A stretch of DNA of 64,000 nt. It comes from Convolutriloba macropyga. Lineage: Eukaryota. The translations under genes were made by a program, and so were the position numbers. The stretch is from the NCBI RefSeq assembly GCF_964194025.1, contig NC_134471.1, positions 38,068,001 through 38,132,000 of the forward strand, read 5' to 3'. Position 1 is the stretch's first letter; each line of letters begins with the position of its first letter. Below the pieces are notes generated by a model that did no database searches, was not told the DNA's origin, and was given only the letters and a program-made list of their open reading frames with translations. Positions 1-64,000 of this stretch are shown piece by piece.

Positions 1-1128
1 TTTGTATGTTATTTTTATTTGAATTTCTTTCATTGTCTTCATGATCTTGATAATTGTACATTTGTTGTTCCCAGAATAATTTCTTGTGTTCACGATTATC
101 GTTCATTGAACTAATATATGTGTTATTCCTGGTAGGATTATATTGTGTTGGGATCTGATATTTTCCTCTAATTCTTTGATTTACTGATGATGGTAGCAAA
201 TTCCCGATTCTGGCATCTCTGTCTTCTGAATCAGATATATCTATTTCATCTGTTATCTTCTGTTGATTTCCAAATAAATCTGATGTTAACTGTTTATTTG
301 GTTTTATTGTTGATTTTTGTTTTGTTTGTGAATCTGTGTTCATTTGGACATCTTTTGGTGTTGATGTTGATGTTAGACTTCTTGACAGGCTAAATGATGA
401 AGAACATGCTTGTCCTTGGTCTTCAATTTTGACATAGTTTTCTAACCCTTCTATGTAGTTAATACTATCTGAATATACTTTTAGTGTGCTTTCAAAATGT
501 TTCTCCAAACTGTATTCGTTTATCATTAATGTGTTCAAAATTATCTAACCAGAATAGGAATGTGAACTCTGAGATAATTTTTATTATGTCTGATATTGCT
601 ATTTTTAGTTCTTGTTTTAGTTCCATGATTTTTGTTAACCAATTGGTATAATTTATTATATCGTTTCTTAGTTTGTCGTTTACTGACTGTATTGGTTTCT
701 TTTGATCGTTTAAATATACAGTTGCATTTCGTAGTATTTCGTACGTTGTAGATGGTATTGCTGTTAATTTTATTCTATCTTGTGAGTCTTCATGTCGTTT
801 TAAGAATGTTTTAAACGTATTAGGTAATGTTGATTTCATTTTGGAAATTATAGAATGTTTTTCTATTTCCTTTTTCGTCTGTTAAGGTAAATGTATAATG
901 TTTATTAAATTGATCTCTATCCAGTAGTATTACTGGTAGATAGTGTGCCAAGTGATTTCTATGAATGTTTTTTTGTTGTATATGTTTTGTTTCTTTGAAG
1001 AGGTTATTCTTCAAGTTTATTATTATTCTGCAATTAATTTCACGGTTTTCCTGCGGGCAATCGCTAGCAATTGTAAATCGTGTTAAGAAATGGTTTGTTT
1101 TCGACTGAGGTTGATGGTTGGTATCCAT
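1..1128 (-). pseudogene. Frameshifted N-terminal part of ORF1 (gag-position ORF) of Y-family giant Gypsy element; continues beyond left window edge
   Basis: ORFs 820-1128 and 492-839 plus a third frame (ESTLKVYSDSINYIEG...NKNNIQ) open to position 1. They start about 90 nt downstream of the PBS and LTR and have the same A-rich sense strand as 18716-34000. No gag motif recognised in this part. Confidence 0.55.
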
Positions 1129-1220
1129 CCTTTGTTTTTGTTATTTGTGAGATAATATTGTTAATTTTAATTCCGTTATGGAGATTTGAAATTTGTTATT
1201 TTCCTTTGTTTAGTTCAGAA

Positions 1221-1232
1221 CTGGTCGCACCA
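1221..1232 (-). promoter_or_regulatory. Primer-binding site of Y-family element (TGGTGCGACCAG)
   Basis: TGG-initiated tract immediately 3' of the LTR end (GAACACGTCTTATC|TGGTGCGACCAG). The same LTR end at 34700 is not followed by this tract. Cognate tRNA not identified. Confidence 0.65.
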
Positions 1233-1236
1233 GATA

Positions 1237-2349
1237 AGACGTGTTCTGAGCTTATCTTTTTATAAGCTACTTCTGGAACTGTCTTATGGTTGTCTCAAGA
1301 ATATAGGATACTCTTAAGGCTTACCTGACTAACTAAAGTTCTAGATCTCTAGTCTGTTACTCTTCTTTCTGAGCTTCAGTAGACAGTGCACGGGACCCAA
1401 TGCTAAAGTCTAACGTATATCTCAAAACTAAACAAGAGCGGAGCAGAGAGAGAGAAATATACTTTATTACTATATCAGGTCTGTGACTAGTACCGACTAA
1501 CAGGGTCGACTAAACGGTTCTGAAGGGAAAACAGATAAACATTTAAGGAAAGGTATTTTTCTTTTTTTAACCGATCAGGGTTGAGTATTTCAGTCTTTAT
1601 TTTATTCAAATAAATAAAGTCTTCAAGTCTCTTGTTGGAAGTCAACATTGACTCCACTAACTTTTCTCAGTGAACTCTATTGAGATTTTTCAATTGTTGC
1701 TACTTTGAACTGACACCTCAAACCTAATCTTGGCATTTTTCTCAAACATAAATTATTTAACTTTTTTTCATTTTTTGTTCTTAGCAGTCAATTTGTTAAT
1801 ATTTTGCTGCAAACTATCTGTATAACAGGTTCCTTCAACAAGAGTTTATTCTGGAGTTGTCACTCAGCTTTTATTTTTTTCTGGTTGTGTATCAATTTCT
1901 GTCTGATACTTTTCTCATAACCTTCCTCCTGCTTCAGAACGTTTGGTATAATTAGGAGGAATATGCATTAGGTCATTAAGGACGGTTACTTTTCTACTTC
2001 GTGTCATTTTCAAGATTTTTCTTACAACCATATGACGTCATAATCACTTTAATTCTGACATTAGTTCATTCGTTCACGCAATTGCAACTAAATGGCGTGC
2101 GTGACGTCAACGTTTATTCTTTGAGGAGCTTTTTCTGTTCATTTGAGTGATTAAACTTTGGGTTGCACGTGACTCAACTCATGCTTAAAAATAAATTCCT
2201 CACTCTGAAATTGAATTTCTTTTACTTTAACTCAAAGACATAAGATCAAGTGAGTGCTTTCCACTCTAATTGAAGTTTAAGTAAGAGCATCTAAACTAAA
2301 CAGCAATAAGATATATAGATTCTTAATCACAGTTTAACATCTCAGCCCT
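1237..2349 (-). repeat. 5' LTR of Y-family element (1234-1656 firmly supported; upstream U3 boundary near 2349 inferred)
   Basis: 1234-1656 is the reverse complement of 34282-34703 with about a dozen differences in about 420 bp, and is followed by the PBS. The outer boundary is inferred from a candidate TSD TATTA (rc 2350-2354 = 34701-34705). Confidence 0.6.
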
Positions 2350-4690
2350 TAATAGAAAGAATAATTTTCTCTTTTTTGCTTTTTTTTCACTTTTTGTTTG
2401 AGAGTACAGATCTATGAAGCTTTTGCGTCTATTTTTTTGGCAATCTTCCAGCTTTTTTTAATACGTTCTCGGTCAGGACATTTATAGGAGCACCTGATAA
2501 CATCAGTGGCAACAGCATCTTCTACGAGACAACTTTAGAAATCTTTTGGTTAATTAAATCGACGAAACATTAACACCTCCTTTGGTTGACGAAGTCGCAA
2601 GTGGTGCCTTCAAACCAAGCACCACTAAAATGACAAGTCCTTAAGTTCAAGATAAGTTCACCAATACCTTGAATGAAATCCTGTCTGCCACATTAAATGA
2701 TTCTTACGCGGAAACAACAATGTACTGCGCAATGGTGATGCCTCATCTCACTCTTACGACAACAATAACGGAAGATGACGCCTCAAACACAAACTATTGA
2801 AAGTCAGTTAGATCAATTAATAAATTGGACATAGATGCCCTGTTTTTTAAAGCAAAGTTTATCCAGGAACGGATGAGCAGAACTTAAGTAAAACATCTGT
2901 TGATGAATACAAAGAATTTGTATTCATCAACAGTTAACAGAAATAATTTCCACCGCCATTCGAAATTTTATAGAAGAAGCGAAGGGTGTTATCTTTTCTT
3001 TAACTGATAGAGTAGACAAAAAATTGTCCTTGATTTCTTATCCGGGAAATATCTGGAACCACGCAAAAAAATTCAACCCTATGACGTCACAATCACTTTG
3101 AATCTGACATTTGTTCATTCGTTCACGCAATTGCAACTAAATTGCGTGCGTGACGTCAACTTTTACTCTTAGTGGAGCATTTTCTGTTCATTTGAGTGAT
3201 TAAACTTTGGGTTGCACGTGACTCAACTCATGCTTAAAAATAAATTCCTCACTCTGAAATTGAATTTCTTTTGCTTTAACTCAAAGACATAAGATCAAGT
3301 GAGTGCTTTGTCACTCTAATTGATGTTTAAACAAGAGCAGCTAAAAGGAACAGCAATAAGATATACAGATTCTTATTCAAAATTTAACATCTCAGGCCTT
3401 AATAAAAAGAATAATTTTCTCTTTTTTTTGTTTTCTGTCCTTTTTTGTTTGAGAATACAGATCTATGAAGCTATTGCGGCTATTTTTTGGCTACCTGCCA
3501 GCTTTTTTTAATACGTTCCCAGTCAGGACATTTATAAGAGCACCTGATAAAATCAGTGGCAACAACTGAGAATATCGTTATGAATCGTAATGGAAGTAGT
3601 GGACGGTTGTAGAGTACTTGGTAGTGTAATAGGTTCTGATAATACAGAAAAGAAAAATGTAGAAAGATCACTCAAAGAGCAGAAAGTTTTGTTAAAAAAA
3701 CTGGCCACTCATGCCAATGTTTCATCACAAAATGTTCATAAATCGTTCACTTTATTGGTTCATCATATATTGACCTTCCTAGCTCGTACATCACCTAATA
3801 CTGAAGACTTGTTAAATTAGTGTGAGAAACCAATGAACGATGAGATAATCCCTAATCTGTTAAAAAATCCCGCCTAAAAACAAAAAAATAGGAATATCTT
3901 TTCGTTGCCCATAAAGGAGGGCGGCTTGAACATCTTTTAACCTGAAGATTGCTATAGAAATAATGAACAATTGATTCAACTAATTTTCTCTTTTTTTGTT
4001 TTTTGTCCTTTTTTGTTTGAGAATAAAGATCTATGAAGCTATTGCGGCTATTTTTTGGCTACCTGCCAGCTTTTTTTAATACGTTCTCAGTCAGGACATT
4101 TATAAGAGCACCTGATAAAATCAGTGGCAACAACATCTTCGACGAGACAATTTTAGAAATTATTTGGTTAATTAAATCAACAAAACATGAACACTTCCCT
4201 TTTGTTGACCAAGTCGCAATTGGAGCCTTGAAACCAAGCACCACTATAATGACAAGTCCTTAAGTTCAAGATAAGTTCACCAATACCTTGAATGAAATAC
4301 TGTCTGCCACTTTAAATGATTCTAACGCGGAAACAGCAATGTACTGCTCAATGGTGATGCCTCATCTCACTCTTGCGACAATAAGAACGGAGGATGAAGC
4401 CTCAAATATAAACTATTGAAAGTCAGTTAGATCAATTAATAAATTGTACATAGATTCCCTGTTTTTTGATTTAAAGGCTATCCAGGAACGGATGAGCAGA
4501 ACTTAAGTAAAATATCTGTTGATGAATACAAAGAATTTGTATTCATCAACAGTTAACAGGAATAATTTCCAAAGCCATTCAAAATCTTATAGAGGAAACG
4601 AAGGGTGGAATCCTTCTTAAGCTGATAGAGTAGACAAAAAACTGTTCTTGATGTCTTATCCGAGAAACATCTGGAACCACGCAAAAATCT
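2030..4690. repeat. Mosaic of local duplications: 2030-2515 ~ 3079-3565; 2362-3068 ~ 3981-4688; 3577-3980 ~ 5566-5970
   Basis: Direct sequence comparison. The duplicated ORFs MEVVDGCRVL (3590) and MEIVDGCRVL (5578) confirm one pair. Confidence 0.85.
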
Positions 4691-6952
4691 TGAAATATCT
4701 AGTGCGCAATCAACATCCGAAAATTTTACCATACCATCAATCCATATTTGAAAAACTCAATGCCTCAATGGTTAGAAGATCTGCCATGAAGACGCATGGA
4801 AGCCCTGGTCCTTCCGGTCTTGATGCCAATGAATGCCGAAGGCTTCTGACGTCCTTTAAGTCGTCTTCATTTGATCGATGCAAAACGGTAGCTAAACTAG
4901 CAATACGCATAGCAACGTCTCATTTGACTTTCGTTCTCCCATAGATTTCATGTCAATTGATAGCTCTTGATAAATGCCATAAGAATTGGGGAAGTCCTAT
5001 TGACCAATAGGAAGTGGAGGAAGTCCTCAGGCGAATTATTGGAAGAACTATTGTCAAATGTAATAAATCCAACTTAAAGATAGTAGGTGGTGATCAGCAA
5101 CTATGTGTGGTTCAAAAAAAAGGAATCGAACATGCAATTTTTTCAATGAGAGCTGCTTTTGAAAACACAGATTCGGAGTCGATCTGGCTTATTGACGCAA
5201 AAAACGAATTCAAGTCTCAACCGTGATCTTTCCTTATTAAACATTGAGAAACTATGCCTTTTTCTCTTTCATTCTATCTGTAATTCATATATTGAACAAT
5301 CAAAATTGTTTATTAACAAACAAACAATATTTTCTCAGAAGATACAACGAAGGCGACCCCTGCGATGTCGATGTATGGAATTGCCATTATCCCCTAATTG
5401 AACTTCTTGATGACTGAATCACAGTTCAAAAATGGTATGAAGACAATGGCAACGCTGTCAGGTCTCTTGATAACTTAAAAAACTGTTTGACTCATTTAAA
5501 AAAAAACGTGGTTCTATTTGCGGTTACCATCTTACCAAATGCCACATCATTACCAAAGAACATCATTATGAATCGTAATGGAAATAGTGGACGGTTGTAG
5601 AGTACTTTGTAGTGTAATAGGTTTTGATAATACAGAGAAGAAAAATGTAGAAAGATCACTCAAAGAGCAGAAAGTTTTCTTAAAAAAACTGGCCACTCAT
5701 GCCGATGTTTCACCACAAAATGTTCATAAATCGTTCACTTTATTGGTTCATCATATATTGACCTTCCTAGCTCGTATATCACCTAAAACTGAAGAACTGT
5801 TAAATTAGTGTGAGAAACCAATGAACGATGAGCTAATCCCTAATCTATTAAAAAATCCCGCCTAAAAAACAAAAATACAGGATTATCTTTTCGTTGCCCA
5901 TAAAGGAGGGCGGCTTGAACATCTTTTAACTTGAAGATTGCTATAGAAATAATGAACAATCGATTCAACTGTCAAACCCTTTATCCCTTTCTCTGCCCGA
6001 CGCCGAACTAAAGCAACAACAAAGCAACAATAAATAATGCTATCAAATCAAAAAGGACGTGAATTAAGAGCAAAATGAATAAAATCAAGATTCGCTCACT
6101 TGACTTAGCTGGTGAAAAGGGAGCATCAAGCTGGTTAAACGCTATGCCATTGAGGCGATATCACTTTGACCTAACTTTGAAATAAAAGCGAGTTTCGTGA
6201 TAGGTTTGGCTTTTGCTATGGCTAGGACCCAGTAGAGATGCCATCATTATGCGTGTGCAATGAAAGTTTCAATGCTGCACATGCCCTCCGCTGCCCAAAA
6301 GGAGGTTAAACCCATATGAGACATAATGAAATTCGTGATTCTTTTGCGATCATATTAAGTGGTGTCTGCCATGACGTCGAGATCGAACCTCATCTTCAGC
6401 CGTTGCAAAGGGAAACCTTTGCTCTTAAGTCATCGACAACTGATTATGATGCAAGATTAGATATCAAGGCCAACGGATTTCGGGAATCGAGGTTCAACAA
6501 ATTTATTTTGACGTGAAAATTTTCAACCCGCTGTCATAAAGTTGCGCTGAAAGCAGTAGCGAAGCCTACAAGTACCATGAATCTTGTAAAAGGAACAAAT
6601 ATGAACAAAGAATAACTGATGTTGAGAAAACAACATTTTGTCCACTTCTTCGCATGTAGGCATGTAGTGGTGGAGCTGGCCCACCAGCTTCAAAAGCGTT
6701 GAAACAACTGGTATCAATGCTCTCTGCGTGGAAAGAGGACAGCTACGCTGATATCATATCATATCTAAGGACAAAAATCAGCTTTGCTCTCCTGAGGAGT
6801 TCAATCCTCTGCATTTGTGGGTCAAGGACGCTTAGATGGTGCTAAATTGTTGATGCTTCGATGGGAGCTGTGGTTGAAGAAGGGAGGCCGTTAGTTTGAC
6901 TCATCCACTTCCGTCAATAGTTGTTTGCTTTATAGTAGTAGTAGTAGTATAG
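3981..6952 (+). mobile_element. Decayed CRE-clade non-LTR retrotransposon (RT + restriction-like endonuclease)
   Basis: Fragments GSPGPSGLDA, EVLRRIIG, QQLC..GIEHAI, LIDAKN, SLNR, GDP, C-P-K-G-G zinc knuckle + RHNEIRD, RLDIKANGF and DVKIFNP. Stop near 6898 followed by a (TAG)n tail at 6933-6952. Many stops and frameshifts. Confidence 0.8.
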
Positions 6953-6959
6953 AATTTGG

Positions 6960-9506
6960 ATATGTTTCCCGGGGCTTCAATTTGTGCCCCTTAGTCAGTT
7001 TCAAATGTCAAGTTTTTTCCAATTGTTACAATTGTCACATCTGCAAATTATACGCCAAGAGCATTTGTTTGTCAGGCTGAAATGAGTTGTGAAAAAGCGC
7101 CAGTATGCTTTTGTGATAGTGTGTTTGTTTAATTTGCCTCCAAATTTTTGAATATTTCTATTTACAACGTTGTACAGTTGTTTCGTTCGGTGGAAGAAGT
7201 TTTCATCAGATTTGACTAGTCGGTTATTTTCGATTTTCAATTCACCTCTACAGTGTTGCCTTGTCCTCTCGTCTTCAAGGGTTTTAAAATTTGTCGGAAT
7301 GTCCAATTCATTACGTGTAATAGCTAGGAAGAGAAGAAGATCATGCAGTTCAACGTAGTGACAGAGTGGGAGGAGTTTTAGGCTAATGAGACGTTCTTTG
7401 TAACTTTGAAGTGAGTTTCCTAGAATCCATTTAGTAGACATGATCTGCACTTTTTCAATTTTGTACATGTTGGTGCGGTTTGGCAACCATGCTTGTGAGC
7501 AGTACGTCAAAATGGGAACAATATAACCAGTATAGCAGTTCATTTTGGTTGACGTTGAGCTGATTGTTGACATATTTCGTTTTATTTGGAAAAAGCACTG
7601 GTCGCTTTTTTCACTCTGTGGTCGCAGTTGCCTTGCCATGAGAGATTTGATGTTATTATTAAACCAAGGTCTTTTTGGGATTCAGTTGGTTTTACTTCCT
7701 GGCCACACATAGATGTCGTGAGATTACCTCTAACATTTAACAACTTGCATTTGTTTGCATTTAACTCCATTCCAGTCTCTCGGCACCAGTCTTCAATATT
7801 TTTTGCGCTTCTGTCCAGTTTTGCTTGATCATGAACGATGAACTTATAGTCGTCTGCAAATCCAAAACCTTCAATATCGGGGTTTGCATCTGGCAAGTCA
7901 TTTATAGAAATTAAGAACAGTAGTGGTCCAAGTATCGAACCTTGTGGGACTCCACTAGTTACGTTCTCCAAACTTGAATAACAATTTCCAATTTTAACAA
8001 ATTGTTTTCTATCTTCTAAATAAGAGTGAAAGTGTAATAATATATTTCCTCCGACATCAAAACTTTCGAGTTTTTTTTATGAGAAGGTGATGTGGTACTT
8101 TATCAAAAGCTTTTGCAAAATCTAAGTACAGGATACTACTGTCGTCCGACGAAATTGTGTCAAATTTGCGATATACTCTGTCAAGAAACAGTAGAAGCTG
8201 AGTGGTTGCCGATCTATTCTTTCGAAAGCGGAATTGATTTTTGTTTAATCTGTGACGACAATGATAAAATTTTTCGTCAGAAATCACTTTTTCAAAAATT
8301 TTGGACATACAAGAGAGTAAACTAATGGGTCTGCTTTGCTTCCCTCCTTATAGATGGGAGTTATTTGAATTATTTTCCAGATAGAAGGGAATTTTCTTTT
8401 ATTGGACATTGTTTGAAAAAGAAGGACGAGTGACTTGCTCAAAGTTGCTGAGCAAAATTTAAAAATTATGTTACCAAAGTTATCGGGTCCGTTTGACTTG
8501 TTGAGTTGTAGTTTCCTTGATATATCTGTTATCAGTTTTTCTGTTATATGCAGAGAATTAAGTTTTCTCCTCAAGACTGCTGGTTTGTAATCAACTTTGT
8601 CACTGTACACTTTTTGGAAGAAGGAGTCAAAAAGTTCTGCTTTGTGTTGATCGGTTCTAGCGCTCGTGTTTGCATAGTTTACAATGGGTGGTATGGAAGG
8701 ACTCTTTCTTATTGCCCGGAGATATTTTTGTATATTACTGAACCGTCGCCCTGCGAAAACTTCGGATTCAAAATTAGACTGATCTTTCTCCATTTCAATT
8801 GATATTTGTTTTTCAAGTTTCTTTATTTTGAGGCTCCTGCTCAGGTTCATTACCTGCCGTCGTTTTTTTTATTATTTTCCAGTTTCTTGATTAGATGGGA
8901 TGTTGATGGTGTTACCCACGGGGGAAGTGAAGCTCGATGCCGCGTGACTTTAGGAATGTTTGCTTCGAGGATCTTGTTTATCCATTTGTACCATTCTTGA
9001 ACCAGGACGTTCACATTGCTGTAGCAGTACGGATCAAAAGGTGATTTCATTATTTGCTCATTTAGGTGCTCCCAGTTTGCTCTTTTGAAAGCAAATTTGA
9101 CATCTCCAGCAGATGCGTGGGGATGGATGAACGTGCTCAAGTAAGTGCAGATTGGGATGTGATCAGAGCAAGGTTTTTGATTTGTGGAGTATTTAGAAGA
9201 AAGATTATTGTCCAAGTCGCAGCTTATAATTGGGTCGAGGGTGTTGACTAGGACTACATCAAGTTGTCTCTAAGCAATGTTTGAAAAATTTAATTCAAAC
9301 AACTTTTCAATGAATGCAGTCTCATAATCATCACTTGAGCTCATTGATTCCCAGTCAGTTTTGGAAAAATTTATGTCTCCCGTCAGTATCAAGTTTTCAC
9401 ATATCTGATTTGAGCGTGTTAATTCAATTTCATAAAGTAGGGTTGATAGTTGTGCAGATGACCATAGGAATGGACTTCCAGTGGGTGGATTGTAGACACA
9501 GCAGAT
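6960..9506 (-). mobile_element. 3' part of CR1-group (CR1/L2/Daphne-like) LINE ORF2, frameshifted; 5' end cut off by LTR of element X
   Basis: APE remnants (ILTGDINFS; SDHIPI) and RT motifs KSNGPD, YLDFAKAFDKVPH, SGVPQGSILGPLLF..INDLP, FADD, KDLG, Y...VPILTYCSQAW, SYKERL..LKLLPL. Confidence 0.85.
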
Positions 9507-10123
9507 TGTAATATCCGTGCACTGTCAACGGTTACGGTTTGGTTTGGATGTTATTCCTAAGCACTTTAAACCTCGGAGTTACTGAGGAAAATTTTCCAAG
9601 TTTCAGACTTGAATTTAATGGAGCAAATGTAAAAGTTCAATCAGTTTAATACAAAATTAGATCAATTGCTTGTAAATATTAGAAGGTTTGTGAAGATGAG
9701 AGATGTAAAGCAATTAAAGAGAGGCAGCTCGATTGTGTAAGGTTTAGGTTTGAATATGTTCTTTGGTTTTCAGTCCTATCAATGGTTAATTAATCTTAGG
9801 TTATTTTTACCCATTTTCGTTAATCTCCGTGGGATTTTCTCATAGTTATTTTCTACCGCATGGGTCCCTGTTAGTTAAACTAACAGATAACAGGTTTACC
9901 TGCTTGACGAATCCCGTCATGAACAAACATTCCTTGACATGTCCCGTCAAGATTAAATTATATGATGATTCCCATCATTATTTATGATGCTTTCTCTATA
10001 TTGTTAAAATCCGGTTTACTATTAGTAACCATCTCTTTTTGTTCTGCTTTTTGTTTATGAAAATTTCGAATTACGCGCTTAATATGTAATTTATGAGCAT
10101 GTCATACATTATGGTTCACTATA
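9507..10123 (-). repeat. 3' LTR of element X (617 bp)
   Basis: Direct repeat of 18099-18715 (offset 8592). One mismatch seen (AATATCCGT vs AATATACGT). Minus-strand termini TATAG...TTACA. Confidence 0.97.
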
Positions 10124-10136
10124 CTGCCTCCCTCTT
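10124..10136 (-). promoter_or_regulatory. Polypurine tract of element X (AAGAGGGAGGCAG)
   Basis: Purine-rich run immediately 5' of the 3' LTR on the minus strand. Confidence 0.85.
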
Positions 10137-10177
10137 AGAAAAATGTGAGTGTTCCACTCACTCACACAGCAAGAGTT

Positions 10178-11020
10178 TCAAATGTCCATTTTCGAGTTCA
10201 TATATTCTTGTGCTTTTTCAATGCCGTACTTGTCATAGATATTACGGGCCTCCTCGTCTTCCATAATTTTCTTTGCTTGAAGAATGATTTTGAACATGTC
10301 CTCACGACCACCCTTGTCCGGATGACAAAGCAGTGCTAACGTTTTGAAATGTTTCTGGATAGTACTCTTTGTGGCCCCCTGTGGCAGGAATAGAAGTTCA
10401 TAAAAGTTTGGAGGTCGACTGAACGGGCTCTGCGCATTGATCGCCTCCAGCCTCCTCTGTATGACCTTCTTTGAGGTTTGCTCTGTTTTTACTCTACCCC
10501 TCAGCTTTCTATTGTCTATCTCGGCATTCTCCAACTCCCGAGCTAAACACTCCCGCTCGTCCACCAGAGCGATACATTCCCTTGTTTTTGTTTCGGCTAC
10601 ATTTGTAACCTCCTCCAATTCTTTCTTCAATGTTTCCAACTGCCTTCTGCAGGACTCCCGCTGATTCCCAGCGTATTCAAGTTGCCGTTGGGTCTCCAGC
10701 AATTGATCACCTAATCTTTGACTTTCAAGTTTAAACTGCCGGAGCTCCTCTTCGAGCCGAGCCCCGGCTGTTCCCAGCATTTCGCTGTTGTCAATCTTCT
10801 TTTGTTGTTCCTCGATTCTGTGTTGCATCTCATTTAACTCATCAACGCTAATTGCGGCTCTATCCACTATATTGGGTGGTTGCAGATGCGTCAGTGGCAC
10901 CACGTACCTCTTGTTTGAGGTTACACCAACAATCCGATACACTTGTTGCCTGACTATTGACCTCACTTCGAACAACTCGGGTAGATAGTAGCAATAATCA
11001 CCGATTTTTGGTTCTGCCAT
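10178..11020 (-). CDS. ORF4 of element X: SH3-like N-terminus + coiled coil + C-terminal J-domain (DnaJ/Hsp40-type co-chaperone domain), 280 aa
   Basis: ATG-initiated and intact. aa 205-275 NFYELL..PQGATKSTIQKHFKTLALLCHPDKGG..DMFKIILQAKKIMEDEEARNIYDKYG follows the J-domain helix I-IV pattern with the HPD motif (10316-10324). aa ~55-195 is an E/Q/K/R/L-rich heptad region. Confidence 0.9.
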   Translation of the reverse strand: MAEPKIGDYCYYLPELFEVRSIVRQQVYRIVGVTSNKRYVVPLTHLQPPNIVDRAAISVDELNEMQHRIEEQQKKIDNSEMLGTAGARLEEELRQFKLESQRLGDQLLETQRQLEYAGNQRESCRRQLETLKKELEEVTNVAETKTRECIALVDERECLARELENAEIDNRKLRGRVKTEQTSKKVIQRRLEAINAQSPFSRPPNFYELLFLPQGATKSTIQKHFKTLALLCHPDKGGREDMFKIILQAKKIMEDEEARNIYDKYGIEKAQEYMNSKMDI

Positions 11021-11042
11021 TCCTACATATCATACACGTAAA

Positions 11043-13103
11043 TTAGTCTAATGTATCAATTTCAATTTCTGTCATATCTGGTACAGATTTTGCCTTTTTT
11101 GCTTTTATAACAACGATGTTTGTTTCACCGTCACACCGTTCAACTGTCCTTTTTCTTGTCAATTCCTGTTCCTTTGTACGTTGTTTTAGATAATGAAAAT
11201 AACCTAGTTCCCCCATTGGGTTAATGGGTTGCAGTGCAATTACAGGATTGGTGCCACTGCGTAGCATATCGATTGAAAAAAACACGCGTACCAAACAAAA
11301 TATGATTTTAGATCCAAAAAAAATAGTCATTAAACTGATGGTTATTTCCCTGGCCACATGCCAGATTTGTTTCATTTCATTACCCAAATATTCAAAAATC
11401 AGCAATTCATGCCACTGATTATTGTAATTTAAATCCGTGTTGAAATACTCTAGAGTCTCATGCTCATATAAACCTCCTTGTCCCAGGAAAACTTCTCTTC
11501 CTGTTATCGTCTTTCTCGAATGCCTTAACCTTTGGGCCCTTTTGCTAAGTTCCAGGTCCTTGTCATTGAAAAACCCTTCCATTGGCGCCGAAGTTGACCA
11601 ATTGACGTTAACTCTATAATTAGGCATAACATTGGGTTTTTCAATTAATTGTATCCTTCGCCCATATGTTATCCATGACCCATTCTGCAATTCAAGAGCG
11701 TTCGGGTACATGGGGTTGCAATTAATCAGTGTGAAATTTCTATAGAATACTCTAGAAATGGGGTCCATGTATCTAATTACTTCTGAAGTGTTGTCAGAAA
11801 ACACCCTAACTGGTACTTCCTCCGTACAAAACTGATTTTCGACAACATGTACGATTACTTTAGCGCACCTATGGACATATAGTATTCCTCCCGATCTTTC
11901 TGCGTGTGTACCCAGAGCGTTTTGTTGACTTAAGAAAATTTGGTGTGAATTTCCGTTAATTGATGTCGTTAGAATCATAGCTCTGTGCAGTTTTTCTATG
12001 TGACAATTTAATAACTCTATTTCTTTCAGGTTTTCAAACATGCCTCGAAAATCCCACACAAAAAGTTGATCGAGTTTTATGTCCCTGAGATCTGTCTCAG
12101 ATATATCTGTTGTTGAAAAATTTTGTTCTGTGGCCGTCAACTTTTCCGTTGTATAAAACAAATTTCTGTGGTTTGTTTCAAAAAGCAGAAAACTGTCTAT
12201 TTGTTTTGTCTTGTTTTTCAACTGGACAACTAAATTTCTTTTTCTGTCTAATTTGCTCGTCAAGTACTTTTTGTTTCCAGCGTGGACTAGTTTTGCTGTT
12301 ATCGAGTCTGAAAATTTAACGATCGTTAAGATGTTTGGTTTTTTGTCTTGGTCGAACAGATATTGTACTGAATCTATTTCAAATGTGTCTCCTTGATATA
12401 ACAAGGTCTGCTCCTGTTTCAAAGGGTCTTTAAAATATAACCATGTTCCTTCATTTGTTTCCCTAGTTTCAATGAACAAAGTCCCCATGAAAATTTCTGC
12501 ATTTATCATGATGTTACCTTTCTGTGTTTCGCCTTTTGGATTGATCCAATCCACGGGGTAGACATAATTCACTCCTTTCTCATTTCCGCCTTTCATGAAA
12601 GTTTTTGATATCTTCTGAACAAATTCAGCGTCGGTTCGGTCAATATTCATCTCGTTGAGGACTTCTTTGGGAGCATTGAATTCAAAATCACCAAGACCCG
12701 GTAACCGCGTTTTGTGTCCCTGCCATAGATTTTGACAGACTGACTCTTTTATTGGGTAAAACGTTGGAATTATTTGTGATTTTTCGTTTAAGTAAGTTGC
12801 GTCGTCATACCAACTACTTTTTTTCAGCACAGTTACCGTATATGCAGCCCTGTACATGCAGTATTTTAGTTTACTCATGCTGCTTTTGGCGTAGATCAGT
12901 CCTCCTTTGTTTACCTGCTCCTCATTTATATGTGAAGTTTCACATTTTGTAGGTTCCGTCATTGCAAATTTCTGCGTCTGTAGAATGTTCTCAAAATCAT
13001 ACCCCACAATCTCCAAGGATTGTGAAAAACCTAATATGCTAACCAACTGAAGAAGTTTCCAGTTCAGCTGCACGATCCAATGTGGGTTCCACGCACTCTG
13101 CAT
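11043..13103 (-). CDS. env: Envelope glycoprotein of element X, class III fusogen-like (chuvirus G / herpes gB-like), 686 aa
   Basis: Sits after pol. Signal peptide (LLQLVSILGFSQS), then VGYDF, conserved-type Cys spacing, and C..EK...G..AERSGGILYVHRC..V.V....CTEEVPV...YMDPISRV......C...YP. N-glycosylation sequons (NFS, NTS, NFT, NGS, NWS), C-terminal hydrophobic TM segment and basic tail. Confidence 0.85.
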   Translation of the reverse strand: MQSAWNPHWIVQLNWKLLQLVSILGFSQSLEIVGYDFENILQTQKFAMTEPTKCETSHINEEQVNKGGLIYAKSSMSKLKYCMYRAAYTVTVLKKSSWYDDATYLNEKSQIIPTFYPIKESVCQNLWQGHKTRLPGLGDFEFNAPKEVLNEMNIDRTDAEFVQKISKTFMKGGNEKGVNYVYPVDWINPKGETQKGNIMINAEIFMGTLFIETRETNEGTWLYFKDPLKQEQTLLYQGDTFEIDSVQYLFDQDKKPNILTIVKFSDSITAKLVHAGNKKYLTSKLDRKRNLVVQLKNKTKQIDSFLLFETNHRNLFYTTEKLTATEQNFSTTDISETDLRDIKLDQLFVWDFRGMFENLKEIELLNCHIEKLHRAMILTTSINGNSHQIFLSQQNALGTHAERSGGILYVHRCAKVIVHVVENQFCTEEVPVRVFSDNTSEVIRYMDPISRVFYRNFTLINCNPMYPNALELQNGSWITYGRRIQLIEKPNVMPNYRVNVNWSTSAPMEGFFNDKDLELSKRAQRLRHSRKTITGREVFLGQGGLYEHETLEYFNTDLNYNNQWHELLIFEYLGNEMKQIWHVAREITISLMTIFFGSKIIFCLVRVFFSIDMLRSGTNPVIALQPINPMGELGYFHYLKQRTKEQELTRKRTVERCDGETNIVVIKAKKAKSVPDMTEIEIDTLD

Positions 13104-13119
13104 TTTGTCGTATCACCTT

Positions 13120-16100
13120 TTAAAAAAATACATCATTATCAAATTTTTCATCTGAATCGTTATCCTTGAATAAAAAATAGTCTTTCAGTTTCCGTGGTCT
13201 TGTTATTCCCGACGCACTTCTTGTCTGATATCGTCGTTCGGTGACATTTTGCGAAGTAGAAGCCGTGCTCCTATTTGGAAATTCTTCGCCTTCACTCCTC
13301 TCGGATGTTGACACCAGACTATCCCGCTTCTGCTGTGTGGCTACTTTGGGCGCAGGTATCTTGGTGCTTCTGCTCTTATTGTTGGTGTTAGTATTTATTG
13401 ATTCTCTTGTACTCCCACCCATAGGTGTTTGAAACGATTCGTCTTTGACTGTCTCATTATGAGTTTCAGTATTAGGATTAATTTGACTAATATTTCCTTC
13501 AGGTTGAAATTCTCTTCTTTCTGTGTCATTCTGTTTTGGGGTCACCACTTCAATTTCCACAAAATCATTGTCCTCCGTAAGGTCGTTTTGTGTTATTTTC
13601 GGTTCAATCTTTCCCTTCTTAGGTTCTTTTTTATCGGTGGTAGCACTTCTACTGTTAAAACGTTTGAGTCGATCGTAGTGGACCTTCTGTTGTTTTTTTG
13701 TTTTCACATCCTCAATAACAAAGTTCAGATCGTTTATTATTTCACGTATTACCTGCGGTCCGCTGTAAAAGGATTTAAATTTCTTTGTCTGGCCAGTTTT
13801 TATTGTGGGGTTGAACACCATTACTAAATCACCTACTTCATATTGTGGTCCAAATGTGCTACGGTCATAGTAGGTTTTTTGTCTTTGTTGCTCCACATCC
13901 ATGCTTTCCCGTACCAGCTCATGGCACGTTTGTAGTTCATCTTTCAAGCAACCAACATAATCACTCAAAGTTGGGTAGATTTTGGTTTGTATTGTTTGAT
14001 ACATGCAATCAATCGGCAGCGCGCATGATCGTCCAAAAAGGAGGTAAAAGGGGCTGTACTTCGTAACAGAGTGAATTGATGATCTGTACGCCATCATTAC
14101 TAGCGGAAGGTAGTCGCTCCAGGTGTTGTGATGTTCACCCACGTATTTTGCAAGACTCTCTTCGATTGTGCGATTGGTGCGCTCTATCATTGCGTTTCCT
14201 TGAGGGTGATAAGCTGTTGTTGAAGTCCTGTTAATTCCCAGCTCTTTACACATGTTCTTGAAAAGATTCGACATAAAATTACTGCCCTTGTCGCTATGAA
14301 GATTTGCCGGACAACCAAACCTTGAAACCCATACATTTACAAAGGCCTTAGCGACCGTTGAAGCTTCTTGGTTGCTCATGGGAACTGCTTCATACCATTT
14401 TGTAAATTGATCTCCAATTAACAGAATGTATTTGTTTCCGCTGGACTCGGGTAAAGGTCCCATAATGTCTAAGGCAACTTGCCAGAACGGATGACTTGGT
14501 TTCCACGTTGTCAGACTGTGTATGTGTTTCTGGTGTGGAGATTTCTTTTGACAGCATTCTTCGCAAGAACTTACCCACTCATGGACATCTTTTTTCATCC
14601 CGGGCCAGTAGAATCGTTCTCGAACCCGATCAAATGTCTTGGCCATACCAAAGTGTCCGCAATGTTCATGAAGGAAAGGTAGAATTTCTTTTAGAAGTGA
14701 TCTCTGAATGACTATTTGTGTTAAGTTATTAATTTCGTCAATATGTTTCTGTCTCTTGATAAGATCATTTTCAATCCGTAAGTTTCTGAAATCAGTCCAA
14801 AGTTTCCACAGTGCCCTAGAGGCTCCTGCCATGTGTTTTCTTTGAGGGCGTTTCACGTTCTCAATCCAGTTTCTCAGTATAATGAGGTCGGCTGCATTTT
14901 TCTGATGTTCAACTAGTTGTTCAACAGATTTCCCTAGTCCAATGGACCAGATATTTTTTTCTTCCGTATTTATTTGGTTCACTTGATTGCAGTCTTTGAC
15001 TTGGTCTTCAGTCTGTGGAACTCTCGACAGACAGTCCGCGTGAGGGATCTTTTTTCCCGCTTCGTGTTTGATTTCAAAGTCAAACTGTCCGAGCTTTTCT
15101 ATCCACCGGGCCAATAATCCGTCTGGTTCCTTAAAACTATATAACCACGTGAGGGCCCTATGGTCAGTAACAATTAAAAATTTTTGTCCAAGAAGATAAT
15201 TTCTGAAGTGTTGAGTAAAATAAACTATTGCAAAAAGTTCTCGTTTTGTCGCAGAATAGTTTCGTTGACTTTTGCTGAGCGTTTTGCTAGCGTATGCAAT
15301 AACTCTTTCACCCCATTGTTGTCTTTGGGAAATAATTGCGCCAATTCCAAACAAAGAGGCGTCGGTGGTTAACGTATAGGGATCCGTGTCATTCGGATAA
15401 CCCAAAATCGGTGCTTTCTGTAAAGCTTGTTTTAGTTGTTCAACTGCTGATTCGCATTCCTTGCTCCAAGTAAAACGTTCTTTTTTGTTTAATAGCTTAT
15501 AAAGCGGCTCTGCTATTTTTCCGAAATCTTGTATGAATCTTCTGTAAAAACCTACTAGTCCTAATATAGCTCTCAATTCTTTTATTGTTCGTGGGCTTTT
15601 CATTTTACTGACTGCCGCTACTTTCTCCGGATCCACTTCTACGCCTTTATTTGATACAATGTGTCCCAGGAAATGAATTTTTTCCTGAAAAAACCTGCAT
15701 TTTGAGCCTTTTATTTTCAATCCAGCATCTTTAAGTCGCCCAAGTACGAGATCTAGGCGGTTGAGATGCTCCTCAAAGGATCTACCGAAGATGATTATGT
15801 CATCCAGGTATACTAGAGCCACTTCATAGGAGAGTCCCGACATGATCAATTCCATTAAATTTTGAAAAGCTCCTGGCGCTGACGCCAAACCCATGGGTAG
15901 TCTCTTCCATTTGTAGAGTCCCATTGGAGTTACAAAGGCTGTCACGTTCTGTGACTCTTCATCAAGTGCCATTTGAAAATATCCCGATGTCAAATCGATA
16001 TTGGAAAAGTAACAATTTCCATCTAGAGAATCAATAACGTCATTTATTCTTGGTAGCGGCCAACTGGTTTTCTCGATTTGTTTATTCAAACCTCTGTAAT

Positions 16101-17712
16101 CTACAACTAGTCTGTAGCTACCATCTTTCTTCTTCACCAATATTGATGGTGCTGCCCAATACGAATGGGTTGGTTCAATTAATTTTGCATCCTCTAGATC
16201 TTCGACAATTTTTTTCATTGCTTTTCTTTTGTCAAAACTCATACTGCAATAACTTCTTCTGAACGGCTGTGCATCTTTGTTGAGTTTAATCTGGTGTTTA
16301 ATTTTGTCACAATATCCTAAGTCATTTGAGTTTCGTGAGAAGACTTGTTGATGTCTCGTGAACAATTCCTGTACTTTCTCTTTCTGCTGGTCATTTAGTT
16401 TAGAACCTTCCAAGTTTGCGTGTTTTCCCTTTTGAAAAGTTTCTAATGTTTTTGGCTTATTTTGATTTGTGAAAATTCCATTCACAACTAAGTTCTGTTT
16501 GTTTTCAAAGTAAGTTCCCACTTTAGTGCTTTTATACACGGTTACTGGTGCGTCCGTTAGATTTAACACTTTTATCAAACTCCAACCATCTTCCATTGAT
16601 ATCATACAGGCGGCTAAAAGCAAACCAGTCTTTAGTTCAAAATCTCCAATTGCTTCCACTAATCCTTCCACTCCCGGAATTTCTTCTCCGTTTTCATCAG
16701 CTAATCTAATTTTCATTAGATTTTCGTTTTTACTCTGTATATAAGTGTTTTGTCCCGCAATTGCAAAAACTTGAACACCTTGCGTTTTCTCTGTGGTGAG
16801 CGGTATTGAAACTTTAAAGTGACTGCTATATAGTTTCTCTTCGTGTAAGTTCAATACGCATTTATTGGTTTTCAGGAAATCAATTCCCAGTAGACATTCT
16901 ATACCTTCGTCTGCCGTTATCACAAACTCTTGTTCGACCTCCGGTAGTCTGGGTTGCATCTGTACCAAAAGCGTTACTCTGCCTATTATTTTGACAGCTG
17001 AGTTATTGGCTGTTAACACTCGTTTTGTGTATGTTTGTACAATTCCCGGTTTTCCCAGTTTTTCGTATGTGGACCAGCTCAAAAGCGATATACTACTTCC
17101 ACTGTCTATTAATCCAACGCATCTGTTCCCATGAAGTATGATTTCTGCGTTTAGACATTTAATTGTGTTTGTCGAACAAACTCTAATGACATTGCAGTTC
17201 TCGGTGGTTTTCTTTTTAAAAGGGCAGTTTCTTTTCAAGTGTTGGGAACTTCCACATAGGAAACAATTTCGACAATTCCTCGAAAGGTGTCCTTCTTGTC
17301 CACAAGCTCTACACTTGAAACCCTGCCTGTCGTTCCTCCTAGACGGTTCCTCTCTTCCAAAAGATCTGTCTCGGTGACTAGGTCCTGGCGTTGGAAATCG
17401 CCGCCGATCGTTAAACCCACGATCTTGTTGCTGTCCTCTGTCACGTCTGTCGTCACCCCAGCGTCCCCGGGAACCACTTCGCTCCCTAGATTGGTTTCGA
17501 CGGTTTTCTCGCTGTTTGTCATCTACTGACAATTGGTTCACAAGCTTGGTGACGGCCTCCACTAAATCTTTTGTTTCATCTCGTCTAATTACCGCAACTT
17601 TTGGTGTTTGCTCTTCCTCCTCTATTCTTGTTACAGCTTCCAGATGCAATGCTCTTTCCAAAACTGTTTCAATTTTCATATCAGTCCTATCAATGGAATT
17701 ACGCAGTTGCAA
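13120..17712 (-). CDS. pol: Gag(C-terminal part/NC)-Pol polyprotein of element X: two CCHC knuckles, aspartic protease, RT, RNase H, integrase; gag capsid N-terminus missing
   Basis: CRACGQEGHLSRNC and CFLCGSSQHLKRNC; LIDSGSS; RLVVDYRGLN, DLTSGYFQ, MGLASAP, YLDD; TDAS..G, TDH; H..GH...C..C, LDIMGP, SDKGSNF, ERTNRT; GP-type C-terminal module. The frame is open for 1530 aa but begins right after a TGA with TTG (first ATG at about 17679). Confidence 0.95.
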   Translation of the reverse strand: MQLRNSIDRTDMKIETVLERALHLEAVTRIEEEEQTPKVAVIRRDETKDLVEAVTKLVNQLSVDDKQRENRRNQSRERSGSRGRWGDDRRDRGQQQDRGFNDRRRFPTPGPSHRDRSFGREEPSRRNDRQGFKCRACGQEGHLSRNCRNCFLCGSSQHLKRNCPFKKKTTENCNVIRVCSTNTIKCLNAEIILHGNRCVGLIDSGSSISLLSWSTYEKLGKPGIVQTYTKRVLTANNSAVKIIGRVTLLVQMQPRLPEVEQEFVITADEGIECLLGIDFLKTNKCVLNLHEEKLYSSHFKVSIPLTTEKTQGVQVFAIAGQNTYIQSKNENLMKIRLADENGEEIPGVEGLVEAIGDFELKTGLLLAACMISMEDGWSLIKVLNLTDAPVTVYKSTKVGTYFENKQNLVVNGIFTNQNKPKTLETFQKGKHANLEGSKLNDQQKEKVQELFTRHQQVFSRNSNDLGYCDKIKHQIKLNKDAQPFRRSYCSMSFDKRKAMKKIVEDLEDAKLIEPTHSYWAAPSILVKKKDGSYRLVVDYRGLNKQIEKTSWPLPRINDVIDSLDGNCYFSNIDLTSGYFQMALDEESQNVTAFVTPMGLYKWKRLPMGLASAPGAFQNLMELIMSGLSYEVALVYLDDIIIFGRSFEEHLNRLDLVLGRLKDAGLKIKGSKCRFFQEKIHFLGHIVSNKGVEVDPEKVAAVSKMKSPRTIKELRAILGLVGFYRRFIQDFGKIAEPLYKLLNKKERFTWSKECESAVEQLKQALQKAPILGYPNDTDPYTLTTDASLFGIGAIISQRQQWGERVIAYASKTLSKSQRNYSATKRELFAIVYFTQHFRNYLLGQKFLIVTDHRALTWLYSFKEPDGLLARWIEKLGQFDFEIKHEAGKKIPHADCLSRVPQTEDQVKDCNQVNQINTEEKNIWSIGLGKSVEQLVEHQKNAADLIILRNWIENVKRPQRKHMAGASRALWKLWTDFRNLRIENDLIKRQKHIDEINNLTQIVIQRSLLKEILPFLHEHCGHFGMAKTFDRVRERFYWPGMKKDVHEWVSSCEECCQKKSPHQKHIHSLTTWKPSHPFWQVALDIMGPLPESSGNKYILLIGDQFTKWYEAVPMSNQEASTVAKAFVNVWVSRFGCPANLHSDKGSNFMSNLFKNMCKELGINRTSTTAYHPQGNAMIERTNRTIEESLAKYVGEHHNTWSDYLPLVMMAYRSSIHSVTKYSPFYLLFGRSCALPIDCMYQTIQTKIYPTLSDYVGCLKDELQTCHELVRESMDVEQQRQKTYYDRSTFGPQYEVGDLVMVFNPTIKTGQTKKFKSFYSGPQVIREIINDLNFVIEDVKTKKQQKVHYDRLKRFNSRSATTDKKEPKKGKIEPKITQNDLTEDNDFVEIEVVTPKQNDTERREFQPEGNISQINPNTETHNETVKDESFQTPMGGSTRESINTNTNNKSRSTKIPAPKVATQQKRDSLVSTSERSEGEEFPNRSTASTSQNVTERRYQTRSASGITRPRKLKDYFLFKDNDSDEKFDNDVFF

Positions 17713-18085
17713 TCAGTTTCAATTACAAACGACAAAAACAAGAAAGAACTCTTTATTTCTACTCACTTGGTATGATGCGGTCTTTCCTCACAGAGAAGTT
17801 TCTGTCTCCACCAACGAGTAAAAGATAGCACCACGCGAGTAAATTCCCACTTGCTTTCCTGCGACTGATGTCCTGTGACTGATGTCCCCTGCTGTGGCTT
17901 CTGCAATTGACTCCCACACAAATTGGTGGAAATGGGTGGTAATTGAAAGATTTGATATCCCAAATCTTTGTGTTAGTATCGAGAAAAATTCGATTCTCGG
18001 AGTTTTTGGGGTTAAAGTGCTTTTTATTTGCGTCTCCCTACCGACAAATTTGTTAAAGATTTTAAAATGTTAACTTTCCTTTAAA

Positions 18086-18097
18086 TCTCTGTCGCCA
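18086..18097 (-). promoter_or_regulatory. Primer-binding site of element X (TGGCGACAGAGA; tRNA-Arg/Ser-like)
   Basis: ...ATTACA|C|TGGCGACAGAG directly after the 5' LTR. tRNA identity inferred only from TGGCGAC. Confidence 0.8.
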
Positions 18098-18098
18098 G

Positions 18099-18715
18099 TG
18101 TAATATACGTGCACTGTCAACGGTTACGGTTTGGTTTGGATGTTATTCCTAAGCACTTTAAACCTCGGAGTTACTGAGGAAAATTTTCCAAGTTTCAGAC
18201 TTGAATTTAATGGAGCAAATGTAAAAGTTCAATCAGTTTAATACAAAATTAGATCAATTGCTTGTAAATATTAGAAGGTTTGTGAAGATGAGAGATGTAA
18301 AGCAATTAAAGAGAGGCAGCTCGATTGTGTAAGGTTTAGGTTTGAATATGTTCTTTGGTTTTCAGTCCTATCAATGGTTAATTAATCTTAGGTTATTTTT
18401 ACCCATTTTCGTTAATCTCCGTGGGATTTTCTCATAGTTATTTTCTACCGCATGGGTCCCTGTTAGTTAAACTAACAGATAACAGGTTTACCTGCTTGAC
18501 GAATCCCGTCATGAACAAACATTCCTTGACATGTCCCGTCAAGATTAAATTATATGATGATTCCCATCATTATTTATGATGCTTTCTCTATATTGTTAAA
18601 ATCCGGTTTACTATTAGTAACCATCTCTTTTTGTTCTGCTTTTTGTTTATGAAAATTTCGAATTACGCGCTTAATATGTAATTTATGAGCATGTCATACA
18701 TTATGGTTCACTATA
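18099..18715 (-). repeat. 5' LTR of element X (617 bp)
   Basis: Direct repeat of 9507-10123, followed by the PBS. Confidence 0.97.
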
Positions 18716-21264
18716 GTATGCAACCAATATTACAACCATTATATAACCTCCTACACAAAGAAAACGATTTCAAATGGACGAAAGAACATCAACAAATTTT
18801 TGAACAAATGAAAAGAACCATAACACACCAATTAGAACTAACAATGCCAGATACTACAAAACCACTCCATATTATCAAAGATGCATCAAACACAGGGATC
18901 AGAGCGGCATTACTACAAAAATATCCAACTGAAAGAAAAATGAAATTAGTATCAGCAAATTCCAGAATATTCACACCTATCGAAATGCGACTATCAACAT
19001 TAATCAGAGAATGCTCAGCAATAATTTTTGCTCTAACAGTATGAATTTTTACTAACCGTTTCAAACCACCCAATAGTATTATTCACAGATCATAAAACCA
19101 TCATTTATCTATTTACTCAAAAGAACAAACCAAATCATAGAGTTTATAGATTCCAATTAATATTAATGAAATTCCCAAATTTACACATAATTTGGACAGA
19201 AGGAAAGAACCTAGCCCTCCCTGACCTTCTAAGCAGAACAATAGACGAAGAACATTTCACAAAAACACTAGATATAACTGTAGAAAGACCAGAAAACATA
19301 AAATTTTTCCTCGCAAAAACACCATTTACAAGCAATCTAGAATGCAAATACAGCACATGCAACAATACCAATGACAAAAATACAGAAAAAACACATTACC
19401 CAGTATTAACCAACATACATAATAACTATTTCGAAATAAATATCGATAAAAATGAATATCACACAATCTCATACGAGAAGTATAATACAGAAACAAAAAC
19501 AAATCTAATACCAAAATATAAACCCAAAACAAAAAACTGGCAATCGCCAATTGTAGAAAAAGATGACCTAATCATTGAGAAAAATCAAAAAGGACCGTAC
19601 ACAACACCTCAGATTGATAAATAACATAAAAACAAAACAAAAAACAAATTACGAAAATGTAAGAATTTCAGACATTTTCTATGATAACAAAAATAACTGA
19701 AAGCTTAATCAAAGAGACCCAAATCTTAGATCCGGTACTTCAAAAAGTGAAAATGTGGAAGAAACATAACAATAAACCATACTCAGTAACAATGGAAATA
19801 CGTGGAAACAAAGGAATATTTGCATATTTTCGCAAATTCAAATCCATCATAATTGATGACAACTCCGGTATCATAAAAATTGTAATCAGCATTCACAAAA
19901 AATCAATACAAAGAATCTGTCTGCCATTAACACTATTACTATGTACTTTTTATAACAACCATTGCATCAACCTAGTAGGTCACACAGGCCTTGAAAAAAC
20001 AAAAAGAATTATAATGGACAAATATTATTTCCCAAATCTTACAATTTGGATAAAAATACTGATAGCGGATTGCATACAATGCCAAACAAACAAAGTATTT
20101 GCTAACACAAAAACAAAAAGTAAGCAAGAACAGCTTGCACCAACAAAAAAATATATCAACGAATTGATAATGATTGACACAAAAGGACCTATTCACCCAA
20201 AATCTGAAGGAAACAACTACATTTTTGTCATAGTGGACGCATTTTCACATTAAGTAACGATAATGTGTGCGCCGAAAAATAATGCACATTATGCATATAC
20301 AGCACTATTCGAACATTGGTTTATGAAATTCGGACTACCCCAAGAATTTAGATCAGATAACGGATCGGAATACATTAACACTGAGTTAACACATTTATGT
20401 AACTACTTTGAAATTAAATTTAAACCAAGTACAACATATGCACCCTGTACGAACGGTCTAGTAGAATGAACAAACAGAATAATTGGACAATTCATAAGAA
20501 CACTACTAGATGAAAAGTATCATAATTGGTCACGGAAAGCAAAATTCTTCCCATATGCATACAGCACAGAATACCAAACACAACTAGGCATGTCACCATG
20601 TGAAGTTGTTTCCAACCAAAAGCCAAGGAAACCTACAAAAATAAAACTTGGAACAACTAAAGATGAAATGGGAAATTGTAATTCAACAGAGAAAAGTGCA
20701 TCTAACACGCAGCCAGGACATACTCATCTAGAAAAACAATTTAATCATCCAAAAATTGCAGAATTACAAAAAGGAATATTTGTCAAATGGTTCCCTGATA
20801 AAGAAAAATATTATAATGACACATATCAAACAATAGCAAAAATCCTACAGAACAGAAAAAAACTAACAGATGAAATGAATCTAAGATTCAGAACGGCAAA
20901 ACCGCTTGAGAAGAATACTTTTGTATTAGTGTCAAATCAACAACAAATTGACGGAGTATCCAAAAAAACTGTTACCCCTGTAAACAGGACCATATCTAAT
21001 CATAGATAAACCTACAGAAACAACATACATATTAAAGGATAACAATAAAGAACAGATTACAATCCACAGAAATCACATTGTACCATATTATCCAAAAGAA
21101 AAACATATTAAATAGAATTACAAAACTACCTACTCACAAATGAAATCCCAACATTAAAACAACCAAATATAACAACTACAACTAAATTAAACATAAAACA
21201 AACTGACAACGAACATACACATCAATACAATCTTCGCAAAAGGAAGATATCACTACAAAATTAA
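18716..21264 (+). pseudogene. pol: Y pol remnant: RT connection, RNase H, integrase
   Basis: LQPLYNLL..FKWT, DASNTG, SANSR..REC.AI.FAL, TDHK, EGKNLALPDLLSR, H..VGHTG..C..C, IDTKGP, VDAFSH, SDNGSEY, NGLVE, GPY and YNLR. Several stops and frameshifts. Begins abruptly at the X LTR. Confidence 0.9.
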
Positions 21265-21884
21265 TCAAGCATTAACCCTAATAATACTAATCATAATATT
21301 ATTAATAATAATAACACTATTTTATATTTTCTTTCTAAATGCTAATAGTATTAGATTATTCAACATATTGTACTATTCAAGATTATATCAGATATTATAC
21401 TCTGAAATTCTTCTGATTCTACTGCCTATCTATTATACATCTTACTAATTTTTTAACGTACAATCAATACTTCTACTACTTTCAGCATATTAAGTATCTA
21501 AACTAGTCTCTTTACTAGTCTGAAACAATTCAGTTTTCTACTGCTTTCGAAATATTACACATTGCTCTTATAAAGATTTCTAATAGCACACCCTAACCCG
21601 AACCTTGTGTGGATACTACCGAAAACATTAAAACACAAAATCTATATTAACAAATGAAACATCAATATTATGAATATGACTGAAAGTAAAATGAGTAAAA
21701 AAAACTAAAAGGTGTTAACATTCACCTAACCTCTAAATCATATAAGCAAATATCCATTAATTAAACACAAAATTATGAATAGACATAAAAGTCACTAGAC
21801 ATTATTATACATCAGTGTTCAATAAATACCCTTGGAAACAGACAAAATTTGATACATACCACCTTAAGTTTTAACACCTTCTAG

Positions 21885-23370
21885 TGGGATAAGTTATAAA
21901 AACAACATAAATATAAAGGGATTGTACTGTTTGAACATGTAACCACAAACTCCAACACTTTTGTAACCAAGTCATCAAGGTCCATTGTCACTACTGTCCA
22001 TCGACAAACACCACCTCTGAACTGACACACATTCAGCTATAATCACACATTGTCATTGATAAAACAAAGTCAAATAACAAACATTCAAAATAACAAATAA
22101 AATATCCCAACAGGATATACTAATACAAATGGGTATTGATTGTAGCCCTTGAACCAATCACCAATGAATGGAAATAGGTAATTTCATATAAACAAATAAC
22201 AAATAAACAATACAATCAAAACACACACGGGTTTTATTTTTGATGTTCACAGGCTTGGAACTGGAATAGACGTTAAGAGACTGTCGATATTAAACAATAA
22301 ACAATGAAATCAAAATAACAAATTCAAACAAAATTGAAATCAAAATCACAAACAAGTTCAAATAACAATATCCTCTGTAAAACGTATGAGGATTCACGGA
22401 ATGGGATAGACATTTTGTGGATGCCAATATTATGACAAATGAAATTCATATAAAACATTTATGAAAATAACATCAAAAGAACAAGTAATAAACAGACAAA
22501 TAATAATAACGTAAAAGTTAACAAACAGATAAAAAAAATATAGACAAAAGTTAACACGGGGAAACACAATGTGGAAGCTAAAAATAAAGAAAAACAAATA
22601 ATTATAAACGGTAAAAAATAGTAACTTCCTTTTTTCAATAACTTCCTCCATTTAGGTAACTTCCTATTTCACGAACAGATAACTAAACAGAACGACTAAA
22701 AGATGTATAACAATTCAATAAGCGTAACAATGTAATACGCGTAACGCTCCAATACGTGTTACAATCCAGTAACGTGTAATAATCCAGCGTATTTTAACCA
22801 GGGCATTTCTAACAAGTGAGCAACGGCAGGACAGCACAATACCTAAAACACAAGAAATTTAGTTCACATCGATTACTCATCGGTCATACGACCTCTGGCT
22901 CATAACACTAACCAAACAACCTCTAACGCGTAACATCAGTCAAACGCCCTTCGGCTAAATAGACATCTCAACTACATAGACATTTCTGCTAAATAGACAA
23001 TTAGGCTAAATGGAAATTCCACAGTGAAATTTTACCTGAATTATACGTCGCTATCCACCTACGTCATACGAATAAAACGGACGTTAAAAACATGCTATCA
23101 TTAGCAGGAAAAAGACCTCATTAGCATCCTCATTATAGAAAATATAAAGATTACCAAAGGTAACAAGGACCATAATAAAGGGAAGAAACAAACAAATCGA
23201 TATTTTCATCAGTAAGATAAGGGGAGGAATGAACAATTTACAGGGACTTACCGTTCCCTTGCAGACGCAATTAGTAACAAACATTGGGATAAGTTATAAA
23301 AACAACATATATATAAAGGGATTGTACTGTTTGAACATGTAACCACAAACTCCAACACTTTTGTAACCAA
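21885..23370. repeat. Two copies of an ~86-bp direct repeat (21885-21970 and 23285-23370)
   Basis: TGGGATAAGTTATAAAAACAACATA...CCAACACTTTTGTAACCAA, one mismatch seen. Confidence 0.85.
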
Positions 23371-24505
23371 ACCAATTAACATATTCAACGCCATGAACGT
23401 AATGGAGATTACCATGATAGATCTACAAAGATCATTTCGCAGTAGAAGTAAACACGTCATCTTCACACCACTTCAATCATACACATAAAAACGTTCGACA
23501 TGACGTCGATACAAAACAACTAATTAACAGTTGCAGTTTGCAAACCAACCATCTACTTGACATTTGCACCATTTGCACCAAATACCACATTGGTAGTTCA
23601 TTAACGATATACACCAACGACGTCACCATCCACTTCAACTATCTACATCAATTATACCATTGATTAAAAACATACTTGATGTTATATGTTGATAAGTGAC
23701 AAAAACAACAAAGTAACTAATTACTACCTTTAACATACCAAGACAAAAGTACGTCACACTACCATCAAACATACCAATTACATACCAATTACATACCAAC
23801 ATACCAATTACAAGGGAAAAACAATCATAACAACAAAGCTGAAGTAACTTCAGAAAGAATCTTATAATTCGAAAACTCAGAATTCAAAAGTCTAATTAGA
23901 CCCAGTAAATTAGTAAAATTGGCAACTTCAAGAAACAAGAAAAGAACACGGAAGGTATGCAAATGCCAAGAATATTATAGAGGCAACAGACAGTTGAGTT
24001 AAAAATCAAAACTCCGATTTTGTCTCGTAAAAATCACAACCTCAGCTATATTTGAAAAATCTGAAAATTTCAGTTAAACTGATACACAAAAACACAAATT
24101 CAAATGTTCAGTGAGAAAAAATTTCTAACTTCTACTCAAAACTTCATTTTCTGAATTCACAAACTCAAATACAAACAAAACTTCATTTTTATTTCAATTC
24201 TAAAGTCAAAACCTCATCTCATTTCCCCAGCCAAAAAATAATACTGCAATTCTCCAATTTCATACTCTCTCAATCTAGATAAACTAATTTGAGAAACCTC
24301 GAAATCTTTATTGAGAAATTAAAACTAAGAGAATATATCTTCTTCAATTAACTGTTTTATCATCAAAATTTCAGCCAAAAACGATTCAACAGTACCGGGT
24401 AATCTGAATTATTTTAATTTCATTTCTGACAGACTAACCCATCATTACAGTAAACATTGTATTGAACAACCACCTATGCTATCGGTGTAAGAATTTATAA
24501 AATCG

Positions 24506-24889
24506 TTGAATAGAAATCAACTTTGCAAAAAAATAATTGTTCAAATAGACGATTATATTGAACTTGAATATCCACCAGATTGTCATATCCATTTCGACGA
24601 CGACAGTATTAAACTCACAAACTGTACAATCTTACCTAAAAACTATCTACTTCTAATAGAAGGAGAAACAGAAACTGGACAAGAAGTAAAACTCTTTTGG
24701 GAAGAAAAACATTTTGAAATACTAAAGAACACGACAACGTGTACTGAAACAATTACAGAATTCGAAAAAAAACTAAAACAACAAATTAGCACAGACAAGT
24801 GTGTCAATATAAACAAATTACACACAGTTTTTCTCGTAGTTTGCAAAAAAGACGCTGTAACATTGTCAGACGACAAGTTGGAAAACTAA
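24506..24889 (+). pseudogene. Y accessory ORF remnant, unknown function
   Basis: 127-codon sense-strand frame with protein-like composition; no recognisable motif. Confidence 0.35.
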
Positions 24890-25814
24890 ATAAGTAATGA
24901 TACCTATCTTTGTTATCGTTGTATATCATTAACATAAAATAAAGACACTATTGAAACTATCATATTTTCATAGTGCGACACCGTTACGTGTCAGTTACAG
25001 TAGCAAATAACTGTCACTCTTCAGTGAAGCATTATAAATCATTGCCATTAGATAAAGTTTAACACTACACTAAAAAATACTAAAATGAACATCAGAAAAC
25101 AAAAAAAACAGTTTCAACGATTGATTTTCATAGCGCACTAATAGCAACGTATTTATTATTATCTAAAATAATATTTTTCTTAACTATCTTTCTCGTACCG
25201 TGTAAAGTAGTTATTTCAACATATCTAGCTGTAGTAACAATATACGAAGTTATTAGAAACCGTAGAGTCATCGATGCCAGTCCACCGGTTCAATAATAAA
25301 ACCAATGCATGACGTACGTTCTGATATATTACATTTATGCAAGTCTAATTTAGATATAATAGAACTGGAAATCTTTATATTTATTAAAATTCAACAATAA
25401 TTTATTTCTTCTTACGCATGTGTTTACTGTTAATAGAATATTTTATAAATCCATAAAAATTGATCCTTTACCAGATATAGAAGAATCAATATAATATACA
25501 CTACACTCACAAAAGTTTTTATCTACAAATAAGATTTCCTGAAAATTCACCATTATACGGCAACATTATAATTTATCAATTACAACTCAGACTTGAAAAT
25601 AACGAAATTTGGGTACAAAATCTAGGAGCACAAACACAACAACCAGAACAAGAATTAGCAGCTCTAATACTCCTCTCACCACCATTCGTCCAAGTCCCAC
25701 CACGCGGATCTGGCTCAGAAGCTTAAAAAATAATTTGCAAAAATTGCGTCGTCTAACAATAGTCAGCGTAACAATAATAATCAAGAAACACCACATCATA
25801 GCGAAGTTACATAT

Positions 25815-26914
25815 TTGACAAATATACCAACTTTACCAGAAATTGATGATAATCCCGGAAACGAAAATCCATATACCGTACGGCGAGACCGCCCGGAAAG
25901 AAGAGATCTCTTAAGAGCACGACGTCGATCTTCGCTATCATTCCCAACACAAGATTCAACACTCGTTTCATATGGTTCAACAGATATAGAATCTAACATA
26001 ATAAGACCTATAGAAGCAGGAACCTCAGAACCACCAAGTAGAACAGGAACACCAACACTTCACAAATTTAGTTTAAGTTCACCAAACGATCATTTTGGTA
26101 ATAGTAACATCCAAACACCCACACAATCTGAATTGAGGGCAAACTCATTTCTACCACCTACATTCCAACAACGACAAGATTTTAATTTTGTTCAAGAACA
26201 TTTTCGAGAACAGCCATTACACTCACCTAATAGTTCCCTTTGTCAGCAACCACAATCCGTAAGTGGTAATACAAAACCACAAAGATCAAATCAAACATTC
26301 TCATCGAATACCTCTGTAAGCGTACCACACGTTGAACTAACAAATTCCCTACAGCCACCAAGAAGTACATAATGAGAAGTACAGCTTTATCCCCCTACAC
26401 AACACATTGAGAAGTACAGTTTTATCCCCATCATCCTTTATACCAGAAATAAGATTACCATCAAGCCATCCTGGTAGAACAAGATCAACACCAATAGTTA
26501 ACCCTAACCCACCTACTAAAAGTAGGATTAATGAACACACATATCTCTTCGCATTAGATCATAAAACTTGGAATCCACCTTCACCGTTATACGGACCCAC
26601 TAATCTTGGTGATACACTTACTAATTGGTCAAGAAGTAGACTTACAAATACTTTAAATCTTACGTAACGCAGCGCTTAACGTTTTAGCAAAACAATCTCT
26701 CCAACTTAAATTTAACACAACAATTAAATACGACACCCTCTTTAATCACCCGTTCCAGGCAACTACACCATCAATAGTAACAACCACACTTCCAGCACCG
26801 TTCATCTGCATTGACTTTATATACAAATTTGACAGATATACAAAACAAAGGTTAGCATTTGCAACATTCTACAATCCACACACTGGTCTGTCATACACAT
26901 GTCGATTCAACTAA
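25815..26914 (+). pseudogene. Y accessory ORF remnant A (S/P/T-rich N-terminus + small globular C-terminus)
   Basis: ORFs 25815-26372 and 26407-26667 plus a shifted frame (RNAALNVLAKQSLQLKF...GLSYTCRFN) appear to be one broken gene. Confidence 0.45.
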
Positions 26915-27243
26915 AAGCTATTATTTTCATATTATTTTTAATAATAATATATATTTACATGCAAATAGAAGCAAAAATACAATTACAACAAAGACTAAAA
27001 TATGATGCTAGACAACGCATTAAAGATCGTATAAATGAAAGTATGGGGAAAAAATCCAACAATTTCAAAACAAAAACAAAACAAAAAAAGATAAAAGTAA
27101 TTTCCATACGATTGACCAACAAAAATACAAGAACCTTCGACACCATGTATTTAACAATAATATTAAAGTTAACACTAATTCGCAACAATTCAATTATACT
27201 AAAATTGAAGAACTCGATTACTTTAAAAACAGTCCATCGGTAA

Positions 27244-30141
27244 ATGGACACGAAATTGGAACTTCTACAGAGAACGATTAACAGACAGTATATTAGAAAA
27301 ATTTGGCATGAACAATAAAAGACAAAAGCGACAAACAAACATAGACTTTGTAGAACTAAAAGGACAGAATATCAACGGCTCCGCAACAGGACCACAAGAA
27401 ATTTTCATTGAACACTACAATTGTGATGCAGAAGAAATAACTAATGTTAAATATTATGAATTAAACAAAATAAGCACATGTAAATTCAAACCCCTAGATT
27501 TAGATATGACAAAAACTGAAGTACAACTATTATCAAAAGTACAAGCGGTAGAAATAAAAGCACACGCTGTTGCAGGAACAATTAAAGAACGCGTAGAATG
27601 GTGTTCACGACACACCGATTATATTCGAGCTAACAGACCAAATTACTATGTCTCAGATGCACAAAGAATAAAAATGCTAGACGCAGATGAAGTTCGTAAC
27701 GAACTCGCTAGAATAAACCTTCTTAAAAACACAAGATACAAACCAACACGATATAACATTTCATTCAATTACATAGCTAACCCACCACTTCAGAAAAGGA
27801 TCGAAGATATGCAAGGCAGAATACAATTCGGCCTTGATACTCCTATGGTACCATCATATGGACGAATAGTTTATAACTATACAAACCCAATGTGGATACC
27901 AAACGCAATTAAAAATGCACAATCACACTGCATGAAAGGACCAAGAAAACAGAATAGAGTAGACATACTAGATTGCACATTAGAAATACGAGAAGTATCA
28001 CTCATACTAAACTTAGATACTGAAGAAATATCATATATGGGAACAAAATTACCATGCGACCTCCACAAAGGAGAATGTCTACCAACACTTTTCACAAAAA
28101 CAACAATAGTTTGGGAACCACAAACACATTGTCAATTATTTGAACTTATTAGGTTTGATGCATTTATGGCAAAATGCCAAGACAGATATTGGATAGAAAC
28201 AAATGCCGAATGGACAACAGTTCAACAACATGATAAAACACAGATAAAATGAACAAAACAGACACTATAGCCACACGATTTAAAATCTATCCAATAGTCG
28301 AACACGAATGCGGTTCACTTCACCCAATACACAAAACAGAAAACGACGATATTTACATAATATAGGAATACGGATTCAATATGCATACAGGACAAAAAGT
28401 AACAAGGAAAAAAGAAAAATTCGAGGAAGAAAAATTTATACGGATCAAACCAAAACAAATAACATCCCAACATATACGATATGAAGACGAGGAAAACAAG
28501 CAATACTACTATGATTTGTAAACCAAAACACACACATAACCATGAAAATGGACCTTTACATGAGTAATATTCGAGAGTAATTCTACAAGCAATAGAATTT
28601 TACTCAAAAAATTGTGAACAAACCAGTAACATTCGACAATTAACATTGACACAAGTACAAAAGAACACACCACTCTTAGGATACATCCTCAATGGAGATA
28701 GATCAATCTTTTTTAAACAGGAAGGAGTAAATGTAATGAAAATGTACAAATGCTCGAAAAAATCATCATCTTTATATGTACCACAAACCCGAGAACGTTA
28801 TGATAAAATACCAATACTGTATAAGAACAGAGTACAATATGTACATCAACTTACAAGACAAACATATTTATGGGCAAAAAAAGTCTCCTGTTCACATAGC
28901 AACTTGGGTCAACTAATCTCAATAGATACTGAAGGAGCAGCACGATATAGAGTAACACCCTATCCTGTAAAAGTAGAAACAATATTGAACACAATATCAC
29001 CTGAAGAAATAGTAGTTGATAACATGTTTAGTAAAGAATGTTTAAAAGAAAGTGGTATATACAGTAAAGAACAACTAATTCAAGAACGAGATATATGAGA
29101 GATCGGGAAAACCATTACAAGAAGCAACATCAGCAAACTTACAAAAACTACTAGAACTTGAACAATTAGGACTACTACAAGCTTATAAAAACTACGAACA
29201 ATCACTGAAATGGTTAAGAGACCTGGACATAAATGGATATAACTTCCAAATTGAACAACCCAGTGTTAACTGGAAAGAAATCTTTGACGGAGCATGACTT
29301 AAAAAAAAATATTAACTATCTTTGGTTGGCCATGGTACGTTTTAGAAAAAATGGCATTCATTTACGCAATGATAAGCATGATACTATTTGTCACAGAAAT
29401 TTTATTTTAAAATTTTACAACGTTTTTGCAATACTTAAAGCAATTGGCAAACAAGCCAGTATAACATAAATACTCCTTACAGGAATATTTGGATTCGTTT
29501 CTCAAACACTAAAACAACTAGTAACTCAAATACATGAAGAAACTAATAGCCACGACAGCGATTAAAATTATACACACTATGGAAATCACAAACCAAAAAA
29601 GAAACATACGTTTCGCAGACATTCCACAGACATAACACATACAACAGACTATGCTCATAACGATAAACTTGCAAAAATTTATGTGGATACAAGCTACAAA
29701 CACCATAACACAACAATTCGTAGAACAGATAAAGGACTACAATTAAGAACAACAAATTCACCTCCGAAGAAACAAAAAACACCATTACCAGATAGAAAAT
29801 ATAAGCAAGTTCCATTAAGAATAGAACCATTGGAAACAATATTAGAACAAAAAATACAAACATTACCACCCCAACTTATTACTCCACCTCCTGCATATCA
29901 ATGCTTGGGAAATAATGTATCATTCCCAAATACACCCATCACTCACAACACACCCCTTCCCAGCGCGTCTAACATACAACAGCAACAAACTACATCATTT
30001 CAGACACACTTATACGAACAACCACACAATATAAACCAGCCAACATCTTATGAAATAACACAACCATCTAATAAATCTACAAATAAACAACATCTGAACC
30101 CAACAGTAAAACGACTGGATATACAAAATCCCCCACAATAG
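27244..30141 (+). pseudogene. env: Y env remnant, class III (chuvirus-G/gB-like) glycoprotein with long Pro-rich tail; may start at the hydrophobic ORF at 26899
   Basis: RQKR furin-type site, then EHYNC..C...VQLLSK..WC; KLPCDLHKGEC...TIVWEP..C; CEQT..RQL...GYIL..G...MYKC...YDKIPI...YVHQLTRQ.....C. Hydrophobic TM segment at about 29350-29510 and PPPAY in the tail. Frameshifted. Confidence 0.75.
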
Positions 30142-30755
30142 GTTTTGACCAATTAAAAATAACGGCTAACAAAATGCAAAACCGCAGCCATAGTTTAGAC
30201 ATACTAAAAAATGATGATCAACCACATACGAATGAAGTAACATATTTTAAAAATCATTCGGTGGATACATACGAGGTTTAACAAGAACCACGTAGTACAT
30301 GAACAACTAACAGTATACAATTTATGTACAACACATTCCTTCAATGTTGATAGATTTTTCCTAACCCTCCTTTTATGAACCCTTCTTCTCACTTTGTAAT
30401 TTTCATTTTAATAACCAACAATCTTTTTCATCTTATTCATTTTATTAACACATGTAGTTGTCACATAGATCATATAACAATAACAATATACATGTATATT
30501 TCATAACGACACACTAACCGTTGAATGATGGTCAGCGAATACCTATTCAAATTGATACAATATCTTCATAGTAATGATAGTAACAGGAAGATTTTAACCA
30601 ATACGTAACAGTTCGCTTCAACAAATACGTAACAGGAAAATTTTAATAGGAAATAGTCATAACGACTCCAAATAACAATCAAATAATAACAAACATAATA
30701 TTCGTGCCATATGTAATAATCCAAAACATGTACTAAACAGTAACAATTTTAGCAA

Positions 30756-32393
30756 ATGACTTCCAGAATGGACTACGAAAACAAATCACTTTACAAGACA
30801 GACTCTCCACTAAGCTATGATGTGGAGGAAGGCGAGCTCAGCCCTGGCCCAGGGACAATCCGCGACAACGCATCCGATTGTAGTACACAAACGGATGAAA
30901 ATTTTGAGCACCCACAAGATCGAGTAACAACTATGCGAATAGAAGTGGAAAACGCGACATCTGCACAACAGAGGCAGACTAACCAACGTACACCACAAGA
31001 GATAGCGAACCACATCTCAGAACACATTGGTAAGAAGCGACAGTCGGATACTCGACAAAATCTAGATGCGTTTCATAACAGAACAAATGAACAACGTACA
31101 AACACTAATTTACATAGTTACTAGAACAGTAGGCCGAGTAACAATACTACGAATGGAACATACATCTCTCCTCCTTTGCCAAATTATCCACCACCAGTAC
31201 GACCACCACCACTTGATAGTTACATTACCACAACAAACAGAATACAGAACAGTGCCCACCAAAGTTGGACAGCAACGAACCCACATCACATTAGACCGAA
31301 CAACCTCCGGTTTCCGTACGCAGTTACACCTAGGAGTAACAATAGGAAATCGTTGTTTCACCAATCGACCAATGAGCAAACCCCTACAACAACTGTAATG
31401 GAAACAATTTGGTTCCAAGAAAAGGACCCGAGAACTCTTAACAATCCACACAACAGTAATTATAATCCATTACTATCGTACCGTAACTGGTCTGAAATGC
31501 CATTCGATTCACGAGATTATAATTTCGTAATAACACCATTACATAACTTAAAAGATCGTGTCTCGGAATACTTCCCGCCTCTACCATCAGAGAATACTAA
31601 CACTGTAAAACGTAGTACAAAGAATATGGTGAGAGATAAACTACATCAGTCAACATATCCGATCTTAAAACAATTCTATGGCCTAACAGAACGTTTCATG
31701 TATGATTACGACTACGAATTACAGTTACCAGTAATTTTTAATTTTGACTATCTTGTCGCCAAGGCATCCCAAGACCTTTCGGTTTTCAGTGTGTGCGAAC
31801 AGCAAATTGTTCAACTAAGCTTTAACTTTTTACATCCAACACCGAATGATGTACAAAACAACAATTATCGGGTACACGAAACAAAGTTGACACACAACTT
31901 GATATACTATACGTTCCTACGTGATAAGAGCATTAACACTACTAAAAGTTACATACATTTTAACGATCAATTAACCTTACCGTATTTCTTAAACTACGGA
32001 TATAAGCTAAAATGGGACTATACTATCGGGACTTTACGTAATTTTGACCCTATTAAGAACTATTACATCTTTCAACCTAAGAAAGCACCGGAACGACCAC
32101 TAATTGTACCAATCGAAGCGCTTGAACCATGTGAGGAATATCACACTTACCACTTAGAAGGCAGCGTAACGAATAAAGCCTTTAGTAATAGGATACAATT
32201 TAATAACGAACGAAAAATAACGGAAACTGAAAAAGAGATACGGAATACAGTCAAGGCGTCATTAACTGGAATACCAATTGACGAAATAACTAAACTCCTC
32301 GCACATTTTCTTTCAGAAGATGATCAATTTCTTAAGGAATACAAGCATTATAGGGACAGAACAAATCATCCCAAACAAACGGACAAATTGTAA
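30756..32393 (+). pseudogene. Y accessory ORF B downstream of env (~545 aa, one frameshift near 31120-31176), unknown function
   Basis: ATG-initiated 122-aa frame followed by a 405-codon open frame. Disordered N-terminus and aromatic-rich globular C-terminus. Confidence 0.6.
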
Positions 32394-34281
32394 TGACACA
32401 CAGTGAGAACAAGTAACAATGTCGAAATTCGAACTTTGTAGATTGAATAAATCTAAACAATTATTGTCCAACTATGAATCCCTCTCTGTATGTGTTTTAC
32501 CCTTTTTGCAGTAACAACCTGTACTTCTTTTGTTTGAACAGACTATTTGGTATATTTATAAACTATTTGTCTAAATAACCATTATTTAAATTTGTACAAA
32601 CCTCTACATTTGTACCATCCTCTACAATTGTACCCCAGTTTATATCCCTTATAACTATTGATAGTTATAGAAATTGGTTATAACAATTGATGTGTAATAA
32701 ACTTCAGATAGAACTTAATTTTTTACTTTTCTAAAAATCTACCTATCCTACTCTTAGCTGATAGAACTATAAATGTACAAATGCAAAGATTTTCCATAGT
32801 TAGATATATGCAATTTTGTAAATAAAGAAAACACCAAAAATAACTTGTACTTTGTAGTATGAACAATAGGAATAAATACAAACAAGCGTAACAAATGTAA
32901 TGTACACAAAACAGTGTATAATAACACACTATAGGTTGTATGTAACAGACATGCACAATAAGTTCAACACATACCGTGTACATCGTTATTCAATAGGTTG
33001 AGTCATGACATGACAATTCTACCAATTTCAGCAATTCTACCAATTTACTCTGTAATACTAGCTTAATATCTAGTATTAAAAATAACAACATGTATGAAAA
33101 GTACTTCATAACCACATCTGAAAAAACTAAATAACAAAATATTAATAATTTCTAATAAACCGAAACATAGGTATATTCCAAATTCGAAAATTTCAAATCA
33201 CAAAATTTTGACGAATTCATAAACCAGTTTATTACCATATAGACTGATTCAAGACAATACCCATTAGAACATTATTTCTATACATGTAACTAATAACATG
33301 AAACTATCGCATGTATAACCGTGCATCCTTCTATAGTAACAACTAACAACAGTACATCTACTAACAACTAATATGATATAATTCCTAAAGGAATTATTAT
33401 TACCAAAGGAATTATTTGGAAGATTGAATATCATTGTGTCGTATCAGGCGTATCTTTAAAAAATAAAGCGCGTAGACGGATAACTTACTAAATTTATCCA
33501 TGATGAAATACTCGCTAATGGAAATAAGGCATTTGGACATTTTTGGACATACCCATTACAAACCTATAAACGAGATCTGTAACTTTTACTAAATTTACAG
33601 ATATGAAAAACGCGATCAATAACAGTGAACATTAATCATAACAACTATCAAATCCAAACCCTGTAGAAATATGACAAAGCAATTCGTCAGAATTAATTGC
33701 ATCAGAATAACTCCTGGTTACGGGAGACATCAAAAGTAATAATACATGTTCATCTTCAGTAACAAAATCTAACATGGCCAAAACAGTCACATGTCACTAT
33801 ATTTCTCGTTATTCTTGACAAACTATCTAACTACTCTCGATTGTTCCACCGAATTCCATAAAACACTACGACCAAATGATTTTAAATTTTCTTTCCAACC
33901 GGAAGGGATACTACATATAACAGAAAAAATCGCAATACCTAACATGATATAGAGAAAAATTTTAAACATTAAACAAATAACACAAACAAATCAGGTAAGT
34001 CTGGTAAGTCGCCAGACATCAGGAGCGCCTACAACATCAACACTGGGTCTATCCGAAAGGATCTTCACCCACTGGACGTGAAACTGGAATAGATACTTTT
34101 GTGTTTGTTGATGTTCTCTCCTTGCTCTTTGGGCAACTTGTGTCTGGGAATCAAACTGCTCACGAACGAATTACAAAGCAACACATTTGAAAAGAAAAGA
34201 AAATCCTTCAGAGAGAATAAAGAGAAATTGACTTATTGTACTAATCAGAAAACTTTCAAAAAACTCGAAACCCCGGAAAGA

Positions 34282-34700
34282 TGGAGTCAATGTTGACTTC
34301 CAACAAAAGACTTGAAGACTTTATTTATTTAAAAAAAAATAAAGACTGAAACACTCAACCCTGATCGGTTAAAAAAGGAAAAATACATTTCCTTAAATGT
34401 TTATCTGTTTTCCCTTCAGAACCGTTTAGTCGACCCTGTTAGTCGGTACTAGTCAAAGACCTGATATAGTAATAAAGTATATTTCTCTCTCTCCTCCGCT
34501 CTTGTTTAGTATTGAGATATACGTTAGACTTTAGCATTGGGGCCCGTGCACTGTCTACTGAAGCTCAGAAAGAAGAGTAACAGACTAGAGATCTAGAACT
34601 TTAGTTAGTCAGGTAAGCTTTAAGAGTATCCTATATTCTTGAGACAACCATAAGACAGTTCCAGAAGTAGCCTATAAAAAGGTAAGCTCAGAACACGTCT
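34282..34700 (+). repeat. 3' LTR (R-U5 part) of element Y
   Basis: Reverse complement of about 1237-1656; AATAAA at 34471; no PBS follows. Confidence 0.8.
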
Positions 34701-35191
34701 TATTATATCAAAAAACATAGGGTAAAAAGAAAATCAAAAACCATAAAAACTATAAAACCGATGAGAAATCGTCAAACTTTTCCTTAAAGTTTTAAAATCT
34801 ATCACTCAAAACGATGAAACGTCAAAACTGTTAGTCTCAAGCACACAAGTTTGCGAAGGTTAAAAGTTCAAGAAGAATACAAAAAATGCAAGAAAATGAT
34901 AAAATATGCATAATGGAAAGGAAGAGGACGCTTGAATCTAATTGTGTAATATTTGCTTCAGATGGTCAAAAATGCTTTCAAACACACTAAACTAAAAAAA
35001 CCTGAGAAACACATTTGATTGGAAAGTTGGTTCAATCAACAAAATTTGAGTCCTCCCAACGTCCGAGCGATTAATTATTTCCACGAGATCATTAGAAAAT
35101 TGAATTCAGTGAAGAACTCTGCTGGCGTACAGTTCGTGAACCAGGCTGTGGTATTTCGGTTCTTCTGAGCTTCTTGAGAAGCCGCAACATT

Positions 35192-35207
35192 TGGTCCGCA
35201 CTCCGGA
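35192..35207 (+). promoter_or_regulatory. Putative PBS of BEL/Pao element (TGGTCCGCACTCCGGA) after LTR end ...CAACA
   Basis: GCCGCAACA|TT|TGGTCC... upstream of BEL gag. Resembles the TGGTCC...CCGG tRNA-Tyr-type PBS of many BEL elements. Confidence 0.5.
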
Positions 35208-36554
35208 CAATCGCTACAGGTTACAAACAGCAACCAATTTTCAATCCGATTAGGTGAACCGAAGCACAATCAGTAACGATGGCCAGCAAGAGCCCAGTAG
35301 ACACTGGAAGACAGTTGATTTGAGGTCGAGTGGTCAACTCAAGACTTTAAAGAGCAAGCTGAACTACTCAAAATATTCTTGAAACACCTCCTTGAACTAG
35401 CAGGCTACCTGACAGAAAACAAAATAAGGGCAACCAAGAGTGCCTATACATGCTTATTCGAGACGTACGACAACTTAGAGGACAATATACAGCAGCAGAA
35501 GTTACTATTAAAAAAAGAATTTTGAAAATTTTGACAGACACCAAGCGTATGTTGGAAGAGAAGAGTATAATTTTGAAATGGGTAGTTGACAAAGCGCCAT
35601 TTCTCCAGGAGATTGCAAGATTCTACACAGGAATTGTCGTCTGTCGGAAAAAAACTTTGCAAGTTTACAAATTAGAGAAAGTTGGTGTTTCATTTCTGAC
35701 CAAACTTTATGTAGGAAGTTGAAAGCAGAAAACTTAAGCAATTCCGAAAAACAGACATTGTGTAATCAACTGGAAGAGCTATTAGGAAAGGTGGATAAAA
35801 TTTTCGCAGAAGAAATTTGAACCAAAAAAATACAAGATTGCACTCAAAGTCTTGTGGACCTTATCGATAGTAGAAGTTAATATCGAGACCTGATCATACT
35901 GTACAGTTTCAGTAAGGATTGTAGTAACCAAACATTTCTACTGGCATCTGCGTCCGCTAGCAAAAATGATCCAAATCAGACTGTAATTGACAACAATATA
36001 GACGCTTCAAATGCAGAGTGAGAAGTTATCAATTTTTTTTTAGAAAACTGCTACTCACAGTATAGAAAAGAACTCATTGCTGCCAAGACCCGCTCGTCGA
36101 AAGAACATAAAGTTGAGCTAATGGAACTTGAAAATTTCAGGGCTGAGCAACAAGCAGAGCAACAGCTGAGAGACTGGCAAATTCAACGAGAAACTGAAGG
36201 AGAATTAATGAAGCTGCGAGTACAACAGCAAGAACCAGAAGAAGAGCTACGTCTTCGGCAGCAAGAGCAAGAGGCAAAAACGGAAGAAATAAAGCAGAGG
36301 CAGACGAAGAACAAAGACTTCTAAAGCATGATTTGACCAAAATAAAATCAAGGTCATCTGGATCAGTGGCAGATGAGATTTAAAAAGTTGGATTAAGAAG
36401 CAATCGTGTTGCCTGTGGCTTGCTAAAACTAAAGCTAATTGTGTTTTCAAGAGATCCTCTGGATTGGCCAGATTGTTCGGTTCTATCTGATGCTGCTGTA
36501 CATCAAAAACAAATCAGCCATACGGAAAAGATGCAAAGTCTTAAGACCATCTCA

Positions 36555-39500
36555 CGGGTCAAGCAAAGGCAAAAATATTGGGAATCAGGTTCAGTCCACA
36601 ATCATACTACCATGCGTGGGATTGAATCTGAGAAGTACGGCAGATCATATGCCATAGTTAGTGCTCAATTAAAAAAACATACTCATACTCCAGTTGACAC
36701 GAGAATTGTACGAGCAATGTCAAATTCTCAAATGTTCTTACAAATGTTGTGAACACTTTAACTCAATTTGGATGCAACAGAAGGAGGGCTAAATTCAACA
36801 ACGAGAAAACATTCTCCGCAACAAAGAGAACAATGGGTGCAGTTGGCGCAAGATCGTCTACTACTGACAGGCAAATTGTTTGTTTTCAAAGAGTGTCTTG
36901 CCTCCAAAACAGTAACTCATGAGAAATTGTTAGCTCAGACAAACTTATAGTTTGACAGAAATTAATTTAAAAGATACGATAAACCGAAGACTAGAATTTT
37001 CGCTTCAAATGCTAAAGATTCATGCAAACCCAAGAAACTTGAATGTCCTTCATTGACGGATAACACCCCATTTGGACTTGTAAAAACTTCAAATCGATAA
37101 AAGTTAAATGAACGACAAAAGCATGTTCAAAAATCAGACTGTTTCATTCGTTTGAGAAAAAGTCATGTGTTGAAGGACTGCAAAAGCAGGACAGGTAGTG
37201 TACTCAGCTGTGGAAGGCAACTCATCAGACTTTTTCAAAGTAACTTCTCAAATAAACAGACTGCAAAAAGTGTAAGAGATGCTACAAAGGTAGTAGCAAC
37301 TGACATCACTCGAGGAGGACTCCCAGTGGTCCGAATAACTGGCAAACAGAGATTTAATTGTAAATATTCTAGCAATGGGTGATTCGGGATACTCATAAGC
37401 TCAAGTGTAAACAAATCAGTGGTATCTAAACTTCAACTTAAAGGCCGCAAAGCGTACTCTTCAGTTACAAGGATCCATGGGTCAAGCGAAGACAAGAATA
37501 TTGGGAAAGAGGTTCAGTTCACAATCATACTATCATGCTTGGGATTTAATCTGAGAAGTACGGCAGATCATATGCCATAGTCAGAGCTCAATTAAAAAAA
37601 ATACATACTCATACTCCAGTTTGGCACGACAATTGTATGAGCATTGTCAAATTCTCAAATGTACTTACAAATGTGGTAAACACTTTAACTCAACTTGGAT
37701 GCACCAGAAGGAGGCTAAACTCAACAACGAGAAATTTTCTCCGCAACAGAGAGAACAATGGTTGCAGCTTGCGCATGATCGTCTACTACAGAGAAGCAAA
37801 TTGCTTGTTTTCAAAAAGTGTCTTGCCTCCAAAACAGTATTTCATGAAAAATTGTTAGCACAGACAAACTTGTAGTTTGACAGAAATTAATTTGAAAGAT
37901 GTGATAAACCGAAGACTAGAATTTTCGATTCAAATGATAAAGATTCATGCAAACCCAAGAAACTTGAATGTTCCTTCAAGGACGGATAACACCGTAGTCC
38001 AACTTTTGGACTTGTAAAAAGTTCAAATCGATAAAATTAAATGAACGACGAGAGCATGTCCAAAAATTCAGACTGTTTCATTTGTTTGAGAACAGGTCAT
38101 GTGTTGAAGGACCGCAAAAGCAGGACAAGTACTGTACTCAATTGTGGAAGGCAACTCAACAGACTTTTTCAATGTAATTTCTCGAATAATGAGACTAAAA
38201 AAATTGTATCAGATGCTACAAAAGTAGTAGCAAATGAAATCACTCAAGGAGGACTTCCAGTGGTCCGAATCACTGGCAAACAGAGGTTTAACTCTAAATT
38301 TACTAGCAAATGGTGATTCGGATCCTCAAGCTCAATTGTAGACAAATCAATGGTATCCAAACTTCAACTTAAAGGCCGCAAAGCGTCCTTTTCAGTTGCA
38401 TGGATCCATGGTTCACAGTGTATTGACTGAAGTAGTGCCGACAGCTTTTTCAGCTTATGAGAAGTTTTGACTAATGACAACAGTGCAATTCTATGTGAAA
38501 GAGAAACTGAAGAAGTTGGGTGACCAGATTTTGGAGCTGCAGGAGCTGATGGACCGTTATCCACATTTAAGGAACTTGCCAAACCAGAACTACAGAACAG
38601 GGTTAAGGGTTTCTTGGAACAGATTTTTACGACATCCATCACCATTTTGAATTCAAGAAATCAGAAGACAAAACTGAACCATGGGCAGTGAAATCAAAGA
38701 CTGGCTGGGCCTCAAGAGTTCCGCGACCAGCGAAGCAAGGAGCAACTCTTGCCACAATAGCAAAATCAATTGCAGATGTCAAATTAGCAAACTAGTTGGG
38801 TAAGAGGTGACTTATCAAGTCCTACGACTCAAACTTTGATGTCAACGGTCACTCAATTTATCAATCAAGGCGTTGAAGCAAAAAACGCGGTTCAATGGTG
38901 AAAAAACCAAAGTTTGATTTCTGTGGCCAGATGACGAAGTGAAAATACCGAACAACTTCTATTCTGCAATGTGACAGCTCAAGTCTTAAGAAAGACGCCT
39001 TCAGAAAAACGGAACGCTGACAAAGTGTTACCAAGGAACCATTTGAATGGACGTCAATGCTGGGTACGTTCGGAAAATTGATCAAACTGAACTGAATGAA
39101 ACCCGATACAAACTACAAATGTATTTGCAACCTCATCCTGGCAATACCCGCAAAAGCCCGAAAAGGTCACAACACTGCAACGCAGCAGCAAAACATCGAG
39201 GCTTAGTCCTTGACGACATACTTTTGTCGGGTTCAGACCTGCTGCAGAGTCTAATAGGAAATATTTTTCGCTTATGAGAACACAAAACAATTTTATCAGG
39301 CGACATAGAAAAATAACTTTTTTCAAATCGCTGTCCCAAGCAAAAATTGAAAGCTTACGAGTACGAACAACACATATTTGGGGCGAAATGTTTTACGACT
39401 TCTGCAAATTACGCTTTGCAGCAAGTGGCGAAAGTTGATGTAGTCAACAACGAAAGTCTCGTCAGAACGGTTCAGCGGAACTTCTACACAGACGATTTTC

Positions 39501-42500
39501 TTAAGACAGTCAGAACCATCAAGAAGCAGTTGAAATCTACCAGAAAATTAGAACAATTCTCACCAAAACTGGATTCATATTGACGAAATGGATAACGAGT
39601 GACGATGAAGTCAAGTCACCACTGATCGCAAAGCCAGACAGGTCAACGAAAGTTGTGAAGGATTTTGAAGCTGAATCCCAAACATCTTCGGTTCTTAGAC
39701 TGAATTGGATTGTGGACACAGATAGTTTCACTGTATGTCGCGGAATGAAGCAAAAATTTCCAAAAAAATAACTCAGAGAATTGTTCTATCATTTGTCTTA
39801 GCAGTTTTCACTTCACCTTACGGATGGGGTTTCTAATTAAAAGCATTTTGGCAGCAAAAGGGAAGACATGAGACAAAAAAATGTCAGCAGACCTCTCAAA
39901 ATTGTTCCTTGAGTGGTCTTCTGAGTTGAGAGGGATAAGAGCAATTTTATAAACAGTCTATTCGAAAATGGATATTCAAACCTTAGACTTCACATCTTCT
40001 CAGTTGCATGGGAAGAAACAATATGCATTGTGATATAAATGCAAAATAAAAAGACTGACCTATGTGATAGAGAAATTTCGCGTGGTGCTCATCAGACGTT
40101 TGACAATACCGGAGTTAGAAATTCAGGCTTCACTTTACAGAGTTCGACCAAGAAAGCAGATACTCAGCAAACATGACGTCAGAATTGACAAAATCTATCA
40201 TTGGGACAACTCATCAACGGTTTTGACGAGGCTACAAGCAGGGCACAAGAAACAACGAGCGTTCGTTGCGATCAGAGTTGAAATACTGAAAACACGTCGA
40301 TGTATGAATAGAGACACGCAAAGGTGTCGAAAATGTTGCCGTCATTCGAACCAGAAGAATGTCCATTGAAGGATTTCGGGAGTCCGTGTGGTTATGCGGG
40401 CCGGCATGTTTGGGGCGAAATGCGGGCCAACACATATTTGGGGCGAAATGTTTTACGACTTCTGCAAATTACTCTTTGCAGCAAGTGGCGAAAGTTGATG
40501 TAGTCAACAACGAAAGTCTCGTCAGAACGGTTCAGCGGAACTTCTACACAGACGATTTTCTTAAGACAGTCAGAACCATCAAGAAGCAGTTGAAATCTAC
40601 CAGAAAATTAGAACAATTCTCACTAAAACTGGATTCATATTGACGAAATGGATAACGAGTGACGATGAAGTCAAGTCACCACTGATCGCAAAGACAGACA
40701 GGTCAACGAAAGTTGTGAAGGATTTTGAAGCCGAATCCCAAACATCTTCGGTTCTTAGACTGAATTGGATTGTGGACACAGATAGTTTCACTGTATGTCG
40801 CGGAACGAAGCAAAAATTTCCAAAAAAATAACTCAGAGAATTGTTCAATCATTTGTCTTAGCAGTTTTCACTTCACCTTACGGATGGGGTTTCTAATTAA
40901 AAGCATTTTGGCAGCAAAAGGGAAGACATGAGACAAAAAAATGTCAGCAGACCTCTCAAAATTGTTCCTTGACAGGTCTTCTGAGTTGAGAGGAATAAGA
41001 GCAATTTTATAAACAGTCTATTCGAAAATGGATATTCAAACCTTAGACTTCACATCTTCTCAGTTGCATGGGAAGAAACAATATGCATTGTGATATAAAT
41101 GCAAAATAAAAAGACTGACCTATGTGATAGAGAAATTTCGCGTGGTGCTCATCAGACGTTTGACAATACCGGAGTTAGAAATTCAGGTTTCACTTTACAG
41201 AGTTCAACCAAGAAAGCAGATACTCAGCAAACATGACGTCAGAATTGACAAAATCTATCATTGGGACAACTCATCAACGGTTTTGACGAGGCTACAAGCA
41301 GGGCACAAGAAACAACGAGCGTTCGTTGCGATCAGAGTTGAAATACTGAAAACACGTCGATGTATCAATAGAGACACGCAAAGGTGTCGAAAATGTTGCC
41401 GTCATTCGAACCAGAAGAATGTCCATTGAAGGATTTCGGGAGTCCGTGTGGTTATGCGGGCCGGCATGGCTGGAAACGGATGAAGATAACTGACCAAAGC
41501 CGTGGTATCGAGAGAACGAATTCAAACACGAGAACGCTATCAAGTATCCAAACTTGAATGTCCTTCATTGACGGATAACACCCCATTTGGACTTGTAAAA
41601 ACCTCAAATCGATAAAAGTTAAATGAACGACAAAAGCATGTTCAAAAATCAGACTGTTTCATTCGTTTGAGAAAAGGTCATGTGTTGAAGGACTGCAAAA
41701 GCAGGACAGGTAGTGTACTCAGCTGTGGAAGGCAACTCATCAGACTTTTTCAAAGTAACTTCTCAAATAAACAGACTGCAAAAAGTGTATGAGATGCTAC
41801 AAAGGTATTAGCAACTGACATCACTCGAGGAGGACTCCCAGTGGTCCGAATAACTGGCAAACAGAGATTTAATTGTAAATATTCTAGCAATGGGTGATTC
41901 GGGATACTCATAAGCTCAAGTGTAAACAAATCAGTGGTATCTAAACTTCAACTTAAAGGCCGCAAAGCGTACTCTTCAGTTACAAGGATCCATGGGTCAA
42001 GCGAAGACAAGAATTTTGGGAAAGAGGTTCAGTTCACAATCATACTATCATGCTTGGGATTTAATCTGAGAAGTACGGCAGATCATATGCCATAGTCAGA
42101 GCTCAATTAAAAAAAATACATACTCATACTCCAGTTTGGCACGACAATTGTATGAGCATTGTCAAATTCTCAAATGTACTTACAAATGTGGTAAACACTT
42201 TAACTCAACTTGGATGCACCAGAAGGAGGCTAAACTCAACAACGAGAAATTTTCTCCGCAACAGAGAGAACAATGATTGCAGCTTGCGCATGATCGTCTA
42301 CTACAGAGAAGCAAATTGCTTGTTTTCAAAAAGTGTCTTGCCTCCAAAACAGTATTTCATGAAAAATTGTTAGCACAGACAAACTTGTAGTTTGACAGAA
42401 ATTAATTTGAAAGATGTGATAAACCGAAGCAAGGAGCAACTCTTGCCACAATAGCAAAATCAATTGCAGATGCCAAATTAGCAAACTAGTTGGGTAAGAG

Positions 42501-45500
42501 TTGACTTATCAAGTCCTACGACTCAAACTTTGATGTCAACGGTCACTCAATTGATCAATCAAGGCGTTGAAGCAAAAAACTCGGTTCAATGGTGAAAAAA
42601 AACAAAGTTTGATTTCTGTGGCCAGATGACGAAGTGAAATGTGACAGCTCAAGTCTTAATAAAGACGGCTTCAGAAAGACGGAACGCTGACAAAGGGTTA
42701 CAAGGAACCATTTGAATGGACGTCAATGCTTGGTACGTTCGGAAAATTGATCAAACTGAACTGAATGAAACCCGATACAAACTACAAAGGTATTTGCAAC
42801 CTCATCCTGGCAATACCCGCAAAAGACCGAAAAGGTCACAACACTGCAACTCAGCAGCAAAAAATCGAGGCTTAGTCCTTGACGACATACTTTTGTCAGG
42901 TCCAGACCTGCTGCAGAGTCTAATAGGAACTATTTTTCGCTTATGAGAACACAAAATAACTTTATCAGGCGACATAGAAAAAATACTTTTTTCAAATCGC
43001 TGTCTCAACCAAAAATTGAAAGTTTACGAGTACGAACAACACATTTTTGGGCGAAATGTTTGACGACTTGTGCAAATTACGCTTTGCAGCAAGTGGCGAA
43101 AGATGATGTAGTCAAAAACGAAAGTCTCGTCAGAACGGTTCAGCGGAACTTCTACACAGACGATTTTCTTAAGACAGTCAGAACCATCAAGAAGCAGTTG
43201 AAATCTACCAGAAAATTAGAACAATTCTCACCAAAACTGGATTCATATTGACGAAATGGATAACGAGTGACGATCAAGTCAAGTCACCACTGATCGCAAA
43301 GCCAGACAGGTCAACGAAAGTTGTAAAGGATTTTGAAGCTGAATCCCAAACATCTTCGGTTCTTAGACTGAATTGGATTGTGGACACAGATAGTTTCACT
43401 GTATGTCGCGGAATGAAGCAAAAATTTCCAAAAAAATAACTCAGAGAATTGTTCAATCATTTGTCTTAGCAGTTTTCACTTCACCTTACGGATGGGGTTT
43501 CTAATTAAAAGCATTTTGGCAGCAAAAGGGAAGACATGAGACAAAAAAATGTCAGCAGACCTCTCAAAATTGTTCCTTGACTGGTCTTCTGAGTTGAGAG
43601 GGATAAGAGCAATTTTATAAACAGTCTATTCGAAAATGGATATTCAAACCTTAGACTTCGCATCTTCTCAGTTGCATGGGAAGAAACAATATGCATTGTG
43701 ATATAAATGCAAAATAAAAAGACTGACCTTTGTGATAGAGAAATTTCGCGTGGTGCTCATCAGACGTTTGACAATACCGGAGTTAGAAATTCAGGCTGCA
43801 GTTTACAGAGTTCGACCAAGAAAGCAGATACTCAGCAAACATGACGTCAGAATTGACAAAATCTATCATTGGGACAACTCATCAACGGTTTTGACGAGGC
43901 TACAAGCAGGGCACAAGAAACAACGAGCGTTCGTTGCGAACAGAGTTGAAATACTGGAAACACTTCGATGTATCAATGGAGACACGCAAAGGTGTCGAAA
44001 ATGTTGCCGTCATTCGAACCAGAAGAATGTCCATTGAAGGACTTCGGGAGTCCGTGTGGTTATGCGGGCCGGCATGGCTGGAAACGGATGAAGATAACTG
44101 ACCAAAGCCGTGATATCGAGAGAACGAATTCAAACACGAGAACGCTATCAAGTATCCAAACTTGAATGTCCTTCATTGACGGATAACACCCCATTTGGAC
44201 TTGTAAAAACTTCAAATCGATAAAAGTTAAATGAACGACAAAAGCATGTTCAAAAATCAGACTGTTTCATTCGTTTGAGAAAAGGTCATGTGTTGAAGGA
44301 ATGCAAAAGCAGGACAGGTAGTGTACTCAGCTGTGGAAGGCAACTCATCAGACTTTTTCAAAGTAACTTCTCAAATAAACAGACTGCAAAAAGTGTATGA
44401 GATGCTACAAAGGTAGTAGCAACTGACATCACTCGAGGAGGACTCCCAGTGGTCCGAATAACTGGCAAACAGAGATTTAATTGTAAATATTCTAGCAATG
44501 GGTGATTCGGGATACTCATAAGCTCAAGTGTAAACAAATCAGTGGTATCTAAACTTCAACTTAAAGGCCGCAAAGCGTACTCTTCAGTTACAAGGATCCA
44601 TGGGTCAAGCGAAGACAAGAATATTGGGAAAGAGGTTCAGTTCACAATCATACTATCATGCTTGGGATTTAATCTGAGAAGTACGGCAGATCATATGCCA
44701 TAGTCAGAGCTCAATTAAAAAAAAATACATACTCATACTCCAGTTTGGCACGACAATTGTATGAGCATTGTCAAATTCTCAAATGTACTTACAAATGTGG
44801 TAAACACTTTAACTCAACTTGGATGCACCAGAAGGAGGCTAAACTCAACAACGAGAAATTTTCTCCGCAACAGAGAGAACAATGGTTGCAGCTTGCGCAT
44901 GATCGTCTACTACAGAGAAGCAAATTGCTTGTTTTCAAAGAGTGTCTTGCCTCCAAAACAGTAACTCATGAGAAATTGTTAGCACAGACAAACTTATAGT
45001 TTGACAGAAATTAATTTAAAAGATACGATAAACCGAAGACTAGAATTTTCGCTTCAAATGCTAAAGATTCATGCAAACCCAAGAAACTTGAATGTCCTTC
45101 ATTGACGGATAACACCCCATTTGGACTTGTAAAAACTTCAAATCGATAAAAGTTAAATGAACGACGAGAGCATGTCCAAAAATTCAGACTGTTTCATTTG
45201 TTTGAGAACAGGTCATGTGTTGAAGGACCGCAAAAGCAGGACAGGTACTGTACTCAATTGTGGAAGGCAACTCAACAGACTTTTTCAAAGTAATTTCTCG
45301 AATAATGAGACTAAAAGAATTGTATCAGATGCTACAAAATTAGTAGCAAATGAAATCACTCAAGGAGGACTTCCAGTGGTCCGAATCACTGGCAAACAGA
45401 GGTTTAACTCTAAATTTACTAGCAAATGGTGATTCGGATCCTCAAGCTCAATTGTAGACAAATCAATGGTATCCAAACTTCAACTTAAAGGCCGCAAAGC

Positions 45501-47597
45501 GTCCTTTTCAGTTGCATGGATCCATGGTTCACAGTGTATTGACTGAAGTAGTGCCGACAGCTTTTTCAGCTTATGAGAAGTTTTGACCAATGACAACAGT
45601 GCAATTCTATGTGAAAGAGAAACTGAAGAAATTGGGTGACCAGATTTTGGAGCTGCAGGAGCTGATGGACCGTTATCCACATTTAAGGAACTTGCCAAAC
45701 CAGAACTACAGAACAGGGTTAAGTGTTTCTTGGAACAGATTTTTACGACATCCATCACCATTTTGAATTCAAGAAATCAGAAGACAAAACTGAACCATGG
45801 GCAGTGAAATCGAAGACTGGCTGGGCCTTAAGAGCTCCGCGACCAGCGAAGCAAGGAGCAACTCTTGCCACAATAGCAAAATCAATTGCAGATGCCAAAT
45901 TAGCAAACTAGTTGGGTAAGAGTTGACTTATCAAGTCCTACGACTCAAACTTTGATGTCAACGGTCACTCAATTGATCAATCAAGGCGTTGAAGCAAAAA
46001 ACTCGGTTCAATGGTGAAAAAAAACAAAGTTTGATTTCTGTGGCCAGATGACGAAGTGAAATTATCGAACAACTTCTATTCTGCGATGTGACAGCTCAAG
46101 TCTTAATAAAGACGGCTTCAGAAAGACGGAACGCTGACAAAGGGTTACAAGGAACCATTTGAATGGACGTCAATGCTTGGTACGTTCGGAAAATTGATCA
46201 AACTGAACTGAATGAAACCCGATACAAACTACAAAGGTATTTGCAACCTCATCCTGGCAATACCCGCAAAAGCCCGAAAAGGTCACAACACTGCAACGCA
46301 GCAGCAAAAAATCGAAGCTTAGTCCTTGACGACATACTTTTGTCAGGTCCAGACCTGCTGCAGAGTCTAATAGGAAATATTTTTCGCTTATGAGAACACA
46401 AAATAACTTTATCAGGCGACATAGAAAAAATACTTTTTTCAAATCGCTGTCTCAACCAAAAATTGAAAGTTTACGAGTACGAACAACACATTTTTGGGGC
46501 GAAATGTTTGACGACTTGTGCAAATTACGCTTTGCAGCAAGTGGCGAAAGATGATGTAGTCAAAAACGAAAGTCTCGTCAGAACGGTTCAGCGGAACTTC
46601 TACACAGACGATTTTCTTAAGACAGTCAGAACCATCAAGAAGCAGTTGAAATCTACCAGAAAATTAGAACAATTCTCACCAAAACTGGATTCATATTGAC
46701 GAAATGGATAACGAGTGACGATGAAGTCAAGTCACCACTGATCGCAAAGCCAGACAGGTCAACGAAAGTTGTAAAGGATTTTGAAGCTGAATCCCAAACA
46801 TCTTCGGTTCTTAGACTGAATTGGATTGTGGACACAGATAGTTTCACTGTATGTCGCGGAATGAAGCAATAATTTCCAAAAAAATTACTCAGAGAATTGT
46901 TCTATCATTTGTCTCAGCAGTTTTCACTTCACCTTACGGATGGGGTTTCTAATTAAAAGCATTTTGGCAGCAAAAGGAAAGACATGAGACAAAAAATTTT
47001 CAGCAGATCTCTCAAAAATGTTCCTTGACAGGTGTGCTGAGTTGAGAGGGATAAGAGCAATTTTATAAACAGACTATTCGAAAATGGATATTCAAACATT
47101 AGACTTCACATCTTCTCAGTTGCATCGGAAGAAACAATATGCATTGTGACATAAATGCAAAATAAAAAGACTGACCTATGTGATAGAGAAATTTCGCGTG
47201 GTGCTCATCAGACGTTTGACAATACCGGAGTTAAAAATTCGGTCTGCAGTTTACAGAGTTCGACCAAGAAAGCAGATACTCAGCAAACATGACGTCAGAA
47301 TTGACAGAATCTATCATTGGACCAACTCATCAACGGTTTTGACGGGGCTACAAGCAGGGCAGAAGAAACAACGAGCGTTCGTTGCAAACAGAGTTGAAAT
47401 ACTGGAAACGCGTCGAGGTATCAATGGAGACACGCAAAGGTGTCGAAAATGTTGCCGTCATTCGAACCAGAGGAAGGTCCATTGAAGGACTTCGAGAGTC
47501 AGTGTGGTTATGCGGGCCGGCATGGCTGGAAGCGGATGAAGATAAGTGACCAAAGCCGTGGTATTGAGAGAACGAATTCAAACCCGAGCACGCTATC
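36555..47597. repeat. Tandem array of BEL gag-pol fragments: ~930-bp duplication (36555/37485), 1060-bp duplication (39367/40427), and three large units starting near 37037, 41552 and 44160
   Basis: Near-identical ORFs recur: MIEKFRVV at 40064, 41124, 43732, 47180 and MDVNA at 39047, 42716, 46163. An identical junction GCTATCAAGTATCCAAACTTGAATG occurs at about 41536 and 44144. Confidence 0.92.
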
Positions 47598-48929
47598 AAT
47601 GGTTTAGCAACAGAAACCCAATCTAAGCAACCATTTGACTGGATCCGCTCCAAGCTTCAATGGAATCAGCAATTTTTTCTCCTACTGCTTGCAGCAGAAG
47701 GGACCTCTCAATTCAAGCGAACACAACCAAGCAGGGCAAACAATGTTTCGATTTTATTAAAACGAAAGATTCCCGAATGTTAGTTCTCGAAAGATTCCCC
47801 TTAGTCGATAACAAGCAGTAAGGAATTCTCGAAAACATTGAACATCGCTAATTGTTGCCCTTCATAGAGAAAGATGGAACTATTTGAGTGAAAGGTCAAC
47901 TGAAGCATTCAAACTTTGAGTACACTGCCGAACTCCCAATATTGTTAACAGCGAAGCATCCAGTTGTTACAACTTCTGTTGGAAAAAGCACAACGCCACA
48001 ACCTACATATTGGCACAGAATTTGAGAGAAATGTTCTTCAAAAAGATTTCTCGATTGTTTTATTGAGAAATGCTTTACGAAAAACTAATTCAAGATGACG
48101 GACGTACTCCGAGAACGACTTGATCAACATTTTTCTCATTCAACCAAACTGAAGCCAACTACTTCGGAACCATCGATTTAACGTCCCTACAACGCTCCCT
48201 GAAAAGATGGTGCTGCCTCTTCACTTCTCTAACAACGAGAGCAGTGCACAACGACGCCGCACAGTTATTGGACACCGACTCATGTCTAATTGCACTAACA
48301 AGAGTTATTGCTAGACGTGGTTACCCAAGTACAATCATCACTGACAACGGTACAAATTATGTAGGCCGGGCAAGCAATCAATTGTAAACATATAATTATA
48401 ATCTTCACCTTAGTCTGCATTTATACCTCAACTTCCCAATGTGATAGTAATTTGCTGGTTGAATTTGACTTTTTACGCACAAAATGTAGCAATCTAAAAC
48501 GTTCGATTTTCATAGTGGGTGACATTCACATAGACTAAGTGGGAAAAGATTCAAAGAACTGCAATTTATTCTCATTTCTTCTCCATTTGATAAGATCACC
48601 GACAAGAGATACATGTCATTCAAGCACATTAAGTGACCAACTATTCCGGAATTCCAATTGCGAAGTAAGGGCTTTCGTGGGTAATTTAGATATTAAAGAT
48701 CACTTTGATACGTTTGTAAGAGTTCCTCGCAATTTGGTATCGCAAATGCATTCAATGAAAGACTTGTAGTTTAAGTAATACCAAATATAATCTGATTCCA
48801 TTTCTGATTCGGACATCTCAAGCAGTACAAGAAACATGTTTCTAATGCCTGCAACGGTATTTGAAATTCAGTAAAGTTTCGCAGAACTCAAGACCGAAAA
48901 TTGCTTGTAGCCTAGTTGGAATACCTGAA

Positions 48930-49460
48930 CTCATCAGCAGGTCTCTGAGTTTTGATTAGTTTTCAGCGTCTAAAGGATGCGAAAATCTGACCACTTTTCG
49001 AAACTTGTTCGAAAGCAAATGTTGACAACTACGGATTAACTTCTATCTTGTCTAAACTTAGTAAAATTTTGGATAAGCTTATGTTAAAAAAAGTGTATAC
49101 AAATCTCTAGAAAATGAAAACTTACTCTGTTGTAAACAGCTTGAGTTTACGTCAAAATGTAGCCCAATTGATGCTCTAAATGAAATACAAAAAAGATTGG
49201 ACACTCAGAAGCTATATTCATGTGCATACTTTCAGACTTGAGAAAATCATTCGATAGAATCATTCGTGAGACTTCTGTTACAGCTTGAAAATTTTAGAAT
49301 TAGTGGGTTAACTTAGTGAATTAAATCCTTTCTATTAGGTTGAGGACAATTTGTCGATATAAACAATGCTCGATCCGATTTTGGACTATTAACTTGTGGC
49401 GTACCACAAGCGTCAATTCTTGGACTTCTCTCTTTCATGATAATTTTAAACGACTTATTG
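48930..49460 (+). mobile_element. Highly decayed LINE RT fragment (CR1/Jockey superclade)
   Basis: DNYGLTSILSKLSKILDKL, DL.KSFD, CGVPQASILG..F.I.LND. Confidence 0.7.
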
Positions 49461-51244
49461 TTTTTTGGCTTTGGATATCTATTTTTTTCCCAGGTTGATC
49501 AAACAATTAGAAGCAAATGACTTTAAAAATTTAGTCTCCCAACTATTTTTCTCTCAACTGCGCTTGATGTTTTTCAAATGGTGGTTTCACACTATGAATC
49601 TTTTAAAAATTGCTAGTGCTAGGAAATTTTTCGATATCTACTCCCTTAAACTTCTAAAATTTGGAATTAGGCCAGTATTTGAAAAACGTTCTTGGGAGGC
49701 TACAAATAGAATGTTTGTAAGACGGCAAGCGTGGCAAATACAAGAAATCCTGGTCTTTGGAATCGAAAATCCTGCTCGTTAAAGAAGAATTGAAACAATA
49801 TATTTTCTCAAATCCAAAGGAAAATATGTATCTCTCTCCAGGTGTTTTGAAGGTCAACACGTGATTGCATTTTTAAAAGAAAACAGAAAACTAATGAATG
49901 AAAGTTGTGTCTGTAAATTTTTTAGTTTCTATGTTCTGTGTTTCTGTTACCTCAATAAGAAGGATATTAATCCAATTGAGATTCCTCTCTGAAGTCTGAC
50001 AAGAAACATTGGGATTTTGTATTGTCTTTGTTTTTGTCTTCGTATGATTCAGAAAAATAAATTTTTGTCTTACTTTATCTTAAATGAACTTTGATATATT
50101 AAAATTCTGATGAATATTCATCGAAAAAACATTAGAAAAAGTGGTCAACACTAAATATATAAATTTATGCGTCTCTCTTTTTATAGAGATTGTTGTCAGA
50201 AAAGGTGTATAGCCCCCGTCAATTATGGTAATCATAGCATATTGGAGGAGGGATGGGTGGGTACTATAATGGGAAAGACCCAAATCTTCAAAGACAACAT
50301 TCTCATCAGAAATCAGTAGCCTCTCAATGACCCCAAACTAAGTTCATTTGTTAGCATAATGTTGAGAACTCTTTGACCTTTAGAGACGAAGTTAAATTTG
50401 AACTCTACAGAACTGCTACTGATGTAAAAAGTTATCTTTGAACAATTGTCATAATTTTCTCTAGCAATCAACACCGATGTTCAAATTCCAAAGGTAAATG
50501 AGAAAAAAATATTGAAAATCGACGATATTCAAAACTGTCAACTGATGTATTTTCAGAAATAACCCAGTCAGCAACACAAATTTACCAACAATTGTAAATA
50601 GTAGTGTCGATAGAAGAAACCGTGTTCAAACTGGGATTGTGAGTAATACAAAAATCACGAAAGGGCTTTCATTTATCCAGGACAAGTACAATCAAAACTT
50701 AACTTCTCTACGGATGTCAGAGATCCTGAAAGAATAGAATTGAACAAACATCAGGCAATCCCGAGAGAAGGAAATTTTAATATTCTGTGACGCTATCACG
50801 AACAGAATAAATGATGAGCAAATTAGTCCCAATTGGGTAGCTAGAGGTTCTTGAGGACACAAGACCAAGGACTTTTTGGAGAAAATTAGAAACAGAAAGC
50901 CGAAAAAAATGAAACAGGAGTTTGTGTTTGAGGGGCCAGTGATTTCGATATCAATAAGGCAACCAGCAGCTATGAAAAAATGAATCACACCTGCACTGAC
51001 AAGTTTTCGCCTGAGGCACTGTCATTTTGTCAACTAGTTACTCATGGAAAAGTTGAAAAAAACTTTTGAACAATAATATACAAAAAATGGGAAAATAAGT
51101 CCAGAGATCTTAGATGACCCAAAGTTTCTGGGACTGAACAAAAATTTTCGGCAAAATCTGAATTATCTGCATACTGACAGTTTGCTTTTGTTTCGGACTT
51201 GGGAGTAAAAGTATCACTAAAACAGCTCAGAGCAGGCTGTAATG

Positions 51245-54200
51245 ATAACGGCATTGAAACTTCAATAGATGAAATAGGACAAGACCCAAATTTATTGCCT
51301 CGAATCGCAATCAACATAACAAAATGATCACGTTCTCAGAAAAAAAGATTCCAATATCTGAACAACACTCAAAGCTTTAGAAAATCATCAGTGTCATTGA
51401 ACATCATCTTGCTCAAAAAAAATTAACATAATCTAAAAATTCTCATACATAACTTTTTCATGGCATACAATTAGCGTTGATAAAAAGATATTAATTTTAA
51501 ATTATTTTGTTTTTTCTATAAAACTGGATGAAAACATTGAGAAAAACCGTTGTCTTTTGATAAGTTGCGACAATTTTTAGCAAATTTAAGATAATTTTAT
51601 TTAGTCTTTGCCAAAGTATAATGGAACTTTTATGTTTTGTCAGCTGAGCGCGCAAAATGTTCACAAAAAAAATTGTCAGATACGCACAATATTTTAAGAC
51701 ATAAGTTATAAGACACTTTTTGGTATCAAAAGGACACGTTTAAAACGATAAAAATAGTAATTGGAATTCTTTACATCAAACACGCACATTCTCTATAGAA
51801 TGGTTCGCGATATAAAAGTATCCGCTGTAGATAGGAGATGAGGTTGCACAATTTTTAAAGAAAATTTTTCACCAAAACTAAGAACTGATCTCAGGTTGTA
51901 TGAGTGATGAACAAACAAGTCAATTTGTTCATCACTCAAGAGAGTAGTTGCACCAAAATCGAACAATAAATTACCAATAAACATAAAATAAAATCCAAAC
52001 AAAAGCAATCAAAAAAATTTATTGATATATTGGCAATAAAATTTGACAGTGCTAAAAATTAAGGCCATTTTATCTGTATTTCGGATAATTTTAGCAAACT
52101 CTATTTGAGTAAACTAAAAAAAACTCTTGACACTCTCGTAATATTCTACGGTCAAAGCCCAAGCTGCTCATATTGTCCAAATTGAATCTGCAAAACAACT
52201 GAAACACACACGAGAGTTCTTTATCACGGATACGAAAAGTTTAGTGTTAGAATTCGTTAATAAACAACGCTTAAAACAGTTTACTTATGCTCGGTAGTGT
52301 AATAGTAACACAACATTTCAACAATAAATGAACGATTTTCAACTGTAATCGACTATATATACTTGAATTTTACATGATAATTAGAAAGATTCTGATGACG
52401 TTCAGAAAAATAGATAATACAAAAATTGAAAGTTATGCAAGAACAGAAGAAATGATTAAGTGGTCGCAATTTCAAAACCAAAACGAGAAAATCAAGCCCA
52501 GGAATTATTTGAAACTCTCCGAAGAATTCAATCACCCTAAAATGGGGTTGTAACCAACGATTCTCCTCAACGAAACCATCAGAAAATTCGTTTGGTCACA
52601 TTCTAACGCATGAATACAACATAGCTGTATACTTCTTTTACTTATTCGTTAACATGAATGTTTTAATTGGAGATGATGTAAAATTTTCTGATAAAAAATC
52701 TGCTTTTCAATTACGATCGTTCAGTTTTCACGAAAAAACCATGGGTTAAAACAATTAAGAAGGTGAGTCCGCGGAAAAACGATTGGACCATGCACTGCTC
52801 TGGTTCGTACAATTAAAGAGGGCGCTTAACTTTTTGTGCCTCATCTCACATACCTATCGTACCTATCGGACCAATGTGTCAACACTAACGTCTTTCAAAA
52901 ACAACTCAAAACTGCTGACGTCAAACCGCTTCACAGCGAGAAAATTCTTTACTTGTTGTATTTTTTCAACCCATATCTGTTACAAAAGTTTTTGTTAAAT
53001 ATTTTTAAAACATTTTGCATGTTGAGGTATCTTCACATCCAGGGAGAGGAAGAGAACAAATTTTAAAACCATTGCAAGTTAACCTTCGATCAAAATATTC
53101 GACTGTTGGAGCAGTGTCGTAATCAATAGATTCTGTCAGGAAGGCAATCGACTCCAAGGAGATAAATCAAAGTGTACATTTGGATATCTCAAAAAGGTTT
53201 GATTCAATATTACATCAATATATATACTCCGTGAACTTTGTTCAACTGGTTTTTTACTGCATTGAATGTGACTCACTTAAATTTTTCGTAAATCATGTTG
53301 TACGTTTGGGTCTCTCAAAAACGTTTGATTCAATATTGCATCAATATATACTCCATGAGTTTTATCAATTGGTTCTTCACTGCGTTGAATGTCATTCACA
53401 GAAACGTTTCGTTCACCAAAAACTTTTTCATGTACGTAAAATGAAGTTCAATCAAGCTGGTATGATGTAAAAAGAGGCGGGCTACAATGCACAGTACTAT
53501 TTATAACCTATTTCAATGATCTAATGCTAAATTTGACGAAAACAGCATTTTAGTCAAATATGCTGATGATTGTTTGATTTTTTTTGGCAAATCAATTGAA
53601 TGAAATTGCAAAGCCCTATCTAGAGCAACGGTGAGATTGAGAACTTTTTTCAACTCAAATGAGTAAATGTTAAATTCTACCAAATCCGCATACATTTGTT
53701 TAAGTAAATCTAATGATAAACGTCACAATTTATCGGAAACAATTCAACTGGACAACCAAAAAATAGAAATGAAAACCGGATGTAAATTACTCGGAATTTT
53801 ACATGACTGCGCCCTTCAAAATCTATAAAATTGCGTGCTATCGTTCTTTCTCAATTTCATGTAATTTTTTTTCTTTGGTAGCTATTCAACAATAACTTTT
53901 TTGATTCGTATATGAAAAAATTATTACATTATATTAAAATTCTGTTAATCTGGGATCTGAAATCTTTATTTTTTATTTATAAATGAGTAAAGGCATCGTT
54001 TGGACTGCGCTCATCCAAAATTTGTTTGAGGATTGATCAACGCATACGGTTAAAATCTTTTCTTTAGTTTTGAACACAAAGATTCAAATAGCCATCGAGC
54101 AATCAGTAGTCTCCTCAGCGTTAATTATCAAGTCCACAACGAGGAACTAATCATATCATTTTTCAAAACCACAAATTATCGTTATTTCTAGGGAAATCAA

Positions 54201-54300
54201 TTGTCAACCAAATGTTTTTGAATTGAAATTTCTTACAATATGCAATAAATTTTTTTAATCATACTAAAAATTCATTGACAAAGGTTTAACAAAATTTTTT
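51245..54300 (+). mobile_element. Decayed LINE (APE + RT) copy 1; possible ORF1 remnant upstream at about 50300-51245
   Basis: G.GVA-like APE remnant, LDISKRFDSILH, KYADD, KLLGI; homologous to 55751-60100. Confidence 0.6.
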
Positions 54301-54769
54301 ATAGCAGAGTCGAAAGATTGTTTTTTAACTTTTTATGTTTACACTTGTGAAGATTTCGACTTAAAAAAAAGAATTTTTTCTAAGCTGCAGACAAAAAACA
54401 AATAACACTAACTTGCAGACAAAAAAGAATTGTCAATTAAAAATAAATTTGATTTCAAAGACAAACATTTTCAGAGATTGCGTTCATCGTCAGGTTTTCT
54501 TCAAACCGATTAACAACCGAATCAAAATATTTACAAGTATATATACTTTGCTTGTCATTGAATATATCTATCGAACTCTACAAAATAACTTAATGAATAA
54601 AAAGTTAATTTTTTGTTCTAATTACATTTTTTTCTACATTAGTTACTCAAAAAAAAGTGAATACACATTTCCGGAGTTTTTAGAACTTCCGGGCGTTCCG
54701 TTTTCATTTCATGAAATGAAATTTTTACTCTTGTCTTTATCTATTTTTATCCTCCAGCTGCTGAGCTGC

Positions 54770-55750
54770 TGCCGTTGACAAACTTTCTTTCTATTTCAAA
54801 TAAGAAAGAAAAGTTTTTGACTTTTAGAAGTCAGGTTTACCTGCATTTGAACTAATACTTCAAGATCAGATAATAACGATGGTACTCTTCGCAGTTATTT
54901 AGTTGCAGTTTTTCAATTTTTGATGTATATCGCTTCATTTGTCATTAATTTTTAAATCCCAAGACATGTATCAACAGTGTCCCAATCAAAATTATGCGCA
55001 TAACCAGAACATTCAATGAGGTGCTGTCTCACAGGGCAATCTTTCTTTTAACGTTCCAAAATTTTAGTGACAATATGGCTGGTTTGATTATCATAGACGG
55101 AGTTGCATCTACTACATGTAACTCTACATAACGAATATGATTTCAAATCTCTATCAAAAAACAATTTCAGGGTGGGCAAGTTTAATTTTCTCGTTTTGAA
55201 ATTGATTTTGATATCGAACAATTTTTTTTCAGTCAACTCCGAAATTTTTGAGCTTTGTTTCCCGTGTATTGCATTAAAAAAACATCGTGTTAAGCTCATT
55301 TTTTTTTATTTGGGGGTTCTTAAATTTTTATTGAGGTTTTTAATTGCTTTGTTAATGTCTCACTAACAATACTGGAAGGCCACTCAGTTGGAGACTGGTT
55401 TTTGGACCAGATATTCCAATTTTCCTAAAAGCTACATCAAAATGTCGCAATTCTCCGTTTGCTCTAAAAGTTCTATTCGCGGTCACTTGAATAACAATTT
55501 TTTTGTGACAGGTTCACAGCTACGGAAAATTAATACTTTTTGGTATCAGTAGATTTTGGATGCCAATGACAGCTAATTTTTGTGTTCTTCTTTACCTTTA
55601 TGTTCAAATCTAAATACACCAGAATTCATTTACTCTCGGTTGGGTAAAGAGTGAATTCTAGGTTTTCGTGAAGAGAATTCGCACACTCAATGTACTCTAG
55701 AGGATTCCCCTTAAAAGTGCACACTATGTCATCCACGTGCATACGCTGTA
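54770..55750 (-). mobile_element. Penelope-like element 3' fragment (RT C-terminus + GIY-YIG) copy 1
   Basis: R.HVDD at about 55740, KSTDT...NFRSCEP, V.C..C.SVY..QT.H..TKI.E GIY-YIG-type remnant. Confidence 0.7.
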
Positions 55751-58700
55751 TTGAAAACGGCATTGAAATTTCACCATTTAAATTAAGTCCTCAATTCTAA
55801 TTCAACATAATGAAGTGATCATGCTCTCAGAAAAACGAATTTAAATATTTTGGCAGATATCAATGTTAAAACAAGTCATTATTGTCATAGAACATCATTG
55901 AGCTCAAACAAAAATTTATTTGATGTAAAAATGCTCATACAAAAACTTTTTCATTTAATATGTTAAGCTTCGAAAAAAAAAATGACTAAAGATCTTTTTT
56001 AGTGAAAAAATAGATGGAGACATTGAGAACAACCCCTTTCCCTTGATAAATTGCAATAATTTTATTATATTTTGCCAAAGTCTAATAGAATTCTCACACT
56101 TTGTCAACCAATCGCGGAAATTGTTCACACAAAACGTATTCAATTACGCACATGATTGTCAAACATAGGTTAGAACACAATTTCTGGCATCAGGATGACA
56201 TGTTGAAACACAATTGATAAAATAGTAGTTGGAATGGTTTTTTTCAGAAACGCATATTCTCTTTAGATTGATTCGCTGTAAAAAGTATCCGCTGGAGATA
56301 GGAGGCGATGTTGCACATTTTTTCCTAAAACTTATCACTAAAATACTAAAACTTATCACTATGTTTGACAGAAATACATATGAGTTTATCTTAGTGAAGA
56401 GCTAAGAGTAGTTCAAACCAAAACCGAATAAAAAATAACTAAGAAACATAAAATAAAACCCAAACAAAAGCAATCAAAATACTTTAATGATATATTGGCA
56501 CAAAATTTTGACAACTTTATAAATCGAGGTCTGTCTATATTTCGATGTTCATGATATAGACATAAAGAAGTGAATTAAAATAAATCATGACATTGTTGTC
56601 ACAACATACGGTCAAAACAGAAGCTGCTCATATTCCACAAGTAGAATTTGCAAGACACTTGAAACACAAACAAAGAATATTTTATCACGGATGCAAAAAC
56701 TTATTAGTAGAATTTGTAAATCACTCAACGTTTTAAACAGACGATTTATGCTCAGTTTTGGTTACAAACAGAAAAAGTAAAAAACAGAACCAAAAATTGC
56801 TTTTTTTGTTTGACAAAAGTAATTATCTGCCTGCAGTTATTAGAAAAAATTATCGAAGCAACCGAGGCCTTTTCTGTCTTCACATTTTGATGTTCGCTCT
56901 TCCTTCCCACTGCAAAACAATGCACTCTTAGAAAAAAGTTTCATTGCAAAGGAAAACCAACAAAGCGTTTCAAAAATAAAAAGACGAGTTTCAGTTATAA
57001 CCGACGATTAATTTATATCAAATTTACAATAAAATTAGAAAGATTCTTGCGACTTTCAGAAAGACAGATATCACAAAACTGAAAGTTATACAAGAATAGA
57101 ATAAAAGATTTGGTGAAATTTTGAACGCAAAACAAGAGAATCCAGGCCAGGAAGTATTTGAAACTCTCAGAAGAATTCAATCACCCTAATAAGAAGTTGC
57201 AACCGCAACTTCTTACCAACAAATGCATCAGAAAAACCGTTTGATAATATTTATTTAGTAGAATGTGGTCAAACGATTCATTTGTTAGAATGAATACAAC
57301 ATAGCTGTATACTTCATTTACTTGATCATTAACTTGTTCATAAACCTCAATGTTTATATTGGGGATGAAGTAAAACTTTCTGGTATAAAACCTAATTTTA
57401 AATTACAAATGTTCAATTTTCATAATTAAATCAAGGGTTTTGTGCTTAAAACAATTAAGAAGGTGAATCCGCGGAAATTCAATTGGACCATGCACTGCTC
57501 TGGTTCGTGCAATTAAAGAGGAGGCTTAATTATTTTGCCTCATCTCACATACCTATCAAGTCAACGTGTCAACACTAACTTTTTTCCAAAACAGCTCAAA
57601 ACTGCTGATGTCATACAGTTTTACAACGAGATTCTTTACACGTTGTATTCTTCCCGCCCACATCTGTAGCCAAAAGTTTTTGTTTTATAATTTTAAAACA
57701 TTTTGCATGATGAATTATCATCACATCCAGAAAGATTCTTGCGACTTTCAGAAAGACAGATATCACAAAACTGAAAGTTATACAAGAATAGAATAAAAGA
57801 TTTGGTGAAATTTTGAACGCAAAACAAGAGAATCCAGGCCAGGAAGTATTTGAAACTCTCAGAAGAATTCAATCACCCTAATAAGAAGTTGCAACCGCAA
57901 CTTCTTACCAACAAATGCATCAGAAAAACCGTTTGATAATATTTATTTAGTAGAATGTGGTCAAACGATTCATTTGTTAGAATGAATACAACATAGCTGT
58001 ATACTTCATTTACTTGATCATTAACTTGTTCATAAACCTCAATGTTTATATTGGGGATGAAGTAAAACTTTCTGGTATAAAACCTAATTTTAAATTACAA
58101 ATGTTCAATTTTCATAATTAAATCAAGGGTTTTGTGCTTAAAACAATTAAGAAGGTGAATCCGCGGAAATTCAATTGGACCATGCACTGCTCTGGTTCGT
58201 GCAATTAAAGAGGAGGCTTAATTATTTTGCCTCATCTCACATACCTATCAAGTCAACGTGTCAACACTAACTTTTTTCCAAAACAGCTCAAAACTGCTGA
58301 TGTCATACAGTTTTACAACGAGATTCTTTACACGTTGTATTCTTCCCGCCCACATCTGTAGCCAAAAGTTTTTGTTTCATAATTTTAAAACATTTTGCAT
58401 GATGAATTATCATCACATCCAGAGAGAGGAAGAGAACAAAATCTAAACCCATTGCAAGTTAGTCTTCGATCAAAATATTCTACTGTTGGCGCTTTGCCCT
58501 CTTCAATTGATTTTTTCAGGATAAATCAAGTTGTACGTTTGGATCTCTCAAAAACGTTTGATTCAAAATTGCATCAATATATACTCCATGAGTTTTATCT
58601 ATTGGTTCTTCACTGCGTTGAATGTCACTCACAGAAACGTTTCGTTCACCAAAAACTTTTTCATGTACGTATAAACGAAGTTTAAACAAGTTGTTATGTT

Positions 58701-60100
58701 GTAAACAGAGGAAACTCACAATGCACAGTGCAGGTTAAGTCCTGTTTATACTCTATGTCAATGATCTTAAGCAAACAATTGACGAAAATAGCATTTTTGT
58801 CCAATATGCTGGTGATTGCTTGTTATTTTCGGCAAACCAACTAAATGGAAATGAAAAAATTTATCTAGAGCAAAGTCTTGACTGAGAATTTCTTTCAGCT
58901 CACATGAAGTATTATTAATTTCTACCAAATCTTGTTGCATTTGTGTTTGCAAATCTAATCATGAATGTCGCATTTCATAGGAAACAATTCAACTGGAAAT
59001 CAAATTTTAGAAATGAAAACCGGATGCAAATACCTCGGAAGGAATTATACATGATTGTTACTTGAAATTGGAAAGCAAAGCAAGAAAGTTTTTATTAAAC
59101 TACGGCATATAGTGTCAAAATAATCAAAATAATTAGGAAGTTGCGCACGTCAAAAGCTATGAACTTTTTTGCATGCAATTGTTCTTTCTCCTTTTCATGT
59201 AAATTTTTTTTCATTGGTAGCAATTCAACAATAGCTTTTTTCATTGGCATATGAAAAAAATATATCATATATCATATTAAAATTCAGTTGAAGTGAGATC
59301 TGAAATCTGTATTTTCTGCTCATCAATGATTAAAGGCTTTGTCTGAACTGCGCTTATCAAAAAAGTTTGAGGGTTGATCAATGCTTTCGGTAAAAAGGGT
59401 TGATCAATGCTTTCGGTAAAACTTTAGTTTTGAACAAAAGATTTAAAAAATATCGAGCATTCTATAGTCTCCTCAGCGTTAATTATCTCATAAGTAATAG
59501 AACAAAACATATCGTTTTTCAAGACCACAAATCATTGGTATTTCTAGGAAAGTCAATTGTCCACCAAATATTTTTGATTTGAAACTTCTTACCATGCGCA
59601 ATGAGAAATGAAGAAGGTCACAGTTTATCGGAATCAATTCAACTGGACAACTAAAAAGGTAACATGAAAACTGCATTCAAATTACTTGACATTTTACATG
59701 AGTGTCATTTAAAACTTGAAAGCCAAGCAAAAAGGTTTTAACAAAGATTGGCATTAGGTATCAAAACAATCAAAACAATTAGAAATCTGCTTCCATCAAT
59801 AATATTGACATTTTAATGCATTCCAATTTTTTCTCACACAAATTAGTTGAGCATTGATCAACGCATTCGGTTAAAATATTTGCTCTAGTTTTGATTACCA
59901 AGATAACAAAAAAATATTCGAGCAATGTATAGTCTCCTCAGCGCCAATCATCACAAAAACATTAAAACCTATCATATTTTTTTCAAGACCATAGATCATC
60001 GTTTTTCTAGGAAACTCATTTGTTCACCAAATTTCCATGAATCGAAACTTCTTGCCATGTGCGATAAGAAACAATAAACAGATTGAAAATGCATTGACAA
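55751..60100 (+). mobile_element. Decayed LINE (APE + RT) copy 2
   Basis: Diverged duplicate of 51245-54300 (GGDVA, LDLSKTFDSKLH, QYAGD, KYLG). Confidence 0.6.
57037..58422. repeat. Near-perfect 692-bp tandem duplication
   Basis: 57037-57728 repeated at 57729-58420. Duplicated ORFs at 57566 and 58258. One mismatch seen. Confidence 0.95.
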
Positions 60101-60429
60101 AGTTTTTTTGAATTTTTTTTATAGCAGAGTCGAAAGATTGTCTTCTAACTTTTAATGTTTACACTTGAAAGGATTTCCATTTTAAAAAATTTATTATCAC
60201 TTAGCTGCAGACGAAATAAGACTTTGAATTCAAAACCAATTTAATTTAAAAAACGGACGTTGTTTTACATTTTTACAATTTACATTTTACATAAAAACAT
60301 TTTTTCACATTTATTACACCAAAAAAATAAAATCTTCATTCCGGAGGTTTTGAAATTCTCGGGTGTTTTATTTTCGTTTCTTAAACAGAAGGTTTTACTC
60401 TCGTTCCGATCTATGGATATCTTTCAGTT

Positions 60430-61200
60430 ATTGCGGTTGACAAACTTTTGATTTAACAGAATAATTTAAGAATTTCAAAAGTCATATCACGCCTCCGGTA
60501 CTCGTTGTGCGTGTTTAGTTGCGATTTTAATTTTTTGATGTTTATTGCTTTATTTGCCATTAGTTTTTCAACCCAATGACATATACCAACAATGTCCCAA
60601 TCAATATTATGCCCTTTACCACAAATTTCAACGAGGTGTTGTCCCACAGGGGAACCTTTCAGTTATGTTTCAAATTTTTAGTGGTTGCATGGTTTGTTTT
60701 GTCAACGTTGATGGAATGGCATCAGTTAAATAAAACTCTATACAACACATGTGATTTCAAATTCCTATCAAAATACAATATCAGGTTGGGCAAGTTAATT
60801 TTCTCGTTTTGAAAATGATTTGAATATCAAACAGTTTTTTCAGTCTGAAGATTTTGAGAGATGTCTACTTTTTATTGAATAAAAACATCGTTGTGAGCTC
60901 CTTTTTGTTGGGGTTTTTAATTATTTTGTAATCGTCTTTTTGGCAATACTGGAAGAACACTCGAATGAAGACTGGTTGTCAGTCCAGATATCCTATTGTT
61001 CTTATGAGCTACATCAAAATATTGCCAATCTACGTTTGATTTGAAAATCCTGTGTATAGTCCCATTAATGACATTTTTATGTTTTAACGGCTCACAGCTG
61101 CGGAAATTGAACATTTTGCTGGTATCAGTAGATTGGAACCAATGGCAGATATTTTTCTGTCATTGTTTACGTTTATGTTTAAATTGTGAAGGTCACACGT
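60430..61200 (-). mobile_element. Penelope-like element 3' fragment copy 2
   Basis: STDT..FNFRSCEPLKHKNVINGTIHRIF; GIY-YIG tail HLVEICG...DWDIV...E...IKKLKSQLNT; homologous to copy 1. Confidence 0.7.
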
Positions 61201-62044
61201 ATGTCAAATAAGATGTACTAAAAACCTCCGGTTTCAATGTTAATGATTTATTTTAAAACTTGATTTATGATACGATATATGGCTGATACATTGTTGATAG
61301 GCATCAGAACAGAAAATAGACCTTTCATTGAATAGAGCTCGGGCTTTGAAAAAAACCAATGAAACTAACATATCTCTATTGACTTGGTGAAGTTATCAAG
61401 ATGATAGAACTGATATTGGTATTGTGTACCAATCAAAGCGGGAATGAAGTTCATTCATTGAACACAAAACTTTTCTTCAACCTTAATCTACTTAATATTT
61501 TAATTTCTAACGTTTCATTTTAAACAAGTACAGTTAGCCGAAGACATAAACTAATGCAAACGGACGGCTATTATTGTGCCGCCAGAGATTAAAACTAAAT
61601 AGAGAACCACCACCAAATAGTTTTGACAACTGTGCTTGCTTCTAAACAGAATTTTTTTTTGAAAACCAATTTTTAACACTAGTCTGACGTCTTAACATTG
61701 CCAACCGAAAAAGAAATTTTGAACTGGTGTCGGAATTCAACAAGAAAAGCTGCCATTTGCGAACTTTCTAGTGAAAACTCCTTAAAATTTTGAAAAATGT
61801 GAGCTGGATCATACATGTTAATTCGATAAGAAAAATAGCGTTCAAAGTCAAGAATATCTGAATTCAACGTAATTCGACTCAAAAAATACCATTGAACGTC
61901 AATTTTTTTTGAATTTCTTTGAAATAAAAATTCAGCGTCAATAAAATTTAAGAGATGCTGAATTAGAGTGTAGAAAAATTGTTCGGGTTGCAAAAATTAT
62001 TATTGAAAGAGATTGAATAGCAGCATCTTTTAAATAAAACACAG

Positions 62045-64000
62045 ATGACGCTGCACTCATCAAAAACGCTGTTACCGGAGCCTTTTACGGATCAAATGAT
62101 TTCGCAAATTATTTTGCACTTTTTGAGCTCTTGTCACAACTGCAGAAGTGATAAAGAAAAAAAAACGGTAAACGGCGCCGAAACCGTATTTGATGAACGG
62201 CCGCATTGTTTAGCGTTGAGGCTGCATCAGCTATTGATTTCTTTCGTACATTTTCGGTGGACATTAGGAAGAGCTATGAGACTGTAAAAGCTCGCAGACA
62301 AAATTACAATTGGAAATCTGTAATTCTCCAGGGGAGGCTGGCTAGGAGAGTCCAGCAGCCGGTTGAAAAATTAGCGGAATTTCTCAATGATTTCCAAACG
62401 TTAGCCTTGAATGCGTACCCCTAAGATTCTCCTGAGATAAAAAACACCTATATTTGAGGGGATTCCTCGAAGGCATAGAAAATAGTCAGGTGCGGTTCGA
62501 TATGAGAGAAAACTTACTCAACGCGGATATGACTTTAGACAAAGCTTTAGAAAGAGCATTACACATTGAAGCAGTCACCAGAATTGAGGAGGAGGACAAT
62601 GAGCCGCGGTTTTCTGCCATCCAGTTAAAAAAATTGTTATTTGGTTAATTCAGTTAATGATTTAGTGCCAACATTGCAGGTTAGTTAATTTAGCAGGCAA
62701 GATGATCGGAAACTTTCATCGCAAGGAGCAAGGTCAAAAAAGGGCATAAATGAGCAAAGTTTAAGAGAAACCGGAGATAGAAATAGAAACTACAATAGCT
62801 ACACCGGAAGCAGCGCTGATAGCAGACGAAACAGTTATGACAGTAGAGCGCAATCGCCAACACCAGGATGCGAGAACAGAAGCCGAGATCAGTCGCACGA
62901 GAGTTGTGTTAAGCAGTCAAAACGAGTGGTAAGTTTTGAGATAAAAATGTCAGGGTCAAGGAAATCATGCATCTGAGAAATGCAAGAATTGTTTTCACTG
63001 GGGGATACGAAATGATTTCAAACGAAATTGCCCGTATTTAAACGGGAACTATCTGAAGACATCAGGGTTTCATTTTCATTGAGCTACGTACAAATTTCGC
63101 CTGGCGGAAGAGCCCAGTGGAGGCATTGTCGGCCAGAATATTGATGAAAAATAAACTGATATTTGCCTTTATTGATAATGGAAGTAGTGTTTATCTTTTA
63201 AGTGACACACTGTACCAGGAACTGGGAAAACCGAACCAGATCAGATTGTGCAAAAAATATAATAGCCGCCAAAAACGGGAAAATGCCTTTAAAGAGATCA
63301 ACAGCTATTCAAGCTCAACTTCAAAAAATTACACCTGAAACAACAATTGAGTTTCTAGTCACCAAAATTGAGATAGTGCTTTGTTTGTTTGGCGTGAAAT
63401 TCATATATAGTTTTGAATGTATACTAAAACTCAGAAAAAAAACAAACTGTTTTGCGGGAAAATTGGGAAAACAATACATCTGTCTTCATTACAACGAAGT
63501 AATAAGAATCTTTTTTAAACTGCTGCGGAGGATCACGATATATCCCGTTGCTATGGGGGTTTCGTTAAACGTAAAATTGTCGATGAAGAAGGTAACAGAA
63601 AACAACAAACAGAAATTATAGTCGAATCCATGAAAGAGTGTGAAAACAAATCAAATTTATTTATAGCGAGATCGCTAATTGACACGGTTGATGATGTTGT
63701 AAGTGTTCGATTTCTAAATTTCACACAAGAAAAAGGGAAAATTTATAAAATGCGACCATGACATGTGCGGAAAACGTTAACAAAAATTCCAGGAAAAATA
63801 ACCATGACTATATTTCAAAACATTAAGATTAATTTGATTTTTTAGAAGCATGTGAACGCAAGTTCAATGAGTTTGTCTTTTGAGGAAATAACAAAATTGA
63901 GATCACTTTGCACAAAATATAAAACTTTTTTGCGAACTTCAAATGAAATGGGACTTTGTGACCGAGTTTGTTATAAAATAATATTAAAAAAGGACGCTGT
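62045..64000 (+). mobile_element. Decayed Gypsy gag-pol related to element X; runs off right edge
   Basis: FLEGIENSQVR...LERALHIEAVTRIEEE (X: LERALHLEAVTRIEEEE), knuckle remnant, AFIDNGSSVYLLS protease, and the start of the RT linker (SNEMGLCD...I.LKKDA; X: SNDLGYCD...IKLNKDA). Confidence 0.85.

Follow-up and report, generated by a model that had tools for sequence, protein, structure and literature searches.

The closest described relatives of the element reported here are Ty3/gypsy elements that carry an env gene of the herpesvirus-gB/chuvirus type, operationally called "errantiviruses" (PMC13524379). Common to those elements and the present one are LTRs, a primer-binding site (PBS), a polypurine tract (PPT), gag, a pol comprising protease, reverse transcriptase (RT), RNase H, and integrase, and an env of the Monjiviricetes type. 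Mosquito BEL/Pao elements have also captured a chuvirus glycoprotein (PMC7642597). Accessory genes mark the complex retroviruses of vertebrates; the env-carrying Ty3/gypsy elements of invertebrates have been described as gag-pol-env only. The elements of both studies are described with gag, pol, and env alone, whereas the clade described here adds a fourth gene, and in some lineages a fifth, after env. The added gene encodes a J-domain protein, and the words DnaJ, J-domain, and chaperone are absent from PMC13524379. Extra genes are known from the LTR retrotransposons of bdelloid rotifers, which have captured ORF3s encoding a GDSL lipase, a DEDDy exonuclease, or coiled-coil or TM proteins (PMC5408684). 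Like the present clade, the bdelloid elements have extra ORFs that are specific to single lineages, lie downstream of pol or env, and are thought to be expressed from spliced messages; their gene content is different, however, and no J domain was reported among them.

The window analyzed is a stretch of 64,000 nucleotides from Convolutriloba macropyga (RefSeq GCF_964194025.1, contig NC_134471.1), to which all positions below refer. It contains a Ty3/gypsy-type LTR element of 9,209 bp (9507-18715, minus strand, as are all of its features) with the gene order gag-pol, env, ORF4, recognized by its LTR pair and Pfam domains. The 5' LTR (18099-18715) and the 3' LTR (9507-10123) are each 617 nt long and differ by one mismatch (1/617 bases), and in the U3 region of the 5' LTR a palindromic GACGGG...GTC motif occurs twice at a distance of 30 nt. 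A PBS-like sequence beginning TGG (18085-18097) starts 1 nt past the 5' LTR, and its 13 bases are also found after the LTR of a relative on a Tara Oceans scaffold (L007). The PPT (10124-10136) adjoins the 3' LTR, and a comparable purine run precedes the LTR start in a second relative (L005). The element thus meets the Metaviridae criterion of direct LTRs with adjacent PBS and PPT, and it is a young mobile element of retrovirus-like type. This copy lacks a target-site duplication, the bases flanking the two LTR ends being different, and the two flanks are different repeats; the copy may have been rearranged after insertion. No Rfam matches were obtained across the window. The element is both multi-copy and young, as are its env-carrying relatives in PMC13524379.

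The gag-pol ORF (13120-17712; 1530 aa) encodes a CCHC knuckle, an aspartyl protease, RT, RNase H, and integrase according to Pfam, but is a broken gene. The order of the pol domains (protease, 193-279; RT, 526-686; RNase H, 749-877; integrase, 1003-1170) satisfies the criterion for Ty3/gypsy elements (Metaviridae). Compared with other copies, the window gag has been truncated by a single deletion and lacks its N-terminal portion: the gag proteins of L005 and L007 align with it over their C-terminal half alone, but over nearly their full length with other copies of the same family. The window copy lacks part of gag and therefore cannot by itself show that ORF4 works with its own Gag. The env gene (11043-13103; 686 aa) encodes a fusion glycoprotein of the Monjiviricetes/chuvirus type (gB-like, class III; Pfam PF24664, E=1.8e-14), whose translation has an N-terminal hydrophobic signal-like segment, a C-terminal membrane anchor, and a cytoplasmic tail of ∼75 residues. 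It is 32-41% identical to the env proteins of L004, L005, and L007. An env of this type is not new beside a gypsy pol (PMC13524379), and the window element falls in the gB-type env group of that study. It does not meet the strict errantivirus criterion, that of the Drosophila gypsy group with an env of the baculovirus-F/paramyxovirus-F type, as its env matches PF24664.

What sets the element apart from those described is ORF4 (10178-11020), which encodes a J-domain accessory protein of 280 aa with an ATG start. An earlier note, made from the sequence alone, had described this ORF as lying inside the LTRs, 22 nt after the env stop and about 40 nt before the PPT, and as ending in a complete J domain with HPDKGG. 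This held: on the minus strand, 22 nt separate the env stop TAA (11043-11045) from the ORF4 ATG (11018-11020), 41 nt separate the ORF4 stop (10178-10180) from the PPT, and the Pfam check of the J domain was significant. One correction is that the element as a whole is not intact: ORF4 is, but gag is truncated.

The J domain spans ORF4 residues 205-279 (10184-10408) and is supported by Pfam, by PDB sequence matches, and by Foldseek. Pfam DnaJ (PF00226) matches residues 205-263 with E=5e-14 and 52.6 bits, above the gathering score of 27.8, a threshold also passed by both L005 homologues and by the L008 homologue. A PDB sequence search returned 44 J-domain matches, with the J domains of Sis1, DNAJB, DNAJA, and DNAJC5 at E of about 2e-8. 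In the AlphaFold2 model, helices at 206-209, 218-232, 240-254, and 256-265 form the four-helix J fold, and the predicted fold superposes on the J domains of Sis1, DNAJB1, DNAJA1, and Ydj1 with a Foldseek rmsd of 1.1-2.7 A. The HPD motif (residues 233-235; 10316-10324) lies in the loop that joins helices II and III, as part of HPDKGG, and the basic residues of helix II are also present. HPD is retained in 61 of the 86 genomic-copy protein clusters covering the position, lost in the other 25, and present in every undegraded foreign lineage. The C-terminus of ORF4 is therefore a true J domain. No G/F region, zinc finger, or DnaJ C-terminal domain was matched in ORF4 by Pfam or NCBIfam, and the NCBIfam DnaJ models match over just their first ∼75 positions, far under their cutoffs. 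On the basis of this domain content and the C-terminal location of the J domain, ORF4 is a class C J protein. That it recruits Hsp70 is likely, but inferred from homology only, as are Hsp70 binding and ATPase stimulation.

Upstream of the J domain are two further modules, so that ORF4 consists of a Tudor/PWWP-like beta-barrel, a helix of ∼140 residues, and the J domain, with the folds as predicted by the model. The three modules align between lineages at 25-38% identity. The small barrel (residues 8-46; 10883-10999) is modeled with a pLDDT of about 90-97, and the SH3-like five-stranded barrel that defines the Tudor/PWWP "Royal family" is met in the predicted model alone. Foldseek against the PDB superposes it on PWWP domains and on the Tudor domains of SMN, TDRD3, and SPF30 (TM 0.65-0.72, rmsd 1.7-2.9 A). 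Its best match is a DNA-bound PWWP domain, and the HDGF/HRP-2 PWWP, the PHF19 Tudor, TDRD1, and Krimper eTud2 are among its other neighbors. The E-values are weak (5e-3 to 7e-2), the fold is small and very common, and no Pfam Tudor or PWWP model matched the barrel. Across lineages, the barrel has kept five aromatic, three Arg, and two Gly positions, one Arg being invariant, the other two Arg kept in 10/11 rows, and the remaining positions kept in 9-10 of 10-11 rows. The cage geometry of the five aromatics was not examined, leaving an aromatic cage unverified, and they may be plain core residues. When the N-terminal profile was compared by hhalign with alignments of gag, pol, and env, no probability reached 1%, which indicates that the barrel has no origin within the element; this null result neither favors nor rules out binding of the barrel to Gag. 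The helix (residues 59-197; 10430-10846) is uninterrupted, of the coiled-coil type, and modeled with a pLDDT of 90-98, and its length differs between lineages in the alignment. It draws SMC-type coiled-coil matches and a PDB match to BAP31 (residues 82-138, E about 1e-5), both of which we attribute to coiled-coil composition and not to homology.

ORF4 is a constant part of its element family. The genome contains hundreds of copies of the element, and no fewer than 238 clusters of proteins reached E<=1e-10 in a profile search, at least 120 of them from ENA. Every copy whose contig was looked up comes from the same assembly as the window; the window ORF4 belongs to a cluster of 81 members and its env to one of 202. 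The order gag-pol-env-J is found in L001 and L003, and an older family present beside the first in this genome, with pol about 50% identical, shows it as well (L013). Further afield, it recurs in L007 and in L005 and L094, each of the latter two with two tandem J genes. The two J proteins of L005 (J1 and J2) are only 27% identical to each other, and both are intact with HPD. A short Tara contig (L008) carries env followed by J, L009-L011 have J, and L095 and L012 have env remnants upstream of J. In all, gag-pol-env-J occurs in four diverged full-length lineages with pol about 50-56% and J 28-32% identical, and the relatives, counting both full lineages and env-then-J fragments, come from 11 samples, Tara Oceans metagenomes included. 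Every full-length ORF4 relative with a readable context lies after env or in a retroelement remnant. The position after env is thus fixed, and ORF4 is not a one-off capture.

Outside the family, no cellular protein with the ORF4 architecture was found among 1.84 billion representatives, where the closest cellular J domains share about 45-52% identity across some 65 residues. One candidate member, P0138 (679 aa, 114 bits), was rejected as a six-J-domain protein whose context has no match to the gag, pol, or env of the element. In JGI metagenomes, 80 gypsy loci whose pol is no more than 48% identical lack both the J family and this env; they are uninformative on whether env-bearing relatives without J exist. 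IMG/VR viral contigs scanned with the pol alignment gave no match.

ORF4 is under purifying selection and is a genuine accessory gene. Pairwise dN/dS for the same pairs of copies is 0.21-0.25 for ORF4, 0.21-0.42 for env, and 0.24-0.41 for gag-pol, bearing in mind that values among genomic copies blend selected changes with neutral changes accumulated after insertion. In five Tara contigs the J ORF differs by up to 5 bases, all synonymous, and in the same genomic copies env and pol contain more stops than ORF4.

The expression of ORF4, its protein, and its interactions are matters of inference only, as no data on them exist. The 22-nt spacer between env and ORF4 (11021-11042) ends in an AG 2 nt ahead of the ATG, a candidate 3' splice site, and an AG lies 0-2 nt ahead of the first codon in the window ORF4, in L005 J1 and J2, and in the Tara element. 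No in-frame ATG precedes the conserved barrel of the Tara J ORF, and a long pyrimidine tract and AG are found 2 nt ahead of its first conserved codon. A crude consensus matrix detected no strong or convincing splice donor in L005 or L007. On balance we lean toward the inference that splicing yields a subgenomic mRNA dedicated to ORF4, the acceptor being just upstream of its first codon. The translation has neither a signal peptide nor a membrane segment, and a J-family HMM found no second J ORF in the window.

Among cellular proteins, ORF4 resembles auxilin and GAK, class C (type III) J proteins that are known to carry a C-terminal J domain. Like these proteins, it has its J domain after a targeting module, lacks G/F and client-binding domains, and may bring Hsp70 to one assembly. 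Unlike them, it has no PTEN-like or clathrin-binding region but a small barrel and a long coiled coil instead, and sequence kinship ends at the J domain. Polyomavirus T antigens are also virus-encoded proteins whose J domain harnesses host Hsc70, a likeness of functional analogy only. The T-antigen J domain is N-terminal and that of ORF4 is C-terminal, and T antigen is absent from the 44 PDB sequence matches, the 50 listed PDB fold matches, and the top 50 matches in the viral fold library. The best matches in the latter are DnaJ-like proteins of giant viruses and phages, over the J fold alone. None of these proteins combines the barrel with a coiled coil, and their carriers are DNA viruses infecting protists and bacteria, not retroelements.

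Several further claims of the earlier note can now be judged. Its gag-pol-env-J architecture held and recurs in diverged lineages. That ORF4 is not a retrocopied host DnaJA/B also held, in that G/F and client-binding domains are absent and the 1.84 billion representatives searched include no near-identical cellular gene. Two outcomes that the note named as refuting its reading, presence in a single copy as an incidental capture and a dN/dS near 1, were not observed: copies are many, the same order is found in lineages from other samples, and the ORF4 values resemble those of pol and env. The statement that a J domain is outside the standard gene set of such elements held in the full-text literature searched, where J domains are nowhere reported from LTR retroelements; Repbase and GyDB were outside the search. 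The proposed likeness to polyomavirus T antigens has no support beyond the generic J fold. Hsp70 recruitment and the roles suggested for it, in assembly or uncoating, intasome disassembly, or evasion of piRNA/RISC, remain inference only.

Our main reading, to which we assign a probability of roughly 0.7 irrespective of the choice of target, is that ORF4 is a selected accessory gene of an env-carrying, errantivirus-like Ty3/gypsy clade and encodes a class C (type III) three-module J adaptor from its own spliced mRNA, Hsp70 recruitment and splicing being inferred. We predict that the N-terminal Tudor/PWWP-like barrel would bind a target and that the ∼140-residue helix would act as a spacer, most likely as a coiled-coil dimer. 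The HPD loop of the J domain would dock on host Hsp70/Hsc70 and trigger ATP hydrolysis, whereupon Hsp70 would clamp onto and remodel the cargo held by the barrel. The target we prefer is the Gag/capsid assembly of the element itself, by the model of auxilin, which combines a lattice binder with a C-terminal J domain; ORF4 would then serve Hsp70-dependent assembly or uncoating of particles travelling between cells. The choice of Gag/capsid is inferred and tentative, and we consider it less likely than not.

Other readings give the same modules different work. As a counter-defence adaptor, ORF4 would read methyl-arginine or methyl-lysine on silencing factors such as PIWI-clade Argonautes, or would compete for the Hsp70/Hsp90 that loads small RNAs, and so blunt piRNA/RISC silencing. 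Argonaute loading is known to need Hsc70/Hsp90 and a J protein, and Tudor domains bind PIWI proteins by reading their methylated N-termini. In favor of this reading, the top structural neighbors of the barrel include the methyl-arginine readers SMN, SPF30, TDRD3, TDRD1, and Krimper eTud2 (TM 0.65-0.72), and its five conserved aromatic positions are what an aromatic cage would require. However, the fold-match E-values are weak, PWWP and SH3 folds score equally, the aromatics are possibly mere core residues, there is no Tudor match at the sequence level, and the strict linkage to env is at least as compatible with a function in the particle or the infection cycle; we consider this reading unlikely. 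Less likely still is a helper of chromatin binding or integration, in which the Royal-family barrel would read histone marks or DNA and the J domain would bring Hsp70 to disassemble the intasome or tether the pre-integration complex, by analogy with chromovirus chromodomains or PWWP-mediated tethering of lentiviral integrase. Ty3/gypsy integrases are known to carry chromatin-reader modules, the best Foldseek match is a PWWP bound to DNA with the HDGF/HRP-2 PWWP and PHF19 Tudor nearby, and the barrel has three conserved Arg, one invariant and two in 10/11 rows. Against this, ORF4 is a separate protein with no integrase fusion, there is no evidence for nuclear localization, the fold statistics are weak, and hhalign finds no similarity of the barrel to the C-terminus of the element's integrase.

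About as improbable is a helper of env, bringing cytosolic Hsp70 to the tail of the class III glycoprotein for trafficking, incorporation into particles, or cell-cell fusion. Wherever its locus was read, ORF4 follows an env of this type, the 80 more distant gypsy loci lack both, and some 75 residues of the env form a cytoplasmic tail. Yet ORF4 lacks a signal peptide and any membrane segment, its co-occurrence with env may simply reflect the shared ancestry of one clade, and hhalign found no link between the barrel and the env tail. The notion that ORF4 is a passenger of no service to the element, whether derived from part of a cellular J gene or acquired along with env from an RNA-virus donor, is all but excluded. 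It draws on the abundance of J domains in cells, on the known capture of foreign ORFs by LTR elements (PMC5408684), and on the decay of many genomic copies, with HPD lost in 25/86 clusters. But such decay is usual for all genes of old copies, and the same copies have more stops in env and pol. The open frame and HPD have been kept in lineages with pol about 50-56% identical, two lineages have duplicated ORF4 and kept both, the dN/dS of ORF4 is on a par with pol and env, a search of 1.84 billion representatives brought up no cellular homologue with the full architecture, and the viral library matches are generic J domains alone. Joint acquisition of ORF4 and env cannot be excluded, because ORF4 always adjoins the captured env. 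A bolder reading, which we regard as unlikely, is that ORF4 is a true accessory gene of the "complex retrovirus" type, evolved by an old clade of invertebrate, env-bearing elements, and encodes a dimeric reader-plus-J adaptor that directs host Hsp70 at methyl-arginine-marked PIWI/small-RNA silencing factors or at the element's own capsid, and later duplicated and subfunctionalized in some lineages. If true, it would be a retroelement-encoded anti-piRNA weapon or a virus-encoded uncoating factor.

Returning to the preferred reading of ORF4 as a selected J adaptor, it would be, as far as the literature searched goes, the first J-domain gene on record for a retroelement. Hijacking of chaperones through virus-encoded J domains has until now been known from polyomaviruses, giant viruses, and phages; if our reading is true, it also arose independently in reverse-transcribing elements. 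The small reader-like barrel would offer a handle for asking where in the retroelement cycle, or in which host defence, remodeling by Hsp70 is required. As the clade is present in marine plankton and other marine samples, standard screens for gag-pol-env would annotate its members incompletely.

ORF4, the gene for the J-domain protein, is part of the Ty3/gypsy-type LTR element in which it lies (window 9507-18715), all of whose genes are on the minus strand. The element has a pair of direct-repeat LTRs of 617 nt each with 1 mismatch between them (9507-10123 and 18099-18715, minus strand), a TGG-initiated PBS-like run (18085-18097, minus strand) that begins 1 nt past the 5' LTR, and a 13-nt polypurine tract (10124-10136, minus strand) abutting the 3' LTR. 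Its gag-pol ORF of 1530 aa (13120-17712, minus strand) has Pfam matches to a CCHC knuckle, aspartyl protease, RT, RNase H and integrase, with the pol domains in Ty3/gypsy order, and is followed by an env gene of 686 aa (11043-13103, minus strand) belonging to the Monjiviricetes fusion glycoprotein family (PF24664, E=1.8e-14). ORF4, the third interior ORF (280 aa; 10178-11020, minus strand), comes next, and the spacing stated in the earlier note holds: its ATG follows the env stop after 22 nt, and 41 nt separate its own stop from the polypurine tract. This last interval contains a perfect short hairpin (6-bp stem, 5-nt loop; 10150-10166, minus strand).

In the protein collection, ORF4-related clusters number 118 by single-sequence query and at least 238 by profile at E<=1e-10. 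All of the clusters listed are ENA-derived, and every copy whose contig was looked up is in ERZ25071359, the window's own assembly. The cluster of window ORF4 has 81 members and that of window env 202, and two other genomic copies (L001 and L003) repeat the order gag, pol, env, J. Between the window copy and three other copies, dN/dS is 0.21-0.25 for ORF4, compared with 0.21-0.42 for env and 0.24-0.41 for gag-pol in the same pairs, and ORF4 is therefore constrained like the replication genes. Neutral decay since insertion is counted in these values as well, which makes them overestimates of omega. Thirteen ORF4 clusters are close to full length and HPD is kept in 61 of the 86 that span the motif; the decay of older copies matches expectation. 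Two outcomes that the earlier note had named as refuting its reading, an ORF4 present in this copy only and a dN/dS near 1, did not occur.

Full-length ORF4 relatives at 29-38% identity were recovered when 1.84 billion representative proteins were searched exhaustively with HMMER, and the contigs of relatives were then read. On a 10-kb contig from ERZ1742291 (L005), two J ORFs follow gag, pol and env (PF24664), and the contig ends overlap as expected of an LTR-collapsed assembly. The same arrangement of gag-pol-env and two J ORFs is found in ERZ25074608 (L094). Five Tara Oceans or marine assemblies (L007-L011) contain a further lineage, with gag, pol, env and J in L007 and env followed directly by J in L008; the J ORF differs by no more than 5 bases across the five contigs, all of them synonymous. 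A second, older and decayed family in the window's own genome (L013) has a pol ∼50% identical to that of the element and the order unchanged, remnants in ERZ25071366 (L095) and ERZ25071281 (L012) retain env fragments ahead of J, and Logan run SRR31017057 contains a 458-aa ORF and then J. Identity of L005 and L007 to the window element is 53-56% for pol, 32-34% for env and, over the whole length of the protein, 28-32% for J. No cellular protein with the ORF4 architecture was seen among the 1.84 billion representatives; the closest cellular proteins match only through an ordinary J domain, ∼45-52% identical across ∼65 residues, and a near-identical host gene, which would also have counted against the reading, was not borne out. 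The Tara matches and the literature on this env type raise the possibility, as a lead only, that marine arthropods host at least one lineage.

One high-scoring protein, P0138, was rejected as a relative, its architecture being unrelated and its locus having no match to the element gag, pol or env. This 679-aa protein has six J domains and is encoded, with a neighbor containing two, on a contig of ERZ27257279 (10001-12040 and 16473-17966); the context of the neighbor likewise has no match to these three genes.

The tandem J genes of L005 (J1, 8258-8962; J2, 9211-9942) are only 27% identical, and both are intact with HPD. Since L094 has the same two-gene arrangement (9998-10606 and 10847-11729), the duplication is old and both copies have been retained. 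There are two paralogue types, J1 grouping with the relatives P0188 and P0341 and J2 with P0161. U3-type repeats sit between J1 and J2 of L005 beside a PPT-like purine run, and J2 is placed as if added via recombination with the end of another element, which remains a tentative reading.

In its U3, the window element has a palindromic motif, core ACGGG..(C)GT, that is repeated once at a distance of 30 nt (18495-18542, with 9903-9950 as the counterpart in the second LTR). The same core occurs in L005 as three 54-nt tandem repeats (9039-9200) and in the Tara element as two 51-nt repeats (L007 846-947; L008 2100-2200). These could be enhancer or transcription-factor sites, conserved between lineages whose pol is only ∼55% identical. 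The 13 PBS-like bases at window 18085-18097 are identical to L007 1291-1303 despite deep protein divergence.

The claim that ORF4 ends in a J domain held: residues 205-263 match Pfam DnaJ with 52.6 bits, well above the gathering score of 27.8 (E=5e-14), and 42 of 44 matches at E<=0.01 in a PDB sequence search are J domains of cellular Hsp40 proteins, the best being Sis1, DNAJB, DNAJA1 and DNAJC5 (E ∼2e-8). AlphaFold2, given an 18-member family alignment, predicts (mean pLDDT 89) strands within residues 9-42, one helix at 59-197 and J-domain helices at 206-279, with HPD at 233-235; on superposition, the predicted J domain lies within 1.1-2.7 A of solved ones. A G/F region, a zinc finger and a DnaJ C-terminal domain were all absent in Pfam and other profile searches, and by this domain layout ORF4 is therefore a class-C J-domain protein. 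Modeled separately, the N-terminal 60 residues reach pLDDT 90-97 across a predicted barrel that no Pfam model matches. Its structural matches are PWWP and Tudor domains (SMN, TDRD3, SPF30, TDRD1, Krimper) at TM 0.65-0.72 with weak E values (5e-3 to 7e-2). Five aromatic, three arginine and two glycine positions of the barrel are conserved between lineages, one arginine being invariant and the remainder held in 9-10 of 10-11 rows. The likeness to polyomavirus T antigens that had been proposed is unsupported beyond the generic J fold: a viral structure library returned solely J domains of phages and giant viruses, with no T antigen or retroelement protein among the matches.

The J ORF of the Tara lineage has no in-frame ATG upstream of the conserved barrel; its first conserved codon stands 2 nt downstream of an AG that closes a long pyrimidine tract. 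The ATGs of window ORF4 and L005 J1 likewise have an AG 2 nt ahead of them, and in L005 J2 an AG that follows a pyrimidine tract immediately adjoins the ATG. Judged from sequence alone, without RNA data, these sites resemble the 3' splice site of a subgenomic mRNA, and the Tara lineage would need an upstream exon as the source of its initiator codon. A search of L005 and L007 with a crude consensus matrix found no strong splice donor.

The near-identity of its LTRs indicates a very recent origin for the window copy. A single deletion has removed the N-terminal portion of gag from its gag-pol ORF, and the gag of L005, L007 and other genomic copies extends beyond it; env and ORF4 are open frames. 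No target-site duplication was found at the flanks (9490-9506 and 18716-18730), which are different repeats: plus-strand RNaseH/integrase sequence left from another LTR element at the 5' flank and unrelated minus-strand ORFs at the 3' flank. Rearrangement of the locus is probable, recombination between copies being one route; alternatively, this is a deletion derivative, which might have moved in trans. The description "intact" in the earlier note is thus limited to ORF4 and env and does not apply to the element as a whole, given the truncated gag, the lack of a target-site duplication and the mismatched flanks.

The window consists mostly of repeats, and an Rfam search of it gave no match. 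The remnant abutting the 5' LTR (18727-20712, plus strand) contains RNase H and an integrase zinc-binding domain 23-30% identical to the element pol. At 62045-64000 (plus strand) another related gypsy element begins and is truncated by the window end; the beginning of its protease is present, and its gag is ∼30-59% identical to those of L005 and L007. Two ORFs at 27308-29098 (plus strand) have weak, sub-threshold PF24664 matches (E 1e-4 and 9e-6), with no BLAST similarity to the element env and no J ORF close by; they may come from a second element with an env gene, since decayed, or from an endogenous viral glycoprotein. The 12 kb at 20001-32000 are distinct from the remainder in their strong, sustained strand asymmetry (GC skew ∼-0.2, AT skew ∼+0.2 to +0.27).

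ORF4 is a conserved three-module protein with a canonical C-terminal J domain, and its gene keeps a constant position in one retroelement clade and evolves under purifying selection. J-domain proteins engage Hsp70 by docking of their HPD loop and helix II, which triggers ATP hydrolysis, and class-C members direct Hsp70 to one site or client through their other domains; auxilin, whose J domain is also C-terminal, recruits Hsc70 to clathrin lattices. On the basis of sequence and predicted structure, without functional data, we infer that ORF4 would act as an adaptor whose barrel holds a target, whose long helix dimerizes and spaces, and whose J domain fires host Hsp70 on the barrel-bound target.

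What that target may be is inference, as there are no target data. The element's own capsid seems most likely, with the adaptor helping particles that depend on the neighboring env to assemble or uncoat. Host small-RNA silencing factors rank behind the capsid, and are candidates because Tudor-like readers bind methylated PIWI tails. Chromatin or the intasome appears less probable again, and the env tail the least probable of these.

Ty3/gypsy elements carrying env are found across metazoans, including ones with a chuvirus/herpesvirus gB-like env in beetles, Hymenoptera, Polyneoptera and copepods (PMC13524379), and mosquito BEL/Pao elements have captured a chuvirus glycoprotein (PMC7642597). 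The elements of PMC13524379 comprise gag, pol and env only, with no mention of DnaJ, J-domain or chaperone, whereas the window element adds a J gene. Unlike ORF4, the extra ORFs of rotifer LTR elements encode lipases, exonucleases and coiled-coil or membrane proteins, and no J proteins (PMC5408684). The full-text literature searched held nothing relevant on a J domain or DnaJ in errantiviruses, Metaviridae or LTR retrotransposons; Repbase and GyDB were outside this search, and a silent database entry is therefore not excluded. The env-bearing type of retroelement is known; what we rate as new is ORF4, its conserved accessory gene.
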